In this document: piece by piece, positions 1 through 64,000 of the stretch
Layout: every line of letters begins with the position of its first letter
Position numbering within the stretch: position 1 is the first letter of the stretch
Origin: Escherichia phage A51.2
Length of the DNA: 64,000 nucleotides
Sequence record: ON286973
Strand: one strand, 5' to 3'
Made by a program: the position numbers and the translations under genes
The notes under the pieces: model-generated
What the model saw: the letters and a program-made list of their open reading frames with translations, nothing else
Told to the model about the DNA's origin: nothing
The model's database searches: none

Positions 1-139
1 TGCCCATAGTAAGTAATAAATTTAAAACATGGTACTTAGGATCTAGTATATTCTACATAAGTTAAGTATATGTACTTAGTACCATAAGTACTAGATCTTT
101 TATTTTTTATTATTTAGTTATTTTAGTTATATTCTTTAT

Positions 140-248
140 GTGTCCGTATCACGGACAGTTAGTGTCCGTATTACGGACAGATGTGTCCGCGTGACGGACA
201 GTAGTGTCCGTATCACGGACAGTTAATAGTATCCGTTCCATGGCGAAC
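140..248. repeat. Four tandem copies of a 19-bp palindromic unit GTGTCCGTATCACGGACAG (140-158, 162-180, 183-201, 204-222; period 21-22 bp) plus a degenerate fifth half-site; putative operator/iteron array
   Basis: Read directly; each unit carries the inverted repeat GTCCGT/ACGGAC; copies are separated by only 2-3 bp. Confidence 0.8.
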
Positions 249-296
249 ATAAAACATACGAATCCTTATAGTACAGATATTTAAGTTTTTACTGGT

Positions 297-647
297 CTAA
301 CCAGTTGTTGACATCCGAATAACTTCTTCTGGTGGCAAAACTTTGGAAAATGTGCATCTTTTACCTCTCCCTTGTGTGGATGTTTCAACCACCCCTGCAC
401 ACTCTAAAGTTTTAACGCACGCTGCTGCTTTTGTTTTCTTTATCCCAACATCTGCTGCAATTTTCCTTGTGCTGGGTGTGAAGCGTGAATTTCCTCCAAG
501 CTTATACCAGTTGTGCAGGTAGCAGTATACGATCTTGTCATACAAGTCAAGAACAACAACCTCTCCAGTTGTGTCATTCAAAACTTTTGACATAGACAGT
601 ATTTCAAGGGGGACTTTAAGATATAGCAGCTTATCCCCATCTTTCAT
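297..647 (-). CDS. Hypothetical protein, possible winged-HTH DNA-binding protein
   Basis: 116-aa ORF; basic C-terminal half resembles an HTH; no recognisable catalytic motif. Confidence 0.4.
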   Translation of the reverse strand: MKDGDKLLYLKVPLEILSMSKVLNDTTGEVVVLDLYDKIVYCYLHNWYKLGGNSRFTPSTRKIAADVGIKKTKAAACVKTLECAGVVETSTQGRGKRCTFSKVLPPEEVIRMSTTG

Positions 648-694
648 ATCTCCTGATTCTCCTTGTGTGGCAATTTTCTTTAAAATAGCAGGGA

Positions 695-1249
695 TTACTC
701 CCCGCTGTCAATAGCAAAACTCATTGCAATACGGTATGCCTCTTCTAATGGTAAGAGTCTCCCCCACACATCCCAACCGACATCAAGCTGCCTGCCAAAC
801 AACTGTTGTGTGGTTCCGTGAGCATGACCGAACAGTTGGACTGATCCGTGAGGCTTTCTGTTCCACTTTGCAAATTGGTAATGGCTCATACAGATCAAAT
901 TCTTGTTGTGGCGAAGCTCGTAATAATCTACAACCTCATGACCGAACTCTTTCATAATTCTGACAGTCGTCCTTGTGTCATGGTTGCCACGAACAAGAAT
1001 AATATGTCCGTTCAACATATTTAGAATATCTGGAAGTAAGTTGTTGATATTCTTATCATTAGTGCACGCAATATCTCCCAAGTGGAACACAGTGTCTGCA
1101 GGTGACACAACAGAGTTCCACTCGGCGATGATTCCCGCATTCATACTGTCAAGATTGTGATCATACTGAGATCTGTGTTTTTGACATGAATCGAACTCCA
1201 TGACCCGCTGGTGGAGAAAGTGTGTGTCGCTTGTTACAAAGTATTTCAT
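695..1249 (-). CDS. Calcineurin-like metallophosphoesterase (Ser/Thr phosphatase / polynucleotide 3'-phosphatase-like)
   Basis: Motifs MKYFVTSDTHF (D-x-H), HLGDI (GDxxD-like), VRGNHD (GNH[DE]); start refined to ATG at 1249, 8 nt after the upstream gene's stop. Confidence 0.8.
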   Translation of the reverse strand: MKYFVTSDTHFLHQRVMEFDSCQKHRSQYDHNLDSMNAGIIAEWNSVVSPADTVFHLGDIACTNDKNINNLLPDILNMLNGHIILVRGNHDTRTTVRIMKEFGHEVVDYYELRHNKNLICMSHYQFAKWNRKPHGSVQLFGHAHGTTQQLFGRQLDVGWDVWGRLLPLEEAYRIAMSFAIDSGE

Positions 1250-1256
1250 ACATTCC

Positions 1257-1664
1257 TCATTTAAGTTTAATGCAGTTTTTAAGTTGGCGTTCCATACGAT
1301 CCACAACCTCGTCTGAAGCATGAATGCTTTTATTACCGTGGCGGTTTTCAACCACGATTACGGTATAACTATACCCATAACTGATTGCCATGTCAATATA
1401 TTTTTGCACATATTTTTCTTTTGTAAACGTATTACTTACCACGATACGGTCGTATCCCATACGCATCATATCTTCTACGTTATCTTTGCACCATTTTGCT
1501 GCAAGTGTGACTTTACTTGCATCCCAGTTGTAATTTCCATCATCGTCGTACCAGAACATGTCGTTCTCAAAATGTGGATACAGACCCTCTAAAGATAGCG
1601 CATTTGCCAGTGTTGATTTGCCAGACCCTGGTAGACCACGCACGATATATAGCATTTTAGACAT
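1257..1664 (-). CDS. P-loop polynucleotide 5'-kinase-like protein (T4 Pnk kinase-domain-like)
   Basis: Walker A GLPGSGKST near the N-terminus, then IVVSNTF resembling the T4 Pnk kinase core; start refined to ATG at 1664 preceded by GGAGGG. Confidence 0.6.
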   Translation of the reverse strand: MSKMLYIVRGLPGSGKSTLANALSLEGLYPHFENDMFWYDDDGNYNWDASKVTLAAKWCKDNVEDMMRMGYDRIVVSNTFTKEKYVQKYIDMAISYGYSYTVIVVENRHGNKSIHASDEVVDRMERQLKNCIKLK

Positions 1665-1724
1665 AGTGACCCTCCGTTTTAATTTCAACGATAGTATACC
1701 TAACTGTTTTGTTAATTTCAAGTG

Positions 1725-1730
1725 TTGACA
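1725..1730 (+). promoter_or_regulatory. TTGACA -35-like hexamer in the divergent intergenic region between the minus kinase gene and the plus ligase gene
   Basis: Read directly; the -10 element is weak, so the promoter call is tentative. Confidence 0.3.
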
Positions 1731-1764
1731 CTAGGTTATTTGTGTGGCAGGATAGACTGACAAA

Positions 1765-2700
1765 ATGACAAATGAGGAACGTATGATGAAGTATTTTAAT
1801 GCAGACGACCTAGTTGACAAAGGTCTTGTAACCAGTAGGTATTACCCAGATCTCGGGTTAAAGATCTATAAATATGCTAGAAAAGTATTTTACAACAATT
1901 TATGGCATTTGTCCCCTCGTTTACTGGAGTGCCGAGGCATTGTTGTAGGTAATGAAGGAAATGTTGTGGCATGGCCCTTCACAAAAGTGTTTAACTTGGG
2001 AGAAAACTCCACCAACCTGCCTGACAATAAGCTTGTGACTGCGGTAGAGAAAAAGAACGGATTCCTTGGTGTGGTATCATCTCATAAAGGTGACCTATTG
2101 TTCTCAACAACCGGGTCTCTTGATTCTCCATATTGTAACCTTGCAAAGGAAACCATCCAAGAGCAATGTGGTAATTTAGATCTTATCAAGAAGGTTATGG
2201 GCAATGAAAACATGACATTCATGTTTGAAATTTGTCACCCTTCAGATCCGCATATTGTTCAAGAAGACCATGGCGCATATTTGATAGGTTGCAGATATAA
2301 TGATTCTGGAATAATGCTACCAGAAGCAGCTTTAGATGGGATTGCCAAATACCTTGGTGCAAAACGTCCTCACACTGTGCGTGAAATCCCGTTCAGCTAT
2401 GCAAAAGAATTAGCCGCAGAAACAAGGGGCGAAGGGTATATGATCCGTAAGCCTTACTACCCTTATGACCTGCAGCTGAAGATCAAGTCTCCATACTACC
2501 TGGCACGGAAGGCCGTAATGAGGGGTAAAGCTTGGAAGATTTGGGATGATGATATCTTTAAACGTGTTGACGAAGAGTTTTACGGCATGGTAAACTTCAT
2601 TCGTAACAATTACACAGAAGATGTGTGGAACTGCCTCCTGGAGCAGGAACGCCGTGAGATACTTGATTACTATTTCCACAACGAGAACTATATGCAATGA
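1765..2700 (+). CDS. Putative RNA ligase / nucleotidyltransferase (K-x-[DN]-G motif I)
   Basis: 311-aa ORF with VEKKNGFLG resembling the covalent nucleotidyltransferase lysine motif; divergent from the kinase/phosphoesterase pair. Confidence 0.45.
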   Translation: MTNEERMMKYFNADDLVDKGLVTSRYYPDLGLKIYKYARKVFYNNLWHLSPRLLECRGIVVGNEGNVVAWPFTKVFNLGENSTNLPDNKLVTAVEKKNGFLGVVSSHKGDLLFSTTGSLDSPYCNLAKETIQEQCGNLDLIKKVMGNENMTFMFEICHPSDPHIVQEDHGAYLIGCRYNDSGIMLPEAALDGIAKYLGAKRPHTVREIPFSYAKELAAETRGEGYMIRKPYYPYDLQLKIKSPYYLARKAVMRGKAWKIWDDDIFKRVDEEFYGMVNFIRNNYTEDVWNCLLEQERREILDYYFHNENYMQ

Positions 2701-3047
2701 AGAAGTTGATTGTGTGGCTGGATGACTTGAGAGATCCGTCAAATTATGGGCTCCCAGACGCTATTTGGCTAAAGAATTCCTCCGAGTTTATAGATTTTAT
2801 TAACGATAGGGGAAAGCTCTACAGACGCGTTTCTGAGTGGCACATGGACAACGACCTTGGAGAGGTGTTCGAAGGGTACGATTGCCTATCTATGTTGGAG
2901 GAAAAATTTGTATTTGGTAAGCCCCCTGTAGTTGACAACGTGAAGATTTTCGTGCATACTTCTAACCCATCAGCGGCTCGTAAATTCATGCTTGCAGCTG
3001 ACTCGTTTAAAAAGTTTGGAATAGAGATTAAACAAAACATCTACTGA
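2697..3047 (+). CDS. Hypothetical protein
   Basis: 116-aa ORF overlapping the upstream stop (ATGA); sits immediately upstream of the Sir2-like gene. Confidence 0.45.
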   Translation: MKKLIVWLDDLRDPSNYGLPDAIWLKNSSEFIDFINDRGKLYRRVSEWHMDNDLGEVFEGYDCLSMLEEKFVFGKPPVVDNVKIFVHTSNPSAARKFMLAADSFKKFGIEIKQNIY

Positions 3048-3055
3048 GGACACTT

Positions 3056-3817
3056 ATGCGACGACTGATTATTATCTCCGGTGCTGGTTTGAGCGCTGAA
3101 TCTGGTATTCCCACTTTCCGATCTGGTAGCACTGCAATGTGGGAGAATTTCAGCATCGATGAGGTGTGCAACATCCACACCTTTGCCAAGAACTACTACA
3201 AGGTGCATGACTTTTACAATGCACGTCGTGTAGCTCTAGGCGGTGTTGAGCCTAACCTTGCACATCTTCGGATCGCTGAGTGGTATTCCCGCTGGTCTGG
3301 TCGTGTGATCAACCTTACCACCAATGTAGATGATTTGCTGGAGCGTGCGGGTGTAAAACATGAAGATATTTTACATGTTCACGGGTATTTGCCAGAAATA
3401 GTCTATGAGGACGATGAAGGAAGTGACGTCATTAAGGACATTGGATACTCTGAGGTAGATGCAGGAAAGTATACCTGGGTTAAACCTAATGTGGTGTTCT
3501 TCGGAGAAGTAGCTCCGAAGTATACAGACATGTATGACCTGTTGACTTCTCTTACAAGCAATGATATGGTTATCCTTGTAGGGTGTTCCAACACAGTTAT
3601 CAATTTTAACTGGGAGCTATTCCCTGCCTGCAATAAGGGAACCAAACTACTGATCGTTAATAAATACGACTCACAGCATCTAGAGGAGAATGGCATTTCA
3701 CGTAGTGATATTTACCAGTATGAGGATCGCGGCATCCCAGTTTGGTTTAACGGTGCGGTTGATGCCTTCTCTGATAAAACATTCATTGAGACCGTAGAAA
3801 ACTTTATGGAACTTTAA
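3056..3817 (+). CDS. Sir2-family (sirtuin-like) NAD-dependent protein
   Basis: N-terminal Rossmann motif GAGLSAESGIPTFR matches the canonical sirtuin GAG(I/V)SxxSGIPxFR; HG dipeptide at LHVHG; no Zn-ribbon cysteines. Confidence 0.8.
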   Translation: MRRLIIISGAGLSAESGIPTFRSGSTAMWENFSIDEVCNIHTFAKNYYKVHDFYNARRVALGGVEPNLAHLRIAEWYSRWSGRVINLTTNVDDLLERAGVKHEDILHVHGYLPEIVYEDDEGSDVIKDIGYSEVDAGKYTWVKPNVVFFGEVAPKYTDMYDLLTSLTSNDMVILVGCSNTVINFNWELFPACNKGTKLLIVNKYDSQHLEENGISRSDIYQYEDRGIPVWFNGAVDAFSDKTFIETVENFMEL

Positions 3818-3830
3818 AAGGAGACCTTTA

Positions 3831-4544
3831 ATGCTGAATACTAAATTAATTGACAACCTGGAAAAACTGTCCCAACCTGAAAACTACCTTTGGTCTGCCA
3901 ACTGGGTGGAAAACTGGAACCGTGTGGCAGCTAAAGTGAAAAAATCATACACACCGTTCGAATTACAGCTTAGCTTCATTGAGGAAGAGTTCAATGAAGT
4001 TTTGGAAGAGCTGGAAAAAGGGGATGGTGGAGATCACCTGCTAAAAGAGGCCTGCGATCTTCACGTTGTCACAAGTTATGCCGCTTATCTTGTTAATGAC
4101 AATCACGAAAAGTGGTCAAACCTGTTTGATAATCCACGAGGTCTTAAGTTCAAGATCGGTGAGTTCTATGATACACTGATCGCTGCGAAAAACACCTCTA
4201 AGCAAAGAGCATCCGCTTACCGCTTAGCAGAGTTGTCAACAGCTTTGCTGTTCCAGCTTCGCGGCGATGTGTGCGGGATGATGCGTAAGGTTATCAAATC
4301 GAATGACAGCAAGTTTGCACGGGTCAACCATCTACGGTATTCACACGGTGCCAGTGCAGATATGCCTGCTGAACAACTCATCGAGTTGGAGATTAAAGAT
4401 CTTGAGCGACGCTTTGATGGTCGATATGAAGGTTTTGTTGCTAAGGAAGAATTCTACAACGGTAATAAAGTTATCATATTCCTTGACAGTAAAGGTAAGA
4501 TCATGAAGCCTTCGAGCTTCAAGGATGTAACAGAGTATATTTAA
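3831..4544 (+). CDS. MazG-like nucleoside triphosphate pyrophosphohydrolase (putative)
   Basis: EEEFNEVLEELEKGD ... EACDL fits the MazG E-x-x-E ... E-x-x-D metal-binding pattern. Confidence 0.5.
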   Translation: MLNTKLIDNLEKLSQPENYLWSANWVENWNRVAAKVKKSYTPFELQLSFIEEEFNEVLEELEKGDGGDHLLKEACDLHVVTSYAAYLVNDNHEKWSNLFDNPRGLKFKIGEFYDTLIAAKNTSKQRASAYRLAELSTALLFQLRGDVCGMMRKVIKSNDSKFARVNHLRYSHGASADMPAEQLIELEIKDLERRFDGRYEGFVAKEEFYNGNKVIIFLDSKGKIMKPSSFKDVTEYI

Positions 4545-4550
4545 CAACAT

Positions 4551-4576
4551 AGCCGGGATTACCCGGCTTTACTTGT
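4551..4576 (+). terminator. Intrinsic terminator-like hairpin AGCCGGG-ATTA-CCCGGCT followed by TTTACTTGTTG
   Basis: Read directly, immediately after the stop at 4544. Confidence 0.5.
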
Positions 4577-4607
4577 TGTGGAAAGTATGCAAGTGAGGCA
4601 GATAGTT

Positions 4608-4916
4608 ATGTACAAGCACTCTAGAGATCTTGAAAACGATGCTGTGTTTGGGGATCAGATGAAAGAGTTGGTTAAACTCATAGGCAGGATAGAGGATAAG
4701 TTTGACACTAAGATCTACATCGACAGCAAAGTATTCAACCACAAAATATGGACAAATCTGTGTGTTGGACTACATGGAGATAAAGATGTGGTAAATTTAG
4801 TTGTAATTAAGTTCATAGTGTGGCAGAATAAAACTATAAATTATTACGATCCACATCTGCTTGTTTACCCGATAAAAGACCTATTAGATAAGGAGGACTG
4901 CAATGCCGTTATTTAA
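4608..4916 (+). CDS. Hypothetical protein
   Basis: ORF; start refined to ATG 4608 with GTGAGG upstream. Confidence 0.4.
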   Translation: MYKHSRDLENDAVFGDQMKELVKLIGRIEDKFDTKIYIDSKVFNHKIWTNLCVGLHGDKDVVNLVVIKFIVWQNKTINYYDPHLLVYPIKDLLDKEDCNAVI

Positions 4917-5172
4917 TCTTGCTAAACCTGTAGAAGCACACCAGTTTGACGGAAGCTCTTCATCAGTATCTGATCTGCAACGGTGGATTGATACAGGTGT
5001 GTTTACATCGTCACCTGTTCGGACCAGAGATCTTCGCCGTATGTGTGAGCTTGTAGAGCCGTTTGGTAACCTAGTCTTGCACCAGGGTGATTGGCTTGTT
5101 GATTTTATGGGGGACTGGTTGGTAATGAGTAAAGAAGAGATGTTTAAAATTTTTAAGGAAGAGGTAGAGTAA
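4903..5172 (+). CDS. Hypothetical protein
   Basis: 89-aa ORF, tightly packed with neighbours. Confidence 0.4.
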   Translation: MPLFNLAKPVEAHQFDGSSSSVSDLQRWIDTGVFTSSPVRTRDLRRMCELVEPFGNLVLHQGDWLVDFMGDWLVMSKEEMFKIFKEEVE

Positions 5173-6455
5173 TGCATCAAATCAAAACAACACTGTACGC
5201 ACTGAACAAAGATGGCAGCTACCAACAGTGGAAAGTATTCACGGATGGTGATAAGGTTATCGTAGAGTTTGGCAAGCTTGATGGTAAACTGCAATACAAA
5301 GAGACGATCTGCACACCTAAGAACGTGGGTCGCGCCAATGAGACTACAGCTGAGCAACAGGCCGAGCTGGAAGCGATCAGTAAGTGGGAAAAACAGGTCC
5401 GACTAGGGTACGTGGAGAGTATGGAAGATTGTGAGCAAGGTGTTGATCTTTTACCAATGTTAGTGCATGACTACCTGAAGCGTGGCAAGGCACTTAAATT
5501 ACCTTGCTGGATCTTGCGTAAGTTAGATGGCCTTCGTCTACTTGTTGTTTTCCAGAATGGTGAGCCTAAATTTATTTCCCGTGGTAATAAATCCTACCCT
5601 ATTCAAGGAAAGCTTCTGGAGCAACTTCGCTCTTTCCACCTAACCACCGGGATTAAACAGCTCGACGGAGAGCTCTATATTCATGGTCTGCCTCTGCAGA
5701 AAATAGTGTCTCTTGCTAAACGGTGGCGCACACAGGAAGAAATTCAGGCCGAGATCGATAAAGACTACGAGGCAGATAAAAAACGCCGTCAGGCTGCGAT
5801 TAAGGCAGGTTTAGCAACATACAAAAACTTCAACAAGATGGATATTCCTGTTGATGTTGATCCTGTTCGTGATGATTTGCGTTACGGAGGGTACTGCAGC
5901 TACGACCTAGAGTATCATATTTTCGATATCCCTAGCGATAAGGTGTGGTGGGATCCTGAAACAGAGTCTGGTCGCTGTAAGGATCTTATGGAGGCAAACG
6001 GTGCTATTACTTCTTTGATGCTTGATCATATTAAGGTTGTTGATGCAGAGCTTGCATATACGGTTGATCGGTGCGAAGAGTCTGTTGGTATATTTATGTC
6101 TGAAGGATATGAAGGTACCATTATGCGTAACTTCTGCGGTAAATATGAGTATGGTCAGCGAACATCTGAAGCATTGAAATGGAAAAAGTTCAACGACGCA
6201 GAGGTGAAAGTTATTGACGTTGAGAAAGATAAGAATGATGAAGGTGTTCTTATCTGTGTTGACAAGGAAGGTGTTGTTGTTAAAATGAAGATGAAAGGCA
6301 CGCACGAGGAGCGTAGCTATGACAGGATGCAGGAAATGATCGGCAAGTTTGTCACCTTCAAATATCAAGCAAGGACAGAAGACAACAACTACCAATTCCC
6401 TGTCGGTATCTGCGTCCGAAATGTTAACCCAGACACTTGGGAGGTTCTGGAATGA
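5172..6455 (+). CDS. ATP-dependent DNA ligase
   Basis: Motif I K-x-D-G-x-R present as RKLDGLR; size (427 aa) fits phage ATP-dependent ligases. Confidence 0.7.
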   Translation: MHQIKTTLYALNKDGSYQQWKVFTDGDKVIVEFGKLDGKLQYKETICTPKNVGRANETTAEQQAELEAISKWEKQVRLGYVESMEDCEQGVDLLPMLVHDYLKRGKALKLPCWILRKLDGLRLLVVFQNGEPKFISRGNKSYPIQGKLLEQLRSFHLTTGIKQLDGELYIHGLPLQKIVSLAKRWRTQEEIQAEIDKDYEADKKRRQAAIKAGLATYKNFNKMDIPVDVDPVRDDLRYGGYCSYDLEYHIFDIPSDKVWWDPETESGRCKDLMEANGAITSLMLDHIKVVDAELAYTVDRCEESVGIFMSEGYEGTIMRNFCGKYEYGQRTSEALKWKKFNDAEVKVIDVEKDKNDEGVLICVDKEGVVVKMKMKGTHEERSYDRMQEMIGKFVTFKYQARTEDNNYQFPVGICVRNVNPDTWEVLE

Positions 6456-6579
6456 TGTAGGATGGTTTAGTAGGTAACGGTAGCCAATTGAATGATGGTT
6501 TTTCAATTGGCACCTACATAACCACACTATGCAGTGTTGTTGATCGGGTTAGTTATGAGCAAACTGGAGAGTATGAAAA

Positions 6580-7050
6580 ATGAAACTTGATAAAAATGTT
6601 CAACGAAAAGCTTTCTTGGATATGATCGCATATTCGGAAGGAACAGATAATGGTAGACAACCTACCAAGGATCGGGGGTACGATGTCATAGTCGGCGGCA
6701 AGCTGTTCAGCGATTACAGCAAGCATCCAGGTGTTTACGTTAAGCTAAATGCTAAACTTACCTCCTCCGCTGCTGGTCGTTACCAGGTTTTGGAGAAGTT
6801 TGCTAAACACTACATGAAACAGTTAGGATTACCAGATTTTGGCCCTGCCAGTCAGGACAAGATTGCGTTGCAACTGATCCGTGAGTGCAAGGCTCTCGCC
6901 GACATTGACGAAGGGCGTATCCACGAAGCTATCCGCAAATGCCGTTCCCGCTGGGCTTCGTTACCCGGCGCTGGATATGGTCAGCATGAACAGAAGATCG
7001 AGAAGTTGATCGAGGTGTTTAAAAAGGCAGGCGGTGTTGCCCTGGATTGA
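6580..7050 (+). CDS. Endolysin, lambda R-like lytic transglycosylase
   Basis: NVQRKAFLDMIAYSEGTDNGRQPTKDRGYDVIVGG and ASLPGAGYGQHEQK closely parallel lambda R. Confidence 0.85.
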   Translation: MKLDKNVQRKAFLDMIAYSEGTDNGRQPTKDRGYDVIVGGKLFSDYSKHPGVYVKLNAKLTSSAAGRYQVLEKFAKHYMKQLGLPDFGPASQDKIALQLIRECKALADIDEGRIHEAIRKCRSRWASLPGAGYGQHEQKIEKLIEVFKKAGGVALD

Positions 7051-7113
7051 TCATTGACATAACCACACGGACGTGGTATTGTCACCTCATAAAATGTTTG
7101 AGAGGGTTTAACC

Positions 7114-7320
7114 ATGAAAGATTTTCTGTTGGCAATTTTGTTCATGGCGGCATGTCTGGCCTGTGGTGTAGTGTTTGCAGGTGAAACAGCGTATCTTGTC
7201 GATGTATATCGGGACAATGGTAAACGTATTTGCCTTTATGAGACAAGCCAAGGTGAGCTCTACGAACTTGTGAAACAAGGAGAGGCAGGTTCCTGCCCTC
7301 GCACCCATTTCTTTGAATGA
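7114..7320 (+). CDS. Small secreted protein with N-terminal signal peptide; possible lysis accessory protein
   Basis: Hydrophobic N-terminus MKDFLLAILFMAACLACGVVFAG; located directly after the endolysin; no canonical lipobox. Confidence 0.4.
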   Translation: MKDFLLAILFMAACLACGVVFAGETAYLVDVYRDNGKRICLYETSQGELYELVKQGEAGSCPRTHFFE

Positions 7321-7329
7321 GGAGGATAC

Positions 7330-7794
7330 GTGGAAGACGGACGTTTAATGAAGTCTGAACGCAGGCTTATTGTGCAACTGATCCCAGAAACAGCTTGGTA
7401 TAATAACCTCCGAAACGCTGTAAAGAAGAGTGAGTGGGATAAGATCCGCAAGAAGTGCTATAGAGAAGCCAACTACACCTGTGAGGTGTGCGGCGGTAAA
7501 GGCAGCAAACATCCAGTGGAGTGTCATGAACTTTACACTTTCGAAGAGGGAGTGATCCGGCTTGTCGGACTGATAGCGTTGTGCCCAGATTGTCACACAT
7601 CGGTGCATCCTGGGTTAGCAAATATTCGTGGAAAGTATGCTCAGGCAGTTAATCAGTTGGCTAAGGTGAATAAGATCACCAAAGGTATGGCAGAGGCGTA
7701 TTACCGAGACTGCTTTGCAGAGTGGCGTGAGCTTAGTAAAGTTCCAGAGTGGAAGACTGACTTTTCGTGGATAGAGGGTTACCTTGATGGCTAA
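7330..7794 (+). CDS. HNH endonuclease-like protein (putative)
   Basis: CEVCGG ... ECHELYTF ... CPDCHTSVH resembles an HNH / zinc-ribbon nuclease core. Confidence 0.45.
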   Translation: MEDGRLMKSERRLIVQLIPETAWYNNLRNAVKKSEWDKIRKKCYREANYTCEVCGGKGSKHPVECHELYTFEEGVIRLVGLIALCPDCHTSVHPGLANIRGKYAQAVNQLAKVNKITKGMAEAYYRDCFAEWRELSKVPEWKTDFSWIEGYLDG

Positions 7795-8077
7795 GAAACC
7801 TGTAAAAGAGAAATTCGATAAGACAGCTTTTGTATTCGATACACCTCTGGACGATATCATCAGAGGTATGCAAGCCTTGTATCGGAAGGCTGAATCTGAG
7901 CAGTTGTCTGAATCAGAACTTTACTGGCTTGGTTGGTGGGAGTTAAACCTGCCTAAAGCTGAAAGTTCTTGTCTGAGAACTGTTAAAACGTGCGCCCAAG
8001 AAAACGCTGCACTTGGAATCTACCACAAAAGGAAAAGATCAACAAAAAGCTCTCCAAGAAAGACTAAAAAGTCTTGA
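7784..8077 (+). CDS. Hypothetical protein with basic C-terminus
   Basis: ORF only. Confidence 0.35.
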   Translation: MMAKKPVKEKFDKTAFVFDTPLDDIIRGMQALYRKAESEQLSESELYWLGWWELNLPKAESSCLRTVKTCAQENAALGIYHKRKRSTKSSPRKTKKS

Positions 8078-8103
8078 CAAAAGTGTTATTAATCTGATAT
8101 TAT
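8075..8103 (+). promoter_or_regulatory. Sigma70-like promoter, TTGACA-17bp-TATTAT
   Basis: Read directly; preceded by the small palindrome AGACT-AAAA-AGTCT. Confidence 0.5.
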
Positions 8104-8136
8104 CGGTAAGATATCTATAAACTAGGAGAACTAGAT

Positions 8137-8445
8137 ATGCTTAAAATTTTTATTGTTGAAGATAAAGATATTGTCCAGTTGTATGCAAACGAGAATCATA
8201 AAGGTATGATTCTGAAGAAGGCAAGCAACCTTCATGAAAACACAATTCAACCTGGCGATGTAATTAAGATCTGTGGTTATATGATACCAGACTCCTTGAT
8301 GAAAATAACCCACCACTGGGGGTCTAATCCGTTCCTTTTTGAAAAGTATTGGGATGTTGAGTCACTTATTGCAGAGAGTGATGATGCCTTCCATTACAGC
8401 ATCCAACCATCTTGCAGAATAACTAACAGGAGGGTCTTTGAGTAG
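8137..8445 (+). CDS. Hypothetical protein
   Basis: ORF with AGGAGA upstream. Confidence 0.4.
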   Translation: MLKIFIVEDKDIVQLYANENHKGMILKKASNLHENTIQPGDVIKICGYMIPDSLMKITHHWGSNPFLFEKYWDVESLIAESDDAFHYSIQPSCRITNRRVFE

Positions 8446-9577
8446 AGAATATCCACTTATTGAGTCCATAGATTGTCTGGCTGATCTTCTTGAACCTGAC
8501 GCTATAGTTTATTATGACTTCGATCAGGTTGCATATCAAGCTGCAGCAAGTTGTGAAAAAAGGACAATTGAGGTAACACACAAAGCCTCCGGACGTAAGA
8601 AGATGTTTAAAACACGAACAGAGTTCTGGGGGCGGCAGAAGAACACCGTTGGTGGTTGGTTAAAAGCTGAGAATACCAACCGTGAAGCTGCATGTAAAAA
8701 GGCTGGCAAGGAGTTTATTCCGTGGACACGAGAAGATTTCGATGTCTTGGATATCCAAACCCCTGATCCTGTAGAGAACTGCTTGCACACAATTAAGTGT
8801 AAAGCTAATGCAGTCCTTAATTATCTCGGTATTCCGGAAGATCGGTGCGTGGGGGTACTTGGAGGCACAGGTAATTTCAGACTAGATCTTCCCATGCCGG
8901 AAAGATATAAAGCCAACCGTAACAATACTCTTCGACCACTGCTGCTTGGAGATGCAAGACAGTATCTCCAAAAGCAGTATAATGCTCAAGTGATCAACGG
9001 TATCGAGGCTGACGACTGGTTAGCTATCCAGCAATTTGAAGGTTGGAACCACTACCAAAAAACAGGTAAGTTCAACAAGTTTATTATCTCTATTGATAAG
9101 GACCAAAGAACACTACCGGGGCTTGTGTTCGATCCCATGCGAAACGATAAGGGAGATTTTGTAAGAGAAACCCCTATGCTGATCGATAACGGTATGGGGA
9201 ACATCTTCATGAAGCCTAATGGAGAGGTTGGTGGTTACGGAATGCTGTTCTTCGGATACCAAATGCTGTGTGGTGACTCTGCTGACAACATCAAGCCGTA
9301 TCAGGGACTTATCGGTAAGGGTAAGTTCGGAGATGCCTCAGCATTCTACCTACTGTCTCAGTGCAGCACTCCAAAGGAGATGTGGATGGCTATTATTGAT
9401 CAGTACAAGAAGTGGTTCCCGAAAGGTGTTGTTAAGTATACTGACTTCAATGATATTGATCGTAGAATTTCCGTAGGTCAATGGATGAGTATAATTTTTG
9501 ACTGTTTGTATATGAAGCGAACATTCAATGATCAAACAAAACTTGTTAACGTTCTTAGAAATGTTGGAGCAATTTGA
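8438..9577 (+). CDS. 5'-3' exonuclease / flap endonuclease (T4 RNase H-like)
   Basis: YKANRNN, INGIEADDWLA and ISIDKDQRTL/LCGDSADNIKP parallel the T4 RNase H motifs YKKNRG, YEADD, SSDGDF, KGDKKDN. Confidence 0.7.
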   Translation: MSREYPLIESIDCLADLLEPDAIVYYDFDQVAYQAAASCEKRTIEVTHKASGRKKMFKTRTEFWGRQKNTVGGWLKAENTNREAACKKAGKEFIPWTREDFDVLDIQTPDPVENCLHTIKCKANAVLNYLGIPEDRCVGVLGGTGNFRLDLPMPERYKANRNNTLRPLLLGDARQYLQKQYNAQVINGIEADDWLAIQQFEGWNHYQKTGKFNKFIISIDKDQRTLPGLVFDPMRNDKGDFVRETPMLIDNGMGNIFMKPNGEVGGYGMLFFGYQMLCGDSADNIKPYQGLIGKGKFGDASAFYLLSQCSTPKEMWMAIIDQYKKWFPKGVVKYTDFNDIDRRISVGQWMSIIFDCLYMKRTFNDQTKLVNVLRNVGAI

Positions 9578-9909
9578 TGACTAAAAATTCTGTAGATAAC
9601 GCAATTATGGAAGCTGTTTTTGAGGATGATCACACAACAGGGACACTTAAAACAAAAAATACATTCGTTGTTGCCACAGGTATGTGGCGGTTGTATGAAG
9701 ATGACACCATTTCATACATCCTGTACACGGATGATTACGCAGATGACCGTGTATGGTCTGCTGTTTTAAAAGAGGATTGTGAGCTGATTGAGGGCGAGCG
9801 GTTATGCATGTTCACCAGTGTGGAAACAGATGTTAAGCTTTGCTCTCTCGTATTGTTCAAAGATAAGGCTTATGCTCCTGATGAAGGAGAGGAGGATGAG
9901 GAAGCATGA
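9574..9909 (+). CDS. Hypothetical acidic protein
   Basis: ORF with acidic C-terminal tail. Confidence 0.4.
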   Translation: MMTKNSVDNAIMEAVFEDDHTTGTLKTKNTFVVATGMWRLYEDDTISYILYTDDYADDRVWSAVLKEDCELIEGERLCMFTSVETDVKLCSLVLFKDKAYAPDEGEEDEEA

Positions 9910-10535
9910 GAGAGCGTCTATTATCCATAGACCAGTCGTTGACACACACAGCTTGCGTTGTATGGGACGATGGAAAGCCTGTTCATAAGGTTGTGTTACG
10001 AACTCAAAGCTCATCTGCAAAAGAGAAGAAACCAGGGACGGTTTCTTTTGCAACAGCTGCTGAGCGTATTGACTGGATCTGCAAACAGGTCAGATATTAT
10101 ATCCACACGCACGGCGTTGACACCGTAGTTATGGAAGGGCTTTCCTTTGGATCACGCGGGGATGCCACACGTGAACTGGCTGGGTTGTTTTACGGTCTTG
10201 AAGTTATGCTTTGGGATGCCTTAGCTGATTGTGAAAATGACGGCCTGTTTAAGGTCCACACAGTGACACCAACAACTGTCAAAAAGTTTGCTCGTAGTCA
10301 TCTTCCTGAGGAACTTGCTTTCGAGGAGAAGAAAAAGCTTGACAAAAAGACAGGTAAAGAGCATACTGTGAAGAAACCTGTTACGATGGATAAAAAGTTG
10401 ATGGTTAAGGCCTGCGAAGTATCTGAACCTGGGTTCCTAGATGGGGTCAATTTGGTACAAGGTAAGGCCGATCTCGCAGATGCTTATTGGATAGGCAGGG
10501 CGCATCTGGAGGGATTATCGCAAAGCGTAAAATAA
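9906..10535 (+). CDS. Hypothetical protein, possibly RuvC-like nuclease fold
   Basis: Weak resemblance only (LSIDQSLTHTACVVWD ... MEGLSF); speculative. Confidence 0.3.
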   Translation: MRERLLSIDQSLTHTACVVWDDGKPVHKVVLRTQSSSAKEKKPGTVSFATAAERIDWICKQVRYYIHTHGVDTVVMEGLSFGSRGDATRELAGLFYGLEVMLWDALADCENDGLFKVHTVTPTTVKKFARSHLPEELAFEEKKKLDKKTGKEHTVKKPVTMDKKLMVKACEVSEPGFLDGVNLVQGKADLADAYWIGRAHLEGLSQSVK

Positions 10536-11092
10536 GAAAGAAAGCTGTCAAAGCCCCCGTTCATAACGGGTGGTTAAAAGATTCTAAGGACATAGCCAAC
10601 TTTCGAAAAGAATTGTCAGAGGAGCAGGATGGTCTTGATCCGATCTTGTGCGAGCCACTTCGTAAGCCTTGTTTGGATCATGACCATCTGACTGGTCGTT
10701 GCAGGGGTGTTTTGTCACAATGCACTAATACCTTTGAGGGGTATGTGCTTAAATACTGGATGAAATACTGTAACGAGTATACAGATTGCAGTTTATCAGA
10801 GGCGTTGCGCCGGATGGCTGACTATCTGGAGAAAGACTACAGCGACTTCCCGCTCCACAAAAACTACAGAGATGATATGACAAAGTTCTTGAGGAGATGC
10901 TCTAAAGCTACGGTTATTGCACGAGCAGAATCAGATCTCAATCTTGTCATTAATCCAGAGTGCACCAAGCATGAGGCTATTGAGTCCTACATGCAGGAGT
11001 TTATAAAGAAAACTGAGGAGAGAGACTTCTATGAGGATGAAAAAGGTATTCAATCCTTGCGACTCAGTCCTGATCAGGATGAAATACCGTAA
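10487..11092 (+). CDS. Endonuclease VII-like junction resolvase (T4 gp49-like)
   Basis: CEPLRKPCLDHDHLTGRCRGVLSQCTN matches the endo VII zinc/catalytic core; non-ATG start and 49-nt overlap with the upstream ORF leave the true start uncertain. Confidence 0.55.
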   Translation: MDRQGASGGIIAKRKIRKKAVKAPVHNGWLKDSKDIANFRKELSEEQDGLDPILCEPLRKPCLDHDHLTGRCRGVLSQCTNTFEGYVLKYWMKYCNEYTDCSLSEALRRMADYLEKDYSDFPLHKNYRDDMTKFLRRCSKATVIARAESDLNLVINPECTKHEAIESYMQEFIKKTEERDFYEDEKGIQSLRLSPDQDEIP

Positions 11093-11252
11093 CTGGAAAG
11101 GTGTTGTTGCAGATCGCTGCGTTACTGAGCCTAATTTATGGTTTGGATCTACAGAGTATCATAAAGAAGAGCAGTGGTTGATGCGTGCCTTCGATGTAGA
11201 CAAGGGCGAATATCGTGACTTCGCTTTAAAAGACATTCTTCAGTTTTACTAA
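11031..11252 (+). CDS. Hypothetical protein
   Basis: 73-aa ORF overlapping the endo VII-like 3' end in another frame; coding status uncertain. Confidence 0.25.
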   Translation: MRMKKVFNPCDSVLIRMKYRNWKGVVADRCVTEPNLWFGSTEYHKEEQWLMRAFDVDKGEYRDFALKDILQFY

Positions 11253-11264
11253 GGAATCTTGACG

Positions 11265-12248
11265 ATGATGACAAAGTTAACTCTTGAGCAAATTTTAACA
11301 CTAAAGCAGCAGGGATACACTAATAGACAAATTGCTCGTGAATTTTTAGGCCGTGAGTCACGTGAGAGCTGGATCCGACTACAGCTTAAACGTGCACAAG
11401 AGAATATGTCAGAGATTGTAGGAGAAGCAACGGAGCGCTTCCTTGAAGAACACAAAGGTGCTAAAGTTTGGGTGTATGATACAGAGACATCACCAACAAA
11501 CGGCTGGTTCTTTGGGCACTATAAGACCAACATTCAAACCTGCGGTATTGAAATTATGCCCTATATGCTAACTTTCGCAGGTAAGTGGTTAGACAGTCCT
11601 AGTGTGGTTGACTGCGCTCTTCCCGATTACAAAATGTGGGATGAGGATATTCACAATGACCTCGAATTGATTCAGGACTTGTGGTATTATCTGGATAAAT
11701 GTGATGTCGCAGTAGCCCACAATTCAGGTTTTGACTGTGGGTGGGCAAACCAACGATTTGCATTTCACGGGTTGCCGCCAACAAGCCCATACAAAGAGGT
11801 TGACACCCTTAAAATGATCAAGAAGGCATTCCGTTTGAATGCAAACACTTTGGAGTATGCATGCAAATACTTCCAACTTGCCCGACAGAAACTGATTGAC
11901 CACACATTTGAAATGTGGATCAAGTGTGTTCATGGTGATCTTGAGGCGTTTAAACAGATGCGGGAGTACAATGTTGGTGATATCCTATCTCTGGAAGGCC
12001 TGTATTTGCTGGCACGCCCGTTTGCTAAGCAGCACCCCAACATGTCATTGTACTACCAGGATGAGGAGCCAAAAGTTCGTTGCCCACGCTGTGGTGGAGA
12101 ACACCTTCACGAGGAAGAAGCTTTGGCGTATACTCAACTGAGTGCATTTAAAACATATCGCTGCGAAGGTTGTGGATCTGTTGTTCGTGACCGTAACAAC
12201 ATCCGTACCAGAGAAGAAATGAAAAACACCCTGATTCAGATAATCTAA
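11265..12248 (+). CDS. DnaQ-like 3'-5' exonuclease with N-terminal HTH and C-terminal zinc ribbon (putative)
   Basis: VWVYDTETSP (Exo I), HNSGFDCGW (Exo II), YNVGD (Exo III), CPRCGG ... CEGCG; start refined to ATG 11265 after AAGGAA. Confidence 0.5.
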   Translation: MMTKLTLEQILTLKQQGYTNRQIAREFLGRESRESWIRLQLKRAQENMSEIVGEATERFLEEHKGAKVWVYDTETSPTNGWFFGHYKTNIQTCGIEIMPYMLTFAGKWLDSPSVVDCALPDYKMWDEDIHNDLELIQDLWYYLDKCDVAVAHNSGFDCGWANQRFAFHGLPPTSPYKEVDTLKMIKKAFRLNANTLEYACKYFQLARQKLIDHTFEMWIKCVHGDLEAFKQMREYNVGDILSLEGLYLLARPFAKQHPNMSLYYQDEEPKVRCPRCGGEHLHEEEALAYTQLSAFKTYRCEGCGSVVRDRNNIRTREEMKNTLIQII

Positions 12249-12257
12249 TCAAGTATA

Positions 12258-12285
12258 GGGAGGCTTGCGCCTCCCTTTTCCTTTT
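12258..12285 (+). terminator. Intrinsic terminator GGGAGGC-TTGC-GCCTCCC followed by TTTTCCTTTT
   Basis: Read directly after the stop at 12248; overlaps the annotated ATG of the next ORF. Confidence 0.6.
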
Positions 12286-13113
12286 GGAGGCACTTTGAGC
12301 AAGAAAGAGTCCAACGACAAATATTACACAAACCCTGAGTATGCAGAATATCTTGTTGGTAAAGTAAAAGATAAGTATGGAAATTGTGCATACGTTGAGC
12401 CTTCTGCTGGAAGGGGTTCTTTTTCAAAACTATTTTCAGAGATACTGTCTTACGATCTGGTACCAGATCCTGAATTTGAAGGACCAACACCGTGCATTCA
12501 GGCAAACTTCTTGGAGGTGCATCCCAAGGCAGATGTCTTCATAGGTAACCCACCATTTGGCAAGAATTCATCTTTAGCTTGCAAATTCTTTAACCATTGT
12601 GCATCATTGCTAGAGCTTGGAGGGGCTATAGCCTTCATCTTGCCACGGACATTTGAAAAAATATTTTTTGCAAACAAACTGGACATGTCTATGCACCTTG
12701 TCTACAGTGAAAGGTGCCCTAAGAACTCGTTTCTACTTAATGGCAAACCTTATGACGTGCCATGTGTTTTCCAAATTTGGGAGAAAAAGGCGTGCAACAG
12801 GGATCCTGTAGAGATTGGAGAGAATAAGTTATTTTCTTTTAGCACACCAGATGACTACGACTTCTGTGTAAGACGTGTTGGGTATAATGCTGGAAAAGTA
12901 TTGGGGGATGATGACCCAAAATCTGAAGAATCAACATATTTCATAAAATCTTTAGTTGACGGTGTTGACAGAGTGTTTGCTGAATGCTATTCTTCTTTTC
13001 AAGAAGAAGCAGGTAAGACTGCTGGAATGAAGAGTATAGGTAAGAAAGAACTACAATACATTTTGGAGACCAGGTATGATCAAAAGCATAGACTTGACCA
13101 AAGAACTTACTGA
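12265..13113 (+). CDS. DNA N6-adenine methyltransferase (putative)
   Basis: IGNPPFG catalytic motif and EPSAGRGSF SAM-binding motif; the ATG at 12265 lies inside the terminator hairpin, so an in-frame TTG at 12295 after GGAGG is an alternative start. Confidence 0.65.
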   Translation: MRLPFPFGGTLSKKESNDKYYTNPEYAEYLVGKVKDKYGNCAYVEPSAGRGSFSKLFSEILSYDLVPDPEFEGPTPCIQANFLEVHPKADVFIGNPPFGKNSSLACKFFNHCASLLELGGAIAFILPRTFEKIFFANKLDMSMHLVYSERCPKNSFLLNGKPYDVPCVFQIWEKKACNRDPVEIGENKLFSFSTPDDYDFCVRRVGYNAGKVLGDDDPKSEESTYFIKSLVDGVDRVFAECYSSFQEEAGKTAGMKSIGKKELQYILETRYDQKHRLDQRTY

Positions 13114-13534
13114 TGCAAAAGCTTTTGGTGAGACAGCGGTACAAAGGGGGCAGGCGATGGGACTGGCACTACCTTTCGTATTAAAAGAGCACTTTACAGA
13201 TTTTCAACTTATCAAGGGTGATAAGGGAATGCTTATCCTGGAGCATAAGTTGAGTAAGAAACGCTATAAAGTTGTTTTTAATTCTAAAGCTCCAACAAAA
13301 CTGGGATTCAGAACTTACAATCTTAACCCATCCTACACTAAGGGTGTTGGAAGGGTAGAACAACAGCATTTCAGTGCCAGAGCTTCTTTAGCCCCTTTGA
13401 TGCTAAATTTCTCAGGGGTGGCTTTAGGATACCTTGATAAGAAAAGAGTTCTTCATGTCCGTTTCACAGACTTTGTAACGCTTCTAGCCAACAACGAGGT
13501 TGATGAAAAGGGACGTGTAAAAACAAACTTCTAA
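13076..13534 (+). CDS. Hypothetical protein
   Basis: 152-aa ORF. Confidence 0.4.
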   Translation: MIKSIDLTKELTDAKAFGETAVQRGQAMGLALPFVLKEHFTDFQLIKGDKGMLILEHKLSKKRYKVVFNSKAPTKLGFRTYNLNPSYTKGVGRVEQQHFSARASLAPLMLNFSGVALGYLDKKRVLHVRFTDFVTLLANNEVDEKGRVKTNF

Positions 13535-13561
13535 TAACGCATAGTATGATTGGAGAACGCA

Positions 13562-13753
13562 ATGACACTAAAGTTAACAATTCCAGACAGCTTTTCAGAA
13601 GACTTTATCCCAGAAATGATGGATAAGATGCGATCATTGCTTGATCAGATCGAGGAAGCTGTTTGGGAAGACGATGCTGTAGTGGCTAACGAGCTGGTAG
13701 ATAAGTGTAAAAGTATTATTGATGCAGTTGAAGAATACCACGGAGGTTTTTGA
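13562..13753 (+). CDS. Hypothetical small acidic protein
   Basis: ORF; start refined to ATG 13562 after GGAGAA. Confidence 0.4.
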   Translation: MTLKLTIPDSFSEDFIPEMMDKMRSLLDQIEEAVWEDDAVVANELVDKCKSIIDAVEEYHGGF

Positions 13754-14367
13754 TGGATATTATTGTTCTTAACGCCCCACCCAGCAGTGGTAAGGATCAC
13801 ATTGCAGATCTCTTGTTGGAAGCTATTCCTAACTCACACCACCGTGAGGTTAAGGAGATGCTCTTCAGTGTGGCAATTAAGGCAGCTGGTGTAACTCCTC
13901 AACTCTGGAATGCACTTTATGACCGCCACTACAAAGAAGAGCCTTGCCCTTTCTTAATGATAGACGGTAAGCATGTTTCTCCGCGAGAATGGATGATCCA
14001 TTGTAGTGAAAATCTGATTAAACCTATCTTTGGTGAAGATGCTTTCGGTAAAGCCGCAGTCGCATCTTTGAAGAAAGATTTCCCTAAAGGTAAAGGGGTT
14101 GTTGTTTACTCCGATGGTGGATTCAAAGAGGAGCTGGCATGCCTTAGCGAGTACGCGTACAGCACAGGTGGAGATCTGTTGTTGTTCCGTATTCACCGTG
14201 TCGGATATGACTGGGGAAATGATTCCAGAACCTATCTAAGTCTGGAAAAGAACGGAATAAAAGGAATTGAGTTCGATGTTGTAAACCCTGAAGGTGCACC
14301 TTGGGAATGTGCATCGGAGATTGTGTGCAAGTATATTGATGCTAAAGAGGCCCAAGAAGAATGTTAA
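13750..14367 (+). CDS. Deoxynucleoside monophosphate kinase-like protein (T4 gp1-like)
   Basis: P-loop variant PPSSGKD near the N-terminus as in T4 dNMP kinase (RSGKD). Confidence 0.5.
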   Translation: MMDIIVLNAPPSSGKDHIADLLLEAIPNSHHREVKEMLFSVAIKAAGVTPQLWNALYDRHYKEEPCPFLMIDGKHVSPREWMIHCSENLIKPIFGEDAFGKAAVASLKKDFPKGKGVVVYSDGGFKEELACLSEYAYSTGGDLLLFRIHRVGYDWGNDSRTYLSLEKNGIKGIEFDVVNPEGAPWECASEIVCKYIDAKEAQEEC

Positions 14368-14954
14368 TCGGTATTGATGTAGATTTGACACTGGTAGATT
14401 CAGGAACAGCATGGTGGGAGTGGTTGGAGCGTTTATATGGTCCAGCCAGTAAGACAGTCACTAAACCCTCTAATGGGTTAATGTATTACGATCTGTCAAA
14501 GTATTGGCCTGATCGCCCCAAAGAAAACATCATAGGGCCTTTTGATTTCTGGAGTGACCCGTTCCTCTACGACTTTCTTAAGCCTGAAGATGGGGCTATT
14601 GAGGTTATGAAAGATTTGGTGGCTCGTGGTCACAAGCTTGCATTTATCTCGGTATGCAAGAAAGGTCACCTTGCATCTAAATCAAGGTTCTTAAAGCGTT
14701 GGACTAGTGATTTTATGGATCTGGACGATCACACCCAGGGTCACGGCTTCTACGCCACGCATTTCAAGGGAAATGTGGCTGTAGATGTTATAATTGACGA
14801 CAGGCATGAATACCTGAACCAATTCGCTTCACGCCCTGAAGTTATTAAAATCCTAAAAGATACGCCTTATGAGCAATTTGAGGAGTTAAAGGTCAGTGTT
14901 GACTATACCGCTAATAGCTGGTATAAAATAGGAAAGTTTTTAGAAGGTATTTGA
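14361..14954 (+). CDS. HAD-superfamily hydrolase, putative 5'(3')-deoxyribonucleotidase
   Basis: N-terminal HAD motif I IGIDVDLTLVD (D-x-D-x-T). Confidence 0.5.
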   Translation: MLIGIDVDLTLVDSGTAWWEWLERLYGPASKTVTKPSNGLMYYDLSKYWPDRPKENIIGPFDFWSDPFLYDFLKPEDGAIEVMKDLVARGHKLAFISVCKKGHLASKSRFLKRWTSDFMDLDDHTQGHGFYATHFKGNVAVDVIIDDRHEYLNQFASRPEVIKILKDTPYEQFEELKVSVDYTANSWYKIGKFLEGI

Positions 14955-14955
14955 A

Positions 14956-15156
14956 ATGGGCAGATGTTCTAAAGGTGGCGATCCTGTAGTCAGATACGGT
15001 GACTGGCTAGAGGTGTATGATCTGGGAGGTAAGCTGGTGTATGCCTCCAGGATCACCCAAGACATGTGCTCCGATATGTTCAACAGATACCTTGCATTTA
15101 AGGCCAACATAAACCCAGACGAAATTTCCAAAATTAAAACAAGGAGAGCTAAATAA
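14956..15156 (+). CDS. Hypothetical protein
   Basis: 66-aa ORF. Confidence 0.35.
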   Translation: MGRCSKGGDPVVRYGDWLEVYDLGGKLVYASRITQDMCSDMFNRYLAFKANINPDEISKIKTRRAK

Positions 15157-16139
15157 TGCTAAAACTGTGCACTGCAAAGATCATTGCTGACAGCATTTCC
15201 GAGAAAGGTAAGCGCATCACCACTTTTGAGCTAGAGTATCCTCGAATTATTCACTCAGAGCTTATGACGCACCGAGTGTTCAGCCGAAACGCCATGTCTT
15301 CCCGTGCAGTGCCTGTCGGAAAGATGCTGCAACAGATTGTGGAGAATCCGGCAATGCCAGTTCGCTTCGGTGTAAATAAGCGAGGAATGGAAGATGGTGG
15401 GGAACACGATCAAAAGATCCGTGTAGAGTACACTGATATGGAGCTAACTCCGGAAGAGTTTTGGAAAGAAGCTGCAAAAAACGCCGCTTGGCATGCAGAG
15501 AAGTTTGCCCTTGCTGGTTACCATAAGCAAGTATGTAACCGCTTAGTGGAGCCTTTTCAGCGCATGAAAACAGTTGTAACAAGCACCGAGTGGAATAATT
15601 TTTTCCACCTCCGTTGCTGGCACGATGCGGATCCTACGATTCAGATGTTAGCTAATTGTATGTGGGAGGCTCTTGTGAATAGCACTCCTGAAATCCTTAA
15701 ACCGGGTCAATGGCACACTCCATATGTAGAGCACGTTTATTTGGACGGGGAGTTTAACTACGCTGTACGTGACACAGAAGGAAAGCTCTGCATTCTCGAT
15801 ACTAAAGAAGCTCTGTCTATCAGTGCTAGTTGCTGTGCACAAGTATCTTATCGAAATATTGACAGCACGTTTGAAAAGGCAGACAGTGTGGCTAAAAAAT
15901 TGATTGGTGGGGATCGTATTCATGCAAGCCCTTACGAGCACCAGGCAACACCTATGGATCACGATAACGCAATGGAACGTTTAAACTACTACCTGTCTTC
16001 ATGTGAAATCACACAAGACATCAGTACTTGGCAGGAAGGTGTAACCCATCAAGACCGTGATGGTAAATTCTGGTCTGCCAACTTTTGTGGGTGGGTTCAG
16101 CACAGACAACTGCTTAATAACCACTTCGTGAAAGGTTAA
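15156..16139 (+). CDS. thyX: Flavin-dependent thymidylate synthase ThyX-like
   Basis: HRVFSRNAMSSRA resembles the ThyX signature RHRxxxxxxxSxR. Confidence 0.6.
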   Translation: MLKLCTAKIIADSISEKGKRITTFELEYPRIIHSELMTHRVFSRNAMSSRAVPVGKMLQQIVENPAMPVRFGVNKRGMEDGGEHDQKIRVEYTDMELTPEEFWKEAAKNAAWHAEKFALAGYHKQVCNRLVEPFQRMKTVVTSTEWNNFFHLRCWHDADPTIQMLANCMWEALVNSTPEILKPGQWHTPYVEHVYLDGEFNYAVRDTEGKLCILDTKEALSISASCCAQVSYRNIDSTFEKADSVAKKLIGGDRIHASPYEHQATPMDHDNAMERLNYYLSSCEITQDISTWQEGVTHQDRDGKFWSANFCGWVQHRQLLNNHFVKG

Positions 16140-16168
16140 TCCTATCACAGCGATAGGTAACTTTTGTG

Positions 16169-16197
16169 TTGACTAATAGTATTAGATAATCTATAAT
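16169..16197 (+). promoter_or_regulatory. Strong sigma70-like promoter, TTGACT-17bp-TATAAT
   Basis: Read directly; followed by hairpin GGCTCAC-TTTGTTG-GTGAGCC at 16202-16222. Confidence 0.6.
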
Positions 16198-16237
16198 AAT
16201 GGCTCACTTTGTTGGTGAGCCAGAAATGGAGACAGAT

Positions 16238-16699
16238 ATGAGTAATGTTATGATTCCTAAAAAGACATTTATTTCAGTTACTTTGGATTTCCTATCTACC
16301 GTTCCCGGGTTTAACGTTCGCACACGAAACGGTCTCCGAGCTGCACTCTTTGCCGTAGGGTTTGATTTAAAAAGTATTGATGTTCTTCGTGGAAAAAACG
16401 TTCGATGCAAAAATAAGCCAACACATTATCGAAAGGCAGATGTATTTGCTGGTGTCATGCGTGCAGACTTTAGATACCCGCAAATGTATAACGGTGTAGA
16501 TATTTTAGATGTGGATAAAGCACCTGGTGAGGCAATGCTTGTTCAAGATCTTCCGTATGATATTCCTGTAGAGGATCGTGTTAATGTAAGAAAGTATACA
16601 AAACAATCTGAAAAGGCTGAAGATATTCATATTGTTGATGAACCTTTCAATTTTGAAGATCTGCATCGCCTGGAAAAATTATTCGGTATTGAAAGCTAA
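16238..16699 (+). CDS. Hypothetical protein
   Basis: ORF; start refined to ATG 16238 after GGAGA, because the ATG at 16199 abuts the -10 box. Confidence 0.45.
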   Translation: MSNVMIPKKTFISVTLDFLSTVPGFNVRTRNGLRAALFAVGFDLKSIDVLRGKNVRCKNKPTHYRKADVFAGVMRADFRYPQMYNGVDILDVDKAPGEAMLVQDLPYDIPVEDRVNVRKYTKQSEKAEDIHIVDEPFNFEDLHRLEKLFGIES

Positions 16700-16709
16700 G
16701 GTGGTGAAG

Positions 16710-16940
16710 ATGAGTCATAACTCCAAGTGGAAGGATCTTGGTTTTGCAAGTCGGTCAGAGTATGTTGGTTGGCTTTGGTTCAACGGCCTGACAAACGATA
16801 TTAAAATGTATGATGATGTTTATTATGACGAGTATACAGGCAAAATTATAAATATCTCTGTAGAAGAGGATACCTTTATCCAGCAAGATACTGATACCTG
16901 CCTTGATAAATACGTTGATGAAGTGGAGGAAGCAAATTGA
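16710..16940 (+). CDS. Hypothetical small acidic protein
   Basis: ORF; start refined to ATG 16710 after AAGGTGGTGA. Confidence 0.4.
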   Translation: MSHNSKWKDLGFASRSEYVGWLWFNGLTNDIKMYDDVYYDEYTGKIINISVEEDTFIQQDTDTCLDKYVDEVEEAN

Positions 16941-19252
16941 TCACCAAGGTAATTAAAAGCAACGGATGTGAAGTGGCATTCGATCCAGAACGTTTAAATA
17001 AGGCAGCTATTTTCGGTGACGACGGTAACGGCAATTGGTCACATATTGCACTGGATGCATACAAACGACTGTATGATGGATGTACAACCAAAGAAGTTAA
17101 CCAAGCTATCATAGACTCCTGTGTTAGCCGTAAAGACGAAGCACATTCCCGTATGGCTGGTCGTGTTCTTATTGGTCAGATTTATAAAGAGGCTTTTGGA
17201 GGGTTTACAAAGATCCCTTCCTTACCATCATTTTACAACGACATGGTTGAGAAAGGGTATTGGGAGGATATGGGATATAGCTTTACCGAGCTAAACACTT
17301 TAGACGCTGTTATTGACCACAGTAAAGATCTCGGTTATGGCTATGCAGTCCTTAAACAGTTTCGCGACAAATACGGGATCAAGGATACTCTTAAAGACAC
17401 CTTGTTTGAATCTCCCCAGATGATGTTTATGGGGATAGCAATGGCTGTCATGAAGAATATGCCGAAAGAACGTCGTATCAACGATGTTGTAAAATTATAC
17501 ACTTATCTGTCCGACTTAAAGATCAATGCCCCGACACCGTACTTAAACGGGCTGCGCACAGGTAAGACAGGGTATGCATCTTGTTGTGTAATAAAAGCTG
17601 ACGATACAGCAAAATCTATTGGTGTGGCACGTGAAGTTGCGTACACAATGACGGTTAACCAAGCAGGTATCGGCTACTATTTATCATCAAGATCTGCAGG
17701 TGATGGTGTTCGCGGTAACACTATTAAACACATGGGTAAGATTCCATATTATCGAGGTATTGATGCTGGTGTTAAGGAGAACAGACAACAATCACGTGGC
17801 GGTTCTGCAACAGTATCATTCCTTGCACTGGACCCGCAGATTGATGAGCTAATCCGTTTGAGAAACCCTATGACTGTTGCTTCAAAAAGAATCAACACCA
17901 TGGACTACTCCATCGGTATTAATAGGTCGTTTATCAACCGTGTGGCTAAGAATTTAGATTGGATGCTTGTTTCTTATAAGCACGCTCCTCAACTGCATGA
18001 GGGTATCTTCACCATGTCTATGGAGGAGTTCGATGCAGAGGTTGAGCGTATTGCTAAAGATGACAGTATTCCTAAGACATGGATCCGGGCTAGAGATCTT
18101 GCTGTTGAGCTGATCACGCAGCGTACTGAGGTGGGAAGGCTGTACGTATACTGGACAGATGAGATGAATAGACATACACCTTTTAAAGATGTGATCTATT
18201 CAAGCAACCTGTGTGCAGAAATAGCCCTCCCGACAAAAGGCTATTCAGATATGCGTAATATCTTCAAGTACGATGTTGATGATGGTGAGGTTGCATTGTG
18301 CTTCCTGTCATCTCTTGTAGCTGGAAGGGTTACCCCAGAGGAGTATGAGGATGTTGCATACTACACGGTACTTATGATTGACAATGTTATGGAAATCATG
18401 ACATATCCGTATGAAAACATGGAGAGTACTGTTAAAAAACGCAGATCCATCGGGGTTGGCCTTACCAATGTTGCACATTTTATTGCCAGCCACAAGGTTA
18501 CTTACGGATCTCCTGAAAGTAAACAGCTTGTTCACGATCTTGCAGAACTTCACAGCTACAGCTTGCATAAGGCAAGTTTACGGTTGGCAAAAGAGCGTGG
18601 TGTCTGCGAGTGGATGTATAAAACAAAATATCCAGAAGGTTGGTTACCAATCGACACTTATAACAAAGAGGTCGATAGTGTGGTGAAAGATCCTTCTCTT
18701 AAACAGGATTGGGAAGGGTTACGTAAAGAAATCATTGAAAATGGTGGGCTACGTAATAGCGTTCTTGAAGCATATATGCCTAATGAAAGCTCTTCGCTGG
18801 CAACAAACACCACTAACGGGGTTTATCCTGTCCGTGAGCACATTATCTTTAAAAAGTCGCCACAAGGGCAGGTGCTGTTTATCGTTCCTGAATACGATGA
18901 GTTGAAAGAGTATTACACTTCGGCTTGGGACGTTGATACTAACGACATGATCGATATGTATGCTGTGATTCAAAAATTCACAGGTCAGGCAATCAGCGCG
19001 GATTTATACATAGACTACACCAAGTTGAAAGATGGTAAAATTTCAATGAAGGAGCAGCTAGGGTACCTTATCCGTGCCACTAAATTCGGGATGAAGACAT
19101 GGTATTATTTAAACTCTAGGGTTGGTGCTGGTGACTCCTTGGCAGAGGAACTTCATGCCAAGAAACAGGCTGAAGATGAAACCAGAAAGAACTATCCTTT
19201 GATTGCAGATAGTTCAGTTGAAGATCCGTATTGCGAAAGCTGTGCACTATAA
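16937..19252 (+). CDS. nrdA: Ribonucleoside-diphosphate reductase large subunit (class Ia, NrdA)
   Basis: 771 aa; active-site motif NLCAEI; TTG start at 16937 after AGGAGG. Confidence 0.9.
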   Translation: MITKVIKSNGCEVAFDPERLNKAAIFGDDGNGNWSHIALDAYKRLYDGCTTKEVNQAIIDSCVSRKDEAHSRMAGRVLIGQIYKEAFGGFTKIPSLPSFYNDMVEKGYWEDMGYSFTELNTLDAVIDHSKDLGYGYAVLKQFRDKYGIKDTLKDTLFESPQMMFMGIAMAVMKNMPKERRINDVVKLYTYLSDLKINAPTPYLNGLRTGKTGYASCCVIKADDTAKSIGVAREVAYTMTVNQAGIGYYLSSRSAGDGVRGNTIKHMGKIPYYRGIDAGVKENRQQSRGGSATVSFLALDPQIDELIRLRNPMTVASKRINTMDYSIGINRSFINRVAKNLDWMLVSYKHAPQLHEGIFTMSMEEFDAEVERIAKDDSIPKTWIRARDLAVELITQRTEVGRLYVYWTDEMNRHTPFKDVIYSSNLCAEIALPTKGYSDMRNIFKYDVDDGEVALCFLSSLVAGRVTPEEYEDVAYYTVLMIDNVMEIMTYPYENMESTVKKRRSIGVGLTNVAHFIASHKVTYGSPESKQLVHDLAELHSYSLHKASLRLAKERGVCEWMYKTKYPEGWLPIDTYNKEVDSVVKDPSLKQDWEGLRKEIIENGGLRNSVLEAYMPNESSSLATNTTNGVYPVREHIIFKKSPQGQVLFIVPEYDELKEYYTSAWDVDTNDMIDMYAVIQKFTGQAISADLYIDYTKLKDGKISMKEQLGYLIRATKFGMKTWYYLNSRVGAGDSLAEELHAKKQAEDETRKNYPLIADSSVEDPYCESCAL

Positions 19253-19259
19253 TTTTAAA

Positions 19260-19279
19260 GGGGCTTCGGCCCCATTTTA
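19260..19279 (+). other. Intergenic stem-loop GGGGC-TTCG-GCCCC between nrdA and nrdB
   Basis: Read directly; followed only by ATTTTA, so more likely a stabiliser or attenuator than a full terminator. Confidence 0.5.
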
Positions 19280-19290
19280 GAGGTAGAATA

Positions 19291-20379
19291 ATGGCTGTAT
19301 TTAATGCTGAGAACACCGCTCATAAAACTGGTGACTATCCGCTGTTTCTGGGACAGCAAATGGGTATGTACGACTCTATCAACAAAAAATATCCACAACT
19401 GTTTGAACTATACAAAAAACAAAAAGAGCAAGATTGGGCAGAGGATGAAGTGGATTTGTCGCAATCTATTTCAGATTTTGTAACATGCTCAAAGTCAACT
19501 TATGACGTGATGGTGCAGACCTTGATGTGGCAATGGGAGGCTGATAGCGTTGCGGCAAGATCGATCATCTGCCTCTTTTCACCATTCATCACTAATAGTG
19601 AGCTTTTCACTCTATTGATGAAACAGTCAGAGATTGAAGTTCTTCACGCACTAACTTACTCAGAGATTGTTAGACAATGCCTCCCCAATGCCCGTGAGAT
19701 TATAGAAGAGATTCAGGAAAACCAAAACGTTCTGAGCAGATCCGGCGTTATTGTCAAATACATGCAAGAGCTTGAGGTTATTGGTGCAAAATACCGCCTG
19801 GATCCTTCTAGTGTTGAAGAAGATATTGTGCGGAAATGCATTCTTAGAGCGCTTTTTGCGCTTTTAGCTCTGGAAAGTATTGAGTTTATTGCAAGTTTTG
19901 CATGCACTTTCGCAGTAGCTGAACAGGGTATCTTTGTTCAGGTGGCGCAGCTTGTTCAAAAAATCATGCTTGACGAAATGCTACATTCGAAAGGTGATTT
20001 TGCCATCATTGATATCTTGCTTAATGATCCCGCATGGGAGAAAAGCTTCCTTGAGATAAAGGGGGAGTTAAAAGAGATTCTTGATGAAGTACGAACCAAA
20101 GAGTACGGTTGGAGTGACTATATTTTCAGCGAAGGAAGAGCGATTATAGGTCTTAACTCACCGTTGCTTAAAGAGTGGGTTGACTATAACTGCTCACCGA
20201 TTTATGATTACTACGACATCGACAAAGACTTTGTGCCGCCAACAAAGGACCCGCTACCGTTTATGCAGGTGTGGATGAAACCTTCATTACAACAGACGGC
20301 GAACCAAGAAATGTCGAACACTGACTACCGCGTCAACACAACTGTTAACGACGCTGAAGAAGAAATTTGGGAGTTTTAA
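19291..20379 (+). CDS. nrdB: Ribonucleoside-diphosphate reductase small subunit (NrdB)
   Basis: Position after nrdA, size about 360 aa, ferritin-like small-subunit character; start refined to ATG 19291. Confidence 0.85.
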   Translation: MAVFNAENTAHKTGDYPLFLGQQMGMYDSINKKYPQLFELYKKQKEQDWAEDEVDLSQSISDFVTCSKSTYDVMVQTLMWQWEADSVAARSIICLFSPFITNSELFTLLMKQSEIEVLHALTYSEIVRQCLPNAREIIEEIQENQNVLSRSGVIVKYMQELEVIGAKYRLDPSSVEEDIVRKCILRALFALLALESIEFIASFACTFAVAEQGIFVQVAQLVQKIMLDEMLHSKGDFAIIDILLNDPAWEKSFLEIKGELKEILDEVRTKEYGWSDYIFSEGRAIIGLNSPLLKEWVDYNCSPIYDYYDIDKDFVPPTKDPLPFMQVWMKPSLQQTANQEMSNTDYRVNTTVNDAEEEIWEF

Positions 20380-20382
20380 TAT

Positions 20383-20661
20383 ATGAGCTGCGAAAAATCT
20401 TTTTTCATCATCATTTACGGTAAGGATAACTGCCCACATTGTGTCAGAGCAAAAGAATTTGCAATCAGCAAAGGTCTGCCTTTTGTATATAAGACACTTG
20501 GCGAGGGCTACACAAAAGAAGAGCTTATTGAGAAGTGCAGTCCAATTGTCCCCAGAACGTTGCCGCAGATCTTCTTAGAAAGCGATCTTGACAGTGTCCA
20601 TATAGGCGGTGCCGACGATTTCATCTCTTTTGTTAAGAATGGTTTTGGAGAGAAAAAGTGA
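20383..20661 (+). CDS. Glutaredoxin/NrdH-like thiol-disulfide redoxin
   Basis: CPHC redox motif in IIIYGKDNCPHCVRAKEF. Confidence 0.8.
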   Translation: MSCEKSFFIIIYGKDNCPHCVRAKEFAISKGLPFVYKTLGEGYTKEELIEKCSPIVPRTLPQIFLESDLDSVHIGGADDFISFVKNGFGEKK

Positions 20662-22796
20662 AAGTTGTAAAACGGGACGGTAGAGAAGAGTTCTATAACG
20701 GAATTAAGGTGATCAAGGCGGCAGAGTCCGCCTTACTTGAGTCTGGACATACTGAAGAAGAAGCTTACCGGATCGCCTGCGCGGTTAATGAAGTTGTTGC
20801 TAACAATCTACCAACCGACCAGTGCACGATCTCTGTAAAAAATATCCATATCCTTGTTGAAGATGCTCTTATGGATATGGGTTTAAAATGTGCAGCCAGA
20901 GAATACATCCAGTATAGACAGACAAGAGATAATAACAGAGAGGCAGGTGGAAAACTGCTTGCAGATATTAGTGGCTTCTTGGATCGAACTTGTGATGAAT
21001 TTACAAAAGAAAACGCAAATAAGCCTACTAATCATGTACACACTCATCGCGACCTGCTTGCAGGTATTCTTAGCAAACACCTTGCATCAACACAGATCCT
21101 GCCAGACCGTGTCTCCGAAGAGCACAATAAAGGATTCATCCATGTGCATGATCTTGACTACTTGATCAGTCCGTTAACAAACTGTTGTTTGGTAAATTAT
21201 CCAGATATGTTGGAAAACGGATTCAACATTGGTAACGCCCATGTCAGTAAGCCGAAGTCAATAGGGGTTGCAACAACAATCCTTAGCCAAATCTCTAGTG
21301 CGGTAGCTAGTGCTCAATATGGTGGTCAGACTATGAGCCATATTGATCATTATCTGGCACAGTATGCTGAAGCAACCTATGAGAAGAACCTTAAATTTTG
21401 CCAGGAACATTGGTTGCCGGATGCTGAAACTGTTGCAATGCAAATGACAGATAAAGACGTATTTGACAGCATGCAGACTTTGCTCTATCAAATCAACACG
21501 TTAACTTCTGTCAACGGGCAAACTCCATTCATCACATTGAGTTTAGGACTGGATACCTCGGTCTTTGGTAGAATGATTACCAAAAACTACCTGAAAGTCC
21601 ACAAAATGGGTCTTGGTGAAGAACGTATCACACCTGTGTTCCCTAAAGTGCTGTTCTTCCTGGAAGAGGGTGTCAACATGAACCCTGGGGATCCTAACTA
21701 TGATTTGAAACGATTAGCTCTGGAATGCTGTGCAGAACGTATCTATCCTGACTTCGTATCTGTACCACTAAATAGAAAAGTGACAGGCTCGACAGATGGC
21801 AAAGTAACTAGCATGGGTTGCAGGAGTTTTCTTAGCAAATACAATGACTTGGAAACAGGCGAGGAGAAATACCTTGGCAGATTTAACTTAGGCGTTGTTA
21901 GCCTTAACCTGCCAATGATTGCGGCAAAAGCTAAGACGGAAGGTGTTGATTTCTTTGCAGTTCTTGACGAATACTTGGATCTTGCATACGAGGCTCACCT
22001 TGTAAGGGTTAACCGTCTAAAAGGAACAAAGGCAGGGCAGAACCCCATCATGTGGTGTGAAGGCGCTCTTGCTCGCCTGGATCCTGAAGAAAGTATTGAT
22101 AAACTCTTCTATGACGGGTACGCTTCCATCAGCATTGGGTACATTGGTGTGTATGAAACCTGTCAGATTTTGGGCAGAGAAGGTGACAAGGCTTTAGCTC
22201 TTGGAATCCTTCAGCACATGAGAGATGCTTGTGAGCGATACAAGAAGGAAAGTAGACTAGCATTTAGCTTGTACGGCACTCCTTCTGAGAGTCTATGCTA
22301 TAAAGCTGCAACCTGTCTGGATCGTGAATATCCAGAAGTGTTAAAGCACGAGCATGAATATCTCACCAACAGTTTCCATCAGCCAGTATGGATCAATAGC
22401 TCTCCTTTTGATAAGTGGGAGTATGAGGAAGGTTTTGCTATGATCTCCTCCGGTGGCAACATCGGATACGTAGAGACACCTAACCTGAAAAACAACCTTG
22501 ATGCTTTAGAGGCTCTTGTTGACTTCGGGTATAAACACATTATGTATTTTGGTATTAACCAACCTGTGGATAAATGTCTCAAGTGTGGTTTCTCTGGTGA
22601 GTTCAGTGCAACAGCTAAAGGGTTCTGCTGCCCTGCGTGCGGATGCCACGATGAACAATATATCTCAGTGATCCGAAGAGTGTCTGGCTATCTCTCCAGC
22701 CCGAACAGTAGGCCGTATAACACAGGTAAACAAGCAGAGGTTATCGAACGTGTTAAACATGTTGGGAATGTAGACTGTTGTCCGTTGAGTAAATAA
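20658..22796 (+). CDS. nrdD: Anaerobic ribonucleoside-triphosphate reductase (class III, NrdD)
   Basis: C-terminal glycyl-radical motif RRVSGYL and Zn ribbon CLKCGF ... CPACGC. Confidence 0.9.
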   Translation: MKVVKRDGREEFYNGIKVIKAAESALLESGHTEEEAYRIACAVNEVVANNLPTDQCTISVKNIHILVEDALMDMGLKCAAREYIQYRQTRDNNREAGGKLLADISGFLDRTCDEFTKENANKPTNHVHTHRDLLAGILSKHLASTQILPDRVSEEHNKGFIHVHDLDYLISPLTNCCLVNYPDMLENGFNIGNAHVSKPKSIGVATTILSQISSAVASAQYGGQTMSHIDHYLAQYAEATYEKNLKFCQEHWLPDAETVAMQMTDKDVFDSMQTLLYQINTLTSVNGQTPFITLSLGLDTSVFGRMITKNYLKVHKMGLGEERITPVFPKVLFFLEEGVNMNPGDPNYDLKRLALECCAERIYPDFVSVPLNRKVTGSTDGKVTSMGCRSFLSKYNDLETGEEKYLGRFNLGVVSLNLPMIAAKAKTEGVDFFAVLDEYLDLAYEAHLVRVNRLKGTKAGQNPIMWCEGALARLDPEESIDKLFYDGYASISIGYIGVYETCQILGREGDKALALGILQHMRDACERYKKESRLAFSLYGTPSESLCYKAATCLDREYPEVLKHEHEYLTNSFHQPVWINSSPFDKWEYEEGFAMISSGGNIGYVETPNLKNNLDALEALVDFGYKHIMYFGINQPVDKCLKCGFSGEFSATAKGFCCPACGCHDEQYISVIRRVSGYLSSPNSRPYNTGKQAEVIERVKHVGNVDCCPLSK

Positions 22797-22806
22797 GGAA
22801 AGAGGT

Positions 22807-22843
22807 GGAGAGCAAGGATGCTCTCATTTTTTTTTTTGTTTTT
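22807..22843 (+). terminator. Rho-independent terminator GGAGAGCA-AGGA-TGCTCTC plus an 11-T tract
   Basis: Read directly after the nrdD stop. Confidence 0.8.
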
Positions 22844-22844
22844 A

Positions 22845-22873
22845 TTGACTTCTATTCCTCTTTTCTATAGTAT
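22845..22873 (+). promoter_or_regulatory. Sigma70-like promoter, TTGACT-17bp-TAGTAT
   Basis: Read directly, immediately downstream of the terminator. Confidence 0.5.
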
Positions 22874-22911
22874 GCAATATAAAGTGAATAGCGGAAGGGT
22901 CTGGTCTGGTA

Positions 22912-23844
22912 ATGAGAAGACTAACAACCGAAGAGTTTATAGAAAAAGCTCAGACTATACATGGTGACAAATATGATTACTTCAAAGTGGAGTATAAAAA
23001 CAACAAGACACCTGTGTGTATAATTTGTCCTGAGCACGGTGAGTTCTGGCAAACCCCTGTGGCACATGCTTTCAAGAATCATGGTTGTCCAAGGTGTGGT
23101 GGGTCAGCGAAAAAGAACACTGAAGAGTTCATAAAAGAGGCTATGGCTGTTCATGGGGACAAGTACGATTACTCATTAGTCAAATATGCGAACATGAGAA
23201 CGCCTGTAAAAATTGTTTGCCCTGAACACGGTGTGTTTGAACAATACCCTGAAAACCACTTATACCAAAGAAACGGCTGCCCAGAGTGCTATGACTTAAG
23301 ACGTGGGCAAAGTCAAGCGTTAACCCATAAGGAGCACGCTGCAATTATCCACAAAGCCAACCCAGACATAGAAATATTAGAGAAAATTGCCAATGATAAC
23401 ACAAAAGTGCAATGTAGGTGCAAAATTTGTGGGTATAAGTGGTCTGCTAAACCTAATAACCTAAAAAGTGGTCGTGGCTGCTGTAAATGCGCACAAAATG
23501 GATTCTTATCTCATGAGTACGGTAAACTCTACATTATGGTTGATGACTTAGAAGTGCCAACACTTATGAAAATCGGTGTATGCGTTAAAATGCACAGGAG
23601 GAAAAATGAGGTGCTTAACAGTGCTCGTAAATCTGGCGCAGGTGTCCACACTCTTCACGTAGTAAAAACATGGAGCGGATCAACTCAAAACATGGTAGAT
23701 TTAGAAAAATCTGTGCATAAGGCCTTGAGCAAGTATAAAATAAACTTTCCTGTAAAATTTGACGGTAGCACTGAGTTTTTCTACTACAGGCCTGAAGTGT
23801 TTGACACGGTAGAAGAGGTATACAAGAAGATTTGTGGTAAATGA
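22912..23844 (+). CDS. Putative free-standing homing-endonuclease-like protein
   Basis: Two N-terminal repeats HGDKYDY ... CPEHG ... GCP.C, and a C-terminal GKLYIMVDD ... KIGV segment resembling GIY-YIG-like (T5orf172-type) modules; inserted between nrdD and nrdG. Confidence 0.4.
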   Translation: MRRLTTEEFIEKAQTIHGDKYDYFKVEYKNNKTPVCIICPEHGEFWQTPVAHAFKNHGCPRCGGSAKKNTEEFIKEAMAVHGDKYDYSLVKYANMRTPVKIVCPEHGVFEQYPENHLYQRNGCPECYDLRRGQSQALTHKEHAAIIHKANPDIEILEKIANDNTKVQCRCKICGYKWSAKPNNLKSGRGCCKCAQNGFLSHEYGKLYIMVDDLEVPTLMKIGVCVKMHRRKNEVLNSARKSGAGVHTLHVVKTWSGSTQNMVDLEKSVHKALSKYKINFPVKFDGSTEFFYYRPEVFDTVEEVYKKICGK

Positions 23845-23896
23845 TTGTAGAAAGATATGCATATCTTAAACATGCTATTAACTAAGGAGGTGCAGT

Positions 23897-24013
23897 ATGT
23901 CATCAGGTATTTATAAAATTTGCAAGTGTGGTTGTCGTTGCAATCTTCGTTGGTGCAAGGCACTGGACGATTTTATTTGGCATTGCCCTGAATGCGATGC
24001 GGAGTACTTATAA
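23897..24013 (+). CDS. Small Cys-rich (zinc-ribbon-like) protein, 38 aa
   Basis: Strong RBS AAGGAGG then ATG; 9 Cys including CKCGC and CPEC; below the ORF-track length cutoff. Confidence 0.4.
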   Translation: MSSGIYKICKCGCRCNLRWCKALDDFIWHCPECDAEYL

Positions 24014-24164
24014 GCATAAGGGGTCGAAATGCGGAAATCTATCAAGAAAATCAAGATAAAATTGTTAGCACTGAAGCGTAAGTATAAAAAGTTATACGGC
24101 TTCATCAAATGGACTTTTATAGGTTTATCTTGAATAGAAGCACATCACAGAAGAGAGGTTCCTT

Positions 24165-24401
24165 ATGATAGGTGTCTGTGTAAAAGCTAACAGATGGTTT
24201 ACATTCGGTAAGGATTACGAAATTATCTTTCATTCGGACAGAGCCACAACAGTAGAAAGCGATGATGGGTGCCACTGGTTCGTTAGTTACCATGGTGATG
24301 GGTATTATAGATCTACTGATTCCAGAGGGGAAGAAGCTGTTTTCTTGGATAGAGCTTATTGTGGGCCTGAATATCCTTACCTAAAAGAGGATAAGGAATG
24401 A
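24165..24401 (+). CDS. Hypothetical protein
   Basis: 78-aa ORF, ATGA overlap with nrdG. Confidence 0.4.
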   Translation: MIGVCVKANRWFTFGKDYEIIFHSDRATTVESDDGCHWFVSYHGDGYYRSTDSRGEEAVFLDRAYCGPEYPYLKEDKE

Positions 24402-24871
24402 ATGTTGTTAATATTATAGAGTGTAGCATGGTTGACGGCCCAGGCATTAGGACAACGGTGTTCTGTTCTGGTTGCCCACATCACTGCGTCGGTTGCCAAA
24501 ACAAAAGTGTTTGGTCACCAGCTAAAGGGGAACCGTTAACAAATGACACTATTGAGAGTATACTTCACTCTATAGAGCCGAAACACATTACTGGCGTTAC
24601 ATTATGCGGTGGCGAACCTTTAGCGCCTTACAATATTGATGGTATGTACTCGATCATTCGCGCTATCCGTGAACACTTCGGCAACACAAAAACTATCTGG
24701 GTGTACACAGGGTATTTGTTTGAAGAAGTCCCCGATTACATTAAAGATAGTGTTGATTACATTATGGACGGTAAGTACGAAAAAGATAACCCCACCAAAA
24801 AACCCTTTAGAGGCAGTGATAACCAAAGAATGTTTAAAAAGGTAGCAGATGGTTGGGTTCAGGTTGACTAA
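24398..24871 (+). CDS. nrdG: Anaerobic ribonucleotide reductase activating protein (radical SAM, NrdG)
   Basis: VDGPGIRTTVFCSGCPHHCVGCQN, the radical-SAM cysteine cluster typical of NrdG. Confidence 0.9.
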   Translation: MNVVNIIECSMVDGPGIRTTVFCSGCPHHCVGCQNKSVWSPAKGEPLTNDTIESILHSIEPKHITGVTLCGGEPLAPYNIDGMYSIIRAIREHFGNTKTIWVYTGYLFEEVPDYIKDSVDYIMDGKYEKDNPTKKPFRGSDNQRMFKKVADGWVQVD

Positions 24872-24874
24872 TCG

Positions 24875-24904
24875 TTGACAAAGCTTTGTTAAGTCGGTTA
24901 TAAT
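24875..24904 (+). promoter_or_regulatory. Sigma70-like promoter, TTGACA-18bp-TATAAT
   Basis: Read directly after the nrdG stop. Confidence 0.5.
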
Positions 24905-24933
24905 TGTCGTAATGAAAGCAGAGGAGGTGCCAA

Positions 24934-25047
24934 ATGGCTAAAAAAGCCTTGAAGAAGGCGTACAAGAAAGAGATTGCGCTTGAGCTTAAGAAAAAACACA
25001 AGCGTGAAAAGAAACATCATGAAGATGAAGAGGGGGTGCAACAGTGA
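24934..25047 (+). CDS. Small lysine-rich basic protein, 37 aa
   Basis: GAGGAGG RBS then ATG; sequence MAKKALKKAYKKEIALELKKKHKREKKHHEDEEGVQQ; stop overlaps the GTG start of the next ORF. Confidence 0.35.
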   Translation: MAKKALKKAYKKEIALELKKKHKREKKHHEDEEGVQQ

Positions 25048-25394
25048 CACAAGAACGTATCGATTTGGCTAATAAGTTTGTAGATCTCATTTTGCCACGG
25101 TTAGTTACTCAACATGCAGATGCTATTTCTACTAATCTTGATGGCTTACGCCTAATGCTGAATCGCACAGATGACCCTCGTATTCGGGCTGATTTAGAAG
25201 CCTCTGCCAACAAACTGGAAAAGTTCTTGCAAGTAGACACGCAAGAAGCCTTGCACAAGATTATGGTGGAAGGTTTCTCTAAAGAATTTACCATTAAAGA
25301 GCTTAAGGAGCTGATCCACCAAGAAGAGATGAATATCCGAGTTCAGGCTGTTGCAAGCAGCATGGAAGCGGTTATTGAAAAACTGTTGCAGTAA
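25044..25394 (+). CDS. Hypothetical protein
   Basis: 116-aa ORF with GTG start after GAGGGGG. Confidence 0.4.
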   Translation: MTQERIDLANKFVDLILPRLVTQHADAISTNLDGLRLMLNRTDDPRIRADLEASANKLEKFLQVDTQEALHKIMVEGFSKEFTIKELKELIHQEEMNIRVQAVASSMEAVIEKLLQ

Positions 25395-25432
25395 AAGTAC
25401 TTGGCACATCTCAATCTGAAAGGAGTCCCAAC

Positions 25433-26221
25433 ATGGGTCGAGCTAAAGAAACAAAACGCATGCGTGATGAAGCTAGAGAGGCTCGCAAATCTGATCGCCT
25501 GCGTAAGGCTGCTGAGAAATTTGCTGACGAAAGAGAGCACACCGCTCCAGCTCTCCGACCAATGAATAAGAAGCAGCAAAAGTATCTTGATTATCTAGGG
25601 TCACGTAAGATTATTATTGTAAACGGTGTGTTTGGATCCGGTAAGACATTTATGGCATCTGCATATGCAGGTGATCTTCTGCGTAAGAACGAGATTGATA
25701 AGATCATTGTTGCACGTCCTTACGTCCAGACAGGAAAGACTTCAGGATTTAAACCCGGAAATGCAATGCAGAAACTGTGGCCCTATCTTCGAAGCATGAT
25801 GGACACGATTTGTCGTCGTGTTGGCAAAGGTGCTTTTACCGCAATGCTGGGAGACGGTCAGAACAGTCGTATCGAGATTTGTGAAGTTGAAAGCATTCGT
25901 GGTCGTAGTTTCGATGAGCGATGCTTTGTCCTGATTGACGAGGCACAGCAAACTAACCCTGAAGAAATGTTGTCAATTATCACAAGGATCTCTGATCAAG
26001 CCACCCTTGTAATTATGGGTGATAATAGCCAACGTGACATCCCTGGTAAATCTGGCCTCGCATGGGTGACGGATTTCTTTACTCGTCATCCAGATCCTGA
26101 GGTTGGAATGATTAGCTTTGATAGTCCAGACGATGTCGTTCGTTCCGGGTTGGGTCGTCAGATTGCACTCAATCTTATTGAAGATCGTGCAAATCATATT
26201 TGGACCCCTGTTTCCGAGTAA
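25433..26221 (+). CDS. phoH: PhoH-like ATPase
   Basis: Walker A GVFGSGKT and PhoH-like core. Confidence 0.8.
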   Translation: MGRAKETKRMRDEAREARKSDRLRKAAEKFADEREHTAPALRPMNKKQQKYLDYLGSRKIIIVNGVFGSGKTFMASAYAGDLLRKNEIDKIIVARPYVQTGKTSGFKPGNAMQKLWPYLRSMMDTICRRVGKGAFTAMLGDGQNSRIEICEVESIRGRSFDERCFVLIDEAQQTNPEEMLSIITRISDQATLVIMGDNSQRDIPGKSGLAWVTDFFTRHPDPEVGMISFDSPDDVVRSGLGRQIALNLIEDRANHIWTPVSE

Positions 26222-26226
26222 TACAG

Positions 26227-26247
26227 AAGGGTGGTTATTCCACCCTT
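26227..26247. other. Stem-loop AAGGGTGG-TTATT-CCACCCTT after phoH
   Basis: Read directly; no clear U-tract. Confidence 0.4.
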
Positions 26248-26266
26248 AAAATATCTAAAACAGTTG

Positions 26267-26295
26267 TTGACAAACAGGTAAGCTTTAGATATTAT
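26267..26295 (+). promoter_or_regulatory. Sigma70-like promoter, TTGACA-17bp-TATTAT
   Basis: Read directly. Confidence 0.55.
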
Positions 26296-26325
26296 CATCG
26301 GACAAAACAAGGAGAAGGAGATAGT

Positions 26326-26637
26326 ATGGCTACAATACAAGAGAGACTGAATAAAATATACTGCCTGTTCGTCTACAACGGTGAGACAATTTTGGCAAAT
26401 AAAGGATCCAAGAATGTGTGGATCAAGGACAGTGGTGGTAATATAATCAACTTAGCGTTGCTACGTGAGCGCCGACACAGATTCTTTATCGAGTCTCGAA
26501 TTATTGAAAGCAGCACCTGCTACAGAACAGGCGATAAAGTAATTGTTGACAATGATACGTGGTATGTGGTAGACTGGCAATCATTGAGTTGTGATGCTTC
26601 TGACAATCGTAAGTATTCCATAGTGATTGCTAAATAA
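26326..26637 (+). CDS. Hypothetical protein
   Basis: ORF; start refined to ATG 26326 after GGAGAAGGAG. Confidence 0.45.
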   Translation: MATIQERLNKIYCLFVYNGETILANKGSKNVWIKDSGGNIINLALLRERRHRFFIESRIIESSTCYRTGDKVIVDNDTWYVVDWQSLSCDASDNRKYSIVIAK

Positions 26638-26697
26638 AGGTAAATGTGAATCAGGTTTAAATAAATAGCTTTCAACTTCCAATATTAAGGATTTCTC

Positions 26698-27744
26698 ATG
26701 AATTTAACACCTCGCAGCACCATGGTACACGGCATGAAAGAAAAACAGAACGGTTTCGAACCTATGAGTAATAAAATGTTTGGTATGCCGGGCGGTATCA
26801 TGGAAACATACAGCTACCCAACACCTGTTGTTGACCACGTTCTTTATATCGACGATTTGGAAGACCTGCAGGATCATATGTCTCGTCTGCAGACGATCCG
26901 TATGGCTCAGCCGGAAGAAAGCATTCGGGTGATCATCAATAGCCCTGGTGGTTGCGTGCACATTGCAATGGCTTATCTACAGGCATTCCGCGAGTCTCAG
27001 GCAAGCGTTGTTGCACATGCTGAAGGGATGTGCTGCTCTGCGGGAACAATCTTATGGCTGGGTTGTAAAGAACGCACTGTGGCTCCGGACACAGAATTTA
27101 TGTTCCACTACTATCAAGGTGGCACTTATGGTAACGGTGTGAACATGAATACTCAGGTCAGCTACTGGAAAAAACGTTTTGAACGCCTGATCGAAAAATA
27201 CTACGGTGGGGTGCTGACAGAAGATGAGATCGCATCCATCACAGCTGGTGGTGAAGTGTGGTTGGACGGAGAGGAGCTGGCAGCTCGAACTGGAGCCATC
27301 ATTCTGGATGAAGGTAACATACAGCGCATCCAGAACGGACAAAAACCTAAAAAGCTTCTGGCAAAAGGTGATGAAGGCGTGTTAGGTGAAGCAGGTCTTC
27401 CTGAGATTCACCAGTGCACCTCTTTAGATGAGCTAGTTCATGCTGTTGAATCTGCGAAAGCGGTTGGTTCGAAAGGTGATGTTCACACTGTGTTCCTAAA
27501 TCTGCAGATGGAAAGTGGTGAGACCATTAAGATTGCCTTAGGTGAGATTACCTCAGAAGATCTGCAGCGATTCTCTGTCGTTGAACTTCAAGACATTCTG
27601 TCCCAATTGAAGACAACCCTGAACGGCGGTGAAGAGGTTAAGGTAAAAGATAAGACTCGCAAGCGTCTGGTGGACAATATTATTAAAACAGCAAAAGAGC
27701 TCAATGAAAAAATCCTGGGTGCAGGAATTGTCGAAGAAGCTTAA
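26698..27744 (+). CDS. ClpP-like serine protease (putative)
   Basis: INSPGG, MCCSAGT (Ser) and HYYQGG (His) parallel the ClpP triad region; long C-terminal extension. Confidence 0.6.
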   Translation: MNLTPRSTMVHGMKEKQNGFEPMSNKMFGMPGGIMETYSYPTPVVDHVLYIDDLEDLQDHMSRLQTIRMAQPEESIRVIINSPGGCVHIAMAYLQAFRESQASVVAHAEGMCCSAGTILWLGCKERTVAPDTEFMFHYYQGGTYGNGVNMNTQVSYWKKRFERLIEKYYGGVLTEDEIASITAGGEVWLDGEELAARTGAIILDEGNIQRIQNGQKPKKLLAKGDEGVLGEAGLPEIHQCTSLDELVHAVESAKAVGSKGDVHTVFLNLQMESGETIKIALGEITSEDLQRFSVVELQDILSQLKTTLNGGEEVKVKDKTRKRLVDNIIKTAKELNEKILGAGIVEEA

Positions 27745-27756
27745 ACATTAATTCTA

Positions 27757-27782
27757 AAGCCCTCTTCGGAGGGCTTTTATGA
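27757..27782 (+). terminator. Intrinsic terminator AAGCCCTC-TTCG-GAGGGCTT followed by TTTATGATC
   Basis: Read directly. Confidence 0.6.
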
Positions 27783-27795
27783 TCTGGAGATTTGC

Positions 27796-28329
27796 ATGAC
27801 TTGTGCTAGAAAACCTGATGAACAACGTAACGCTTACGATGAGTATGTGACACCGGAGTGGTGTGCAGAAGGGCTGTATGACCTTATTCCGTTCCCAGAA
27901 GACTGGACCTATTTAGAGCCTTGCAGGAATAGTGCCTCAGGTGTGTTCTACTCACGTATGCCGTTAGGATCTGCATGGGGAGAAATCCAAGAAGGTGTTG
28001 ACTATCTGAATACAGAATACAACCATGTTGACTGTATTATCACCAACCCACCATACAGTTTGGCTCGTGAGTTTGTAGACAAGGCGTTGAAAGATGCTGA
28101 CGTAGTTATTATGCTTTTGCGTCTTAATTTTCTGGAAAGCAAAGCCAGATTTGAATGGTGGCTTGATAATGCACCTACCACTGTGATCACAATATCTAAG
28201 CGTCCATCTTTTCAATCAAATGGCAGAACTGACGGGCAAGCATATGCATATTTTGTCTGGGATAAGAAAAACCGTTTAGACTTGCCGCCATTTATGTGGT
28301 TGGCACCTCCAGAGGTAGACCTGAAATGA
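27796..28329 (+). CDS. DNA methyltransferase (N6-adenine or N4-cytosine, NPPY type)
   Basis: IITNPPYS catalytic motif; small (177 aa). Confidence 0.6.
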   Translation: MTCARKPDEQRNAYDEYVTPEWCAEGLYDLIPFPEDWTYLEPCRNSASGVFYSRMPLGSAWGEIQEGVDYLNTEYNHVDCIITNPPYSLAREFVDKALKDADVVIMLLRLNFLESKARFEWWLDNAPTTVITISKRPSFQSNGRTDGQAYAYFVWDKKNRLDLPPFMWLAPPEVDLK

Positions 28330-28610
28330 AAATGAGTGCTAAGGACAAATTACACCAGTTAGCGCTAAAACGTCCTGTAACGCTTCCTGACGAGCTTAAC
28401 TCTATTTATGATGCGATTGTAGGGGAGATACAAAATAAAGCGTTAGCAGGCTTTCTGGGGTGCGGATTTTCGATAAATCTACCATCGCATCTCTCAGATT
28501 ACTTCCCGCACATTGTTGGAGATTTAAGGGCAGGAGGTCTGCAGGTAGATGTTGTTGGCATCTCCCCAGAGAAAAATAATACGGTTGCCTACTTGACAGT
28601 AACCTGGTAG
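28326..28610 (+). CDS. Hypothetical protein
   Basis: ORF; ATGA overlap with the methyltransferase stop. Confidence 0.4.
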   Translation: MKMSAKDKLHQLALKRPVTLPDELNSIYDAIVGEIQNKALAGFLGCGFSINLPSHLSDYFPHIVGDLRAGGLQVDVVGISPEKNNTVAYLTVTW

Positions 28611-28646
28611 TTGTGTATTGTTGTTTTCAACAAGAGGGGGTCATTT

Positions 28647-28886
28647 ATGTACAAGTCATTTTCAATCTACTCAAGACAGTCGAAACACTACACAGAGATC
28701 CTGATCACTCAGAAAAAATCTGTGGAAGGTGAGTGGGAATATCACCATAAAATGTTGCGTCCAGACTGGGTTTTTGATAGACTTATTGCTATGATCCCTC
28801 TCGGAGAAGTATACCCTCTGACAGCCCATCGCGATGCTTGGGATTTAATTGATTACATAGATTCATTTAAGGAGCCTAGATTATGA
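28647..28886 (+). CDS. Hypothetical protein
   Basis: ORF; start refined after AGAGGGGG. Confidence 0.4.
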   Translation: MYKSFSIYSRQSKHYTEILITQKKSVEGEWEYHHKMLRPDWVFDRLIAMIPLGEVYPLTAHRDAWDLIDYIDSFKEPRL

Positions 28887-29281
28887 AGATTGAGATTACT
28901 AAAGAAGGTAAGAAAGTGTCCGGCAACTATGCAACAGTAATTCGGGATTTAATGTTTGAAGCCACCAAGATCGGTACATCTAAAGTTGGTCAAACTGTTA
29001 GTGTGCAAAGTAATATCTCCACAGGAGAGAAGGTATTCATTGTGGTCAAAGGGCAGGATCCCGTGGAAGGAACAGTGGGCCGAGGTGGCTACCTGTGCAT
29101 TTCTGAAGAGCCGCGTATGTTAGTGGCTGACGCTACTATGGGTGGGAAACGTGTGTGCGAGGCGGATGAGGTAATGATTATCCAACCTGTTGATCCAGAT
29201 GACCCAGCAACTTGGGTGGTAGGAAATGAAATCTTCTCTTTAGAAGAGTTATCCTTCCCAGCACCGCGCTCTGTTCAGTAA
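28883..29281 (+). CDS. Small acidic protein, paralog family A (MKIEIT N-terminus)
   Basis: Shares N-terminal and acidic C-terminal features with other family A members. Confidence 0.45.
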   Translation: MKIEITKEGKKVSGNYATVIRDLMFEATKIGTSKVGQTVSVQSNISTGEKVFIVVKGQDPVEGTVGRGGYLCISEEPRMLVADATMGGKRVCEADEVMIIQPVDPDDPATWVVGNEIFSLEELSFPAPRSVQ

Positions 29282-29318
29282 TAATTTATCTTACCAGGGA
29301 CGGTAGGTAGGAGGTAGC

Positions 29319-29552
29319 ATGAAAGTTAAATTTCTTACAGATTTAGGGTACCCTTCCTTGGTTGACTGTGTTGGTAAAATTGTGGAAGCAAAACGGCTAT
29401 CTGCAAACGAGAATGTTGTCCTGGTTAAAGGGAAGGATTTACTAGCTGCAGGTGCAGAGTCTGGCAGGATCTCTCCTGATTATATGTATTACCTATCTTT
29501 AAGTAATCTGCCAGAGCGAGGCGGTAAAGGCCTTGAAGTTGTGGAGGAGTGA
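29319..29552 (+). CDS. Small acidic protein, paralog family A (MKVKFL ... LEVVEE)
   Basis: Family A N- and C-terminal signatures. Confidence 0.45.
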   Translation: MKVKFLTDLGYPSLVDCVGKIVEAKRLSANENVVLVKGKDLLAAGAESGRISPDYMYYLSLSNLPERGGKGLEVVEE

Positions 29553-30082
29553 CAGGTATGCTTCTGATTAACTGGGAAGACCTCTATGGGGACAAAGACC
29601 CTGTTGCGTTTGTTGATCGTAGGTGGAGATACACTGAAGAACAACTGGCGGCAAAAAATTTAACTGCAAAACGCAGAAAGATCATCCAGTGCAAGTACAA
29701 ATACGCACAGTTTGCTGCAAAAGTGTCTCCACAAATCGAGAGCTTTGTGCTTAAATTGTATGACGAGTACCTCAAATTCAAATTGGATTTTGTGCAGGTG
29801 TACCGTGCACAGGTACGACCAGATACCAACATATGTAGATGGAAGGTTGTTTGTGAAGGTAAAGATTTGCCGCTCAGCTTGACAATTGAGTGGCGTTATG
29901 GGTATCATGAGTGTGGTCTGTATGATATTTGGGATGTCATTGTAGATCCTGCTAAGCATCTGAACACAGAGGAGCTGGAATATATCAATAAGGTTATTCT
30001 CGATATGTTTTTCAGCTACACACATGAAAACTCTGAGAAAGAACGGGATAATTTTCTTGACACCCTCAGCGACCATTTGTAG
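29549..30082 (+). CDS. Hypothetical protein
   Basis: 177-aa ORF. Confidence 0.4.
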   Translation: MTGMLLINWEDLYGDKDPVAFVDRRWRYTEEQLAAKNLTAKRRKIIQCKYKYAQFAAKVSPQIESFVLKLYDEYLKFKLDFVQVYRAQVRPDTNICRWKVVCEGKDLPLSLTIEWRYGYHECGLYDIWDVIVDPAKHLNTEELEYINKVILDMFFSYTHENSEKERDNFLDTLSDHL

Positions 30083-30112
30083 TATACAATTTAACCTACA
30101 AAGGGAGGACCA

Positions 30113-30340
30113 ATGAGTATAAATGTTGTGCTAATAGGTTACCTGGTAATGTCCGTTATAACAGCGGTATTCTTGACAGGTGTATGCATCGTGTCCAGAC
30201 GAAGGGTGAAGTTTGATGATTTTATCACCATCATCACTGCTGCACCTTTTTGGCCTGTTGTTATCTTCATCGTAATAATGTGCCTAGTTGATTACTACAA
30301 GAATATCAGGAAGGAGAGTAGGGATGGAGACTGCACCTAA
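30113..30340 (+). CDS. Small membrane protein
   Basis: Two hydrophobic segments. Confidence 0.4.
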   Translation: MSINVVLIGYLVMSVITAVFLTGVCIVSRRRVKFDDFITIITAAPFWPVVIFIVIMCLVDYYKNIRKESRDGDCT

Positions 30341-30476
30341 AACTATCTATACTGTTCTTAAAGAGATTGCGTTCTACGCAGATCTTAGCCAGGCACCTTT
30401 ATGGGAAAAGAGCATGTATTTAAAATGGTGCGTTAATTTAGGGAGACCTTCCAGTGTTTCAAGCCATGTTTATTGA
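30324..30476 (+). CDS. Hypothetical small protein
   Basis: ORF; start refined after GGAAGGAGAG. Confidence 0.3.
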   Translation: METAPKTIYTVLKEIAFYADLSQAPLWEKSMYLKWCVNLGRPSSVSSHVY

Positions 30477-30576
30477 GATGCTATCTGGGATATTGTTACT
30501 GGTAGCCATCTTAGGTGGTGCAGTTCTGATGTATAACTATCTTGAAAAAGGAGACAGCAATGGTAAAAAATAAATC
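30469..30576 (+). CDS. Small membrane peptide, 35 aa (MFIEMLSGILLLVAILGGAVLMY...)
   Basis: Micro-ORF with one transmembrane segment; below track cutoff. Confidence 0.3.
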
Positions 30577-30745
30577 TTTAGAGCAGGCTGAAAACCTTCT
30601 CCACGAGCTGGTAAAGGAGTGGAAAGTTGAATACTCAGATTTTAATGCACGAGAGGGTGAAGAATATTGGCCTACGGAGCGCTCAGAGGGCGAATGGTAT
30701 CAAGATTTTATAGAGTGGTTATATCAGACGTGCGATGAGGGGTGA
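30560..30745 (+). CDS. Hypothetical protein
   Basis: ORF; start refined after AAGGAGACA. Confidence 0.4.
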   Translation: MVKNKSLEQAENLLHELVKEWKVEYSDFNAREGEEYWPTERSEGEWYQDFIEWLYQTCDEG

Positions 30746-31212
30746 CGATGTTTGTTAAATATGTAAAAACGTGCCTCAACAGTCTTGGCAGAGAGCATTG
30801 GTACACCTTGCTTGAAAAAGGGGAAATTTTAACAAAATCTGGAAAGATAACTTTGATACCTCTTGATAGTAAAGGTAAAGACCCGTCACGACTTGTTATA
30901 GATGATTACGTTACAGGTGTGACGTTCGAGGTCTCTGTGGAGAGGTTAATACGCAGAGCTGGCGGCCCTTATGACCGAAGAGAGTATGTTTTCGATTCCG
31001 TTACAGAGATGGGGGAGCATCCGTCTTTAATGTTCAGGATGGTAATCAGAGATATGAGGTCATCTATAGATAGGATCGTAAAGGACATTAAGGAACCTTT
31101 TAGAGTAAAAGTTAAGAAGTTTTTCGATTCTAAGATTAACATACTCGCCGTTGCACTAGGTGTAGTTCAACTTCTGTTAATTTTGCACTATTTTGAACTA
31201 CTATTTAAGTAG
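30742..31212 (+). CDS. Hypothetical protein with C-terminal hydrophobic segment
   Basis: ORF. Confidence 0.4.
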   Translation: MTMFVKYVKTCLNSLGREHWYTLLEKGEILTKSGKITLIPLDSKGKDPSRLVIDDYVTGVTFEVSVERLIRRAGGPYDRREYVFDSVTEMGEHPSLMFRMVIRDMRSSIDRIVKDIKEPFRVKVKKFFDSKINILAVALGVVQLLLILHYFELLFK

Positions 31213-31274
31213 TAGTTGAGATATGGCACAAAGGATGTGCCATAGTGAAATAAACTAAGAAAGAGGTAGAGAGA

Positions 31275-31622
31275 ATGCCAAAGATTAAAACGTTATTACT
31301 GTGGGTAGCTGTTTTAGCTTTTATAGGGTACTGGACTTGGGAAACTGAATTAAAAGATATCGGATATACCAGTCTTGAGAGCAAGGCGTGCATTGGCATA
31401 ACCGATGCGTTCAGGCAAAATGCTATGGATCACGAATGTGTTGATGCAGATATAGATGAGAAACTGTCTAAGGACAAAGATTTTTACCATGGGCATGCTT
31501 TACTTGATAGTGGTGACACTGTAGAGTTCTGGTCGTGGTTTCGTGAAGATGGAACAATAAAAACAGCAGTAAAGATCTCTAACAAAGAGTTAATGCTGTT
31601 GCAGCAAAAGGAGGCTCAATGA
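31275..31622 (+). CDS. Hypothetical protein with N-terminal transmembrane anchor
   Basis: ORF; LLLWVAVLAFIGYWTW. Confidence 0.4.
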   Translation: MPKIKTLLLWVAVLAFIGYWTWETELKDIGYTSLESKACIGITDAFRQNAMDHECVDADIDEKLSKDKDFYHGHALLDSGDTVEFWSWFREDGTIKTAVKISNKELMLLQQKEAQ

Positions 31623-31906
31623 TCTGGATATCCTATGCTGATGGCACCATGCTGTATACTGCAGGTACCAGATATGAAGTTCAGGAGAACGATAAAAAAT
31701 TTATCGTAAAAACATTTGACAAGGACGACAACCTTTTGCTAGAATTGACTTACAAAGTTGGAGAGGTATCCAATATCCAGTTGGATTGTGGTCATAAAGA
31801 TAATCCACTCAAAAAACCTGGAGTAGGTAAGGCTTCAGAAGAACGTCTGTCTCGTATTGCAGAAAGCGTTTCTCCCCAAAAATCTAAGAAGAGGACTAGA
31901 AAATGA
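31619..31906 (+). CDS. Hypothetical protein
   Basis: ORF. Confidence 0.4.
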   Translation: MIWISYADGTMLYTAGTRYEVQENDKKFIVKTFDKDDNLLLELTYKVGEVSNIQLDCGHKDNPLKKPGVGKASEERLSRIAESVSPQKSKKRTRK

Positions 31907-32097
31907 AAAACTTACGTTTTAACACTTATTACTACAACACATTGAATGATTTGTATTATATTGTTCGAAGTAAAAGTCCTGAAACAGTCCTATTCTGCCG
32001 CGAACCTTTCAAAGGGGAGGAAGTAGAGTCTGAGATGAATGTTAGCCAGATCACCTCTTTGTTGCTCTCAGGCGCAATGGAAGAAGCAATATTCTAA
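31903..32097 (+). CDS. Hypothetical protein
   Basis: ORF. Confidence 0.35.
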   Translation: MKNLRFNTYYYNTLNDLYYIVRSKSPETVLFCREPFKGEEVESEMNVSQITSLLLSGAMEEAIF

Positions 32098-32115
32098 ACC
32101 AGGCAGGAGGGTTTT

Positions 32116-32301
32116 ATGAAGCACTATTGCCTGTCTGGTAGAATGGGTGCAGATTGTGATTGGGTTTTCTTAAAACTTGTCAGCATTCGAGAGTTCATCC
32201 CAGAGGAAGAGCAAGAAAGCGAGCTGATGTCATGGATCAACCATTACGGTAACACTTTTCGGCATGTTAAGGTAGAAGAGTTGCCAAGCGAGGCTGATTG
32301 A
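32116..32301 (+). CDS. Hypothetical protein
   Basis: ORF. Confidence 0.35.
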   Translation: MKHYCLSGRMGADCDWVFLKLVSIREFIPEEEQESELMSWINHYGNTFRHVKVEELPSEAD

Positions 32302-32303
32302 CT

Positions 32304-32393
32304 ATGATTGCATCAATATTAACGTTTATGGGTGGCGTGGCATTCGGATTCATTGTTTGCCTGTTTATAGTGATTATGTCTATGCGAGGCTGA
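32304..32393 (+). CDS. Small membrane peptide, 29 aa (MIASILTFMGGVAFGFIVCLFIVIMSMRG)
   Basis: Micro-ORF, single transmembrane segment. Confidence 0.3.
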   Translation: MIASILTFMGGVAFGFIVCLFIVIMSMRG

Positions 32394-32396
32394 ATT

Positions 32397-32693
32397 ATGA
32401 AACTTTTTGAGTGGTTTAAAAAGTTTAAATATAAAGCTGTAGCCATCGTGCCGTGGTCCATTCAGTGGGTTGATGAAGGTGGTCTACCGATACCTGGTGA
32501 CAAAGATACTGGGTACTGGATTATGATGGAGAACGGGTTTGGAAAGCGAAAGTATACGTGCACAAACTCTACTCGATCTGCACTTAATAGAGTGCCTGGT
32601 TACAAACTTATGGTTGTGTGGAAAATGTCAGGCGTGCCTCCAGCCAATGCTCAATTTCTTACTGACAATCCGACCACGGTAGAGGGAGATTGA
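32397..32693 (+). CDS. Hypothetical protein
   Basis: ORF. Confidence 0.4.
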   Translation: MKLFEWFKKFKYKAVAIVPWSIQWVDEGGLPIPGDKDTGYWIMMENGFGKRKYTCTNSTRSALNRVPGYKLMVVWKMSGVPPANAQFLTDNPTTVEGD

Positions 32694-32977
32694 TAATGAA
32701 AAAGATTAACAGTAGTGAAGTAGAGTTTAAACTTGTCGGAAAAGGCACTTACTGGGAAGTTCGTCAAAAGGTATATTTGTTCGGTCTTATTCCCTACTGG
32801 TCTAAATTCTACTGGGGAGCTAACGAGTTGGGAAGATACGCCACCAAATCAATGGCACTTATTGGTATAGCAGAGTACATTGCAGCCCGAGACAGGGTTG
32901 GAACCACTTATTACTACACTGCTGACGATATTCGTAACAGTGTTTACGTCCCACAACCACCTGATGGAGACCGTTGA
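32690..32977 (+). CDS. Hypothetical protein
   Basis: ORF. Confidence 0.4.
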   Translation: MIMKKINSSEVEFKLVGKGTYWEVRQKVYLFGLIPYWSKFYWGANELGRYATKSMALIGIAEYIAARDRVGTTYYYTADDIRNSVYVPQPPDGDR

Positions 32978-33201
32978 TGAAAGTTAAAGTTTTAGATTCA
33001 AGCTTCTATATTGGTCAGGAGCCTTTAGTAGGAAAAGTGTTTACTGCTGTCCCTAACGAAGATTACCCTGACCTTTTAAAAATAAAAGGAGCAGATCTTA
33101 TTGCCGCTGGTGCATCTCAGGAATGCTTTGACAGTCAGTGGACCTATAACTTTGCCCTAGGTGAGGATGTAGAGGTAGTGGAGGACGATCATGAAGGTTA
33201 A
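32974..33201 (+). CDS. Small acidic protein, paralog family A (MMKVKVLDSSFYIGQ ... VEVVEDD)
   Basis: Clear paralog of 33191..33445. Confidence 0.5.
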   Translation: MMKVKVLDSSFYIGQEPLVGKVFTAVPNEDYPDLLKIKGADLIAAGASQECFDSQWTYNFALGEDVEVVEDDHEG

Positions 33202-33445
33202 AATTCTTGATTCTAACGTCTACTTGGGACAATCCTTCCTGAATGGAAAGGTCGTTCCTGCGGTATACTTTGAAGGGTTGCCGTGGGATGATCCTGTGCG
33301 GCAACATCACAGTTATGTAGGCCACAACGTGGTGTTTATCTTGGGATCAGACCTGATCACCGCTGGTGCACCTGAATATTATTTCGGGGAAGAGTCCTAC
33401 TATGCCTTTGGGGTAGGGTCAGATGCAGATATTGTAGAGCTGTGA
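33191..33445 (+). CDS. Small acidic protein, paralog family A (MKVKILDSNVYLGQ ... DIVEL)
   Basis: Clear paralog of 32974..33201. Confidence 0.5.
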   Translation: MKVKILDSNVYLGQSFLNGKVVPAVYFEGLPWDDPVRQHHSYVGHNVVFILGSDLITAGAPEYYFGEESYYAFGVGSDADIVEL

Positions 33446-33457
33446 TGGGTAACCGTT

Positions 33458-33856
33458 GTGAAAAATAAACTGTTTAAAGTTACAATGAAAATTCGCGGGG
33501 CTTGGAGCGTAAAGCAAGGGCGTATTCCAGAATTTGAGAAAGACTTCTACGTAGTCTCCACCTCGGAGGAGGCTGCATGCTGGCAGGCTGGCTATGCCTA
33601 TGCAAGAACCTGGTACGAAGGATACCAGACTGGGGGCTATGACGGAGAAATTATCAGCAAGGGTGTAGAAGAAATTAATGTGTTGACAAGTGAAAAAGTT
33701 TTTGTTATAGTGCATCCAGATTCCAGAGTGAAGCATTACTGGAATGCCAGAACAAAAACTTGGACACCGTTTGCAGATTCTGCTACGCCACTTTTAAACC
33801 AGAAAGCTCTTGACTCTGCCCCAAGTTATGGGGTTGTTGAAGAAAAGCTAAACTGA
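33458..33856 (+). CDS. Hypothetical protein, paralog family B (HPDS ... HYWN ... WTP)
   Basis: Paralog of 35668..36063. Confidence 0.45.
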   Translation: MKNKLFKVTMKIRGAWSVKQGRIPEFEKDFYVVSTSEEAACWQAGYAYARTWYEGYQTGGYDGEIISKGVEEINVLTSEKVFVIVHPDSRVKHYWNARTKTWTPFADSATPLLNQKALDSAPSYGVVEEKLN

Positions 33857-33873
33857 AACAGTGAGGTGTCACC

Positions 33874-34164
33874 ATGATGGATTTAATTCTAAATATTGAT
33901 AACGCAGGAGAGTTTAAAGACGATGGTGTAACAAGCATGGACAAACCCTGCTCTGCTAAGGTTGACTCAAAATGGACCTACAAGTTTGACGGAGAGATCT
34001 TCGCAAATGATGAGAAGGTTGTAGATGCTGCAGCCATTTTAAACGCTCTAGGGTACGACCCTGTGAATTCTTTGATCAAGGATCCTGTTGAGTTTGCAGA
34101 GTATGTTCGAAAAATGGCAGATCTTGCTGTGGATATTTTAAAAACTATCGACAACAAGCTGTAA
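33874..34164 (+). CDS. Hypothetical protein
   Basis: ORF. Confidence 0.4.
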   Translation: MMDLILNIDNAGEFKDDGVTSMDKPCSAKVDSKWTYKFDGEIFANDEKVVDAAAILNALGYDPVNSLIKDPVEFAEYVRKMADLAVDILKTIDNKL

Positions 34165-34170
34165 AAACTG

Positions 34171-34199
34171 TTGACACAACGCTTCAGATTTAGTATCAT
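34171..34199 (+). promoter_or_regulatory. Sigma70-like promoter, TTGACA-17bp-TATCAT, upstream of the HPF-like gene
   Basis: Read directly. Confidence 0.55.
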
Positions 34200-34248
34200 T
34201 GTTTTCAAAGAGAGATAGTTATTCCCTCTTCCTTAAAAGGAACACGTT

Positions 34249-34569
34249 ATGCAAATTGAAATCACTGGCAACAATGTAGAAATCACAGAAGGTATGGTAT
34301 CTTTTATTTCCCGCAAAATGTCCAAGCTGGAGCGTTTACATCCCTCTGTTAACTATGCACGTGTGAGTGTAAAAGTTGAAAATGATCACCAGGAAGTTAT
34401 GGCGTTCATTTTTGACAATTCTGGAAAAGAAGTTATTGCCAAGGCTAAAGGCAGTGATGCTTACGAGGCAACTGACCGTATGGTAGATGTTGCAGCACGT
34501 CAGCTGGCTAAATGCGGTGGAAAGAAAGGTAAGGGGAAAGGCAAAGTAAAGATTGACTTTGGAGAATGA
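34249..34569 (+). CDS. hpf: Ribosome hibernation promoting factor / RaiA (YfiA) family protein
   Basis: N-terminus MQIEITGNNVEITEGMVSFISRKMSKLE is near-identical in pattern to E. coli HPF MQLNITGNNVEITEALREFVTAKFAKLE; basic Lys/Gly-rich tail. Confidence 0.85.
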   Translation: MQIEITGNNVEITEGMVSFISRKMSKLERLHPSVNYARVSVKVENDHQEVMAFIFDNSGKEVIAKAKGSDAYEATDRMVDVAARQLAKCGGKKGKGKGKVKIDFGE

Positions 34570-34706
34570 GGTGCTACAATGGGTGTGATTAAGAAATTAG
34601 TCCCAAATGTAGAGATTGCATGCTTTGAAATTATGTTTGCAATCGCAGTTGTAGTTAATGTGTTAGGTTACGGCTATTAATATCAAATAATTGAGGAGAC
34701 CTCTAA

Positions 34707-34976
34707 ATGAAAATTAAATTATTCCAAACTGAGCTGGCAGACAAAAATTGTGGACTGGTTGAAGGCATGATTGTTGAAGCACAACCAGTGGACTATATGA
34801 AGGTGGTTCGTGATGCCCTAGGTGAAGGTTTTGATCTGATGGAGCCAGCTCTGCGAGAAGATGTTATCGAGATGGCTAAAAAGCACACACCTGAAGGTTT
34901 GGTGGTGTTTGTTGCACCGGGTAACGGAGAAGAGTTGATTGTAACTCCTGATGTGTATGAGATTGTAGAGGAATAA
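34707..34976 (+). CDS. Small acidic protein, paralog family A (MKIKLF ... EIVEE)
   Basis: Family A signatures. Confidence 0.45.
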   Translation: MKIKLFQTELADKNCGLVEGMIVEAQPVDYMKVVRDALGEGFDLMEPALREDVIEMAKKHTPEGLVVFVAPGNGEELIVTPDVYEIVEE

Positions 34977-35067
34977 TCCTGCTTGGATTAGCATACTTCC
35001 TCGCTAAGGAAGATTTGTAATTATTTGTGGGAAAGGAGTCCCAATCTCTTACCAGAGGTGATACTAT

Positions 35068-35331
35068 ATGATTGTTTATTTTAAAACTTCAGGTGGATAC
35101 CCTGATTCTCAAAGCTTGATCGGAAAAACGTGCACAGCATACTCACCTCTTGATGAGGAGGTAAGCGATATTTTACGAAATATGTATCGGATTGACCCCC
35201 AAGAAGCCTTTGATCAAAACCTTGTATTTGTCAAGGGCTCAGATATGAAGTCTTTGGGAGCATTCCCTGAAGCAGATGATGATGCCGTTTATTCGTTCAT
35301 GACTCCTTTTGAAGCTATGGTTGTTGGGTGA
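35068..35331 (+). CDS. Small acidic protein, paralog family A-like
   Basis: Similar size and composition; ends AMVVG. Confidence 0.4.
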   Translation: MIVYFKTSGGYPDSQSLIGKTCTAYSPLDEEVSDILRNMYRIDPQEAFDQNLVFVKGSDMKSLGAFPEADDDAVYSFMTPFEAMVVG

Positions 35332-35335
35332 TAAT

Positions 35336-35668
35336 ATGAAAGTACGCTTTATTGGTGAAACAATTCCTGTGCATCTCCGGTCGCCTGAGGATTCTGCAGA
35401 TCTTGCATCTCAAAAGGCGAGAGGTTATGATAAGAAAGTAACCTCAACCGATGTAGTGCTTGAGGCTACTAGTCTACCTGACCCTGCTGCATTCTTTAAT
35501 CATTATGGGTACTATTTCAGCAATCTGATGAATATCGGTGAGCTTGTGTTTATTAGTGGTGGAGAAATTGTTAGCAAGCTTGGCGGCGATCCGGATGTCT
35601 TTCATGAAACCTGTCCTTTTGCATTTGTGGTGGGTTCAGATGTGGAAGTTATTGAGGAGGTGCGGTAA
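35336..35668 (+). CDS. Small acidic protein, paralog family A (MKVRFIG ... VEVIEEVR)
   Basis: Family A signatures; start refined to internal ATG 35336. Confidence 0.4.
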   Translation: MKVRFIGETIPVHLRSPEDSADLASQKARGYDKKVTSTDVVLEATSLPDPAAFFNHYGYYFSNLMNIGELVFISGGEIVSKLGGDPDVFHETCPFAFVVGSDVEVIEEVR

Positions 35669-36063
35669 TGGTAAGCCTATACCGTGTTGAGTATAGCTCA
35701 GATACTGTATACAACGTAAGAAGCAAAGATCGCAGCGACAGAGTGCAAGAAATGTATGTTCTTGCCGACAGTCCGTTATCTGCAGCGTTCAAGGCAGGGG
35801 CTCTTGCATCTCGTTGGAAATTTGAAGGCGGATCTTTCTATGAAGAAACCCTTGAAGATTCTGTTGTTATTTCTTCTGTAGAGGTTTCAGATGACTACGA
35901 AGGGAAAAAGTTCGTAATGCGGCACCCACACAGCAACATTGCGTACTACTGGGATGTTCTGAACAACGAGTGGACCCCAGATCTTCAGAAGGCTACTGTG
36001 CTAACACCGTTTTTGGCAGATAAGTTCCCACCAGAAGGTAATTTATCCGCACTGTTTCAGTAA
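35668..36063 (+). CDS. Hypothetical protein, paralog family B (HPHS ... YYWD ... WTP)
   Basis: Paralog of 33458..33856. Confidence 0.45.
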   Translation: MVSLYRVEYSSDTVYNVRSKDRSDRVQEMYVLADSPLSAAFKAGALASRWKFEGGSFYEETLEDSVVISSVEVSDDYEGKKFVMRHPHSNIAYYWDVLNNEWTPDLQKATVLTPFLADKFPPEGNLSALFQ

Positions 36064-36072
36064 TTTTCTTGC

Positions 36073-36110
36073 ACACAGGTGTTGACAACACCAACCCTGT
36101 GTGAAATAAT
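36073..36110 (+). promoter_or_regulatory. Promoter-like TTGACA-17bp-AATAAT with its -35 box inside an inverted repeat CACACAGG / CCTGTGTG
   Basis: Read directly. Confidence 0.45.
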
Positions 36111-36139
36111 ACCTTCATCTTAACAAGACGGGAGACTGA

Positions 36140-36400
36140 TTGATGAAGATTAAACTGAAAAACCTTGAAATGGCAGAGATTCAGGATGGTGTTGATTTCC
36201 GCTCTAAAGATGGTGACATCTTGGAGGTAAATCTTCCAACCTACGAGCTGATTAAAGGTTTTGGCAACGTTCAGGAAGAGGATATTCCAGAAACTCTTAT
36301 GATGTTGATTCTTGACGGAACTGTGTTTGTAGGTGAAGGTGAGAACGCTATTGCAATCCCCGGCCATTTTTATGAAGTAGTTGACGAAGAGGTGCTGTAA
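36140..36400 (+). CDS. Small acidic protein, paralog family A (MMKIKLKNL ... VVDEEVL)
   Basis: Family A signatures. Confidence 0.45.
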   Translation: MMKIKLKNLEMAEIQDGVDFRSKDGDILEVNLPTYELIKGFGNVQEEDIPETLMMLILDGTVFVGEGENAIAIPGHFYEVVDEEVL

Positions 36401-36751
36401 ATGAAAGTAGAAATTACTGGTTTTGATGTTAGTGTGGTTCCGGAAGATATTTTAGCTAACTTACCGGAAGGTTTTGGTAACGGTGTTGTGGTGGATGCTG
36501 TTCCTCCTACCAAAGACATTCTGCTGCAGTATGGTGTAGCAGAGGAAGATGTCGATAAAGTTCTTACAATGATGGCAATCGATCGTGTTGTCGTTGTTAA
36601 AGGTCTCGATAATTTTGAGAGTGATCCTCTGATTATTCGCGGAGATGACTACAAAATCATCGATAATGAAGGCCAAGAGTTCTATGAGCCTTGTGCAGAA
36701 GATATTCTTAACTTATTACTGGAAGCAGGCACCGAAGAGGAGGACGAATAA
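36401..36751 (+). CDS. Small acidic protein, paralog family A (MKVEITGF ... acidic tail)
   Basis: Family A signatures. Confidence 0.45.
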   Translation: MKVEITGFDVSVVPEDILANLPEGFGNGVVVDAVPPTKDILLQYGVAEEDVDKVLTMMAIDRVVVVKGLDNFESDPLIIRGDDYKIIDNEGQEFYEPCAEDILNLLLEAGTEEEDE

Positions 36752-37080
36752 TGAAGATTGACCCGTTACTGAAGGCTCGTGCAGAAAAAGCGTACACCAT
36801 TAAGCTGACCAACCTGGTTCCTACTTGTCATCCAGATGTAGGTTGGCCCGAAGGTTTGGTGGAGGGAACTGTAACAGCTGCATACCTTCCTAACATCAAA
36901 TACCTTATGGAAATCTTGGAGCTGGATGAGGAAACGGCAGAAGAGTTACAGTTGGACATGAAACAAAGTGGGACTCTGGTTATTCACGGGTGGTATAATA
37001 CTAAAGATGCAGAAGACCCTCTGGTAACTTCTAATCTGGCATATGAAATCTTAGGACCTTTGAACCTGGAGGAAGACTAA
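36751..37080 (+). CDS. Small acidic protein (family A-like)
   Basis: ORF, acidic. Confidence 0.4.
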   Translation: MKIDPLLKARAEKAYTIKLTNLVPTCHPDVGWPEGLVEGTVTAAYLPNIKYLMEILELDEETAEELQLDMKQSGTLVIHGWYNTKDAEDPLVTSNLAYEILGPLNLEED

Positions 37081-37367
37081 TGAAAGATTTGGTTAAGATT
37101 AAGATTAAAGATACCAATGGAGAACTCAGCCATTTTGGAATTAAGGATGGTGACGAGCTGATCGCACACTTGCCTACTAAGGAGGTTGTAAGCAAAGCAG
37201 TTGCCGGAGAAGAAGCTGCAATGCAGGCTGCAGGTGTGGATGAAAACTATGTAGCTATGTGCATGTGCCGAGATCAGGTTGTTCTGTATAAAGCGTATCG
37301 ACCAAACGGAGCCACGGAGTGGCTTGTATTCCGACCCGAAGGATATGAAATCTTAGAGGCACTATGA
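37080..37367 (+). CDS. Small acidic protein (family A-like; MKDLVKIKIKD ... EILEAL)
   Basis: ORF. Confidence 0.4.
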   Translation: MKDLVKIKIKDTNGELSHFGIKDGDELIAHLPTKEVVSKAVAGEEAAMQAAGVDENYVAMCMCRDQVVLYKAYRPNGATEWLVFRPEGYEILEAL

Positions 37368-37456
37368 TAAATCTTGCCAAGGTTGCAACGGCACTGTTAA
37401 TTATTTGCTGGTCTGTAACCTTAACACTGTGTCTTGTATTTCAGTGAGGTGCTTGT

Positions 37457-37720
37457 ATGAACATCCTGATGTGGGTTATAGCAGTGGCGTTTGTTGCATG
37501 TTTTTGCTGCTGGGTTGCGGTGAGGATTTCTGTAGCTACCCTTCGGAAGTTGGGGTTCTCAGAATGGGATATTAATATCCTTTCTTTTCGCAATGAAACA
37601 ATCTCAGCCGCCCTGCTTTGTAAGAAATTCAAGTGGGAACCTTGTGAGGTCATGAGCTATCTAAGAACAGGCGATATCCCTGAAAGATTTAAAAAAGTTC
37701 TTGACGGCAAGGATAAATGA
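37457..37720 (+). CDS. Small membrane protein
   Basis: N-terminal transmembrane segment ILMWVIAVAFVACFCCWVAV. Confidence 0.4.
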   Translation: MNILMWVIAVAFVACFCCWVAVRISVATLRKLGFSEWDINILSFRNETISAALLCKKFKWEPCEVMSYLRTGDIPERFKKVLDGKDK

Positions 37721-37875
37721 CAGTATAGTGACTAACAAGAGGTGAGGAGTGACTGATTTTACTGAAGCTTTAATGATGGCCTTGTCTGTTTTAGCGCTAT
37801 CGGTGTGTTTTGGGGCGTTATTCACATCTCTGGTTAAAGTTTTACATACAGTATTATTACCCAAGGAGCGCAGTA

Positions 37876-38127
37876 ATGACGAAGATTGACTTGAATGCTG
37901 GTGATCATGTTGTTGTCAAATGCATTGGAGATTATCTTGGATTCACAATCGGCAATACTTACGAGGCGGTAGTGGCGAAGGTTTATCATGATAAAGTCCT
38001 CAGTCTTGTATTTGACTGCGATGATGATGGGGATGACCGATACGTCTGTGAGGTGCTGGCACGAGACGATAGTGAAGACCAGAAATTCCTGGTTATTGAA
38101 CTGAACGGTATTTTTGTAGAACGTTAA
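37876..38127 (+). CDS. Hypothetical protein
   Basis: ORF; start refined to ATG 37876 after AAGGAG. Confidence 0.4.
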   Translation: MTKIDLNAGDHVVVKCIGDYLGFTIGNTYEAVVAKVYHDKVLSLVFDCDDDGDDRYVCEVLARDDSEDQKFLVIELNGIFVER

Positions 38128-38155
38128 TTTAAAACAACATAAGGAGACTCTTACT

Positions 38156-38461
38156 ATGGCTAAATCTAAAGTTGAACTGTTCACCTCTCTTCCTTCTGAC
38201 ACTGCAGAACGTGATCGCCTTCGCAAAACAATTGAAGAACTGGTGGAACTCCAGCTTCAGATTAAAGATTTGAAAGATGCCATCAAGGATATCATTCTTG
38301 TTGAGAAGCAGGATCATCTGTATTCTCCTAAATTCATCAAATCTCTGGTGGCTACCGAGTTCGATATTCGATATGAGGCTGAAAAACGTCGAGCTAAAAT
38401 CGAAGAAGAGGTTGAGCACATGTCTGAGGCAGACATTCTGTTCAAACGCTCTGTAGAATAA
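38156..38461 (+). CDS. Hypothetical coiled-coil protein
   Basis: ORF. Confidence 0.4.
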   Translation: MAKSKVELFTSLPSDTAERDRLRKTIEELVELQLQIKDLKDAIKDIILVEKQDHLYSPKFIKSLVATEFDIRYEAEKRRAKIEEEVEHMSEADILFKRSVE

Positions 38462-38467
38462 TGACAA

Positions 38468-38495
38468 AGAGGGGGGCTTAGGCCCCTCTTTTTAC
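38468..38495 (+). terminator. Rho-independent terminator AGAGGGGGGC-TTA-GGCCCCTCT plus TTTTT
   Basis: Read directly. Confidence 0.7.
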
Positions 38496-38516
38496 TATCC
38501 ATGAAGGAGACTTGAG

Positions 38517-38849
38517 ATGGGTATACCGATCACTGTAAAAGAATTGAATGAACGTGATGCAGGTGGTCTATGGCCTGCACGAAAAATACACTGCATCCGT
38601 ATGAAAGAGAACCTTCAGCATCTTGAGCAACAGAAACGGATTGAGGTTGGTGATATTTTCGAAGTATTTTATTCTGATCGCCGTAACTGGGAAACCATTC
38701 AACCTTCCGGTTTTGTTCTTGCTAAGCTTGACACTGGAGAAGTGATTGTTCCTGGGTTGGATATTGTCTTCGAAATTATACAGGAGTGGGATCCGGACAA
38801 GATTAGATACGAAGAGCTATTCGGTGAAGGTATTATCAAACCTGTGTGA
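38517..38849 (+). CDS. Hypothetical protein
   Basis: ORF after AAGGAGA. Confidence 0.4.
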   Translation: MGIPITVKELNERDAGGLWPARKIHCIRMKENLQHLEQQKRIEVGDIFEVFYSDRRNWETIQPSGFVLAKLDTGEVIVPGLDIVFEIIQEWDPDKIRYEELFGEGIIKPV

Positions 38850-39157
38850 GGTGGATTATGTCTACAAAGGCGGCTAAATACTCCTATATGCCATCAACCT
38901 CTGCAGAGGTAGACTTTAGTTTCGATGTGTTTCCACTGTTTGAGGTGGTTCTGGCATACCCAACAATACTATCTACTCCTGAATCACTTGTGCCTGTTAA
39001 GTTGCAGAACGCTATGCATTCCATGCACTACAACAACAAATGTAGGCACAGATGGTGTCAGGACGAGGAAAAAGATTTGGATAGTTTGAGAGATTTTGAC
39101 AGTCACCTTTTGACACCTTTCAGCTACTCCAACCTTGATAAGCCCTCGTGGGTATAG
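38846..39157 (+). CDS. Hypothetical protein
   Basis: ORF. Confidence 0.4.
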   Translation: MRWIMSTKAAKYSYMPSTSAEVDFSFDVFPLFEVVLAYPTILSTPESLVPVKLQNAMHSMHYNNKCRHRWCQDEEKDLDSLRDFDSHLLTPFSYSNLDKPSWV

Positions 39158-39370
39158 CAAAATATCAAATTTAAGACACCTAGAACGCTCTGTGGCGTCC
39201 TTTTCTTTATCTGGTGCACGATTGCATACCTTGGGTAGTTAATTTCATTACAGAGCGTTTAAGAGCTCCCTACAAACAACCCCATATTTCGAGCGTAGCG
39301 AGAACGCACGTCCGTTTTGACCCAAATCACCATACGCTCGGATTTTAACCAAACCCTCGCGGCGTTTCTG

Positions 39371-39399
39371 TTGACACATTACCGATCCAGTGATAGTAT
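39371..39399 (+). promoter_or_regulatory. Sigma70-like promoter, TTGACA-17bp-TAGTAT
   Basis: Read directly. Confidence 0.45.
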
Positions 39400-39419
39400 C
39401 CACACATCGTTTGGAGAAT

Positions 39420-39521
39420 ATGGGATACACAATGAAAACATTGTCAGAGGTTTTGGTGGTGATCCTGATGATCATTACGTCCATAGTGGCTGTTGCCGGA
39501 ATACTCACGGGTGGAACATGA
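39420..39521 (+). CDS. Small membrane peptide, 33 aa (MGYTMKTLSEVLVVILMIITSIVAVAGILTGGT)
   Basis: Promoter and GGAGA RBS upstream; the long track ORFs 39317..39730 (+) and 39248..39589 (-) overlap it in other frames. Confidence 0.3.
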   Translation: MGYTMKTLSEVLVVILMIITSIVAVAGILTGGT

Positions 39522-39851
39522 TAAACACACATGCATCTGAAGAGACATCCAAAGGAGTGACTATATGTCCCTTGACTGAGCCAGTGCAAGAGGAAAACTT
39601 CGATTCTGAAGATTCTTCATCTTCGCTCCAGGTAGATCCTGAGGCTGATGACCTGACGTGGGAAGACATCGTAGATATCTGGTTCTCTATTATGCCTGAG
39701 CACGAAGAGTTCAGGGGTGGTAGACTATGAAGCACCGAGCCCACACAGGTTCCTCATGCTGAAGCATGGCCTGAAGAGGCAAACGTGCATAATTCCTGTG
39801 CATCGGAACGTATAAAACCCTGTTCACACTCTCATTTCCAGAGGAGATTTC

Positions 39852-40067
39852 ATGAAGATAGAAATATTTGGTGGAGCTGACAACACTCGTGGCCTGATTT
39901 ACCTTGAATTCGATGAATCATACCTGCCAGAGGTGTTAAATATAGACTCTGTTGCTGATGCTTTGGGAGTAAGTCCTAAAGATCTCTACTCTGGTGCTGA
40001 GATTGATGGTTGGGAGGAGACCATGAACATTGATTTCAGTGAAGTAGAGGATGAACCGCTGGACTGA
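39852..40067 (+). CDS. Small acidic protein, paralog family A (MKIEIFGG ... VEDEPLD)
   Basis: AGAGGAG RBS; family A N-terminus. Confidence 0.45.
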   Translation: MKIEIFGGADNTRGLIYLEFDESYLPEVLNIDSVADALGVSPKDLYSGAEIDGWEETMNIDFSEVEDEPLD

Positions 40068-40194
40068 CGCACAATTAGCTGCCCGGCCAAAGTGCTGGAA
40101 GCACCTATAACACATCTTTCAACTAAATTTCCCACCACCACAATCACTTACCTTCCACACATGACTGTTTGCTTGTTTAGTGAGCAGTCATGCC

Positions 40195-40222
40195 TTGACA
40201 TTCTTGCCTATCCTGATAAAAT
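40195..40222 (+). promoter_or_regulatory. Sigma70-like promoter, TTGACA-16bp-TAAAAT, inside the ORF-free region
   Basis: Read directly; preceded by inverted repeat CATGACTG ... CAGTCATG. Confidence 0.4.
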
Positions 40223-41588
40223 TAAGTTCTTCTCTTTTCTTTTACCGAGTAATTCGGGTTTTCTGTTCTCTTCGGTTTGAAGGGGTATAGAGATACACCT
40301 GAGTGAACAGGGTGAACAACCGAACCATTAGCTATGGCATTAGCATGGCGAAGCGGACGGGTGACGAAAGAGGGGCCGGAGGACACCAGTCACTGCCATA
40401 TGATATATGGGTGATAACCTGAAGAGTCTGAATAAGTGTTTAAGTACCAGTCAGAGGAAAAGGTGAATGGTAGCCGAAGGGGGGAGGGGGGTTTCTTGTA
40501 TCTTTAATTTGTATATTATGTATACACTTGTAAACCAATCTAATCTGAATCTGTTTACCACACAAAGCGGATAGAGACAAATATTGCCTATTAAACTTGA
40601 ATTATTTATAGAAAATACCACAACACCCCTTAAGTCTTTGATTTTACACACAAATCCTACAGATATTCAACCTCCATATTTAACATACTTGTAACATATT
40701 CCATACTCTACCTGCCTGATCAATTTCCCCAACTACATTCTCATATTTCCCCTGTCTGTACTACCCTGCCCCACCGGGAGTCCCGTCATATCTGGCTTTC
40801 CAGCAAATATCACACCCACAAATATCATGCCTGAAGAGGGTTTCATCCCATAATACCTGCCTTGCCTGAAGAGCGCTTCATACACCACGTAAATTTTTTA
40901 ATTGACCTCCCCTGCCCCGCCGGAGAGGTTGGCTTTTCCCACACAGACCTGGAGAGTCAGCCAGAAATATCTGAATAGGCCCAGTTCTACCACGATTTTG
41001 ACCTGACCTACAGGAGCGCTGCCAGGCGGACGAAATGGGAATACTTCTCATTCTTATAACAATTCTCAAATATCGAGGCAGTGAGGCAAATTAATAGGCC
41101 AGGCCGTTCACACAGTGGCACAACATTTGCAACCTATCTTGTGGGGTGAATGAGAATACCTATCATTGTGAGAACCATTATCATTACGGGCAATTTAACA
41201 TAATACCCATTATGCGCACCACTGGCGATCCATACAGGGATTGATAACACGAGTTACAGTTTACGCATATAACAATCATATTTCTTACTATTTGTGTGGG
41301 ATATAGTTAGCAGCCGATAGATTAGATATTGACCTGTGGACTTCCAACCGTCTAGACGTCTAAGCGCCCACACAACAAGGCTTATACATACATTACTGAA
41401 TGTAAACAGGGCCGCAAAAATGCTACCATACCAGTTTGTAAATTTTTCATGCAGCACTTGACAAAGAGGAGGAAAACTTGTCTGACACAATGTCACACAA
41501 TATGACACAATAACGGCTGTTACCATTCCATATCTCACTGTTTACGCATAGACTGTTTACGCCTGGATAGTTTACACAGATATGATAA

Positions 41589-41885
41589 GCCATGCCATTC
41601 GTTTGCATGAAAACAATTAACAAGATAACAATCGACAAGTTAATAATCTTTCGCTGGCTATGCCAGGTGACTAGGTCACCCCTTCGGGCGTTCCTATGAC
41701 ATAATATAAAAGCAGGGCAACTATTAGCAGATCTATAGTTGCCTTGCTTGTTATGTCATGATTAACTAAATACAAGGCAACTATGATCTGATTAATAGTT
41801 TGCAGACAAACTATCACGGGGGTGATGGTTACTGCTTTTATATTATGTCGCGACTCCGTCGCGCCATGCCATTCGTTTGCATAGT
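41589..41885. repeat. Composite repeat: 20-bp direct repeats GCCATGCCATTCGTTTGCAT (41589 and 41865) flanking nested inverted repeats (CATAATATAAAAGCAG/CTGCTTTTATATTATG; GGCAACTAT/ATAGTTGCC; GGTGAC-TAG-GTCACC; CGCGAC/GTCGCG)
   Basis: Read directly. Confidence 0.7.
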
Positions 41886-42494
41886 TGCCTTATTGTTATG
41901 AATAAAACAATTGCATTGTTAATGATTTCTTATCTTTCTATTAGTCATCTAATGATTTCAGTCAGGATAGTAATGTACAGTAAACATTAGACGACTAAAG
42001 ATTTCTCTGTTTATGATAACCTATCGTGACAATTTCGGACTGTTTACGAAAAATGTTGACACCTGAGCTGATTTATGTTATGCAGTTTACACGAATAATT
42101 ATTTTATACAGGTATTGACTATTCTGTTATTCTATGGTTGGAATAAATACTTAGCAGACTATAGAATGGTGAGCGTACGTAAATTCTGAGATCTGGCGGC
42201 TATAGTTATACTCGATTTTTCACGTAGAACGCGCTTTTGTGGTTATGTAAGTGTATGACTTATAAGAATTTTTATTTGTTGACAAGATATTGAAGATGTG
42301 CATCAGGTTAAAATTTGTGCAATAGCGGCATTACGTGCAATTTTGAGGGAGAAAACGGGTAAAAATGGCCCTGCTACCACACAATGAAAAATTATGCAAT
42401 AGTTATTTTATATGTATGTTTGTACAGTGTGTGGGATTGATGGCTAGTCAATTATTCCACTTGCCAGGCTGGGCCGTTTGTGGTAGGGGGAAGA

Positions 42495-42523
42495 GCAGAC
42501 AAAAAGAAAGGGGCCTAAGCCCC
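42495..42523 (-). terminator. Rho-independent terminator for the minus-strand block: GGGGC-TTAG-GCCCC followed by UUUCUUUUUG (minus-strand sense)
   Basis: Read directly, just downstream of the minus gene ending at 42544. Confidence 0.7.
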
Positions 42524-42543
42524 TTGATAATTCAGTTAAAAAA

Positions 42544-42963
42544 TTATAATGATTCGTATATTTCATAGATTCGATTTGCCAGGTCGTTACGATAACGAAA
42601 TTTTTCATCACGTTTGATCATCAGATCCTTAAATCCATATTCTTTAAGCACTTCATTAACTTTATAGCGGCATACCTTCATATTATCCTGAGCGTCACCG
42701 ATAAACTTGTTGCTATGATGCATGGCTTTGATCTCTTCCTCCAGGACCAGGGCAACTATGCGGACCGGATCAAGCTGATAGGCGGTAACATCCATGCGGC
42801 ATTGCAAACGGCTTTTTACGTCTGCCACCGGATATACTGCAACCTCTTCCCCGTCAACATTGACAATAATTAGTTTACCATCAATTTCAAAACCTTTCGC
42901 CGCCGGACCGTGACAAAAAGCGTTATCAAAGCTATATGCCGGATTATTAGATTTAATGTTCAT
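42544..42963 (-). CDS. Hypothetical protein
   Basis: 139-aa ORF. Confidence 0.45.
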   Translation of the reverse strand: MNIKSNNPAYSFDNAFCHGPAAKGFEIDGKLIIVNVDGEEVAVYPVADVKSRLQCRMDVTAYQLDPVRIVALVLEEEIKAMHHSNKFIGDAQDNMKVCRYKVNEVLKEYGFKDLMIKRDEKFRYRNDLANRIYEIYESL

Positions 42964-43109
42964 GGTGTTTTTACCTCTTAGTTAATTTTCTTACAACTTC
43001 CCTTCAAAAAAGAATATAGCAAAACTGCCGATCCTTGTCAACCAAGGATAGCATAATTTTTTATGTGATCAAGGGGCTTTATTGCCCCCCTGATCGTGCA
43101 ACTTGTTTA

Positions 43110-43373
43110 TTATTTGTTGCTCATCCAGTTTTCCCAGGCTGCCTGATAATCTGCCTCACTGCGGCGGATCTCTTCTTGTTCTTCAAGGCGGATCTCTTCT
43201 TCCAGGTACCCCAGTATATCGGCTTTTTTGGTCTGGCGTAGCATCCAGTCATCTTTTTTGCGGGTAAAGATCTTATAAGCTTTCTCGCAAACCTCTTTTT
43301 TGCTACCTTTCTGGACTTCAAGAACACGATAAGCCATATATTGAACTAGTTTGAGCTGGTCAAGACGTTTCAT
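43110..43373 (-). CDS. Hypothetical protein
   Basis: ORF; start refined to ATG 43373 after AGAGG. Confidence 0.4.
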   Translation of the reverse strand: MKRLDQLKLVQYMAYRVLEVQKGSKKEVCEKAYKIFTRKKDDWMLRQTKKADILGYLEEEIRLEEQEEIRRSEADYQAAWENWMSNK

Positions 43374-43434
43374 GATGTTTACCTCTTTATGCGGTTCTGG
43401 TTTGGTGGGCCTTTTGGCCCGTGTCATTATCTTA

Positions 43435-43707
43435 TTACTTATGGCGGCAGAATTCAAGCGTTTTTAATTGATAATCTTCCTCAGCCTGGAGTACTACCGC
43501 CTCGATCATTTCGTTGGCATTGTTAAAGCCATAACCTTTAGCGAACTCATCCGCGCCACCTTCGTGATCATGTTCTGCGTTCATCGCTTCCACAAAATGG
43601 AATTCCAAATTGTTGAGGTAGGGGCTTGATGTTCCGTCCTCTTTTTCGATGAGATCCCAAATAGCATTAAAACGTGATTCGACTTCTTGATTAATCCAGC
43701 TTGACAT
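43435..43707 (-). CDS. Hypothetical acidic protein
   Basis: ORF. Confidence 0.4.
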   Translation of the reverse strand: MSSWINQEVESRFNAIWDLIEKEDGTSSPYLNNLEFHFVEAMNAEHDHEGGADEFAKGYGFNNANEMIEAVVLQAEEDYQLKTLEFCRHK

Positions 43708-43928
43708 AGTGTTTTCCTCTCTCCTGGTTGTTGTGTGGGCACCTTTGCCCCTTCAAGATAAATGTTACCTCACCCCCATGGCAGATGTCAACGGTTTTTA
43801 TAGTTCTTATATGACAGGCAGGCCCGGTGATTGTCTCCCCCCTGTTCCCAAGTGCCGCCCGTTTAATAAGAATAACAAAAGGGGCCGAACAAGTCAACCC
43901 CAAAATCAGTACCAAAAACACTTTTTAT

Positions 43929-44240
43929 TTATACGGTCCGATCATTGGCCTTTGTCCAGGACCTGGCGATCCGTTTCCCGGTCACCTGGAACGGAGACTG
44001 CATTGTGTGTAATGAGTCCAGCGTAAGGGAGGACCGTTTACGGCGTATCTTCAGGATCGCTAACGTATTGTCCATCTCACGGCCAGGCCCTGGGCGGTAT
44101 GGTGTGCCTCCAGCGTTAAGGTTGATGATCTCATGTATTGAGATCCGGCGTTGTTTTGCTTCCGCATCTTTGAAGATAGCCAGCGGAGGCGCTATGCGTT
44201 GCCGATACCAATCTAAAACGGTTGGCGTAATAGCGATCAT
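43929..44240 (-). CDS. Hypothetical protein
   Basis: ORF; ATGA overlap with the upstream minus gene supports co-translation. Confidence 0.3.
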   Translation of the reverse strand: MIAITPTVLDWYRQRIAPPLAIFKDAEAKQRRISIHEIINLNAGGTPYRPGPGREMDNTLAILKIRRKRSSLTLDSLHTMQSPFQVTGKRIARSWTKANDRTV

Positions 44241-44428
44241 ATTTTACCCCCTATGTAGTCCGGTCGGTTTTTCTCTGTCATGCGCTTTAGCAATTCTTGC
44301 ATGTTACTTATGGCTTGTAGTGTATCCCCTTCCAGGCTTGAATCAACATAATCAGGATCGTCTATGACCTTTCTATGATTATGATAACGCAGTACTGCTA
44401 ATACCTTTCTAACTTGTTCGATATTCAT
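44237..44428 (-). CDS. Hypothetical protein
   Basis: ORF. Confidence 0.35.
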   Translation of the reverse strand: MNIEQVRKVLAVLRYHNHRKVIDDPDYVDSSLEGDTLQAISNMQELLKRMTEKNRPDYIGGKI

Positions 44429-44577
44429 TTTTACCGCTCTTTAAAACAAGGTGCCAACCGTTTCCAATAGATCACTGACCATCAGGACAATACTGATCAG
44501 CACATGCCTAACCATAAGGGGAAAGAGCGCCAGCGATCCCGCCACAATCCCCAAGGTGATGATTATCTTTCTCATGG

Positions 44578-44862
44578 TTAACGGTTTACGTAAGCTTTAC
44601 CGTTTACGGTGATGGGCAGATCTTCCAGGTCTGGATCTTCCTTAAGGTCGCGAGCAAGCTCACCGCACCGGATACCCTCGAATCCGTAGTACTCTGTTGT
44701 GCCGTCATTAAAAGTTTTAGCGGCAAGGCATAAGCGATAAGTAACCCCGATTTGATTGACGGCATGAATATCCGTTAGATTAACCTCTTTTGCCAGCTCT
44801 TTAGCCATTACAGGCGCATTAAGTCCAACAACCAGGGCAACCACTGCGATCATCTTTTTCAT
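44578..44862 (-). CDS. Secreted/periplasmic small protein with signal peptide
   Basis: MKKMIAVVALVVGLNAPVMA signal-peptide-like N-terminus. Confidence 0.45.
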   Translation of the reverse strand: MKKMIAVVALVVGLNAPVMAKELAKEVNLTDIHAVNQIGVTYRLCLAAKTFNDGTTEYYGFEGIRCGELARDLKEDPDLEDLPITVNGKAYVNR

Positions 44863-44953
44863 TGTGTCTATCCTCTTTCTGCTACGTTTAAGGCGGCGGT
44901 AACCGCCTGTTTATGCTTTGTTGGTTAATTTTCGGGTATCGGTATAAATTAAA

Positions 44954-45178
44954 CTATGCTGTACGCTCAACTATAACAACGGTTTGAGGGATCTCACCTT
45001 CCACCACTATCAAGGCCTTTTTCTGCGTGATGGATATCTTTACCCGTTGCAGCGTGGCGGTGAAGTCTTTCATTTCGTCACGTGGTGTTTTAGTGCAATA
45101 CCAGATCTCAGGCTTGCCGACCTGCAAGCCGCGCAAGAATTCCGTTTTACCTGTTTTATTCGTGATCATTTGATTCAC
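44954..45178 (-). CDS. Hypothetical protein
   Basis: ORF. Confidence 0.35.
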   Translation of the reverse strand: MNQMITNKTGKTEFLRGLQVGKPEIWYCTKTPRDEMKDFTATLQRVKISITQKKALIVVEGEIPQTVVIVERTA

Positions 45179-45182
45179 CTTA

Positions 45183-45286
45183 ACCGATACCGTGGGAAGA
45201 TAGGATCATGTTAGCCATAGTTGCAACCCATCCAACCGATAATGCCAGGCCAACTACTACAACCGTGAAAATTTTCTCTAACATGA
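45183..45286 (-). CDS. Small membrane peptide, about 34 aa (MLEKIFTVVVVGLALSVGWVATMANMILSSHGIG)
   Basis: Micro-ORF with one transmembrane segment; coordinates approximate. Confidence 0.25.
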
Positions 45287-45361
45287 TTCTACCCTCATTA
45301 ATGGCGGGAAGTATTCCCGCGCTATGTAGTACACTTTACCAGATTGTTGACTGTTGTCAAA

Positions 45362-45589
45362 CTAATTTTTACAAGGGATCAGTAAACTTCTTGCTACTGC
45401 TTCGCGTAGTCCTTGACTTTTTATCAGATCTATTGTTGCAGGATGGCAAGTAAAAGCCTTTGACCATTTTTGATCCCCTGGTTTACGGGCAAAAATGTAA
45501 ACTTCCCCGTCGATTTCATCCCAACGAGTATTGCTTGTTAGTTTTTTAAGCGCCATGATGATCTCTCTTTTAGTTGTGAGCGGCATCAT
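45362..45589 (-). CDS. Hypothetical protein
   Basis: ORF. Confidence 0.4.
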   Translation of the reverse strand: MMPLTTKREIIMALKKLTSNTRWDEIDGEVYIFARKPGDQKWSKAFTCHPATIDLIKSQGLREAVARSLLIPCKN

Positions 45590-45641
45590 TGCCGCCCTAC
45601 GAAATACATTCTACCCGATTTACAATTGTTGTCAAACTATT

Positions 45642-45821
45642 TTAACGATAATCATCATATGCTTTATTGACCTGGCGAATATAACATTCAAAAGCTAGAT
45701 CAATAGATTTATATTCACGGATATATTCACCATAGGAAACCACATACATTTCTATAGCTTCCTCATATGCGAGGAGAATAGAATCTAAGCCTACGATCTC
45801 AGTCTTTGCAATAATAGCCAT
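45642..45821 (-). CDS. Hypothetical protein, 59 aa
   Basis: ORF below track cutoff; RBS AAAGAGGA. Confidence 0.3.
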   Translation of the reverse strand: MAIIAKTEIVGLDSILLAYEEAIEMYVVSYGEYIREYKSIDLAFECYIRQVNKAYDDYR

Positions 45822-45895
45822 GATTTTTATCCTCTTTGTGGTTGGTGGGGCTTGTTGCCCCTTTGATTTATATTCTACAGTCTTATAAGGTCATG

Positions 45896-46129
45896 TCAAC
45901 TATTTTCAAAAAATTTTTCTGCTGTAATATTTTTCCCGGTAGGGTTCGCTACTTTCAAAATTTTATCATGCACTGGACGCCCAAAAGAATAAGCGCCGTA
46001 CACAGTGCACCAATAATCGCCGTCAGGCTGTACTATTACAGCCGCATAGGGTACGCCTTTTTCGTTTTTGCTGACAAAATAGATCACGTTGCCATTAATA
46101 GCCTCGGCGCGTTTAATTTGTTCCATCAT
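45896..46129 (-). CDS. Hypothetical protein
   Basis: ORF; AAGAGAGG RBS. Confidence 0.4.
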   Translation of the reverse strand: MMEQIKRAEAINGNVIYFVSKNEKGVPYAAVIVQPDGDYWCTVYGAYSFGRPVHDKILKVANPTGKNITAEKFFENS

Positions 46130-46185
46130 GATGATTTGCCTCTCTTTATTTTCATAATTGGGGGGCCTTTTCGGCCCCGCCAGGT

Positions 46186-46470
46186 TTATTTATTGATAGC
46201 GTGCAGCGGGAAAGGTACGCCAGGTTGATAGATAACTTTTACAACCTCATCAGAGCAAAAGAAATTACAGAATTCGCCCTGATAAGCCTCATCCTCTTTT
46301 AATTCTTCATCAACATACTCAAAAAAGTAGTCAACACTTGGATAATCTTGCCCTGGGTTATAGTCAACCATTGTCAGGACCAGTTCAAGATCGTTGCGTA
46401 GGATATGCATACCCGCTTTTAAGTATTTTGCTTCCATTTCTACTACATCGCCAGCGGTAACAATAGCCAT
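46186..46470 (-). CDS. Hypothetical acidic protein
   Basis: ORF; AGGAG RBS. Confidence 0.4.
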   Translation of the reverse strand: MAIVTAGDVVEMEAKYLKAGMHILRNDLELVLTMVDYNPGQDYPSVDYFFEYVDEELKEDEAYQGEFCNFFCSDEVVKVIYQPGVPFPLHAINK

Positions 46471-46526
46471 GGTTTTAACTCCTATCTATCCGGTTAATGA
46501 TTGGGGGCCGCCCCCCGACACGTCCT

Positions 46527-46554
46527 ATTATCCATATTGTAGGGCTTGATGCAA
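46527..46554 (-). promoter_or_regulatory. Sigma70-like promoter on minus strand, TTGCAT-16bp-GATAAT, within the conserved element TATTATCCATATTG
   Basis: Read directly; second copy at 47694-47721. Confidence 0.5.
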
Positions 46555-46672
46555 GTACTTCTTTAAAAAATTTTTTAAGCGCCTTGGGGGTAGCTGTAAC
46601 GCTAAAATAATAAAGGCCATGCAACCGCATAGCCTTTATGTGATTATATCGCTGCAGGCCCTGCTAGGGGCC

Positions 46673-47023
46673 TTATTTTGCATTCTTGCTTGTATTGCCG
46701 CCACGGTACCAACGTTTGCGGTGAAAATGGTAATAATCACCCTCGGCATTGAACATCAGATGATTTTCAATAACCAGCTTACGAAGGTGGGCCGGATCTT
46801 GTTCCATTCTTGCCAGATTCCGGCTGTTGTTACGTAAGCGGATAAATTCCATATTCAGGCCGTTGATTGCAGCATGGATGTCAAAGTAACCACCTTTGAG
46901 ACGTTCACGCATGGCGTTAAGCTCAACACAATATACAGATTTCTCACAAATCAAGGTATTAGCCAGGGCGCGGACCTGGGCAAGGGGGTTAAGCTCATTA
47001 AGGTAATATAGTTTTACTTTCAT
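46673..47023 (-). CDS. Hypothetical protein
   Basis: ORF. Confidence 0.4.
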   Translation of the reverse strand: MKVKLYYLNELNPLAQVRALANTLICEKSVYCVELNAMRERLKGGYFDIHAAINGLNMEFIRLRNNSRNLARMEQDPAHLRKLVIENHLMFNAEGDYYHFHRKRWYRGGNTSKNAK

Positions 47024-47040
47024 AAAATCACCTGCTGAAA

Positions 47041-47349
47041 TTAGTTTGAGAAAACATCGTTCACAATAGCGATCACAATGCCGCCCACCTTGTCACGGTC
47101 AACAATGCACAAATCACCATAGATCATGTGGTAGTCTGGATGATCTTTCACAGAATAGTCAATAAGTGTTTTCTTGTCGTCCAGCTTCGTAACTTCCATT
47201 CTCATAACGATATGAGAATCATCAAAGGCATTATTCCGGAAAGTCATAGCCTGACCACCAGGGCACCCGGTGATCTCCACTTCCACACCATCTACGATCT
47301 GACCATCAAAGAAATAAAGATTATTAGCCTGGATAAACATGTCTATCAC
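47041..47349 (-). CDS. Hypothetical protein
   Basis: ORF. Confidence 0.4.
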   Translation of the reverse strand: MIDMFIQANNLYFFDGQIVDGVEVEITGCPGGQAMTFRNNAFDDSHIVMRMEVTKLDDKKTLIDYSVKDHPDYHMIYGDLCIVDRDKVGGIVIAIVNDVFSN

Positions 47350-47384
47350 TCCTTGTTAACTGCGTGGTATTTTAACAGGGTTTA

Positions 47385-47432
47385 AATTTACTTTATCGAT
47401 GGCCCTGAAGTCAAGGCCATCTAAAAATAAAT
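47385..47432 (-). promoter_or_regulatory. Conserved roughly 44-bp intergenic element TTTACTTTATCGATGGCCCTGAAGTCAAGGCCATCTAAAAATAA (copy 1 of 3); hairpin GATGGCC/GGCCATC; promoter-like on the minus strand
   Basis: Read directly; near-identical copies at 51125-51169 and 51746-51792. Confidence 0.55.
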
Positions 47433-47433
47433 T

Positions 47434-47634
47434 TTACAGGCCTACAATCTCTTTGATTCGTTTAACTGCTGCCTCAGCGCCTTGGGGGTAGAAATTATGA
47501 TAACCAATCACGCGAGTGATACTAATCGCCGTTTGATGATCTTCATAGTCGCCCTTGAAGATTTCTTGACCGTCAATCAGCACGGCAATTTTTTCTTCTT
47601 TTTTGAAGTTAATAACGCGGATATTGTTGCTCAT
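47434..47634 (-). CDS. Hypothetical protein
   Basis: ORF. Confidence 0.4.
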   Translation of the reverse strand: MSNNIRVINFKKEEKIAVLIDGQEIFKGDYEDHQTAISITRVIGYHNFYPQGAEAAVKRIKEIVGL

Positions 47635-47693
47635 CTTCTTTCTCCTCTTCGGGCTTTTGTTTGTGTGGTGGGGATGTTTCCCCGTTGATTGTT

Positions 47694-47721
47694 ATTATCC
47701 ATATTGCGGACCGGATTGCAA
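47694..47721 (-). promoter_or_regulatory. Sigma70-like promoter on minus strand, TTGCAA-16bp-GATAAT (second copy of the TATTATCCATATTG element)
   Basis: Read directly. Confidence 0.5.
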
Positions 47722-47778
47722 CACCCTGAAAGGGAAATTTTTTAAAAAGATAGGCCCCCATGATCGGGGGCCGTTCTT

Positions 47779-47892
47779 AGTTACTTACAGCGATAAAGTA
47801 CATCCCTACGCCTAGCAATATTTCAAGGGCGATGATCTCAAGCCATACCATAACCCGGCGCGCCTTATCGGTACGGGGCTTATCCTTGGTTG
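47779..47892 (-). CDS. Small membrane peptide, about 37 aa
   Basis: Micro-ORF with hydrophobic C-terminal half. Confidence 0.25.
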
Positions 47893-48138
47893 TCATCGTC
47901 TCCCCCTTTCTTCCTGGTAGTAGTGACGTGGTTTACAATGGCCCCCAGGAGTACCATCACCACGCACATCCCAAGAAAAATTATCTCCGCTGTTGTTCGG
48001 TCCATTGTTATAAAATTCCTCAAGATCAGGCTTGAAAATAAAGCGTTCGTTATTGAATCCATCACGCCAGGCGGCTGGATTCAAATCTTCACTAAAGGGA
48101 TTAATTAACGTGGCATTATTTAAACGGTTGGCCCACAT
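47893..48138 (-). CDS. Hypothetical protein
   Basis: ORF; start refined to ATG 48138 after GAGAGGAA; alternative overlapping frame 47880..48065 not excluded. Confidence 0.3.
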   Translation of the reverse strand: MWANRLNNATLINPFSEDLNPAAWRDGFNNERFIFKPDLEEFYNNGPNNSGDNFSWDVRGDGTPGGHCKPRHYYQEERGRR

Positions 48139-48487
48139 ATTTTCTATTCCTCTCAAATAGGCGATCCGCCTCAGTTAAACATATCTCATGGGCTTGATCT
48201 CTGGTTTTAGCCTCATCGAAAACTTGTTGTGCCAGGCTGCAGCGTAGGGAGACTGGAAGATCACTATAATAGGCGTTGACAAACGTTTGAGCGTCGTACA
48301 GGTCTGAAAATACTTTACCCTTTCTATTATTCCCCTTGTCAACAATTGCAAGGATAACCAATACAATAGTTGCAACCACTCCCAGGAAAATAGATATAAC
48401 AAACCATAGAAAAGCGGATCTACCCATCTTGCCAGCGATCCAGGCGTTGAACAAGGCAACTACTACAGCCAAAATAATAAATTCCAT
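48116..48487 (-). CDS. Membrane protein (two transmembrane segments)
   Basis: MEFIILAVVVALFNAWIAG ... FLWFVISIFLGVVATIVLVILAIV; start refined to ATG 48487. Confidence 0.45.
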   Translation of the reverse strand: MEFIILAVVVALFNAWIAGKMGRSAFLWFVISIFLGVVATIVLVILAIVDKGNNRKGKVFSDLYDAQTFVNAYYSDLPVSLRCSLAQQVFDEAKTRDQAHEICLTEADRLFERNRKYVGQPFK

Positions 48488-48551
48488 TCTATGTACCTCT
48501 TTTGCAGTTCTGTTTAACAATAAGGCGGCAAATATGCCGCCTGTTACCTGA

Positions 48552-48932
48552 TTAAAAATTATCGCCGTAAATCTTTCCGCTTTCTGCCCACACCACCACG
48601 CGGGGCATGTTATCCCATACGTCTTGTTTTAGATTTAACGCGTGCAATTCTTCTGTGGTGCTCATACCAGGCACGGGCTGATTGTATACTGCAAAACGAC
48701 CACCTGCATAATCATAAGCTAAAGTCAAATCGCACTGAATCATTTTCTTGATCATGGCGTTGAGCATAGCATTAGCCGCATATTGATCACGTTTTAAAGG
48801 CAACTCTTTGATTAGTTTGCGATAGTTTTCAATGTGATCGCACACTGTTTCACGTGGAAGATCTTTCATATCCTCGCGAAAGGTAACCAGGTTAAACATA
48901 ACGGTGTCAATAGCTTTAGTAGTGTTTTTCAT
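48552..48932 (-). CDS. Hypothetical protein
   Basis: ORF; start refined to ATG 48932. Confidence 0.4.
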   Translation of the reverse strand: MKNTTKAIDTVMFNLVTFREDMKDLPRETVCDHIENYRKLIKELPLKRDQYAANAMLNAMIKKMIQCDLTLAYDYAGGRFAVYNQPVPGMSTTEELHALNLKQDVWDNMPRVVVWAESGKIYGDNF

Positions 48933-49021
48933 GATGTTTTCCTCTTTGTTTTGTGTGGGGCAAGTCATCTCGCCCCTTGAGTTTTAATATAGCAGGTTTT
49001 TAAATTATTGCAACACTTTAT

Positions 49022-49645
49022 TTATGAAAAACTCATCTCACCATATTCATCTACATCAAACCGCCAATCATTGGCTTCAATAAGGCCGATCAGGTTTTCG
49101 GTAGTAAACTGTTCAAGATAGGCCTCCTCAAGGTCTACATAAACCTTGCGGGATAGCTCCCGTACCGTCTCGGTGATCAGCTCTTCCAGATCTTCCACTT
49201 TATTTTCTTGTTTTGCGGTCAGATCTAGCCAGGTAGTATCAATATATCCGCTTACAGTGTTTTCATGGCTGTAATGGCTGTACTTGTCGCGTTCAACACT
49301 GGCTGATAGTTCGCCATCGTGCATTGTGCCGAACAAGTGACGAATTGATCGGAACTTGGTCAGGGCCTTGACTTTACGCAAGAATTTCTCTAAGTCTACA
49401 TTTTCAGCACTAATTGACGCGCCATCGCCTTGACACCAAAAGCCGGACCAATGTACATCGGTATCTTCAAGGCCGTACTCTGGAAAAACCTGTTCTTTAT
49501 AGTATTCAATTACACTTTCTGCAAAAAAGTTATCCCCGCTGTGTTCTTCTCTTTCGCGGACCATTTCAATAGCTTTTTCTTTTTGTTCGTCGGTCAGCAC
49601 GTCGAAAGATAAATTGTAACCTGTGGTAATGTTAACGGTGGTCAT
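49022..49645 (-). CDS. Hypothetical acidic protein
   Basis: 207-aa ORF. Confidence 0.45.
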   Translation of the reverse strand: MTTVNITTGYNLSFDVLTDEQKEKAIEMVREREEHSGDNFFAESVIEYYKEQVFPEYGLEDTDVHWSGFWCQGDGASISAENVDLEKFLRKVKALTKFRSIRHLFGTMHDGELSASVERDKYSHYSHENTVSGYIDTTWLDLTAKQENKVEDLEELITETVRELSRKVYVDLEEAYLEQFTTENLIGLIEANDWRFDVDEYGEMSFS

Positions 49646-49719
49646 GATATTTTCTCCTATTTTCTTTGTTAGTGGCGGGAAAACTTCCCGCCTGTGTGTT
49701 TAAGTATACTTATTGAGAT

Positions 49720-49980
49720 TTACTTGTCAACACTATTTTTTAAATTATTGTGGCGTAAAATGTTCAAGATCTCTTCAACGTCATCAACACGGCGGCAATT
49801 TTTAAACGCTACCAGTTGCCCCAGTATTTTAATCACTGGACGGCCTTGCCAGTGCCCTTGGAGAAAGCGAGCTTTAACTTTATCGGTGGAACTATCACGC
49901 CACCAAATGGCCTTGTTGTTGCAGTAGTAAAAATTATTCAGGACAACATCAACTTTATCAAAATTTTTTAATTTACGCAT
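49720..49980 (-). CDS. Hypothetical protein
   Basis: ORF. Confidence 0.4.
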   Translation of the reverse strand: MRKLKNFDKVDVVLNNFYYCNNKAIWWRDSSTDKVKARFLQGHWQGRPVIKILGQLVAFKNCRRVDDVEEILNILRHNNLKNSVDK

Positions 49981-50179
49981 GGCGTTTACTCCTTTCTCTC
50001 TTTGATGTGGTTAGTATAGCTAACCTGTTTAAGATGTCAAGCTTTAAATAAAATCACTATCAATGATATTTTTAACGCCATAAAACGGCCCTAAGCGATG
50101 TTTTCAGGTTAAAGGGGGCGATTGCATAGGTGGGGCCTTTTTGGCGCTTACAGGGCCAACCGGGGGCGCTATTCGTAGG

Positions 50180-50212
50180 ATAGAAATAAAAAGCCCCGCA
50201 CAATGGCGGGGC
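50180..50212 (-). terminator. Rho-independent terminator (minus-strand sense GCCCCGC-CAUUGU-GCGGGGC followed by UUUUUUAUUUC)
   Basis: Read directly, just downstream of the minus gene ending at 50221. Confidence 0.75.
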
Positions 50213-50220
50213 GTTGGTTG

Positions 50221-50418
50221 TTATTTGCCTTTGTGGCGGTATCGTTCCGCCTGTCGTTCACGTTCCAAAAGCAGGCCCGGTAATTTGCGATCATAATGAT
50301 TCCGCCAGATCTTCCCAAATCTTTTTGGCTTATTCAGTTTATTGTTGCGCTGGCGGCGTTCCGGCAGCTCTTCGGAAGCATGAGATCGCTTTACAATCTT
50401 CTCAAAATTAATCTTCAT
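50221..50418 (-). CDS. Small highly basic protein (Arg/Lys-rich)
   Basis: ORF; start refined to ATG 50418; nucleic-acid-binding character is inferred from composition only. Confidence 0.4.
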   Translation of the reverse strand: MKINFEKIVKRSHASEELPERRQRNNKLNKPKRFGKIWRNHYDRKLPGLLLERERQAERYRHKGK

Positions 50419-50761
50419 ATATTCCCCCCTTGCTAACTTCAATATTGGCCTGAATAGCCCGGATACGGCGCTTTATAACTTCCTGATCTGTGTGATCGTA
50501 TCCCCAAAAGTCTACGATTTTTGCGCCTCCAGCCTTTAGGCGGTATAGTGTTTCTTGCATCTTGTAAGCCGGGATCGGTCGCGGTGTTACCTGGTCGCCC
50601 TTCTCATTCTTGTACTTGATAATATAGTCTTCATTGTCGTTGAATACCCAAAACGGGTATTCTGTAAGGGCGTTGCTATCTTTTTCGTTTTTAGATTGGA
50701 TCTTGTTTACAATTAAAGCCGTAGCAATAGCGCCAATAATAAAACTTGCCCCGCTGATCAT
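50408..50761 (-). CDS. Membrane-anchored protein
   Basis: N-terminal transmembrane segment ISGASFIIGAIATALIV; start refined to ATG 50761 after AGGAG. Confidence 0.4.
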   Translation of the reverse strand: MISGASFIIGAIATALIVNKIQSKNEKDSNALTEYPFWVFNDNEDYIIKYKNEKGDQVTPRPIPAYKMQETLYRLKAGGAKIVDFWGYDHTDQEVIKRRIRAIQANIEVSKGGIYED

Positions 50762-50836
50762 GTACTTTCTCCTTTCATTGTATTGATAAACTATCTTTAT
50801 AGATGGCCCTGCTACCAGGACCACCGAAAAAACAGC

Positions 50837-51082
50837 TTATTTGACGATACCGACAAAACAGATCCCGCCTTCCCCTATATAGGCAATATCGGTAATTTTA
50901 TAATTTGTCAAGATCCGCGTGTTCAGATCATTAATAAAATCGGTCATCGCGTTGGTGTAGTTGTCTTCCGTGTCTAAGGCATAATCCCAGGTGTAAACCT
51001 TTTTACGTCCGAAGCCTTTTACCATGATACGGGCGCTTTTGGTGTTGGTAGGGGCATAATATTTGGTGATTAGTGCTGCCAT
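50837..51082 (-). CDS. Hypothetical protein
   Basis: ORF. Confidence 0.4.
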   Translation of the reverse strand: MAALITKYYAPTNTKSARIMVKGFGRKKVYTWDYALDTEDNYTNAMTDFINDLNTRILTNYKITDIAYIGEGGICFVGIVK

Positions 51083-51124
51083 GGTTTTAACTCCTCTGAA
51101 TTAGTTCAGTGTTAACAGTATAAA

Positions 51125-51169
51125 GTTTACTTTATTGATGGCCCTGGAGTCAAGGCCATCTAAAAATAA
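51125..51169 (-). promoter_or_regulatory. Conserved roughly 44-bp intergenic element (copy 2 of 3)
   Basis: Read directly. Confidence 0.55.
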
Positions 51170-51171
51170 TC

Positions 51172-51513
51172 TTACTCGTTTTCTTCCAGCTCCGCAAGCT
51201 CTTCTTTTGCTTCTTCTAACTCTGTCTGTAGTTCCTGGTATTCTTCATCTTCCTCAATATCCAGGCTGTCGATGTAGTCGCTAAATCCGCAGCGGTAAGC
51301 GATAGGATCTAGCTCCTTGAGGATACGCGACGGAAGAAAAGAAATGTTTCCGATCATAATTTCGCCGTAGATCTCGTCTAACCATTCATCATAGTTTTCG
51401 TCGTACTTGTCCTCGTCGATTTCAAAGTTATCGATCTTGTTCTCAAGGTCTGCGATCTGTTTTTTCAGCGCGGCGATCTGCATAGCTTTTTCTGCGGCGG
51501 TCATAGTAGTCAT
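51172..51513 (-). CDS. Acidic coiled-coil protein
   Basis: ORF. Confidence 0.4.
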   Translation of the reverse strand: MTTMTAAEKAMQIAALKKQIADLENKIDNFEIDEDKYDENYDEWLDEIYGEIMIGNISFLPSRILKELDPIAYRCGFSDYIDSLDIEEDEEYQELQTELEEAKEELAELEENE

Positions 51514-51745
51514 GGTGTTTTCTCCTTTTGTGTGCTCTGGGAAGTTTTCCCGTTTACGTGTTTAAGTATATCGATCTAAGTTAGTTTGTCAATTAAAAAT
51601 TTAAGAAAAATTTTGCAAAACTGTTAGCGCTACTCATTAACATTTGCGCCAGGATGTAACCGACAACGCAAACGATAATAGTTACCTTTGTGTATTGGCG
51701 TGTAGTGCTCATCTTAAAGCCCCCTTTTTTCGCTTAGTTGAGATT

Positions 51746-51792
51746 AGTTTACTTTATTGATGGCCCTGAAGTCAAGGCCATCTAAAAATAAA
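51746..51792 (-). promoter_or_regulatory. Conserved roughly 44-bp intergenic element (copy 3 of 3)
   Basis: Read directly. Confidence 0.55.
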
Positions 51793-51793
51793 C

Positions 51794-52198
51794 TTAGTAA
51801 GTTTTCAGTACTTTACCGTCCAACCTGTCAAGCTGGATCTCGATAGCTGCAGAAAACCTATTGTAAACCACATCGCCCATAGAATCCAACCAGTCTATGA
51901 TATTATACACTTGCTCTTTGTTCTTGCAGGTCCGGATCCGTTTCATGATGTAAGCCGGATCAATATTGGTACTCTCGTTGGTGTTCCCCTGTACCTGGTT
52001 TGCCGTATTAGTTACATCTTTAATGGCCTTTACCACCACCTGGAATGGCTTTAAGGTGCCTTTTGCGTTCATCTCACGCGCTTTTGCGGCGCGGTTGTTA
52101 TATGTTACACAACGGCGGCAAATGTTGATCAAATGCATGTCAATAATTTTTTCATCGTTTGCCAACTCGTTCATGATGCGGCGTACGTTCTTATTCAT
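51794..52198 (-). CDS. Hypothetical protein
   Basis: ORF. Confidence 0.4.
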   Translation of the reverse strand: MNKNVRRIMNELANDEKIIDMHLINICRRCVTYNNRAAKAREMNAKGTLKPFQVVVKAIKDVTNTANQVQGNTNESTNIDPAYIMKRIRTCKNKEQVYNIIDWLDSMGDVVYNRFSAAIEIQLDRLDGKVLKTY

Positions 52199-52286
52199 GA
52201 TCTTTTTCCTTTGTGCTGGCGGGAAACATTCCCGCCTTTTGTGTCTAGTTTACTTGAATTTTGCAGCGTGTCAATAATTTTTTTTT

Positions 52287-52685
52287 TTATTCGTGGGCAC
52301 ATGTTACAATGTGCTTTTTATAGCCTAGGTGGTCAGCAAGTGCTGACAAAAACTCTTCTTCGTAGATCCAGCCGTTGGCAGTGATCCCCATAGCATTTAA
52401 TGCGCTCTCAAGTGCTGCGTTAGCTTTATCATAACCGTGACCGCTCGCCTTGCCGCCAGTATAGCCGTACTTATTGTTCTTGTTGTCGTGTATCCAAAAA
52501 ACGCAGTAGTAAGTGTTCCCGCTGTCGGCGGCATAATACCGGATCTCAGCTACTTCGTGCAAATTATTGTCATCGTCCAGGCCCACCAGATTATAAGCCT
52601 TGTAAAATCCACGATCACGGCGGCAGTTCTTGACATCAGAAAAAGAAAAGTCTGCATTATCAAAATTAAAGGTAGTGGTTTTCAT
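52287..52685 (-). CDS. Hypothetical protein
   Basis: ORF. Confidence 0.4.
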   Translation of the reverse strand: MKTTTFNFDNADFSFSDVKNCRRDRGFYKAYNLVGLDDDNNLHEVAEIRYYAADSGNTYYCVFWIHDNKNNKYGYTGGKASGHGYDKANAALESALNAMGITANGWIYEEEFLSALADHLGYKKHIVTCAHE

Positions 52686-52749
52686 GATTTTATCCTCTTA
52701 GTGTCTTTTGTGCTTTTAGTGTATTTGGTGTCGGACTATATGTCAATAC

Positions 52750-52947
52750 TTATTTTTTATTAAACCAGTGGTTGATCTGACCTTTTGTCAGGGCGCAACG
52801 ATTAAGCTGTTGCAGGGTATAGCTATGACCGCGACGAAATTTATAAAGGCCTTGCCCGTTGTTGATGGTTACATCCACCCGGCAAATCACTTGATTGGTG
52901 ACCACCTGGCGAGTGTTGCGACGTACTTTGATCCCGTATGCGTTCAT
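52750..52947 (-). CDS. Small basic protein
   Basis: ORF; start refined to ATG 52947 after AGAGGA. Confidence 0.35.
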   Translation of the reverse strand: MNAYGIKVRRNTRQVVTNQVICRVDVTINNGQGLYKFRRGHSYTLQQLNRCALTKGQINHWFNKK

Positions 52948-53623
52948 AAATTTATCCTCTTTACTGGTTAGTGCGGTGTTGTTCACCTTGTAGGGTAATA
53001 ATACCATGATTAACCTTGTTGTCAACGACTATTTTAAATTATTTTTATGATAGAATCCACCTGCCGCCGCCCTGCCAGGTTAACCATCATTTTTTCGTAC
53101 TCTTCTTTATGTTCCAACGCTCCCGCCATGGCCTTTTCAACCAGGGCGATAGCCTCAGCGTCATTAATAGCTACATTTTCCAGGCTGGCCCCGCCAGGTT
53201 GCAGCGGTTAGCGCATCAGGTTAGAAAAATTTTTTGAAAAGTGTTGACAGCGGCCCCGCCAGGTGGCACAATATACCTATCGAAAGGACGGCAGGCACCG
53301 GTGACGGGGGAGACAACCACCGGGGATGGGCGCTGCATAAAATGAGAACGGTTATCATTATCATTTAAAAATTTATGCAAAAAATCCTTGCTTTCTTTGT
53401 CCTGTGTGATACTATAATAACAAGCCGGGGCAACAGGGGCCGGGAGACAATCACCGGGCCTGCCCGTTATTCTGCAAACGAGAATGATTATCATTCAAAA
53501 TTCTAAATGAGAACTCCTCGCATTTAATAAATTTAATTAGCACGCTAATTACCCTCCGTAACAATTTCCTATAAAACAGTATCCCATAAAATATTCCCGT
53601 ATAGAAATTTTAAAAATCCATTT

Positions 53624-53793
53624 CTGAAAACGAAAAATCGATTTCGTCCCCAAAAATTTTAGGCCAAGAGCCGGAGCGATTTCCAGAAAATCCGATTCAG
53701 AAAACGAAAAACAGATCGAGTACTGAGAAATTTATCGAGAAAAATTTTCAGAAAATTCAATCTTTGAAACGAAAAACAGATCGAGTACCTGGA
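53624..53793. repeat. Three tandem repeat units of about 70 bp, each containing GAAAACGAAAAA(C/T)(A/C)GAT ... (starts near 53624, 53696, 53764)
   Basis: Read directly; lies in an ORF-free island. Confidence 0.65.
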
Positions 53794-54099
53794 AAGCTGC
53801 ACCGCAACTTCAAGATAGTGGTTGGATTATTGCTATAAAAGGTCAAGGGTAAGTGGAGGAAGTTCTAGTAGCGAGATGTAAGCATGTGCGGGAAATCTAT
53901 AATGGTGGTCTGGAATATGGTGCAAACGGTAGGATGAGTGATTCAGCTTGTCGCGCCTACTCTGAAAAATCCATTTTAGTTTTCGATCCATTTTCTGATT
54001 TTCTAAGGATTTTAAAATATCCTGGCAGGTAAAATATCAAAAGGAGGAAATCCATTTTAGAAATCCTCCTGATCTCTGGCAACCTGATAACTTAAAATA

Positions 54100-54432
54100 T
54101 CAGGCTCCCAGTGTGTTCTTTCCTTTGTACAACCTTAAGGGTATAGTTTTTGTAACAGTCCATCTCCCCAGCCCTTCCCAGTTCCAGTTGTAGGCATGGT
54201 ACCCGGTTACGCATGCACTGCTAGAGTGGTCATAGGCATAAGAGAACGCTATACGCACCAAATGGAACCAGTCTTTCCACGGTTGTGGTCCGTAAGCTTT
54301 TCTCCAACACCGACACAAACTAAATGTCTCAAGAATAGGCAGGATAACAAATCCATACACCGCCACCAGAATAGCCAGCGCAATGATTGTCAGGAATACA
54401 TACCCTGCAGTTGAAACGATGATCTCTGTCAT
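54100..54432 (-). CDS. Membrane protein
   Basis: N-terminal transmembrane segment IVSTAGYVFLTIIALAILVAVYGFVILPIL. Confidence 0.4.
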   Translation of the reverse strand: MTEIIVSTAGYVFLTIIALAILVAVYGFVILPILETFSLCRCWRKAYGPQPWKDWFHLVRIAFSYAYDHSSSACVTGYHAYNWNWEGLGRWTVTKTIPLRLYKGKNTLGA

Positions 54433-54632
54433 TTGTCGTCCCCTTTCTTACGGATATAGATGTGAGAACCTGCCTGTATATAAATTTCTCGACCATCTTC
54501 TGCGAAGATGTGGAATACACGGTCACCTTCGTACTCAATACGAGATATCTTCATAATGGTCTTTCCACCTGGGATACGGATCTCGTCCCCCACAGCGATG
54601 TTCCATGCAGATTTAAGCTTAAACATCTGCAC
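54429..54632 (-). CDS. Hypothetical protein
   Basis: ORF. Confidence 0.4.
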   Translation of the reverse strand: MQMFKLKSAWNIAVGDEIRIPGGKTIMKISRIEYEGDRVFHIFAEDGREIYIQAGSHIYIRKKGDDK

Positions 54633-54864
54633 CCTCCTTTGGGAACTTGAACTCTGGCATAGCCATATACGCTACAACAGGGTTGTGATCAAAGTAGAAC
54701 TGACCGTTAATTATCCCGGTTTTGTCCACATAGTTACCAGATCCTGCAAGAACAACCTCGCAAGCTCCGAAATCTACATTGCCATCCTCATCAGCCATGG
54801 CTACGATATACTTTCCAAGAGGCATGTTTTTAACGCCGTCTACAAATGTCCACCCTTTGCTCAT
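54619..54864 (-). CDS. Hypothetical protein
   Basis: ORF. Confidence 0.4.
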   Translation of the reverse strand: MSKGWTFVDGVKNMPLGKYIVAMADEDGNVDFGACEVVLAGSGNYVDKTGIINGQFYFDHNPVVAYMAMPEFKFPKEGADV

Positions 54865-54884
54865 ACTTTATCTCCTGCGCTTTC

Positions 54885-55217
54885 TTAAGGTAACCAGTAA
54901 ACAATCTCGCCTTTCAGCTTCATGTCGTTTCCAACATAAATTTCCCAGCCATCCATCTTAGCAACTGTAGGCCCAAAGTCATCCGCACCCCTTACCTCTT
55001 TCCAGGCTCCGTAGTCAGGTTGCCAGATATAGAATCCACCTTCTTTGTCCCATGCTCCGTACACTACGTTTAACAGGTTTCCCATTGCAACAATGGTGGG
55101 CCGTGGGAATAATACATCTACAGATGCGCCACAATTTCGAGTATCTTTTAAGTTGCAATCCCAAAAGATGTCTGCCAGTGTGGCGGCGATAGCTTTACGT
55201 CTTTCCAATGTTACCAT
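54885..55217 (-). CDS. Hypothetical protein
   Basis: ORF. Confidence 0.4.
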   Translation of the reverse strand: MVTLERRKAIAATLADIFWDCNLKDTRNCGASVDVLFPRPTIVAMGNLLNVVYGAWDKEGGFYIWQPDYGAWKEVRGADDFGPTVAKMDGWEIYVGNDMKLKGEIVYWLP

Positions 55218-55227
55218 GGCACGATAC

Positions 55228-55419
55228 TCACTTGTTGTTAATAAGTTCTAAAACTTTCTGTCTTACTTTGTCAAGGTCTGTTGATTCAAAAACTGTGCGA
55301 TATCCCCAACTTTGCCCATAAGAGTGACTGCAATCCCCGTAGCACCATTGCTCAATTTGATAGTATTCAAGGAACGGGTGCTGTCTAACTATGATACCAT
55401 CCCGGTTAAAAATTACCAT
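55228..55419 (-). CDS. Hypothetical protein
   Basis: ORF. Confidence 0.35.
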   Translation of the reverse strand: MVIFNRDGIIVRQHPFLEYYQIEQWCYGDCSHSYGQSWGYRTVFESTDLDKVRQKVLELINNK

Positions 55420-55482
55420 AATACATCACTCTCTGTTAGTTTATGCATATATTATACACTGCAGTTTTCAGATGTCAATCTT

Positions 55483-55734
55483 TTACAGGTTACTCCAGTA
55501 TAATCGGCATTTACATTTTGGGCAATGAGGTTCTTTTATGTAATAACCATCAGTCTTTGGAACACTTTTTGGTGCAGTTTTAAGATTGTACCTGGTAAAA
55601 CATCGGAAGCAGGTTACCTCTCCAACCTGTTGATCGTTGATCCACTCACCAGAGTAAAGCTCTTTCTTGTTTCTCATAATTCTCTCCCAAATCCTCTGCA
55701 ATCTTATACCAAAATCTCCAGCCAGAAAGCACAC
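55483..55734 (-). CDS. Small zinc-ribbon protein
   Basis: CFRCF ... CPKCKC cysteine pairs. Confidence 0.4.
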   Translation of the reverse strand: MCFLAGDFGIRLQRIWERIMRNKKELYSGEWINDQQVGEVTCFRCFTRYNLKTAPKSVPKTDGYYIKEPHCPKCKCRLYWSNL

Positions 55735-55928
55735 GGGAACACTTTGAGGATTGAATCTTTACTTGGCTCGGAAGTTCTTTTTCCGTATGGTAGGTAGAAA
55801 TACCCTCCTGCAGATTCGAATATAGCTCCTTCGGTTGTATCTACCACAGCAAGAATTAAGATTTTAGTCTCCACAGTGCTCTCCTCTCTTAGTTGTTGTG
55901 GAGACTATATCACCTCAGAAGATGGTCG

Positions 55929-56468
55929 TCAACACTTTTTGTACTCTACTACAACCACATCAATATCTGTGGTTGCAAGATTAATTACATCTTCTACATG
56001 TTCCCACTTTAGACCGCCAATACCGCATCCAATTTTAGGAATGTAGAACGGCAATGACACACCTTTGAATACCTCGTTGACTCGCTCAAAACCTTTCATG
56101 ATTGAGAAGTATTCAGCATTGGGCCCTGGGTAGAACTGGGTATACAGGTTGATTCCATATACGACCCTGTTCTTGGCAAAATGCTCCCAACAAGAAAACA
56201 TACCCAGCTTGTCTAGATTACCATAAGCAGTTTCTTTGTCGGCTGCCAGTGCTTGAGGGAACTCACGGGCAATATCTTTCGCTATACCTGCACCCATTGT
56301 GTGAAAGCAGTTACAACCGTGGATCATGTGGCCTGACCCTTTCTTGAAAATGGAGATTAGATCTCCACCTACAGTATCAATAATCACGGTATGCCAGCTC
56401 CTCTTCCGCAATTTCAAAAAACTCAGTCCAGCACTGTGGCATATTGGAGTTGCCGAAGTGGCTTTCAT
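55929..56468 (-). CDS. Macro-domain protein (DarG-like ADP-ribosyl hydrolase fold, putative)
   Basis: GDLISIF ... HMIHGCNCFHTMGAGIAKDIAREFP fits the macro-domain GD ... H-x-C-N ... G-x-G-(I/V)-A pattern; start uncertain (ATG 56468 or GTG 56486) and overlaps the upstream ORF by over 90 nt. Confidence 0.55.
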   Translation of the reverse strand: MKATSATPICHSAGLSFLKLRKRSWHTVIIDTVGGDLISIFKKGSGHMIHGCNCFHTMGAGIAKDIAREFPQALAADKETAYGNLDKLGMFSCWEHFAKNRVVYGINLYTQFYPGPNAEYFSIMKGFERVNEVFKGVSLPFYIPKIGCGIGGLKWEHVEDVINLATTDIDVVVVEYKKC

Positions 56469-56802
56469 AGTAAAGGTTCTCACCACTTGGAAGATAGAAA
56501 TCTGTTACCTCATAGAATCCACAATCGTCGCACTCACCTTCTTCAAACTTGGCCTCAACCTTAATACCGAGGAAGGTGAAAAGTTTATGGATATCTTCAG
56601 TTTCGAACTCCCAGTGAATGTTGTTTTCCGCATCGGTGTAGAACTGGATCAGCAGACCCTTGTCCAGTTTACCAAAATACTCTGTGAAGTAACTTCCTTC
56701 CCAGAAATCTTTATGACAAATAATATCCATGCGTTTGCCCATAATAATGGTGTGAGCGTTTTGGGCATCGTCACGAATCAGTTTTGGCATTTCATAGATC
56801 AT
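56377..56802 (-). CDS. Hypothetical acidic protein
   Basis: 141-aa ORF; 3' end overlaps the macro-domain ORF in another frame. Confidence 0.4.
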   Translation of the reverse strand: MIYEMPKLIRDDAQNAHTIIMGKRMDIICHKDFWEGSYFTEYFGKLDKGLLIQFYTDAENNIHWEFETEDIHKLFTFLGIKVEAKFEEGECDDCGFYEVTDFYLPSGENLYYESHFGNSNMPQCWTEFFEIAEEELAYRDY

Positions 56803-56870
56803 CTTAGTTCTCCTGGTTCAACAGGTGGTGGCGCTACAGGAAGATCATAAAACATAGCTATCACAGTCTC

Positions 56871-57068
56871 TTACACAGGAATTGCTTCAAACAGGCCGTT
56901 ATCTATACCGTCCTTCAGATAGAGATTATATTCTATGTCGGTATCTGTGTAAAGGGCAGCATCCAGCATTCTATCTGTGAGTCCATCCATTGGGTGGATA
57001 AACCACCACCCACGCCAGTCAAAGTAACAGCCTGGTGCATCTTCTCTTACACGGATTCGATAAATCAT
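56871..57068 (-). CDS. Hypothetical protein
   Basis: ORF. Confidence 0.35.
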   Translation of the reverse strand: MIYRIRVREDAPGCYFDWRGWWFIHPMDGLTDRMLDAALYTDTDIEYNLYLKDGIDNGLFEAIPV

Positions 57069-57164
57069 GGGCAGTGGCCTCCTGTTAGTTATACATCCCA
57101 GTTTTCTTCGTTCATCACGTCCTCCCGTTCTATGAAGTTATAATTGCACACCTTTCAATCTGTG

Positions 57165-57581
57165 TCAACAGAAAACTTCAACAAATTCTTCCACAGTTTT
57201 AATGTCGTGGGAAAAAGGTTTACGGCTATAACGGGCAATAGCACTATCAACCACCGCCCGGTACTCCAAATCTTCAGAATATTTCATGAAGCATTGTAGC
57301 GTCTCTGGACAGATAGCTAAATAGCTCCACCACCCCTCTTCAGATTGGTAGTCGAATCCCATACTATCCAACCATGAAGCATATACGCCTGCACCCTCAA
57401 GCCAGTGAGTATTTTCATCCAGAAACTTGTTAATAGACATGTGAGCTTCTAAGCATTTATCCAGCTCTTTTCCGTTAACCAGCCACGCACTGACCGTGGC
57501 GCATCCAAGGTCTACAGATTGAGTTGACAGGTTGTATTGGTCATAGTTCTCAGGCTTAACAATGATATCTTCTAATGTCAT
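57165..57581 (-). CDS. Hypothetical protein
   Basis: ORF. Confidence 0.4.
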   Translation of the reverse strand: MTLEDIIVKPENYDQYNLSTQSVDLGCATVSAWLVNGKELDKCLEAHMSINKFLDENTHWLEGAGVYASWLDSMGFDYQSEEGWWSYLAICPETLQCFMKYSEDLEYRAVVDSAIARYSRKPFSHDIKTVEEFVEVFC

Positions 57582-57643
57582 TTTTCAGATCTCCTTATAC
57601 AAAAATGCCCCACCCTTTCGGGCAGGGCTATGTTAACTAGATG

Positions 57644-58870
57644 TTAAAAAGGGATGTCATCATCAAAGGTATACTGTGCTGGATTCTGATCCATTGGGTC
57701 ATCTTCCTCATCATTTACAGGAGGAGCGTCTACAGTGTTTTGCTGTGGAGCTGCTTCCTGTTTGGCAGCCTGGGGTTCTTGATAGTCAGTTGACCCAGCA
57801 CCGTTCTTGATCCAATCGTACAACGGTTCAGCCAGATTAGTCAAGACATCTTTTGCTTCTGCAGTAATTGCCGCTGCAAAATCATCAACTTTCGTTTTCT
57901 TGTCAATACGGCGACAAGCGTTCAACACCGCATTACCGACACTGGCACCTACTTCATCTTCAGTTCGGTTGGTGGCTTGAGCATACTCTTTCTTAAGCTC
58001 AATGGTGACTACGTGCAGTGTTTTAGCCACGCCCAGTGGGTCGTCTACCTTAAACCCGCGATCCAGGATGATCTGCAACGCATTGATGCTATGCCCCGTT
58101 TCCACACCGATAGGGTCGTAAGAGGATTTACGCTTGCCACCGGAGCCTTGAGTGCCGTTCTCTGCCTTAGGGGGATAGGCTTTGAAACCGCTGATAATGT
58201 TTCCGGTGTCTTTGTCAACAATGGCTGCAACACGACCACCTACCACCAGGTCTTTAAGCTGCTCATCAGTTACAACCATAGCACCTTCGCCAATCTTGTG
58301 GTCATTAACAGTAACCACGTTGCCAACAATCTGAGTCACATCGCCATAGATGCGTAAAACGTCCTGATTGGCATTCTGCTGAGGTTTCTGCTTCTGGCCT
58401 TGTGATTGTGCACCTTGTTGCTGTTTTTGCTGCTGAGTCGCTGCTGGAGCCTCTCCTGCACCCAGCTTGACCATCTTAGCCAGTGAGCCTTTGTAATAGG
58501 TCTTACCGTTATGCTCGTTTGCCTTCAAAGGGATATTTACGATCCATCCCGGCGTTACGGTTTCCCACTTGTCATCAATTTTAACAGAGACAGAGTCTTG
58601 ATGACCAGGTTTAAGCAGCTTATCACCCATGCTGATCCAAACTTCTTCACCACCTTGAAGCAGGTTATCAGAGGAATCCAGTTCAGAAATCAGTAAAGAG
58701 ATGGTGTGGCTGGATTCAATTTTCTTACCTTGCCACACAGTGGTTTTAATACCTGTTGTAGGATCAGCACCTTTGATAGGCTTGATGCTGACACGTTTAA
58801 TCATGCCGTGAGCCAGTAAAACAGTTTCACGCGGATTCATCGGGTTAGCGAATTGTTGAATAACGCTCAT
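57644..58870 (-). CDS. SSB-like protein with canonical C-terminal acidic tip DDDIPF (putative ssDNA-binding protein)
   Basis: C-terminus ends ...AQYTFDDDIPF, matching the bacterial SSB tail; Gln-rich low-complexity linker mid-protein; AAGGAGA RBS. Confidence 0.5.
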   Translation of the reverse strand: MSVIQQFANPMNPRETVLLAHGMIKRVSIKPIKGADPTTGIKTTVWQGKKIESSHTISLLISELDSSDNLLQGGEEVWISMGDKLLKPGHQDSVSVKIDDKWETVTPGWIVNIPLKANEHNGKTYYKGSLAKMVKLGAGEAPAATQQQKQQQGAQSQGQKQKPQQNANQDVLRIYGDVTQIVGNVVTVNDHKIGEGAMVVTDEQLKDLVVGGRVAAIVDKDTGNIISGFKAYPPKAENGTQGSGGKRKSSYDPIGVETGHSINALQIILDRGFKVDDPLGVAKTLHVVTIELKKEYAQATNRTEDEVGASVGNAVLNACRRIDKKTKVDDFAAAITAEAKDVLTNLAEPLYDWIKNGAGSTDYQEPQAAKQEAAPQQNTVDAPPVNDEEDDPMDQNPAQYTFDDDIPF

Positions 58871-59235
58871 TATTTGTCTCCTTGTTCTTCGTTAGTGTTT
58901 GCCGTGTGTGCAAACCCTGCTTGAATTAATTTGTCCTGAACTTGAGCCAACAGCCCCATTGCAAAACTTGTGGTCCCAGAGAGGGCCATCAGCATATCTC
59001 GTTGTTGAGCTACCCAACCTAAGGCATAGTCCAAACGACGATATTTTTCTTCTTCACGCAGAGCTTGAAATAATTGTTCAGCCTCTGGTTGTTGTGTGAG
59101 CTCCTGAAGTCTTCCCATGAAAGAAGAAAGCACTAGCAGAAGAGACACTTGATCTTTACTTAACCCTAAGAAAAATTCTTGAGGTTGTTCTTGCTCGTTC
59201 ATCGCAACCGACGCTTGATCGTTCATTTGTTCCAT
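58870..59235 (-). CDS. Hypothetical protein
   Basis: ORF; stop overlaps the downstream start. Confidence 0.4.
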   Translation of the reverse strand: MEQMNDQASVAMNEQEQPQEFFLGLSKDQVSLLLVLSSFMGRLQELTQQPEAEQLFQALREEEKYRRLDYALGWVAQQRDMLMALSGTTSFAMGLLAQVQDKLIQAGFAHTANTNEEQGDK

Positions 59236-59318
59236 TATGGAATCTCCGATTTTATTTGAACAACATAGAAGGAGACACTATTTTAGCATCCCCTTCTGCA
59301 AATTACAATAGGTATTTG

Positions 59319-59564
59319 TTAGCCAATCACTTCGAAAGTTCCCCAATTCCCGTCCAGCAGGCAGGTGATCGGATCCCCATCGTCGTCAAAGATTTCAAAG
59401 TTTTCAGCATCCAGGATGTGGCCCTCAAACACAATACTTTCGTCGCCACCACCAGAAATAACAGCGTATTCCTTACCTTGAGTCAAGTTTTGACACCCTT
59501 TGCCACCAAAACCTACTTCAACACAACGTACTTTCTGTCCTGCGCGAGCAACTACTTCAGTCAT
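59319..59564 (-). CDS. Hypothetical protein
   Basis: ORF. Confidence 0.4.
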   Translation of the reverse strand: MTEVVARAGQKVRCVEVGFGGKGCQNLTQGKEYAVISGGGDESIVFEGHILDAENFEIFDDDGDPITCLLDGNWGTFEVIG

Positions 59565-59581
59565 CTTAAGGTCTCCTGATA

Positions 59582-59902
59582 TTAATCGTCAAGTTCAAAA
59601 TAGATTTTAACAGCTTCATCAAAGATTGGAATCCCGATGTTGTTAATAAGCTGCCAAACTACCATATCTTTACCTGGGTCGGGGAGAATGTCAACCTTTC
59701 TCCATGCGCTGTATATCCAGTTCGGACCACCTTCTGCACTAACTGGCAGATTTTCACCAGCCTCCTGCAGATACTTATACAGCAAAAGATATTCTGGATA
59801 CTCTAGAACACTGTCCTCTGTAGTATATAGCAGTTCACGGTATACTTTTAAGAACCCTGCGGGGGTGATGTTTTCAGTCTTCATTTGCTGCTTCTCCTGC
59901 AT
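59582..59902 (-). CDS. Hypothetical protein
   Basis: ORF; alternative start ATG 59884 has the better RBS (GGAGAAG). Confidence 0.4.
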   Translation of the reverse strand: MQEKQQMKTENITPAGFLKVYRELLYTTEDSVLEYPEYLLLYKYLQEAGENLPVSAEGGPNWIYSAWRKVDILPDPGKDMVVWQLINNIGIPIFDEAVKIYFELDD

Positions 59903-60263
59903 TCATCAGATCTGCCATAGCGTCACCCACGAAGAGAACAACCACATCGTTGACAGCGTCAGCATCATCTTTGTTGACGTTGCTGAATTTAGGACACACA
60001 GCAATGATCATATAGACACCGTTACCAACTTGAACTGTCCGTGTGGTGCACATCATGGCGGTATTTGTGCCTTCTTTGAAGGCGAAGCCTTGAAGACGCT
60101 CCTCTAAAGTGTTACCGGTAGATTTCAGAAGCGCCAGCTCGTCCAAGGCATAGATGATATCTCCGGAAGTTAGTGTTGCCTTGCCATCAGACACCATAAT
60201 CACTCCATCAGCACCATCAAGCTTAGAGGCTTCAAAGATATCGATATCCCAAATATTTTTCAT
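59874..60263 (-). CDS. Hypothetical protein
   Basis: ORF; ATGA overlap with the upstream gene. Confidence 0.4.
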   Translation of the reverse strand: MKNIWDIDIFEASKLDGADGVIMVSDGKATLTSGDIIYALDELALLKSTGNTLEERLQGFAFKEGTNTAMMCTTRTVQVGNGVYMIIAVCPKFSNVNKDDADAVNDVVVLFVGDAMADLMNAGEAANED

Positions 60264-60535
60264 CACGCTTCCTCATCATCTAAGTAATCATCAAGAGAGG
60301 TGAAGATTTCACCGAAGTATTCTAAGATTTCTAGCTCACGTGTGGTGCAGCAAACATAATCGCCTTGGTCGTCCTTAATAGTGGCCTCTTTACCCAGAAT
60401 ATCTACTTCAAGTTCATCGTTCAACAGGACGGCCCCTGTGTAAACTTTGTCAGCTGTGCAGTCCCGAAAAGCAGAGTCCTTCTCCAGATAGTCTGGCTTA
60501 ACCTTGGCTTTAATTCGTTGATATTGTTTGGTCAT
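60263..60535 (-). CDS. Small Cys-containing acidic protein, paralog of 60599..60853
   Basis: KPDYLEKDSAFRDCT ... IKDDQGDYVCCT versus KPECVENDRAFKDCT ... FKDDEGDSVWCT; start refined to ATG 60535. Confidence 0.45.
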   Translation of the reverse strand: MTKQYQRIKAKVKPDYLEKDSAFRDCTADKVYTGAVLLNDELEVDILGKEATIKDDQGDYVCCTTRELEILEYFGEIFTSLDDYLDDEEA

Positions 60536-60598
60536 TGCTGTGGTCCCCTTTCGTTTTGATAGGGCCATTATAGTAGGCCCTATGACTGTTGTCAAGCA

Positions 60599-60853
60599 TT
60601 AATGTTCAGGTTTTACAAAAACTACTTCATTAACAGTGCACCAGACAGAGTCTCCTTCATCATCTTTAAAGGTAAGGCACTGTGCTGAGTTTTCCAACTC
60701 ATCAAGCTCTTCCTGTGATAGAGGAGCTCCTTCTTCCAGAAGGGCTTTTACCAAAGGGTTCTCACAAAACTCTGCTTCATAAATTGCACCGATTGTGCAA
60801 TCTTTAAAAGCTCGGTCATTTTCAACGCATTCTGGCTTCAGAGTAATTTTCAT
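60599..60853 (-). CDS. Small Cys-containing acidic protein, paralog of 60263..60535
   Basis: See paralog; AAGGAGA RBS. Confidence 0.45.
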   Translation of the reverse strand: MKITLKPECVENDRAFKDCTIGAIYEAEFCENPLVKALLEEGAPLSQEELDELENSAQCLTFKDDEGDSVWCTVNEVVFVKPEH

Positions 60854-60929
60854 CTTAGCGGTCTCCTTAAGTGTTAAACAATCAACGCTCTGTTTGTGTG
60901 AAGCATCTTATATCTAATCTTACTTCCTG

Positions 60930-61301
60930 TCAACGACTATTTTCGATCATCCACCAAGGATCAAGATAAGTTTGTTGACTTTTTGCCCACTGACAAACTT
61001 CATTGTACATCTGAACCTCGTTGTCCGTCAATTCACGAATAGGTTCATCTATACCCTCATTTTTATGGTAATCCCATTCTGCGTCTATCTCCCACAGCCA
61101 TGACTTGTTGTCACCACGCTTACGCACACAAAAATCACCAGGGCGGCCTGCCAGTGCATTTAAGAACTCGTTCTCCGCTCGCTCCTGGAGAATACTAAGG
61201 AGCAAAACGTTGGAGCATGACCGTAAAATATGCTTCAGCTCACAATCATCAATCTCAACTTCAATACGTTGTTTGACTGTGTGGGTACCTTTTACTAACA
61301 T
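60930..61301 (-). CDS. Hypothetical protein
   Basis: ORF; start refined to ATG 61301 after GAGGAGG. Confidence 0.4.
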   Translation of the reverse strand: MLVKGTHTVKQRIEVEIDDCELKHILRSCSNVLLLSILQERAENEFLNALAGRPGDFCVRKRGDNKSWLWEIDAEWDYHKNEGIDEPIRELTDNEVQMYNEVCQWAKSQQTYLDPWWMIENSR

Positions 61302-61311
61302 CCTGCCTCCT

Positions 61312-61506
61312 CTAAACGAACTCTGCAAGAGTTGTGTTGTTCACTGCACCGCAGTAAATGGAGTATCCCAGCCCATTAGAGTGCAGAAACCACGGCGTGC
61401 CGAAATTATCTTTCACGTAGACATCACCGTTGTTTGTAAAGGGCCAATATTCTTCACCAAGGGTAAAATACCTATTCATACCTTCAGCAAGATACTTTAC
61501 TTTCAT
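61312..61506 (-). CDS. Hypothetical protein
   Basis: ORF. Confidence 0.4.
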   Translation of the reverse strand: MKVKYLAEGMNRYFTLGEEYWPFTNNGDVYVKDNFGTPWFLHSNGLGYSIYCGAVNNTTLAEFV

Positions 61507-61730
61507 AGGTCCTCTTCAACAACTACAAACTTGGCAAGCAAAGTGGTTCCGTAGATATGATACTCACCGTTTGCCAGGTGAGAGATATACCAGGCAACCC
61601 CTTCCTCGTCTTTAATCATTTTGTTTGCACGAGCTTTATCGTAATAAACCTCGTAGGTCTTTCCTTCTTTAAAGAATGACAGGTCTGTCATCTTTTCTTC
61701 TACAAAGGTAGCTTTAACCAAAGTCGTCAT
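61503..61730 (-). CDS. Hypothetical protein
   Basis: ORF; AAGGAGA RBS. Confidence 0.4.
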   Translation of the reverse strand: MTTLVKATFVEEKMTDLSFFKEGKTYEVYYDKARANKMIKDEEGVAWYISHLANGEYHIYGTTLLAKFVVVEEDL

Positions 61731-62011
61731 TGATCGGTCTCCTTCTTGTTAAGTCTGAATACTGCAATAATAGCATTCCCAAGGTGCAGTGTCAAGTCAT
61801 TTCCAAGATACCACAGCATCCCACGGTCATCTTTAATGAAAGGGTAACAATCTGGTGCCTTCCAGACATTGTACACTTTCCCAACCTGAAAGAAATCAGG
61901 CCCTGTTGGGATTTTGGTGCCAGGCCACACTTGAGATACCTGAACACACTCCACCTGCATAATAACAGGAATGGTCATGGATGTAAATGTTTTTGTTGGC
62001 TCTACTACCAT
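61727..62011 (-). CDS. Hypothetical protein
   Basis: ORF; start refined to ATG 62011 after AAAGAGGAGA. Confidence 0.4.
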   Translation of the reverse strand: MVVEPTKTFTSMTIPVIMQVECVQVSQVWPGTKIPTGPDFFQVGKVYNVWKAPDCYPFIKDDRGMLWYLGNDLTLHLGNAIIAVFRLNKKETDQ

Positions 62012-62060
62012 AAAAGTCTCCTCTTTGCTCAACAGCACCTCCCTGTGCTGATAGTTTACA

Positions 62061-64000
62061 TTAGTGACAATCACCCCAGTTACGACCGCACAAGTATTCA
62101 CCTGTGATCTGGAATGGAACGCCCATCATTTTAGAAGCTTGCCAGAAGCAATGCACCACCATTTCACCCACAGGGCTCCAGATAAGTTCAAGCTTTCCGT
62201 CATCGTTCAGGATAGGATCGTACACCGTGTTTCCGTCTCTGTCAACCACTTCGTTTCCGTTTTCATCCTTGCGTGCCTTTTTGTACTTATGACCGTCGAA
62301 CACATGAAGTTTGGCTTCCTGCTCTGCCTTAAATGCTTCCAATTCTTCAATTGTGTCGAAGGTGTACACAGTCTTATACTTAGGTGTGTCAGGGACCTGA
62401 AGTTGGTACTCATCATGGTAATAAATAATACGACGGACACCTTCATCGTACCACCCACGCTTCACCATTTGGTGGTGCATGAGTATCCCAACTAAGTCAC
62501 ACAGCGATGCACCACCATTTTGTTGGTATGCATTAAGTAAAGAGTGTTTAGATCGGGTCCAGATAGCATGACCATCAAAAGAGTAGATAAACTTCTTACC
62601 TGTTGCTTCCCAGAATTTCTCCAGATCCTCTTTGCGCCCCTTAAGACCGGGGTTGGCATCCCAAAGTGCATCGATCACCCTTTGCCCCAACTCTGGGGAG
62701 ATATCCAGCATATCTGCGACTTTATCTTTTTGTGCCCCGTACATAACCCCATACGTGATAGGTTTACCGTCGTTACGAGACACCTCTCTGCCTGCTACTT
62801 TTGTATATGCCTCAGCATTGTTTTGGTGTGCGTCTCCGTTACTTACAACATCATAGTACAAGCCGTTGTCGAACTCAAAGGCACCCCAAGCCCCGATAAG
62901 CTGCTCTAAGTTGGACCCGTCAATACCGATCTCAAAATATCCAGGAGGAACACCCCACAAGCTACGCATCTCTTTACCCATAACCACTTTAGGAGATGGT
63001 TTAGGCATGTTTGCACAAATACTGTGTTTCTGTCGGGAAGTGTTTGTTAATCCAGAGCTTTTAGCAGGAAGCTTATGGTCAATCTTCAAACGTGGGTGAT
63101 TAAGAAGACCAGTATCAACCTTATCCTCCTTGATTGGATCAAGGACCGATCTGCGGTTTCGCAATGATAACCACAAGACGATATCTTTAGCCATCTCTCC
63201 GTTCAATTTTTCAAGATTCGGACATAGGTGTCCAAACGTATCTTTCAGTTGCGGAGAAGTAATAAGTGCCCTGGCTTTTCTGCGTATTTTCCCGAACACT
63301 TCCTTTTTAATCCTTTCGGAGTTAGGAAAGCTTCGGAACTTGTGCACTGTTGTCTGAAACTTAGCATCAGTTTTGTTCCAGAAGTTGATAATTAGGTCAC
63401 AATACTCTGACTCTAAAAGCTCGTCCATGTATGCATATACTCGTGCATCAACATCTGCATCAGGTAGAGCTTTCTTCTTGCTGTCCTTAGTTACATCCTT
63501 AGTTCTCCACATTGTCGGAAGCCAACCAGCACTGATCAGGTATCGCTTAATGTCGTCCTGATTGCTGATTTTCATAGGTATCTTGCAGTCAGGCATTCGC
63601 TTCTGCTGCAGATCACTTATTGCCTGATCCATCAGCTCTTTAGGTAAAGGTTGTGGTGTGGAGGTGCCCTTAATATAACCTCTCAAGAAATCAGCCATCT
63701 TGTCGGGGTCTTTGCAGCCCATCTCTTCGCACCATTTTATCCCCATCTTGCTGACATCTCCTGTGGAGGTAAATGCTCGCTTAGGCGGGGCTTTGAATTC
63801 TAAGGCGCTCATGTCTACAGGATAGCCAAGCTTATCTTTTAACCATTTCCAACCATTATTGGAGATTGTCCCATCTTGGTTAAACGGCTTTTCAGGGAAC
63901 TTGGGCCGCTGAGACATTGACAACTCTTTTAAAGGAAGTTGAGGTTCAACACGATCAGCGATCTCTTTCATCCACGCATCGCAACGGTCACGTAAAGCAA
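62061..64000 (-). CDS. DNA polymerase, family A (Pol I-like), C-terminal polymerase domain; 5' end lies beyond the window
   Basis: Motif B-like KPITYGVMYG and motif C-like YYHDEYQ; the ORF stays open to the window edge. Confidence 0.75.
   Translation of the reverse strand, partial: ALRDRCDAWMKEIADRVEPQLPLKELSMSQRPKFPEKPFNQDGTISNNGWKWLKDKLGYPVDMSALEFKAPPKRAFTSTGDVSKMGIKWCEEMGCKDPDKMADFLRGYIKGTSTPQPLPKELMDQAISDLQQKRMPDCKIPMKISNQDDIKRYLISAGWLPTMWRTKDVTKDSKKKALPDADVDARVYAYMDELLESEYCDLIINFWNKTDAKFQTTVHKFRSFPNSERIKKEVFGKIRRKARALITSPQLKDTFGHLCPNLEKLNGEMAKDIVLWLSLRNRRSVLDPIKEDKVDTGLLNHPRLKIDHKLPAKSSGLTNTSRQKHSICANMPKPSPKVVMGKEMRSLWGVPPGYFEIGIDGSNLEQLIGAWGAFEFDNGLYYDVVSNGDAHQNNAEAYTKVAGREVSRNDGKPITYGVMYGAQKDKVADMLDISPELGQRVIDALWDANPGLKGRKEDLEKFWEATGKKFIYSFDGHAIWTRSKHSLLNAYQQNGGASLCDLVGILMHHQMVKRGWYDEGVRRIIYYHDEYQLQVPDTPKYKTVYTFDTIEELEAFKAEQEAKLHVFDGHKYKKARKDENGNEVVDRDGNTVYDPILNDDGKLELIWSPVGEMVVHCFWQASKMMGVPFQITGEYLCGRNWGDCH

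What the first reader, a model, noticed from the sequence alone, without database searches (positions are those of the whole stretch)
2697..4544. Phage-encoded sirtuin (Sir2) flanked by a small unknown gene and a MazG-like pyrophosphohydrolase
The Sir2 Rossmann motif GAGLSAESGIPTFR is unambiguous, but the protein lacks the usual zinc-ribbon cysteines. Sir2 domains in bacterial immunity act as NAD+-depleting effectors; a phage-borne Sir2 in an operon-like block with a 116-aa unknown gene and a MazG-like enzyme may manipulate NAD+ or nucleotide pools or modify host proteins. The function is not predictable from sequence.
Basis: partly seen in the sequence, partly recalled or inferred. Interest (0 to 1): 0.65.

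Follow-up and report, generated by a model that had tools for sequence, protein, structure and literature searches.

The report
Phage sirtuin inside RNA-repair gene cassette
An rV5-type E. coli phage carries an intact but zinc-less sirtuin inside a small operon of RNA-repair genes; this arrangement and its predicted role (NAD+-dependent clean-up of broken tRNA ends) have already been described computationally, but nobody has tested it.

Summary
The three ORFs are real and at the stated coordinates. The window is a Vequintavirus (rV5-like), 99.9% identical to phage WalterGehring. The sirtuin (3056-3817) keeps every NAD+/catalytic residue and the class-III Y-x-x-R pair. It has no zinc-ribbon cysteines, and this holds for all 120 closest relatives. 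The "unknown" 116-aa gene is a cREC domain (Pfam PF20274, a predicted cyclic-phosphate phosphoesterase). The "MazG-like" gene belongs to the all-alpha NTP-pyrophosphatase superfamily but is structurally closest to dimeric dUTPases. The real unit is larger than the finding: RNA ligase-cREC-sirtuin-NTPPase form one tight operon ending in a terminator, next to a divergent polynucleotide kinase and metallophosphoesterase. In 52 related sirtuin loci, 13 carry this ligase/kinase cassette and 28 (T5-like, including T5 itself) carry an RNA-repair HAD phosphatase instead. The sirtuin matches no defence-type Sir2 model; its closest structures are CobB/SIRT5 deacylases. Exactly this neighbourhood, with phage V5 as prototype, was published in 2022 with the prediction that the sirtuin removes RNA 2'-phosphates like Tpt1/KptA. 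I found no experimental test. Verdict: genuine, sensible, already known as a prediction; moderately interesting because it is directly testable.

The parts
695..1249 (-). Calcineurin-like metallophosphoesterase (184 aa), the candidate 2',3'-cyclic/3'-phosphate end-healing enzyme. It is the second gene of the divergent unit.
   Evidence: Pfam Metallophos_2 (28.4 bits, cutoff 27) and Metallophos (26.9 bits, cutoff 21.5); phrog_547 phosphoesterase E=1e-52. DxH, GD, GNHD and GHxH motifs are readable in the translation. Start taken at the MKYFVTSDTHF methionine, as annotated in relatives. Homologues are present in 12 of the 13 cassette loci; the 13th, L034, is a short fragment.
1257..1664 (-). P-loop polynucleotide 5'-kinase-like protein (135 aa), first gene of the divergent unit.
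   Evidence: Pfam AAA_33 E=6e-10; phrog_2071 E=3e-55 and phrog_505 polynucleotide kinase E=5.5e-10. Annotated 'polynucleotide kinase' in WalterGehring. GLPGSGKST P-loop in the translation.
1665..1764 (.). Divergent intergenic control region between the kinase unit and the ligase operon.
   Evidence: A sigma70-like site on the minus strand at 1721-1693 (TTGAAA-17-TATACT, 10/12) coincides with a PhagePromoter prediction in phage Gotham. On the plus strand there is a perfect TTGACA at 1725-1730, but the scan found no acceptable -10, so the ligase-operon promoter is unresolved.
1765..2700 (+). T4 Rnl1-type RNA ligase (311 aa), first gene of the four-gene operon.
   Evidence: Pfam RNA_lig_T4_1 E=1e-14, 55 bits against cutoff 28.3; phrog_562 E=2e-66. 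A K-x-N-G nucleotidyl-transferase motif (EKKNG) is in the translation. The stop TGA overlaps the cREC ATG.
2697..3047 (+). cREC domain protein (116 aa), a divergent receiver-fold domain predicted to be a metal-independent cyclic-phosphate phosphoesterase.
   Evidence: Pfam PF20274 E=1.3e-14, 55.1 bits against cutoff 27; phrog_1479 E=7.5e-35. D9, D10, D13, D51, D53 and the VH(T/S)SNPSA motif are invariant in 8 homologues down to 49% identity. The domain was defined and its activity predicted in PMC7824862.
3056..3817 (+). Zinc-less class-III-like sirtuin (253 aa), predicted to be catalytically competent.
   Evidence: Pfam SIR2 E=5.5e-27. Invariant in 120 relatives: GAGxS, F21/R22, Y54-x-x-R57, N90, D92, H109-G110 and FFGE; T89 replaces the canonical Gln of TQNID; there are no Zn-site Cys. 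AF2 pLDDT 90.7, with strands 110-118, 124-128 and 142-146 where the Zn ribbon sits in canonical sirtuins. Foldseek top hits are E. coli CobB, TM 0.73-0.83. It scores below all NCBIfam CobB cutoffs, e.g. 122 against 243 bits.
3831..4544 (+). All-alpha NTP pyrophosphohydrolase superfamily protein (237 aa), dimeric-dUTPase-like. Last gene of the operon.
4551..4578 (+). Intrinsic-terminator-like hairpin (AGCCGGG-ATTA-CCCGGCT) followed by a T-rich tract, which closes the four-gene operon.
   Evidence: Terminator scan: 7-bp stem with 6 GC pairs. The same element is annotated by ARNold in phage Gotham. Sequence read.
5172..6455 (+). ATP-dependent DNA ligase (427 aa), a conserved downstream neighbour of the sirtuin, probably in a separate transcription unit here.
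   Evidence: Pfam DNA_ligase_A_M and DNA_ligase_OB_2; phrog_114 E=2e-83. It lies downstream of the sirtuin in all 13 cassette loci: immediately adjacent in the Mydo-like ones, up to about 1.5 kb away in L044 and L009.

Best explanation
The finding is the centre of a phage RNA (tRNA) break-repair cassette. A divergent promoter region drives two units. One encodes a polynucleotide 5'-kinase and a metallophosphoesterase, which heal RNA ends. The other is a translationally coupled operon: Rnl1-type RNA ligase, cREC, sirtuin, and an NTP pyrophosphatase. The sirtuin derives from CobB-like class-III sirtuins. It retains a complete NAD+-binding and catalytic apparatus but has lost the zinc site. Most likely mechanism (inferred, as proposed by Iyer et al. 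2022): host metal-independent anticodon or toxin RNases cut tRNA and leave 2',3'-cyclic phosphate and 5'-OH ends. cREC opens the cyclic phosphate to a 2'-phosphate, the kinase phosphorylates the 5'-OH, and Rnl1 seals the break. The sirtuin then uses NAD+ to take the leftover 2'-phosphate off the RNA. The phosphate oxygen attacks C1'' of NAD+ and nicotinamide leaves. The His109-activated ADP-ribose 2''-OH then attacks the phosphorus, releasing 2'-OH RNA and ADP-ribose-1'',2''-cyclic phosphate. This is the same two-step chemistry a sirtuin performs on an acyl-lysine carbonyl, and the same net reaction as the unrelated enzyme Tpt1/KptA. cREC, or the unlinked macro-domain protein, could then linearise or remove the ADPr cyclic phosphate. 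The third gene is most simply the phage's dUTPase-type nucleotide-pool enzyme, riding on the same transcript rather than acting as an obligate partner of the sirtuin. What is shown here: gene identities, operon anatomy, conservation of catalytic residues, and conserved linkage to RNA-end enzymes. What is inferred: the RNA substrate, the reaction and the physiological trigger.
For: Operon anatomy: an ATGA overlap between the ligase and cREC genes, 8-nt and 13-nt gaps each with a Shine-Dalgarno sequence, and a terminator 6 nt after gene 3's stop. The catalytic residues of the sirtuin and the acidic residues of cREC are invariant, and the sirtuin fold is predicted with high confidence. In a census of 52 loci encoding this sirtuin clade (44-95% identity), 12 complete loci plus one fragment carry phosphoesterase, Rnl1, kinase, DNA ligase and NTPPase, with cREC detected in 9. 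A non-overlapping set of 28 T5-like loci, including T5 itself, carries a HAD_SAK_2 'Swiss-army-knife RNA repair' phosphatase (PF18143, E=4e-20) 0.02-0.6 kb downstream of the sirtuin's stop; in T5 it lies in the same promoter-to-terminator unit. So two unrelated sets of RNA-end-processing partners converge on the same sirtuin clade. The clade is essentially phage-restricted: one hit across representative genomes of 185,579 bacterial and archaeal species. It scores below the CobB equivalog cutoffs, so it is a specialised lineage rather than a borrowed housekeeping CobB. The phage tRNA gene cluster (Arg, Tyr, Lys, Thr, Ile, Pro) lies about 2.3-3 kb beyond the cassette in near-identical genomes. 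The published prediction for this exact neighbourhood is in PMC9503650 section 3.7.3. The mechanistic parallel between sirtuin and Tpt1 chemistry is established enzymology recalled from my own knowledge, not a tool result.
Against: There is no biochemical or genetic test of any phage sirtuin of this clade, or of any cREC domain, in the searched literature. Every characterised relative by sequence or fold is a protein-lysine deacylase. The clade also keeps the Y-x-x-R pair that class-III enzymes use to bind succinyl/malonyl carboxylates, and the FGE loop. The protein is acidic (pI 4.8; clade median 5.1, maximum 6.05), which is unlike what I would expect of a free-standing RNA-binding enzyme. 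The kinase, metallophosphoesterase and Rnl1 already form a complete T4/Pnkp-style heal-and-seal pathway that leaves no 2'-phosphate, so a 2'-phosphotransferase is not obviously needed. Seven ECO340P2-like loci and four others carry the sirtuin with no recognisable RNA enzyme nearby. The 52 loci represent only a few phage lineages, so the counts overstate independence. One phage-like contig places the sirtuin beside Nampt and NADAR instead. That fits any NAD+-consuming role.
Confidence: 0.45

Rival explanations
1. The sirtuin is what its closest relatives are: an NAD+-dependent protein-lysine deacylase (deacetylase, desuccinylase or demalonylase), or a weak protein ADP-ribosyltransferase, acting on host or phage proteins. 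In a variant that fits the context, it keeps the catalytic lysines of the flanking RNA and DNA ligases, or other repair enzymes, free of acyl groups. On this reading the position among repair genes reflects co-expression or regulation, not a nucleic-acid substrate.
For: The best sequence and structure matches are E. coli CobB, SIRT5 and Sir2Af. The class-III Y54-x-x-R57 pair, the FFGE loop and the catalytic His are invariant. Acidic pI resembles CobB. The sirtuin lies between an RNA ligase and a DNA ligase in all 13 cassette loci. All biochemically characterised PF02146 members act on proteins (general knowledge).
Against: The zinc ribbon that shapes the peptide cleft in canonical sirtuins has lost all its cysteines across the clade, and the canonical Gln of TQNID is replaced by Thr. 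The protein scores far below the CobB equivalog cutoffs. The host already has CobB. This reading does not by itself explain why two unrelated sets of RNA-end phosphoesterases (cREC/kinase/ligase versus HAD_SAK_2) co-occur with the same sirtuin clade.
Confidence: 0.3
2. This is the first reader's idea: the sirtuin manipulates the NAD+ pool or NAD+-derived immune signals, as an NADase or by consuming or mimicking ADPr signals, in the manner of defence-system Sir2 effectors or as a counter-defence. The MazG-like enzyme would then act on nucleotide alarmones or pools.
For: It is an intact NAD+-consuming fold. In other phages the same clade lies next to Nampt and NADAR (L059), or within about 5 kb of an NAPRTase/PRPP-synthase pair and a NADAR gene (L003). 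Gene 3 is an NTP pyrophosphatase.
Against: No PADLOC defence SIR2 model matches at E<=0.01, and no defence-type Sir2 appears among the top 50 structural matches. A phage gains nothing obvious from depleting NAD+ that its own enzymes need. Linkage to Nampt is equally expected for any enzyme that releases nicotinamide. This idea does not explain the ligase, kinase, cREC or HAD partners.
Confidence: 0.08
3. This rival concerns gene 3 only. The 237-aa protein is an integral partner of the sirtuin pathway, for example hydrolysing the pyrophosphate bond of ADPr-cyclic-phosphate or another by-product in the way Nudix does in jumbo-phage versions. On this reading it is not an independent dUTPase-type housekeeping enzyme.
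For: It is the last gene of the same operon in rV5-type phages. A 25-35% identical homologue is kept 2-3.8 kb downstream of the sirtuin in all 13 cassette loci, and the Mydo-type copy passes the Pfam PRA-PH cutoff. Iyer et al. list MazG as part of the neighbourhood. Jumbo-phage versions have Nudix in the equivalent role.
Against: In Mydo-like phages it is separated from the sirtuin by the DNA ligase and further genes. It is absent from the 28 T5-like and 7 ECO340P2-like sirtuin loci. The closest folds are dUTPases, and no other dUTPase is annotated in these genomes although they encode ThyA and two ribonucleotide reductases.
Confidence: 0.25
4. The sirtuin is an inactive remnant or a purely structural or binding protein.
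For: Loss of the zinc-binding cysteines.
Against: All NAD+-binding and catalytic residues are invariant across 120 sequences of 48-98% identity, which implies purifying selection on catalysis. The small domain is modelled confidently without zinc. There are 856 relatives at E<=1e-5, and the 120 best are almost all full length.
Confidence: 0.02

Closest known systems
Type-2 phage sirtuin RNA-repair neighbourhood of Iyer, Burroughs, Anantharaman and Aravind 2022 (PMC9503650, section 3.7.3; prototypes Escherichia phage V5 and Proteus phage Mydo)
   Same: It has the same gene set: sirtuin, T4-like RNA ligase, cREC, nucleotide kinase, MazG-superfamily pyrophosphatase and calcineurin-like phosphoesterase. 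It comes from the same phage genus: the window is 95-99.9% identical to rV5-type genomes over the 4.8-kb stretch I queried. I also re-derived the T5/SP15 type-3 neighbourhood with a HAD 'Swiss-army-knife' phosphatase.
   Different: Nothing substantive; this is that system.
Tpt1/KptA RNA 2'-phosphotransferase (ART superfamily)
   Same: It is the proposed functional analogue: NAD+-dependent removal of an RNA 2'-phosphate via ADP-ribosylation of the phosphate and transesterification to ADPr-1'',2''-cyclic phosphate, operating downstream of an RNA ligase.
   Different: The fold and ancestry are unrelated (Rossmann-type sirtuin versus ART fold). The activity is not demonstrated for any sirtuin. The phage protein is acidic.
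E. coli CobB and human SIRT5 (class III sirtuins, protein-lysine deacylases)
   Same: They are the nearest relatives by sequence (E~4e-21) and by fold (TM 0.73-0.83). They share GAGxS, N/D, the catalytic His, FGE and the Y-x-x-R acyl-carboxylate-binding pair.
   Different: The phage protein has no zinc-binding cysteines, Thr instead of Gln in TQNID, and a divergent segment after the GxS motif. It scores well below the NCBIfam CobB cutoffs, is phage-restricted and is linked to RNA-end enzymes.
T4 PseT(Pnkp)/Rnl1 and bacterial Pnkp-Hen1 tRNA break-repair systems
   Same: The same heal-and-seal logic: 5'-kinase, 2',3'-phosphoesterase and an Rnl1-type ligase that counter anticodon nucleases. The calcineurin-type phosphoesterase resembles the bacterial Pnkp phosphatase module.
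   Different: The kinase and phosphatase are separate proteins, and there is no Hen1. Two extra predicted enzymes (cREC and the sirtuin) have no counterpart in the T4 pathway.
Defence-associated SIR2 NADases (ThsA, DSR1/2, SIR2-HerA, SIR2-pAgo)
   Same: They share the sirtuin superfamily fold and use of NAD+.
   Different: There is no detectable match to PADLOC defence models. Those proteins are multi-domain or multi-component NAD+-depleting effectors encoded by the host. This is a single-domain phage protein of the canonical PF02146 family.
Dimeric dUTPases / all-alpha NTP-PPase superfamily (with MazG, HisE/PRA-PH, T4 gp56)
   Different: Identity to any solved member is 8-14%, and no sequence-level PDB hit was found. 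It carries an extra C-terminal beta-hairpin with an invariant GKIMKPSSF. Its substrate is unknown.

Membership tests
Sirtuin family (Pfam PF02146) | Score above the Pfam gathering threshold, with the full-length Rossmann-type domain covered | tested here: met
   95.3 bits against a cutoff of 24; profile positions 1-178 of 180 matched.
Sirtuin family (Pfam PF02146) | NAD+-binding and catalytic residues: GAGxS, F/R of the cofactor loop, N and D of (T)QNxD, the catalytic His of the HG motif, and the FGE loop | tested here: met
   G9-A-G-x-S13, F21, R22, N90, D92, H109-G110 and F148-F149-G-E151 are invariant or nearly invariant in 120 relatives. The canonical Gln is replaced by an invariant T89.
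Sirtuin family (Pfam PF02146) | Cys4 zinc-ribbon small domain (CxxC...CxxC) | tested here: not met
   CobB's Cys positions align to non-Cys residues, and 0 of 120 relatives have a CxxC in that segment. The three-stranded module itself is still predicted with pLDDT around 95.
Class III sirtuins (CobB/SIRT5 deacylases) | Y-x-x-R pair in the acyl pocket | tested here: met
   F53-Y54-N55-x-R57-R58 aligns to CobB FYNARR. Y54 and R57 are invariant in 120 sequences.
Class III sirtuins (CobB/SIRT5 deacylases) | Scores at or above NCBIfam CobB / protein-deacylase curated cutoffs (equivalog level) | tested here: not met
   Best result is NF001753 at 122.4 bits against cutoff 243; NF040867 CobB scores 102.7 against 320.
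Class III sirtuins (CobB/SIRT5 deacylases) | NAD+-dependent lysine deacylase activity | not testable with these tools
   Requires an enzyme assay.
Tpt1/KptA RNA 2'-phosphotransferase (functional class) | Homology to the Tpt1/KptA ART fold | tested here: not met
   The only Pfam hit is SIR2 and all structural neighbours are sirtuins. Any resemblance would be functional analogy only.
Tpt1/KptA RNA 2'-phosphotransferase (functional class) | NAD+-dependent transfer of an RNA 2'-phosphate to give ADPr-1'',2''-cyclic phosphate | not testable with these tools
   Predicted in PMC9503650; no experiment found.
cREC (Pfam PF20274, cyclic-phosphate processing receiver domain) | Score above the Pfam gathering threshold | tested here: met
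   55.1 bits against a cutoff of 27; profile positions 2-83 of 88 matched.
cREC (Pfam PF20274, cyclic-phosphate processing receiver domain) | Conserved receiver-type catalytic aspartates, and no histidine-kinase partner | tested here: met
   D9, D10, D13, D51 and D53 are invariant in 8 homologues. The neighbours are RNA-repair genes and no histidine kinase is present.
cREC (Pfam PF20274, cyclic-phosphate processing receiver domain) | Cyclic phosphodiesterase activity | not testable with these tools
   Stated to be experimentally uncharacterised in PMC9503650; nothing newer was found.
All-alpha NTP pyrophosphohydrolase superfamily (MazG / PRA-PH / dimeric dUTPase) | Pfam MazG or PRA-PH match above the gathering threshold | tested here: inconclusive
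   The window protein scores 13.8 bits on PRA-PH against a cutoff of 21.3. However, 17/17 family members hit PRA-PH (best E=4.8e-6) and 15/17 hit MazG, and the Mydo-type homologue passes at 24.1 bits.
All-alpha NTP pyrophosphohydrolase superfamily (MazG / PRA-PH / dimeric dUTPase) | Metal-binding ExxE...ExxD motif on a helical bundle | tested here: met
Phage/bacterial RNA heal-and-seal repair cassette (Pnkp/Rnl1 type) | Co-located 5'-kinase, 2',3'/3'-phosphoesterase and Rnl-type ligase | tested here: met
   AAA_33/PNK-like kinase, Metallophos and RNA_lig_T4_1 lie within 2 kb. All three are conserved together in 12 complete loci.
Defence-type SIR2 NADase effectors | Match to the SIR2 models of known defence systems | tested here: not met
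   No PADLOC family matches at E<=0.01.

The most novel reading that the evidence does not exclude
The sirtuin is a nucleic-acid-directed enzyme: an NAD+-dependent RNA 2'-phosphotransferase, or more broadly an RNA-phosphate ADP-ribosyltransferase, that evolved from a CobB-like protein deacylase by losing the zinc module. It would work with cREC as a new class of cyclic phosphodiesterase in a yeast/plant-style (2'-phosphate-leaving) tRNA repair route, in rV5-like, Mydo-like and, with a HAD phosphatase, T5-like phages. That would be the first sirtuin with an RNA substrate and a non-homologous replacement for Tpt1. The idea is already published as a prediction, so the novelty would lie in demonstrating it.
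Probability: 0.35. Interest if true: 0.75.

Novelty: already known. Interest (0 to 1): 0.4.

Why it matters
If the predicted chemistry is right, sirtuins, which are textbook protein deacylases, would gain an RNA substrate, and Tpt1-type 2'-phosphate removal would have a second, independent evolutionary solution. It would also show that common E. coli phages, including the model phage T5 and the rV5 group used in phage therapy collections, carry a second kind of tRNA-repair counter-defence beyond the T4 Pnkp/Rnl1 paradigm. That bears on how they escape anticodon nucleases and RNase toxins. If the protein is instead a deacylase, it would be a case of a phage rewriting host or phage protein acylation. 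Either answer is reachable with simple assays on tractable phages (BASEL Bas51, T5). As a genome-scan finding it is not new: the genes are annotated in GenBank and the neighbourhood and hypothesis are in print.

Tried and rejected
2. NCBIfam gave nothing for cREC and only a spurious weak PIN hit for gene 3.
3. PADLOC gave no hit for any of the three proteins, so I rejected the defence-Sir2 analogy.
4. I looked for a canonical sigma70 promoter for the ligase operon. There is only a perfect -35 (TTGACA, 1725-1730) with no acceptable -10, so this is left unresolved.
5. Five literature searches for experimental work on phage sirtuins, cREC, T5 Sir2 or Vequintavirus RNA-repair genes returned only the two Aravind-group comparative papers. 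The 2026 NARP3 paper mentions only host Sir2-HerA.
6. I tried to recognise the conserved unknown neighbours of the sirtuin in ECO340P2-like phages. There is no Pfam hit, and PHROGs gives only 'unknown' plus a DNA-methyltransferase family, so there is no third RNA-repair context.
7. I considered that the sirtuin might be a recently captured host CobB. I rejected this because identity is 27%, it is below the equivalog cutoffs, it lacks zinc, and it is phage-restricted.
8. I considered an inactive remnant and rejected it because the catalytic residues are invariant.
9. The pI analysis argues mildly against RNA binding, but it does not discriminate because the CobB fragment is acidic too.
10. One paper search failed on a term containing an apostrophe.

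Full report
**1. What is in the sequence.**
The window is an rV5-like E. coli myovirus (Vequintavirus). Positions 1700-6500 are 99.9% identical to phage WalterGehring (BASEL Bas51), and 109 phage records cover at least 80% of that stretch. The three ORFs of the finding are exactly where stated: 2697-3047 (116 aa), 3056-3817 (253 aa) and 3831-4544 (237 aa), all on the + strand.

They are not a free-standing trio. The stop codon of an upstream 311-aa gene (1765-2700) overlaps the ATG of the 116-aa gene (ATGA). The next two junctions are gaps of 8 and 13 nt, each with a Shine-Dalgarno sequence. A 7-bp GC-rich hairpin with a T-rich tail begins 6 nt after the last stop, at 4551-4568. The same terminator is annotated in phage Gotham. 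Two more genes are transcribed divergently from the 1665-1764 intergenic region, at 1257-1664 and 695-1249 on the - strand.

**2. Gene identities.**
- The upstream gene is an Rnl1-type RNA ligase: Pfam RNA_lig_T4_1 at 55 bits against a cutoff of 28, and phrog_562 E=2e-66.
- The divergent genes are a P-loop polynucleotide-kinase-like protein (AAA_33; phrog_505) and a calcineurin-like metallophosphoesterase.
Its receiver-type aspartates (D9, D10, D13, D51, D53) are invariant in eight homologues down to 49% identity. cREC is a divergent receiver fold. It is predicted, but has never been shown, to open cyclic phosphates on RNA ends or on ADP-ribose-1'',2''-cyclic phosphate (PMC7824862; PMC9503650).
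- The 253-aa protein is a sirtuin: PF02146, E=5.5e-27.

**3. The sirtuin in detail.**
There are 856 relatives at E<=1e-5. The 120 best are 48-98% identical and almost all full length. Across those 120, all NAD+-binding and catalytic positions are invariant or nearly so: GAGxS, F21/R22, N90, D92, H109-G110 and FFGE. The class-III Y54-x-x-R57 pair, which in SIRT5 and CobB binds the carboxylate of succinyl- or malonyl-lysine, is also invariant. The canonical Gln of TQNID is an invariant Thr.

The small module is still there. AlphaFold2 (pLDDT 90.7, pTM 0.89) models strands 110-118, 124-128 and 142-146 with high confidence.

The nearest solved structures are E. coli CobB (TM 0.73-0.83, 27% identity), Sir2Af1 and SIRT5, in agreement with the sequence search. 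The protein nevertheless scores far below the NCBIfam CobB cutoffs, at 122 against 243 bits. It matches no PADLOC defence-system model. Pattern scanning of one representative genome for each of 185,579 bacterial and archaeal species found only one hit, on a phage-like MAG contig. It is acidic (pI 4.8; clade median 5.1).

In short, this is a specialised, phage-restricted, zinc-less offshoot of class-III sirtuins.

**4. Context across phages.**
I collected 52 loci encoding this clade: 49 from IMG/VR plus three from encoding contigs. I scored the neighbours by tblastn.
- **Cassette loci (13).** Twelve complete loci and one fragment carry phosphoesterase, Rnl1, kinase, sirtuin, DNA ligase and a homologue of gene 3. 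Where complete, these contigs are about 140-150 kb, of rV5-like, Mydo-like and related phages. cREC was detected in nine of the 13. Outside rV5-type phages, gene 3's homologue (25-35% identity) lies 2-3.8 kb downstream, beyond the DNA ligase.
- **T5-like loci (28).** These include phage T5 itself, whose T5.102 is 57% identical to the window sirtuin. They have none of the cassette genes. Instead, 0.02-0.6 kb downstream of the sirtuin's stop, they have T5.105. In T5 it lies in the same promoter-to-terminator unit. It is a HAD_SAK_2 "Swiss-army-knife RNA repair" phosphatase (PF18143, E=4e-20). It is mislabelled "Sir2" by one PHROG.
- **ECO340P2-like loci (7).** These share conserved neighbours with no recognisable RNA function.
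- **Others (4).** Two have only DUF7415 proteins; of the other two, one has only a weak phosphoesterase match 6 kb away and one has nothing.

So two unrelated sets of RNA-end-processing genes converge on the same sirtuin clade. That is the strongest evidence for an RNA-related role. The caveats are that these 52 loci represent only a few phage lineages, and about a fifth of them lack any such partner.

A second, weaker theme is NAD+ salvage. The MAG contig has NADAR, an unknown gene, Nampt, a second unknown gene and then SIR2. The Mydo-like locus has an NAPRTase/PRPP-synthase pair 5 kb upstream and a NADAR gene downstream. That fits any enzyme that consumes NAD+ and releases nicotinamide.

**5. 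Most likely mechanism.**
The kinase, phosphoesterase and Rnl1 are a classic heal-and-seal set, like T4 Pnkp/Rnl1 or bacterial Pnkp. Such sets repair tRNAs cut by metal-independent anticodon nucleases and toxins. The phage's own tRNA cluster lies 2.3-3 kb beyond the cassette in near-identical genomes and is not inside the window.

For the two extra genes I adopt the published proposal. cREC opens the 2',3'-cyclic phosphate to a 2'-phosphate. After ligation, the sirtuin uses NAD+ to remove that 2'-phosphate as ADP-ribose-1'',2''-cyclic phosphate. cREC or a macro domain then processes the by-product.

The chemistry is plausible. As I recall the established enzymology, a sirtuin normally lets an acyl oxygen attack C1' of NAD+ and then uses the His-activated 2'-OH to form a 1',2'-cyclic intermediate. 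Replacing the carbonyl by a phosphate gives the Tpt1 reaction.

What is shown here is gene identity, operon structure, residue conservation and linkage. The substrate and the reaction are inferred. I put this mechanism at about 0.45. The weaker claim, that the block is part of an RNA-repair cassette, I put at about 0.85.

**6. Rivals.**
- **Protein-lysine deacylase (about 0.3).** This is the main rival. Every characterised relative is one, the YxxR pair and the FGE loop are kept, the protein is acidic, and the T4-style pathway needs no 2'-phosphotransferase. A context-aware variant would have it de-acylate the catalytic lysines of the flanking RNA and DNA ligases.
- **NAD+-pool or immune-signal manipulation (about 0.08).** There is no homology to defence Sir2 models and it does not explain the partners.
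- **Inactive remnant (about 0.02).** The invariant catalytic set effectively excludes this.
- **Gene 3.** I favour an independent dUTPase-type nucleotide-pool enzyme. No other dUTPase is annotated in these genomes although they encode ThyA and two ribonucleotide reductases. Its linkage to the sirtuin is loose outside rV5-type phages. A role in breaking down ADPr by-products, as Nudix does in the jumbo-phage versions, remains possible (about 0.25).

**7. Comparison with what is known, and novelty.**
[quoted passage not shown] It lists sirtuin, T4-like tRNA ligase, cREC, nucleotide kinase, MazG-superfamily pyrophosphatase and an occasional calcineurin-like phosphoesterase. It also describes the T5/SP15 variant with the HAD phosphatase, and proposes the KptA-like role. 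The sirtuin is annotated in most of the GenBank records listed for this genus.

Five literature searches found no experimental test of a phage sirtuin of this clade or of any cREC domain. The finding is therefore real and correctly flagged as interesting biology, but it is already known as an observation and as a hypothesis.

- The zinc loss is clade-wide, with the fold retained.
- The class-III YxxR pair is retained, and Gln is replaced by Thr in TQNID.
- The clade is acidic.
- Gene 3 has dimeric-dUTPase affinity and only loose linkage to the sirtuin.
- The census quantifies the contexts, including a minority without RNA-repair partners and an Nampt-linked case.

**8. Verdict.**
Novelty: already known. 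Interest is 0.4: a specialist would not be surprised, but an untested and mechanistically attractive prediction, a sirtuin acting on RNA, is directly testable in tractable phages. If it were demonstrated, it would merit about 0.75.

Noticed in passing
window 55929-56486 (-), best match 55932-56297: A macro-domain gene. It passes the Pfam Macro threshold (25.2 bits against a cutoff of 22) and is 83% identical to the 'macro domain-containing protein' of phage 241Ecol014PP. It lies about 52 kb from the sirtuin, on the other strand. It could process ADPr-1''-phosphate or O-acyl-ADPr made by the sirtuin, but it is not linked.
   Followed up: partly
just beyond window position 1 (WalterGehring MZ501111 139426-140238; L001 1-56): The phage tRNA gene cluster (Arg-AGA, Tyr, Lys-AAA, Thr, Ile, Pro) lies about 2.3-3 kb beyond the kinase/phosphoesterase end of the cassette in near-identical genomes. 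No tRNA lies inside the window. Replacement tRNAs and tRNA-repair genes therefore sit side by side.
   Followed up: partly
L058 7143-7649 (phage T5 gene T5.105): T5.105 is labelled 'Sir2 (NAD-dependent deacetylase)' in RefSeq via phrog_18062, but it is a HAD_SAK_2 RNA-repair phosphatase (PF18143, E=4e-20). This is an annotation error that has propagated through T5-like genomes. The 'putative Sir2-like protein (x2)' labels in some rV5-type records may be a similar artefact.
   Followed up: partly
L058 7652-8482 (T5.106, T5.107); also L005 6975-7768: Two tandem paralogous DUF7415 proteins follow the sirtuin-HAD pair in T5-like phages. They remain next to the sirtuin even in two loci that lack the HAD gene (L005, L051). 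Their function is unknown.
   Followed up: no
L059 4664-8723 (phage-like MAG contig JBOFGC010000083.1): A 47%-identical sirtuin of the same clade lies in the order NADAR, a 240-aa unknown, Nampt (NAPRTase + NAMPT_N), an 85-aa ORF, SIR2, followed by EndoVII, NrdD and NrdG. This directly links the sirtuin to nicotinamide salvage.
   Followed up: partly
L003 1-1133 and 12214-12720 (Mydo-like Klebsiella phage contig): An NAPRTase-family gene and a PRPP-synthetase-family gene lie about 5 kb upstream of the sirtuin, and a NADAR gene about 5.5 kb downstream. The pair resembles a phage NAD+-reconstitution pair (my recollection of the NARP literature, not tested here). No such genes were seen in the rV5-type annotation.
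   Followed up: no
window about 20658-23844 (+): In the near-identical WalterGehring record, the class III anaerobic ribonucleotide reductase gene is annotated as a two-piece joined CDS interrupted by a homing-endonuclease gene, with a second homing endonuclease next to it. Several HNH/homing endonucleases are scattered through this replication and nucleotide-metabolism arm.
   Followed up: no
window 297-647 (-): A 116-aa gene downstream of the phosphoesterase, on the same strand, is annotated 'replication initiation protein' in one relative and 'putative transcriptional regulator' in another. It could belong to the divergent kinase/phosphoesterase unit. I did not analyse it.
   Followed up: no
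L004 1940-2215 (phage ECO340P2): An Acb2/Tad1-hairpin family gene (PF24729), which I take to be an anti-CBASS/anti-Thoeris signal sponge, lies about 4 kb upstream of the sirtuin in the ECO340P2-like context, where no RNA-repair partner is present.
   Followed up: no

What the first reader, a model, noticed from the sequence alone, without database searches (positions are those of the whole stretch)
22807..24401. Homing-endonuclease-like gene, a Cys-rich micro-ORF and a small ORF inserted between nrdD and nrdG
nrdD ends with a strong terminator followed directly by a promoter driving a 310-aa protein that has duplicated zinc-ribbon-like repeats (HGDKYDY ... CPEHG ... GCP.C) and a GIY-YIG-like C-terminal segment. 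It is followed by a 38-aa Cys-rich ORF with a near-perfect RBS (23897..24013) and a 78-aa ORF, before nrdG. Free-standing homing endonucleases commonly insert between nrd genes in T4-like phages, so this looks like a mobile-gene insertion separating the normally adjacent nrdD and nrdG.
Basis: partly seen in the sequence, partly recalled or inferred. Interest (0 to 1): 0.5.

Follow-up and report, generated by a model that had tools for sequence, protein, structure and literature searches.

The report
Free-standing T5orf172 homing endonuclease gene cassette
A selfish nuclease gene of an already described phage family sits downstream of the anaerobic ribonucleotide reductase gene nrdD in this rV5-like coliphage; it is an ordinary example, but the recombination scars around it are unusually easy to read.

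Summary
The window is an rV5-like coliphage (Vequintavirus). ORF 22912-23844 encodes a 310-aa protein with two near-identical DUF723 zinc fingers, a third CapR/DUF4379-type finger and a C-terminal T5orf172 domain. That domain models as a GIY-YIG nuclease fold, and its catalytic Arg and Glu are conserved.

The gene is present in 18 of about 120 related phage records. It is absent from rV5 and from APECc02, which is the same species.

The imported segment is 22620-23880, not 22807-24401. It starts inside nrdD at codon 655, where the last 58 codons are recoded mostly synonymously. It also carries a strong terminator and its own promoter.

Other evidence that fits a homing endonuclease gene:
- At least six different alleles occupy the same slot.
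- One copy (PMBT16) is frameshifted.
- Relatives show nested recombination junctions in the nrdD 3' end.

The two small ORFs are not part of this insertion:
- The 38-aa Cys-rich ORF is a genus-wide core gene, and its "ribonucleotide reductase" label traces to an off-by-one annotation error.
- The 78-aa ORF, an unlisted 34-aa ORF and a divergent nrdG 5' part form a second, independent variable cassette.

This gene family and its association with RNR genes were described by Barth et al. 2023. Homing itself is untested.

The parts
22620..22796 (+). Recoded 3' end of nrdD (codons 655-712: second Cys pair of the zinc site, glycyl-radical motif RVSGYL, and the alternative tail HVGNVDCCPLSK). It was imported together with the endonuclease gene and probably overlaps or adjoins the endonuclease target in genomes that lack the gene.
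   Evidence: Identity to HEG-less APECc02 is 95-100% per 60-nt block from 21900 up to 22619, then drops to 57-72% from 22620, mostly through synonymous changes. The tail HVGNVDCCPLSK matches the distant HEG-bearing lineages L010 and L013, not rV5's HYGSCGC. Nested junctions at 22688, 22730 and 22760 occur in Murica/nom, JEP1 and rV5-type genomes.
22808..22836 (+). Intrinsic terminator of nrdD (7-bp GC-rich stem, loop AAGG, T11 run), carried by the cassette.
   Evidence: -15.2 kcal/mol, z -3.4. The equivalent hairpin plus T run, with compensatory stem changes, is present in L010 and L013. The rV5 empty site has a hairpin without a T run. The T-run length varies from 5 to 14 among copies.
22845..22873 (+). 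Sigma-70-like promoter (TTGACT-N17-TAGTAT) driving the endonuclease gene.
   Evidence: The TTGACT and -10 positions are conserved in L010 and L013 while the spacer diverges. This is a prediction from sequence only.
22912..23844 (+). 310-aa free-standing T5orf172-type (GIY-YIG superfamily) homing endonuclease gene. Zinc-finger modules cover residues 3-66, 68-130 and about 135-197. The nuclease domain covers residues about 198-310.
23845..23880 (+). Right end of the inserted segment. Homology to empty-site genomes resumes at 23880-23882, just upstream of the RBS of the 38-aa ORF.
23897..24013 (+). 38-aa Cys-rich micro-ORF (7 Cys + 1 His) with a strong RBS. It is a core gene of coliphage Vequintavirus and NOT part of the insertion. 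Its function is unknown.
   Evidence: Present in 121 phage records. All Cys are conserved while positions 3, 14 and 32 vary. Only 8 clusters exist in the 5.8-billion-protein database, all close relatives. phrog_20137 matches over its full length. The 'RNR' label comes from shifted product names in KR698074.
24018..24753 (+). Second, independent variable cassette: 34-aa basic ORF (24029-24133), 78-aa ORF (24165-24401) and a divergent 5' two-thirds of nrdG (24398-24753).
   Evidence: Absent or replaced in I29, navn, ECML-10, FV3 and typing phage 14. The 78-aa ORF is in about 32 Vequintavirus records, and its first 61 residues have homologues in Rtp-like siphophages. The NrdG N-terminal 118 aa are 42% identical between the two alleles, against 82-87% for the remainder. 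The window-type allele is in 32 records.

Best explanation
The 310-aa ORF is a free-standing homing endonuclease gene (HEG) of the T5orf172 branch of the GIY-YIG superfamily, carried on a cassette of about 1.26 kb (22620-23880).

Proposed mechanism:
1. The gene is transcribed from its own sigma-70-like promoter, immediately after the nrdD terminator.
2. The protein reads a long asymmetric DNA site with three tandem zinc-finger modules (two DUF723-type, one CapR/DUF4379-type).
3. The tethered C-terminal GIY-YIG-type domain cuts nearby.
4. In a mixed infection with a relative that lacks the gene, it cleaves that relative's nrdD 3' end or nrdD-ORF38 spacer.
5. Recombinational repair then copies the HEG and flanking markers from the HEG-bearing genome.
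6. The carrier genome is protected because its nrdD 3' end is synonymously recoded and the spacer is interrupted.

Shown here: the domain architecture, the nuclease fold, conserved catalytic residues, presence/absence polymorphism, the recoded flank, multiple alleles in one slot, nested recombination junctions, and one decayed copy.

Inferred, not shown: nuclease activity of this protein, its target site, and homing itself.

The 38-aa, 34-aa and 78-aa ORFs are neighbours, not components.
For: - Catalytic residues: R230 and E288 are invariant in 17-18 homologues. The equivalent Glu is required for cleavage by the T5orf172 nuclease Odn (PMC8263062).
- Sporadic distribution: 18 of about 120 Vequintavirus records hold this insertion. 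It is absent from rV5 and from APECc02, where 67 bp replace 1120 bp.
- Flank conversion: nrdD codons 655-712 are 57-72% identical at the nucleotide level to HEG-less genomes, against 95-100% per 60-nt block upstream. The changes are mostly synonymous, and the tail matches distant HEG-bearing lineages.
- Nested junctions occur at 22688, 22730 and 22760 in other genomes.
- Mobility across backgrounds: the same allele (98-100% identical) sits on backgrounds with and without the nrdD HNH insertion, and with and without the 78-aa cassette.
- Slot turnover: at least six alleles with shuffled zinc-finger modules occupy the same slot.
- Decay: an 11-bp frameshifting deletion is present in PMBT16.
- Not a transposon: no terminal inverted repeats or target duplication.
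- Literature: T5orf172 HEGs with repeated CapR/DUF723 fingers are described, and 33% of them lie in RNR neighbourhoods (PMC10448857).
Against: - No cleavage or homing assay exists for this protein. Barth et al. state that homing of T5orf172 HEGs had not been verified experimentally.
- The nested junctions share a left edge (22620) and vary on the side nearer the HEG. That fits conversion driven from the rV5-type or other HEG alleles into a window-type background at least as well as conversion by this allele. The pattern therefore shows recombination at the site, not which nuclease caused it.
- Breakpoints can only be seen where haplotypes differ, so their clustering is partly a detection bias.
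- Orthologues at the same position in two distant lineages (76% and 59% aa identity) show the gene can be stably inherited over long periods.
- The Shine-Dalgarno sequence of the ORF is weak.
Confidence: 0.78

Rival explanations
1. A domesticated T5orf172 nuclease or DNA-binding protein that now serves the phage. It could work like ICP1 Odn, which cuts a satellite's replication origin, or like PLE CapR, which represses transcription. It might cut competitors or satellites, or regulate genes, rather than home.
For: Odn and CapR show that this domain pair has been co-opted for such roles. Orthologues sit at the same site in two distant lineages at 76% and 59% aa identity, with the terminator and promoter conserved, which suggests long-term maintenance. 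The ORF is intact in 17 of 18 copies.
Against: The gene is dispensable: about 80% of genus members lack it. One copy is frameshifted. The slot holds at least six interchangeable alleles. The flanking essential gene is recoded exactly at the junction, which a trans-acting defence or regulator does not predict. There is no PADLOC hit.
Confidence: 0.12
2. An ordinary accessory gene moved by general homologous recombination between co-infecting phages, or lost by deletion in most lineages. The nuclease would be inactive or irrelevant to its spread.
For: The neighbouring 34-aa/78-aa/nrdG-5' cassette shows the same kind of mosaicism without any nuclease gene. So mosaic junctions alone do not prove homing. 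Phage genomes of this size are known mosaics (PMC8594841).
Against: Catalytic residues and the fold are fully conserved. The family is the one described as HEGs, with the same genomic signatures. Four haplotype junctions fall within 180 nt next to the gene. Multiple nuclease alleles compete for one slot.
Confidence: 0.08
3. The three ORFs (310, 38 and 78 aa) together form one inserted mobile unit.
For: They are contiguous and on the same strand, and GC content is slightly lower across 22700-24350.
Against: Empty-site rV5 and APECc02 retain the 38-, 34- and 78-aa ORFs. I29, navn and CM1 have the 310- and 38-aa ORFs without the 78-aa ORF. All four presence/absence combinations exist.
Confidence: 0.02

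Closest known systems
T5orf172 homing endonuclease genes with CapR/DUF723/DUF4379 zinc-finger arrays (vibriophage ICP1 tcg-type genes and relatives; Barth, Dunham & Seed 2023, PMC10448857)
   Same: The architecture is the same: N-terminal repeated zinc-finger DNA-binding modules and a C-terminal T5orf172 domain. The gene is likewise free-standing and placed beside ribonucleotide reductase genes. It shares the variable presence among near-identical phages, frameshifted copies, module shuffling between alleles, and position at a boundary of genetic exchange.
   Different: The host phage group differs: an rV5-like coliphage rather than ICP1. Identity to ICP1 genes is only about 32%, and only over the fingers. 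This locus additionally preserves a clear synonymously recoded tract in the adjacent essential gene and a series of nested junctions.
Phage T5 ORF172 (founding member of Pfam PF10544)
   Same: Homologous over nearly the whole length (residues 18-295, 26% identity, E 2e-9).
   Different: The relationship is distant and the genomic context is different. To my knowledge the T5 protein's activity is also uncharacterised.
ICP1 Odn (Gp88), an origin-directed T5orf172 nuclease (PMC8263062)
   Same: It has the same nuclease domain. The catalytic Glu (E180 in Odn) aligns in principle with the invariant E288 here. Site-specific cleavage is directed by an N-terminal DNA-binding domain.
   Different: Odn uses a RepA_N domain and targets a satellite's origin as an anti-parasite weapon. 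The protein here uses zinc fingers and shows HEG-type population signatures.
T4 Seg proteins (free-standing GIY-YIG HEGs) and I-TevI
   Different: The domain order is reversed, with the nuclease at the C-terminus. The motif is KIG in place of YIG. DNA binding is by zinc-finger arrays rather than helix-turn-helix/minor-groove modules. No sequence-level match to Pfam GIY-YIG was reported.

Membership tests
T5orf172 domain family (Pfam PF10544, GIY-YIG clan) | Significant match to the PF10544 profile above the curated cutoff | tested here: met
   E 6.5e-8, 33.4 bits against a cutoff of 20, residues 207-307 covering profile positions 4-100 of 101. The related MUG113 model scores 20.3 bits, just below its cutoff.
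T5orf172 domain family (Pfam PF10544, GIY-YIG clan) | GIY-YIG alpha/beta fold | tested here: met
T5orf172 domain family (Pfam PF10544, GIY-YIG clan) | Conserved catalytic Arg and Glu, plus the first-motif Tyr | tested here: met
   Y207 (LYI), K220-I-G222, R230 and E288 are invariant across 17-18 homologues at 37-77% identity. Their equivalence to I-TevI R27/E75 and Odn E180 is inferred from motif order, not from a structural superposition that I inspected.
T5orf172 HEGs with CapR/DUF723/DUF4379 zinc fingers (Barth et al. 2023) | One or more CapR/DUF723/DUF4379 zinc-finger modules N-terminal to the T5orf172 domain | tested here: met
   DUF723 with 2 stretches (2.4e-13), CapR (2.2e-10) and DUF4379 (7.5e-10). 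Internal repeat 33/57 identical, z 34. Cys/His ligand columns are invariant.
Homing endonuclease gene (functional definition) | Variable presence among closely related genomes at a fixed site | tested here: met
   18 of about 120 records carry it. It is absent in APECc02 (same species) and rV5, with precise boundaries.
Homing endonuclease gene (functional definition) | Co-conversion or divergence of flanking sequence at the insertion | tested here: met
   nrdD codons 655-712 are recoded. Nested junctions occur in relatives. Direction and cause are not resolved.
Homing endonuclease gene (functional definition) | Site-specific cleavage of the HEG-less allele | not testable with these tools
   Requires a nuclease assay on nrdD-ORF38 junction DNA from APECc02, rV5 or Murica.
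Homing endonuclease gene (functional definition) | Nuclease-dependent super-Mendelian inheritance in mixed infection | not testable with these tools
   Requires phage crosses. Barth et al. note this is unverified for the whole T5orf172 HEG class.
Transposable element / IS | Terminal inverted repeats, target-site duplication, transposase | tested here: not met
   No flanking inverted or direct repeats. Only the internal 192-nt-spaced repeats of the finger duplication were found. No transposase domain.
Group I intron-encoded endonuclease | ORF embedded in a self-splicing intron inside a host gene | tested here: not met
   The ORF lies downstream of the nrdD stop codon and a terminator. No Rfam family matched in 20500-25200 at E <= 1.

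The most novel reading that the evidence does not exclude
The nrdD-ORF38 slot may be a site of HEG-versus-HEG turnover. At least six T5orf172 alleles with shuffled zinc-finger arrays would successively displace one another. Each would be linked to, or select for, a differently recoded version of the glycyl-radical-encoding end of nrdD that acts as its immunity allele. The nested junctions at 22620, 22688, 22730 and 22760 would then be the fossil record of successive homing events by different alleles. This would give the first directly testable E. coli K-12 system for T5orf172 homing and target-site escape. A separate possibility is that the genus-specific 38-aa Cys-rich protein, translationally coupled to nrdG in most members, is a metal-binding accessory factor of the class III RNR activase.
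Probability: 0.3. Interest if true: 0.5.

Novelty: new member of a known kind. Interest (0 to 1): 0.3.

Why it matters
- Biologically this is an expected selfish element. T5orf172 HEGs next to RNR genes have already been catalogued.
- Its practical value is that this locus occurs in phages that grow on E. coli K-12, with natural HEG+, HEG-, frameshifted and alternative-allele relatives. Most of these are 92-100% identical across this locus.
- Homing by the T5orf172 class was reported as experimentally unverified in 2023. It could be tested here with simple crosses and one point mutant.
- The analysis corrects propagated misannotations: the 38-aa ORF as 'anaerobic RNR', and nrdG or the 78-aa ORF as 'minor capsid protein'.
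- It also warns that the nrdD 3' end and nrdG 5' end are unsuitable as phylogenetic markers in this genus.

Tried and rejected
- Full-length structure search: Foldseek against the PDB with the 310-aa model (pTM 0.51) gave no significant hit. Only Slx1 appeared, at probability 0.93 and E 0.06, because the protein is a string of loosely connected domains. This was resolved by modelling the C-terminal domain alone.
- Sequence search of the PDB with phmmer: no hit at E <= 10.
- NCBIfam and PADLOC: no hits for any of the four ORFs.
- Idea that the 38-aa ORF is a free copy of the NrdD C-terminal zinc ribbon, prompted by a 21-nt direct repeat: BLASTP E 0.39, rejected.
- Idea that the 38-aa ORF's 'ribonucleotide reductase' name reflects homology: rejected. 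The APCEc02 record has all product names shifted by one gene.
- Paralogues of the HEG elsewhere in the 64-kb window: none.
- Transposon-like ends: none.
- Rfam: nothing in the window region, and no group I intron call for the HNH-containing nrdD insertions of relatives.
- A direct donor of the cassette: not found. The closest non-identical homologues are 76% (metagenome L010) and then 59% identical at the protein level. In GenBank phages, the next best match after the 18 copies is below 60%.
The 41-aa variant from typing phage 14 was used instead.
Full report
**What the window is.** The region is 100% identical to Escherichia phage nomine over 22000-25200. It is 94-99% identical to many rV5-like coliphages (genus Vequintavirus); 120 phage records match. 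Local gene order is nrdB, glutaredoxin, nrdD (20658-22796), the ORFs in question, nrdG (24398-24871), two small ORFs, phoH, clpP. The window is not nomine itself. Its nrdD is uninterrupted, whereas nomine carries an HNH-ORF insertion in nrdD.

**Check of the observation.**
- The 310-aa ORF is 22912-23844, the 38-aa ORF 23897-24013 and the 78-aa ORF 24165-24401.
- The nrdD terminator is a 7-bp stem (22808-22825) followed by eleven T. It folds at -15.2 kcal/mol, z -3.4, and no shuffle of 200 does as well.
- A TTGACT-N17-TAGTAT promoter-like site follows at 22845-22873.
- The repeat HGDKYDY...CPEHG...GCPxC is a true duplication: 33 of 57 residues identical, z 34. A third, divergent module lies behind it.

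**What the 310-aa protein is.**
- Pfam finds DUF723 twice (2.4e-13), CapR homology domain (2.2e-10), DUF4379 treble-clef finger (7.5e-10) and T5orf172 at residues 207-307 (6.5e-8, above cutoff).
- PHROGs places it in phrog_681 'endonuclease' (3.8e-65).
- It aligns over nearly its full length with a phage T5 gene annotated 'endonuclease' and with about 1000 phage records. Its fingers match the ICP1 genes annotated tcgB 'putative homing endonuclease'.
- The protein family is very large in metagenomes: at least 7974 hits.
- Y207, K220-x-G222, R230, E265, H269 and E288 are invariant in 17-18 homologues.
- The corresponding Glu is needed for DNA cleavage by the one biochemically tested T5orf172 nuclease, ICP1 Odn (PMC8263062).

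**Presence and absence, and the real boundaries.**
- The insertion is found at 98-100% identity in 18 records.
- rV5 and APECc02 have an empty site, where 67 bp replace 1120 bp (window 22760-23879). Nomine is classified in the APECc02 species.
- A finer comparison shows the foreign tract starts earlier. Identity to APECc02 is 95-100% per 60-nt block from 21900 up to 22619. It then falls to 57-72% from 22620 (nrdD codon 655) to the stop codon.
- Codon by codon, almost every third position differs while the protein is kept (ISVIRRVSGYLSSPNSRPYN.GKQAEVIERVKH). The C-terminal tail switches from HYGSC(G/S)C to HVGNVDCCPLSK.
- The same tail is found in two metagenomic Vequintavirinae-like genomes: L010 (141 kb) and L013 (135 kb). 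These carry orthologues of the gene (76% and 59% aa identity) at the same position. They also share a hairpin-plus-T-run terminator with compensatory stem changes and the same TTGACT promoter.
- The unit that entered some coliphage Vequintaviruses is therefore nrdD 3' end, terminator, promoter and HEG: about 22620-23880.
- There are no terminal repeats or target duplications. No Rfam family matches.

**Signatures of mobility and turnover.**
- The same allele sits on different backgrounds. nrdD occurs with or without one or two HNH-ORF insertions, and the downstream region occurs with or without the 34/78-aa cassette.
- The PMBT16 copy has an 11-bp deletion at codons 13-16 that breaks the frame.
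- The same slot holds at least five other alleles: WalterGehring/nom (321-330 aa; annotated 'putative homing endonuclease' in the BASEL collection), Mangalyan (386 aa), typing phage 14 (386 aa, different), JEP1 (311 aa) and ECML-10. They share 58-78% identical nuclease domains and have reshuffled finger modules.
- The nrdD 3' end exists in nested hybrid haplotypes:
  - window-like throughout (18 records);
  - window-like to 22729, then rV5-like (JEP1);
  - window-like to 22687, then rV5-like (about 16 records, including HEG-less Murica and nom, which carries the WalterGehring-type allele);
  - rV5-like from 22620 (about 83 records).
- These junctions prove repeated recombination within 180 nt of the HEG slot.
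- The junctions share the distal edge and vary on the HEG side. They may therefore record conversion by the other alleles into a window-type background rather than by this allele. Breakpoints are also only visible where haplotypes differ.

**The small ORFs.**
- *38-aa ORF.* The ORF and its AGGAGGT RBS are present in 121 records, including all empty-site genomes. All seven Cys and the His are conserved, while residues 3, 14 and 32 vary. In most genus members its stop overlaps the nrdG start. Only eight close clusters exist among 5.8 billion proteins. It is a genus-specific core micro-gene, not part of the insertion.
- *Its name.* The label 'anaerobic ribonucleoside-triphosphate reductase', and the phrog_20137 label 'ribonucleotide reductase', trace to record KR698074 (APCEc02). 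In that record every product name in this region is shifted by one gene: nrdD is called glutaredoxin, nrdG is called minor capsid protein, and so on. Similarity to the NrdD zinc ribbon is not significant.
- *78-aa ORF.* This ORF (phrog_3249, unknown function) and the 34-aa ORF are in about 32 Vequintavirus records. The first 61 residues have 52-67% identical homologues in Rtp-like siphophages.
- *Linked nrdG allele.* The two ORFs co-occur with an nrdG allele whose N-terminal 118 residues are only 42% identical to the allele in I29, FV3 and typing phage 14. The remainder is 82-87% identical. The I29-type allele is closer to distant relatives (58% to L010), so the window/rV5-type cassette (24018-24753) is probably the imported one. 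It assorts independently of the HEG.

**Mechanism and confidence.** The best explanation is a free-standing T5orf172-type homing endonuclease cassette (0.78).
- Shown: architecture, fold, catalytic residues and population signatures.
- Inferred: cleavage, the target (probably the rV5-type nrdD 3' end or spacer) and homing.
- Rivals: a domesticated nuclease or regulator of the Odn/CapR kind (0.12), or a passively recombining accessory gene (0.08).

**Comparison with what is known.** Barth, Dunham and Seed (2023; PMC10448857) described exactly this class: T5orf172 genes with repeated CapR/DUF723/DUF4379 fingers.
- 87% of such genes carry these fingers.
- 33% lie in RNR neighbourhoods.
- They show variable presence, frameshifts and domain shuffling, and they sit at boundaries of genetic exchange.
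- The authors note that homing is not experimentally verified.

The BASEL paper notes HEG infestation and gene conversion in large coliphage genomes. I found no paper that describes this particular locus. The gene itself is already in GenBank as 'hypothetical protein' or, in I29, 'phage T5, ORF172 domain containing protein'.

**Verdict.** This is a real feature and the HEG call was correct. It is a new member of a known kind and of low to moderate interest (0.3). Its main value is as a tractable K-12 system for testing T5orf172 homing, and as a correction of boundaries and annotations.

Noticed in passing
window 24018-24753 (34-aa ORF 24029-24133, 78-aa ORF 24165-24401, nrdG codons 1-118): A second mosaic cassette. 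The window/rV5-type NrdG N-terminal 118 aa are only 42% identical to the allele in I29, FV3, navn and typing phage 14, whereas the C-terminal part is 82-87% identical. The window-type allele co-occurs with the 34- and 78-aa ORFs in about 32 of about 121 records. The first 61 aa of the 78-aa ORF have homologues in Rtp-like siphophages. No source for this nrdG 5' allele was found; the best hit outside the 32 records is 46% identical.
   Followed up: partly
window 21517/21518 and about 21818/21828 (inside nrdD): The window's nrdD is uninterrupted. Relatives carry insertions of about 0.8 kb with HNH-type ORFs at one or both of these points: nomine, WalterGehring, Mangalyan, FV3 and L010 at the first; navn, JEP1, YP-6 and L011 at the second. 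WalterGehring annotates a joined (spliced) CDS. Rfam gave no group I intron call at gathering threshold, so intron status is unresolved.
   Followed up: partly
L006 (KR698074.1, phage APCEc02) 1-5150: Product names in this GenBank record are shifted by one gene: nrdD is labelled 'glutaredoxin 1', the 38-aa ORF 'anaerobic RNR', nrdG 'minor capsid protein', and the next ORF 'NTP reductase small subunit'. The error has spread to nomine, navn, nom and other records, and probably to the phrog_20137 label.
   Followed up: yes
L007 (phage navn) 5378-5809 and beyond: navn carries a second DUF723/T5orf172-type gene downstream of phoH, replacing the ORF121 equivalent. It is 80% identical in nucleotide sequence to window 22930-23022. 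Paralogous HEGs therefore occupy other slots in this genus. No paralogue is present in this 64-kb window.
   Followed up: partly
L008 (phage PMBT16) about 2450; window equivalent 22948-22958: An 11-bp deletion frameshifts the HEG. The record annotates it as 68-aa and 285-aa ORFs. This is a decaying copy.
   Followed up: yes
window 22826-22836: The poly-T tract of the terminator varies in length among otherwise near-identical copies: 5 T in navn, 10 in PMBT16, 11 in the window and 14 in I29. This could be slippage or homopolymer sequencing error.
   Followed up: no
window 22818-22967: A 49-aa ORF annotated in nomine as a hypothetical protein (nomine_169) spans the terminator T-run and the promoter, and overlaps the HEG start. 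It is very likely not a gene.
   Followed up: no
phage records MG0656xx ('Campylobacter phage A147, A135, A138, D1 ...'): About 18-19 records named as Campylobacter jejuni phages are 96-98% identical to rV5-like coliphages across this locus. The host label looks doubtful: it could reflect contaminating coliphages or mislabelling.
   Followed up: no
window 23897-24013: The 38-aa protein has the conserved pattern C-x(1,2)-C-G-C-x-C-N-L-R-W-C...H-C-P-x-C. It is restricted to this phage genus and is translationally coupled to nrdG in most members. It may be a metal-binding partner of the RNR activase, but there is no evidence for this beyond position.
   Followed up: partly

What the first reader, a model, noticed from the sequence alone, without database searches (positions are those of the whole stretch)
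28883..40067. Tandem arrays of paralogous small acidic proteins (at least 12 family A members and 2 family B members)
Within about 11 kb, many consecutive 70-130-aa ORFs share an N-terminal MK(V/I)(K/E)(I/F)(L/T) start and an acidic C-terminus ending in (V/I)(V/I)EE-like motifs (28883, 29319, 32974, 33191, 34707, 35068, 35336, 36140, 36401, 36751, 37080, 39852). A second family, 33458..33856 and 35668..36063, shares HP(D/H)S ... (H/Y)YW(N/D) ... WTP. Such diversified multi-copy acidic gene families suggest an arms-race cargo, possibly DNA mimics or host-factor inhibitors. No function can be read from sequence, so this is the main candidate for an undescribed system. Several N-termini (MKIEIT..., MKVEITG...) also echo the HPF N-terminus (MQIEITGNNVEIT), which may be coincidence.
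Basis: partly seen in the sequence, partly recalled or inferred. Interest (0 to 1): 0.8.

Follow-up and report, generated by a model that had tools for sequence, protein, structure and literature searches.

The report
Expanded small beta-barrel gene family in phage
An rV5-like E. coli phage carries ten diverged copies of a small acidic SH3-like barrel protein plus two copies of an orphan partner protein; all are dispensable on lab E. coli, but published transposon data show one three-gene cassette is needed to infect a clinical strain, so they look like uncharacterised host-specific accessory factors.

Summary
The window is an rV5-like (Vequintavirus) E. coli phage. They form two sequence families. 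A1 is 29319, 32977, 33191, 35068 and 35336. A2 is 34707, 36143, 36401, 36751 and 37080. Confident AlphaFold models give both the same five-strand SH3-like barrel. ORFs 28883 and 39852 are not supported as members. Family B (33458, 35668) is confirmed and is an orphan family confined to rV5-like phages.

The shared termini are barrel strands 1 and 5. The terminal Glu codons (GAGGAG) also serve as the ribosome-binding site of the next, translationally coupled gene.

Gene order shows an old duplication of a three-gene cassette, A1-A1-B. Orthologs are under purifying selection (pN/pS 0.08-0.19), with no arms-race signal.

No function can be read from sequence or fold. A 2025 transposon-sequencing preprint on the near-identical phage Bas54 classes seven of the ten A genes and both B genes as non-essential on K-12, and 35336, 35068 and 34707 as "Intermediate". 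Insertions in the second cassette (35068-36063) are lost completely in uropathogenic strain CFE311. The authors did not discuss this.

Best reading: accessory, host-specific, probably counter-defence protein binders. DNA mimicry is unsupported.

The parts
29319..29552 (+). A1 member (rV5 gp122, bas54_0166), 77 aa, phrog_5009; closest relative of the lambdoid-prophage homolog P0031 (46% identity)
32977..33201 (+). A1 member (rV5 gp135, bas54_0159), 74 aa, minimal barrel with no insert; first gene of cassette 1; the sequence that was modelled
33191..33445 (+). A1 member (rV5 gp136, bas54_0158), 84 aa; second gene of cassette 1; overlaps the upstream gene by 11 nt
33458..33856 (+). B member (rV5 gp137, bas54_0157), 132 aa, phrog_7379; third gene of cassette 1; transposon mutants about 4-fold depleted in CFE311
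34707..34976 (+). A2 member (rV5 gp141, bas54_0153), 89 aa, phrog_11868; mis-annotated as 'sigma 54 modulation factor' in some records
35068..35331 (+). A1 member (rV5 gp142, bas54_0152), 87 aa; first gene of cassette 2; zero transposon reads in CFE311
35336..35668 (+). A1 member (rV5 gp143, bas54_0151), 110 aa, long insert between strands 2 and 3; second gene of cassette 2; zero transposon reads in CFE311
35668..36063 (+). B member (rV5 gp144, bas54_0150), 131 aa; third gene of cassette 2; its start overlaps the upstream stop; zero transposon reads in CFE311
36143..36400 (+). A2 member (rV5 gp145, bas54_0149), 85 aa; modelled; first gene of a four-gene A2 array
36401..36751 (+). A2 member (rV5 gp146, bas54_0148), 116 aa, net charge -22, with an extra acidic C-terminal tail
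36751..37080 (+). A2 member (rV5 gp147, bas54_0147), 109 aa
37080..37367 (+). A2 member (rV5 gp148/149, split in the rV5 record; bas54_0146), 95 aa
36082..36110 (+). sigma-70-type promoter (TTGACA-17-AATAAT with extended -10) ahead of the A2 array; annotated as P150 in rV5
34553..34580 (+). sigma-70-like promoter candidate (TTGACT-16-TACAAT) upstream of 34707 and cassette 2; consensus match only

Best explanation
The region holds a lineage-specific expansion of one small protein module. Ten single-domain, acidic, SH3-like five-strand beta-barrel proteins fall into two sequence families, A1 and A2. A variable insert lies between strands 2 and 3. Two copies of an orphan 131-aa protein (B) are interleaved with them. 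The core unit is a three-gene, translationally coupled cassette A1-A1-B that was duplicated long ago (32977-33191-33458 and 35068-35336-35668). The genes are read from sigma-70-type promoters within the non-structural transcription unit. They are accessory: dispensable on E. coli K-12, but host-specifically required. I infer that the barrels act as stoichiometric protein binders, with the variable insert and surface setting the target. I also infer that the two A1 proteins and B of a cassette work together to neutralise a host factor present in some natural E. coli strains, most likely an immunity system. Shown here: family membership, fold, cassette duplication, purifying selection, dispensability, and conditional essentiality of cassette 2 in strain CFE311. 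Inferred: binding mode, complex formation, and that the target is a defence system.

For: Cassette: gene order A1-A1-B occurs twice, with best reciprocal matches 33191~35336, 32977/29319~35068 and 33458~35668. Start and stop codons overlap or lie within 12 nt. The same order is kept in a lineage diverged to 29-74% identity.

Real, constrained genes: pN/pS 0.08-0.19.

Accessory status: the HIDEN-SEQ supplement classes all A and B genes of Bas54 as Non-essential, or Intermediate for 0151-0153, on K-12. Bas54 orthologs are 94-100% identical to the window. Bas59 naturally lacks cassette 1. An A1 homolog occurs singly between the Q antiterminator and the holin gene in 46 viral contigs of ~8-77 kb (mostly ~50-57 kb) and in E. 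coli genome and metagenome contigs.

Host-specific requirement: in K-12 versus CFE311 resampling, bas54_0150, 0151 and 0152 fall to 0 reads (log2FC -6.8, -6.2, -7.2; adjusted p 0). bas54_0157 falls 4-fold (adjusted p 0). Insertions in 0158 and 0159, upstream of 0157, are not depleted, which argues against strong polarity.

Neighbourhood: the validated anti-DS-28 gene bas54_0140 is the ortholog of window 38858-39157, in the same block.

Precedent: TifA is a small acidic phage protein with an SH3-like domain that inhibits type IV restriction enzymes (PMC11322646).
Confidence: 0.5

Rival explanations
1. DNA mimics: the acidic barrels imitate DNA and titrate DNA-binding host enzymes such as restriction or repair proteins, as Ocr does, or as the SH3-fold antirepressor CarS does.
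For: Low pI (4.05-4.9 for nine of ten) and net charge down to -22. An acidic SH3-like phage anti-restriction protein, TifA, exists. From my own knowledge, untested here, CarS is an SH3-topology DNA mimic.
Against: D+E is 13-25% against a block mean of 16%, below the 29% quoted for Ocr. 29319 has a net charge of -1 and B1 of +1. No elongated DNA-like charge array could be examined. Vequintavirinae are reported as exceptionally sensitive to type II and III restriction-modification, with 'no evidence for effective mechanisms' against it. The TifA authors themselves decline to call TifA a DNA mimic.
Confidence: 0.1
2. General host-takeover factors for transcription or translation: KOW/SH3-like barrels that dock on the ribosome or RNA polymerase and act with the embedded hibernation factor HPF.
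Confidence: 0.15
3. No real family: the shared termini arise from composition, from a translation-favoured MK(I/V)K start, and from Shine-Dalgarno sequences embedded in C-terminal codons.
For: GAGGAG at gene ends doubles as the next gene's ribosome-binding site. There is a genome-wide excess of terminal Glu in tightly coupled genes. 27 of 150 ORFs start with MK. This explanation holds for 28883 and 39852, which match no profile.
Against: Full-length profile matches exist within A1 and within A2. Confident models give the same fold. 34707 and 37080 keep the YEI(V/L)E ending even though a gap of ~90 nt follows them.
Confidence: 0.03
4. Virion or assembly accessory proteins, since SH3-like barrels are common in tail and head accessory proteins.
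For: A 'virion structural protein' (30742-31212, rV5 ORF133) lies in the same block.
Against: None of the A or B proteins appears in the text list of virion mass-spectrometry hits for rV5. All tolerate insertions on K-12. Sigma-70 promoters and the neighbouring DNA-metabolism and HPF genes fit a non-structural unit.
Confidence: 0.05

Closest known systems
TifA (Orf65 of enterococcal phage phi47), an inhibitor of type IV restriction enzymes
   Same: A small acidic phage accessory protein whose N-terminal domain resembles SH3 domains. It is dispensable except in hosts that carry the cognate defence, and is proposed to be a direct protein inhibitor (PMC11322646).
   Different: tblastn searches of the phage collection returned no enterococcal-phage hit, though I could not check whether phi47 is in that collection. 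TifA acts as a single gene; here there are ten paralogs plus a partner protein B in cassettes. The target here is unknown.
Generic SH3-like small beta-barrels (SH3, KOW/Spt5, PsaE, retroviral integrase C-terminal domain)
   Different: No Pfam SH3 or KOW match. Sequence identity is 4-26%. There is a helical insert between strands 2 and 3. The proteins stand alone rather than forming domains of larger proteins.
Ocr (T7 gp0.3) and other DNA-mimic anti-restriction proteins
   Same: Early-expressed, acidic phage accessory proteins.
   Different: Ocr is an all-helical dimer that imitates bent B-DNA. The proteins here are beta-barrels with lower acidic content. No anti-restriction phenotype is known for this phage group.
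PHROG families phrog_5009 and phrog_7379 (unknown function)
   Same: phrog_5009 already groups 29319, 32977 and 33191. phrog_7379 groups both B copies.
   Different: The other seven A genes sit in seven separate PHROGs (13920, 13661, 11868, 12359, 12155, 12457, 12794). The ten-member fold family and the cassette structure are therefore not captured, and no PHROG carries a function.
bas54_0140, the anti-DS-28 gene of phage Bas54
   Same: Same genomic block (ortholog at window 38858-39157, 99% identical). A small protein of unknown function, non-essential on K-12 and required in CFE311.
   Different: Not homologous to A or B. It was validated by knockout against a cloned defence system, whereas cassette 2 was not followed up.

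Membership tests
SH3-like small beta-barrel fold | Five antiparallel strands forming a closed or partly open barrel of about 55-65 core residues | tested here: met
KOW motif family (NusG/Spt5/L24) | Recognisable KOW sequence motif (Pfam KOW) | tested here: not met
   No Pfam hit at E<=1 for any A protein.
Eukaryotic-type or bacterial SH3 domain families (Pfam SH3 clan) | Significant match to an SH3-clan profile | tested here: not met
   No Pfam or NCBIfam match. A profile search of PDB sequences gave nothing below E 0.1.
HPF/RaiA (Ribosomal_S30AE) | Match to PF02482 | tested here: not met
   Only 34249-34569 matches (E 4e-15). 34707, labelled 'sigma 54 modulation factor' in some records, has no match. 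A-family versus HPF hhalign gives P>0.03.
Ocr-like DNA mimics | Helical fold presenting a DNA-like array of carboxylates; about 29% acidic residues | tested here: not met
   The fold is a beta-barrel. D+E is 13-25%. Surface charge geometry could not be examined because no model coordinates were available.
TifA family | Sequence homology to phi47 Orf65 | not tested
tblastn of A and B members against 50,697 phage records returned no enterococcal-phage hit.
Phage anti-defence genes (functional class) | Dispensable in a defence-free host, required in a host carrying a specific defence, with the phenotype mapped to that defence | tested here: inconclusive
   The first two criteria are met for cassette 2 from published transposon data. 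The third, identifying the host determinant, has not been done by anyone. There is no phenotype for the A2 array or for the A1 genes of cassette 1.
   Ten members fall into two profiles. 28883 and 39852 match neither at E<1. A1 versus A2 at profile level gives P 0.0045 over 27 columns.
Family B (phrog_7379) | Full-length match to the profile; conserved HP.S...YW...WTP motif | tested here: met
   Both copies match phrog_7379 at E 4e-74 and 2e-66. The pairwise alignment shows the motif.

The most novel reading that the evidence does not exclude
The A1-A1-B cassette encodes a three-protein inhibitor of a still unidentified E. coli immunity mechanism present in strain CFE311. The ten-gene SH3-like expansion would then be a panel of specificity variants, each barrel aimed at a different host defence or takeover target. 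That would make rV5-like phages carriers of a modular, barrel-based counter-defence toolkit with no relative among known anti-defence families.
Probability: 0.25. Interest if true: 0.75.

Novelty: new variant of a known kind. Interest (0 to 1): 0.58.

Why it matters
rV5-like phages are common therapeutic and biocontrol candidates. They adsorb to a very wide range of hosts but form plaques on few strains (BASEL paper). A block of twelve related genes of unknown function, one cassette of which is already seen to be required in a uropathogenic isolate, is a concrete handle on what limits their productive host range. The finding joins seven PHROGs of 'unknown function' and phrog_5009 into one fold family. 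It shows a duplicated three-gene unit that implies joint action. It also points to an unexploited result in public transposon data that can be tested with three deletions and one host library.

Tried and rejected
1. Pfam, NCBIfam and PDB sequence searches on all members found nothing, and PHROG hits carry no function.

2. A word-indexed protein search returned essentially only orthologs, the prophage homolog P0031, and one chimeric fragment, P0088, whose DUF7399 part is unrelated.

3. HMM scans of the syntenic regions of PVP-SE1 and Mydo found no homologs. The families are specific to the genus lineage.

4. A BFVD fold search gave one convincing non-Vequintavirus relative of A2 (Vibrio phage Vc1, 86 aa, TM 0.74, 31% identity). 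It is uncharacterised, and I could not retrieve its context.

5. An exhaustive HMM search with B found only rV5-like homologs. The long Ig or repeat proteins it returned are spurious.

6. The exhaustive search with A1 could not be run. The job was interrupted, and the single slot was then used for B.

8. DNA-level repeats show only one trace of paralogy (33088 versus 33344), so the duplications are old.

9. A link between 28883 and HPF (hhalign P 0.0019-0.008) is not significant after multiple testing.

10. The rV5 genome paper mentions no paralogs or duplications, and its virion mass-spectrometry text list contains no A or B proteins.

11. Rfam, tRNA and tandem-repeat scans of the block found nothing.
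Full report
**Identity of the window.** The 13-kb region is 97-99% identical to more than 100 Vequintavirus (rV5-like) E. coli myophage genomes, at best 99.3% to phage slur12. It lies on the + strand between a ClpP-like protease and adenine methyltransferase (26.7-28.3 kb) and a non-coding strand-switch region of about 2 kb that starts near 40.1 kb. In rV5 the listed ORFs are gp121, 122, 135-137, 141-149 and the last small gene of the unit. In phage Bas54 (MaxBurger) they are bas54_0135 and 0146-0167. Protein identity to the window is 86-100%, and 94-100% for the A and B genes.

- A1 (29319, 32977, 33191, 35068, 35336) is robust. An HMM of three members finds the other two at E 1.7e-6 and 5.3e-5 and nothing else among 481 window ORFs. 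hhalign P values run from 1e-22 to 1e-5.
- A2 (34707, 36143, 36401, 36751, 37080) was only borderline when the alignments held close orthologs. I then found a diverged rV5-like lineage (L060, orthologs at 29-74% identity). Adding its sequences gave a connected chain of significant matches over nearly full length: 36143~36401 P 3.8e-6 over 83 columns, 36401~36751 1.4e-5, 34707~37080 1.4e-4, 36751~37080 2.6e-4, with 171 pairs tested.
- 28883 and 39852 match neither profile at E<1. They share only an MKIEI start, and I do not count them as members.

Family B (33458, 35668) is confirmed: E 2.6e-8, 28% identity, a conserved HP.S...YW...WTP motif, and both copies fall in phrog_7379.

**Fold.** AlphaFold2 on family alignments gave confident models.

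- A1 (32977): pLDDT 91.5, strands at 2-5, 21-26, 33-37, 56-61 and 65-69, with a short helix at 38-43.
- A2 (36143): pLDDT 90.3, strands at 2-5, 26-30, 61-63, 70-72 and 77-80, with two helices (34-40, 45-57) inserted between strands 2 and 3.

**What the shared termini are.** The MK(V/I)K(F/I)L start is strand 1, and the (V/I)(V/I)E ending is strand 5. The last acidic residues are disordered in the models. Their codons also have a second role. In 32977, 35336, 36143, 36401 and 36751 the terminal GAGGAG/GGAGGA sequence lies 5-12 nt ahead of the next start codon, and the genes overlap or abut (gaps of -11 to +4 nt). Across the window, genes followed within 12 nt by another gene carry more Glu in their last six residues than the others (0.95 versus 0.59, against 0.44 expected from composition). 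Part of the "acidic C-terminus" is thus a footprint of translational coupling. It is not only that, however: 34707 and 37080 keep the YEI(V/L)E ending even though a gap of ~90 nt follows them.

**Organisation and history.** The gene order is:

- 29319 (A1), standing alone;
- [32977 A1 - 33191 A1 - 33458 B];
- an unrelated ORF (33874) and HPF;
- 34707 (A2);
- [35068 A1 - 35336 A1 - 35668 B];
- a promoter, followed by 36143-36401-36751-37080 (A2 x4).

The best cross-matches are 33191~35336, 32977/29319~35068 and 33458~35668. This is what an old segmental duplication of a three-gene cassette predicts. Only one 30-nt trace of DNA similarity survives between the adjacent genes 32977 and 33191.

All ten A genes and the second B gene keep this order in the diverged lineage L060, where the first B gene is replaced by an unrelated ORF. 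In L060 the A proteins have diverged more (29-74% identity) than the neighbouring regulator (86%), the 32696 ortholog (82%) or HPF (64%). Within the genus, however, pN/pS is 0.08-0.19 for the A genes, against 0.12-0.20 for their neighbours. The genes are constrained and show no sign of diversifying selection.

Sigma-70-type promoters with a perfect TTGACA lie ahead of HPF (34171) and of the A2 array (36082). Both coincide with promoters annotated in rV5.

**Distribution.** A1, A2 and B are absent from the syntenic regions of PVP-SE1 and Mydo. tblastn of 50,697 phage records finds them only in Vequintavirus, apart from one weak full-length match to a Cellulophaga phage.

An exhaustive HMM search of 1.84 billion representative proteins with B found only rV5-like homologs. 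These were fragments plus two diverged full-length clusters on contigs of up to ~147 kb (mostly 118-147 kb). The long Ig or repeat proteins it also returned are spurious.

There are two exceptions to this narrow distribution.

- A 75-aa A1 homolog (46% identical to 29319) occurs once per genome in E. coli genome and metagenome contigs and in 46 viral contigs (IMG/VR) of ~8-77 kb, mostly ~50-57 kb. Where context was read, it lies between the Q antiterminator and the holin gene, a classic moron site. No A2 or B gene accompanies it.
- An 86-aa protein of Vibrio phage Vc1 matches the A2 model (TM 0.74, 31% identity).

**Function: what the evidence allows.** Sequence and fold give no function. Literature tied to this phage group adds real data. 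A 2025 preprint (bioRxiv 10.1101/2025.11.20.689424) ran transposon-insertion sequencing on Bas54. In its Extended Data Table 8, all A and B genes are "Non-essential" on K-12, except bas54_0151, 0152 and 0153, which are "Intermediate".

The comparison of K-12 BW25113 with uropathogenic isolate CFE311 gave these results:

| Bas54 gene | Window ortholog | Result in CFE311 |
|---|---|---|
| bas54_0152 | 35068 (A1) | 0 reads, log2FC -7.16, adjusted p 0 |
| bas54_0151 | 35336 (A1) | 0 reads, log2FC -6.17, adjusted p 0 |
| bas54_0150 | 35668 (B) | 0 reads, log2FC -6.77, adjusted p 0 |
| bas54_0157 | 33458 (B) | log2FC -2.14, adjusted p 0 |
| 0146-0149, 0158, 0159, 0166, 0167, 0135, HPF | A2 array, A1 genes of cassette 1, 29319, 28883, 39852, HPF | unchanged |

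Insertions in 0158 and 0159, which lie upstream of 0157 in the same tight operon, are not depleted. Strong polarity is therefore unlikely, which suggests that the two A1 genes of cassette 2 are themselves required.

Two caveats apply. The sheet labelled "CFE303" carries a console line naming the CFE311 data, and the two sheets are identical as stored. Twenty-seven genes in total are significant in that strain.

The authors followed up only bas54_0063 and bas54_0140, which act against the predicted defence system DS-28. The text never mentions 0150-0152. The ortholog of bas54_0140 is window 38858-39157, 1.5 kb downstream of the A2 array.

Natural isolates support accessory status. Bas59 lacks about 3.7 kb that includes cassette 1.

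**Mechanism proposed.** I commit to the following. The barrels are stoichiometric protein binders, and the insert between strands 2 and 3 together with the surface sets specificity. The three products of a cassette act together. Three observations support this: the same phenotype for all three genes, translational coupling, and an order kept through duplication and divergence. Cassette 2 neutralises a factor present in CFE311 but not in K-12, most likely an immunity system.

The precedent is TifA, an acidic phage protein with an SH3-like domain that inhibits type IV restriction enzymes. All steps beyond fold, organisation, dispensability and the CFE311 requirement are inference. My overall confidence is about 0.5 for "host-specific accessory or counter-defence module" and lower for the molecular details.

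**Rivals.**

- DNA mimicry is not supported. The fold is a beta-barrel and acidic content is moderate (13-25% D+E). This phage group is notably sensitive to type II and III restriction.
- A general role at the ribosome or RNA polymerase is suggested only by the neighbouring HPF gene and by KOW hits that score no better than generic SH3 domains.
- A structural role is unlikely.
- "No family at all" holds only for 28883 and 39852.

**Novelty.** The genes are "hypothetical" everywhere. PHROGs groups three A1 genes and the two B genes and scatters the other seven A genes over seven families. The rV5 genome paper mentions no paralogs. Within the searched libraries I found no description of the ten-member barrel family, the duplicated A1-A1-B cassette, or the CFE311 requirement of cassette 2. 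The category (phage accessory genes needed in particular hosts) is well known. The family, its fold-based unity and its cassette architecture are new within it.

Noticed in passing
window 38858-39157 (+): This ORF is the 99%-identical ortholog of bas54_0140. The HIDEN-SEQ preprint validated bas54_0140 by knockout as required to overcome the predicted defence system DS-28 of E. coli CFE311. It is unrelated to families A and B.
   Followed up: partly
window ~40070-42500: A non-coding strand-switch region of about 2 kb at the peak of cumulative GC skew. In Bas54 the equivalent region (between bas54_0134 and 0135) tolerated no transposon insertions, which suggests an essential cis element such as an origin. 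Rfam, tRNA and tandem-repeat scans found nothing.
   Followed up: partly
window 34707-34976 (+): Orthologs are annotated 'sigma 54 modulation factor' in APECc02, nomo, navn and other records. The protein has no S30AE domain and belongs to family A2. This is a propagated mis-annotation, probably copied from the neighbouring true HPF gene (34249-34569).
   Followed up: yes
window 37876-38127 (+): An 83-aa protein (phrog_12851). An 83-aa protein of the rV5-like phage CM1, probably its ortholog, was the second-best BFVD structural match to the A2 model (TM 0.52). It may be another small barrel outside families A1 and A2. The 38517-38849 ortholog in L060 also gave a marginal A1 HMM hit (E 0.0012).
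   Followed up: no
window 28883-29281 (+): This 132-aa ORF (phrog_5748) gave a weak, non-significant profile similarity to HPF (hhalign P 0.002-0.008). Its N-terminal beta-alpha-beta-beta pattern resembles HPF. No structure prediction slot was left to test this.
   Followed up: partly
window ~30100-33850, compared with L059 and L058: There are natural deletion variants. Bas59 (EduardKellenberger) lacks about 3.7 kb, from inside the 'glycosidase' gene to the end of 33458. Bas54 (MaxBurger) lacks about 30.5-32.4 kb, including the gene annotated as a virion structural protein (30742-31212). That gene is therefore not essential for virions.
   Followed up: partly
GenBank records MG0656xx, found: About 18 records named 'Campylobacter phage' with host Campylobacter jejuni are 97-100% identical to E. 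coli rV5-like phages over this region. The host labels look wrong, or the phages came from contaminating E. coli.
   Followed up: no
window 34579-34680 (+): A 33-codon hydrophobic ORF between HPF and 34707. It is annotated in rV5 (gp140) and Bas54 (0154), and is non-essential in Bas54.
   Followed up: no
HIDEN-SEQ preprint, Extended Data Table 8, sheets S6 and S7: The sheet titled 'resampling_K-12_vs_CFE303' carries a command line that names the CFE311 data file. Its numbers are identical to those of the CFE311 sheet as stored. The true CFE303 comparison appears to be missing.
   Followed up: yes
L060 10092-10388: In the diverged rV5-like lineage, a gene with a Phage_P22_Y8K6 domain (PF27050) is inserted between cassette 2 and the A2 array, at the position of the P150 promoter gap. 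This marks the gap as an insertion hotspot.
   Followed up: no
window 26698-27744 and 33458-33856: The ClpP-like protease ends in ...GIVEEA, and B1 ends in ...YGVVEEKLN. Both echo the family A ending. This is probably coincidence or the same embedded ribosome-binding-site effect.
   Followed up: no
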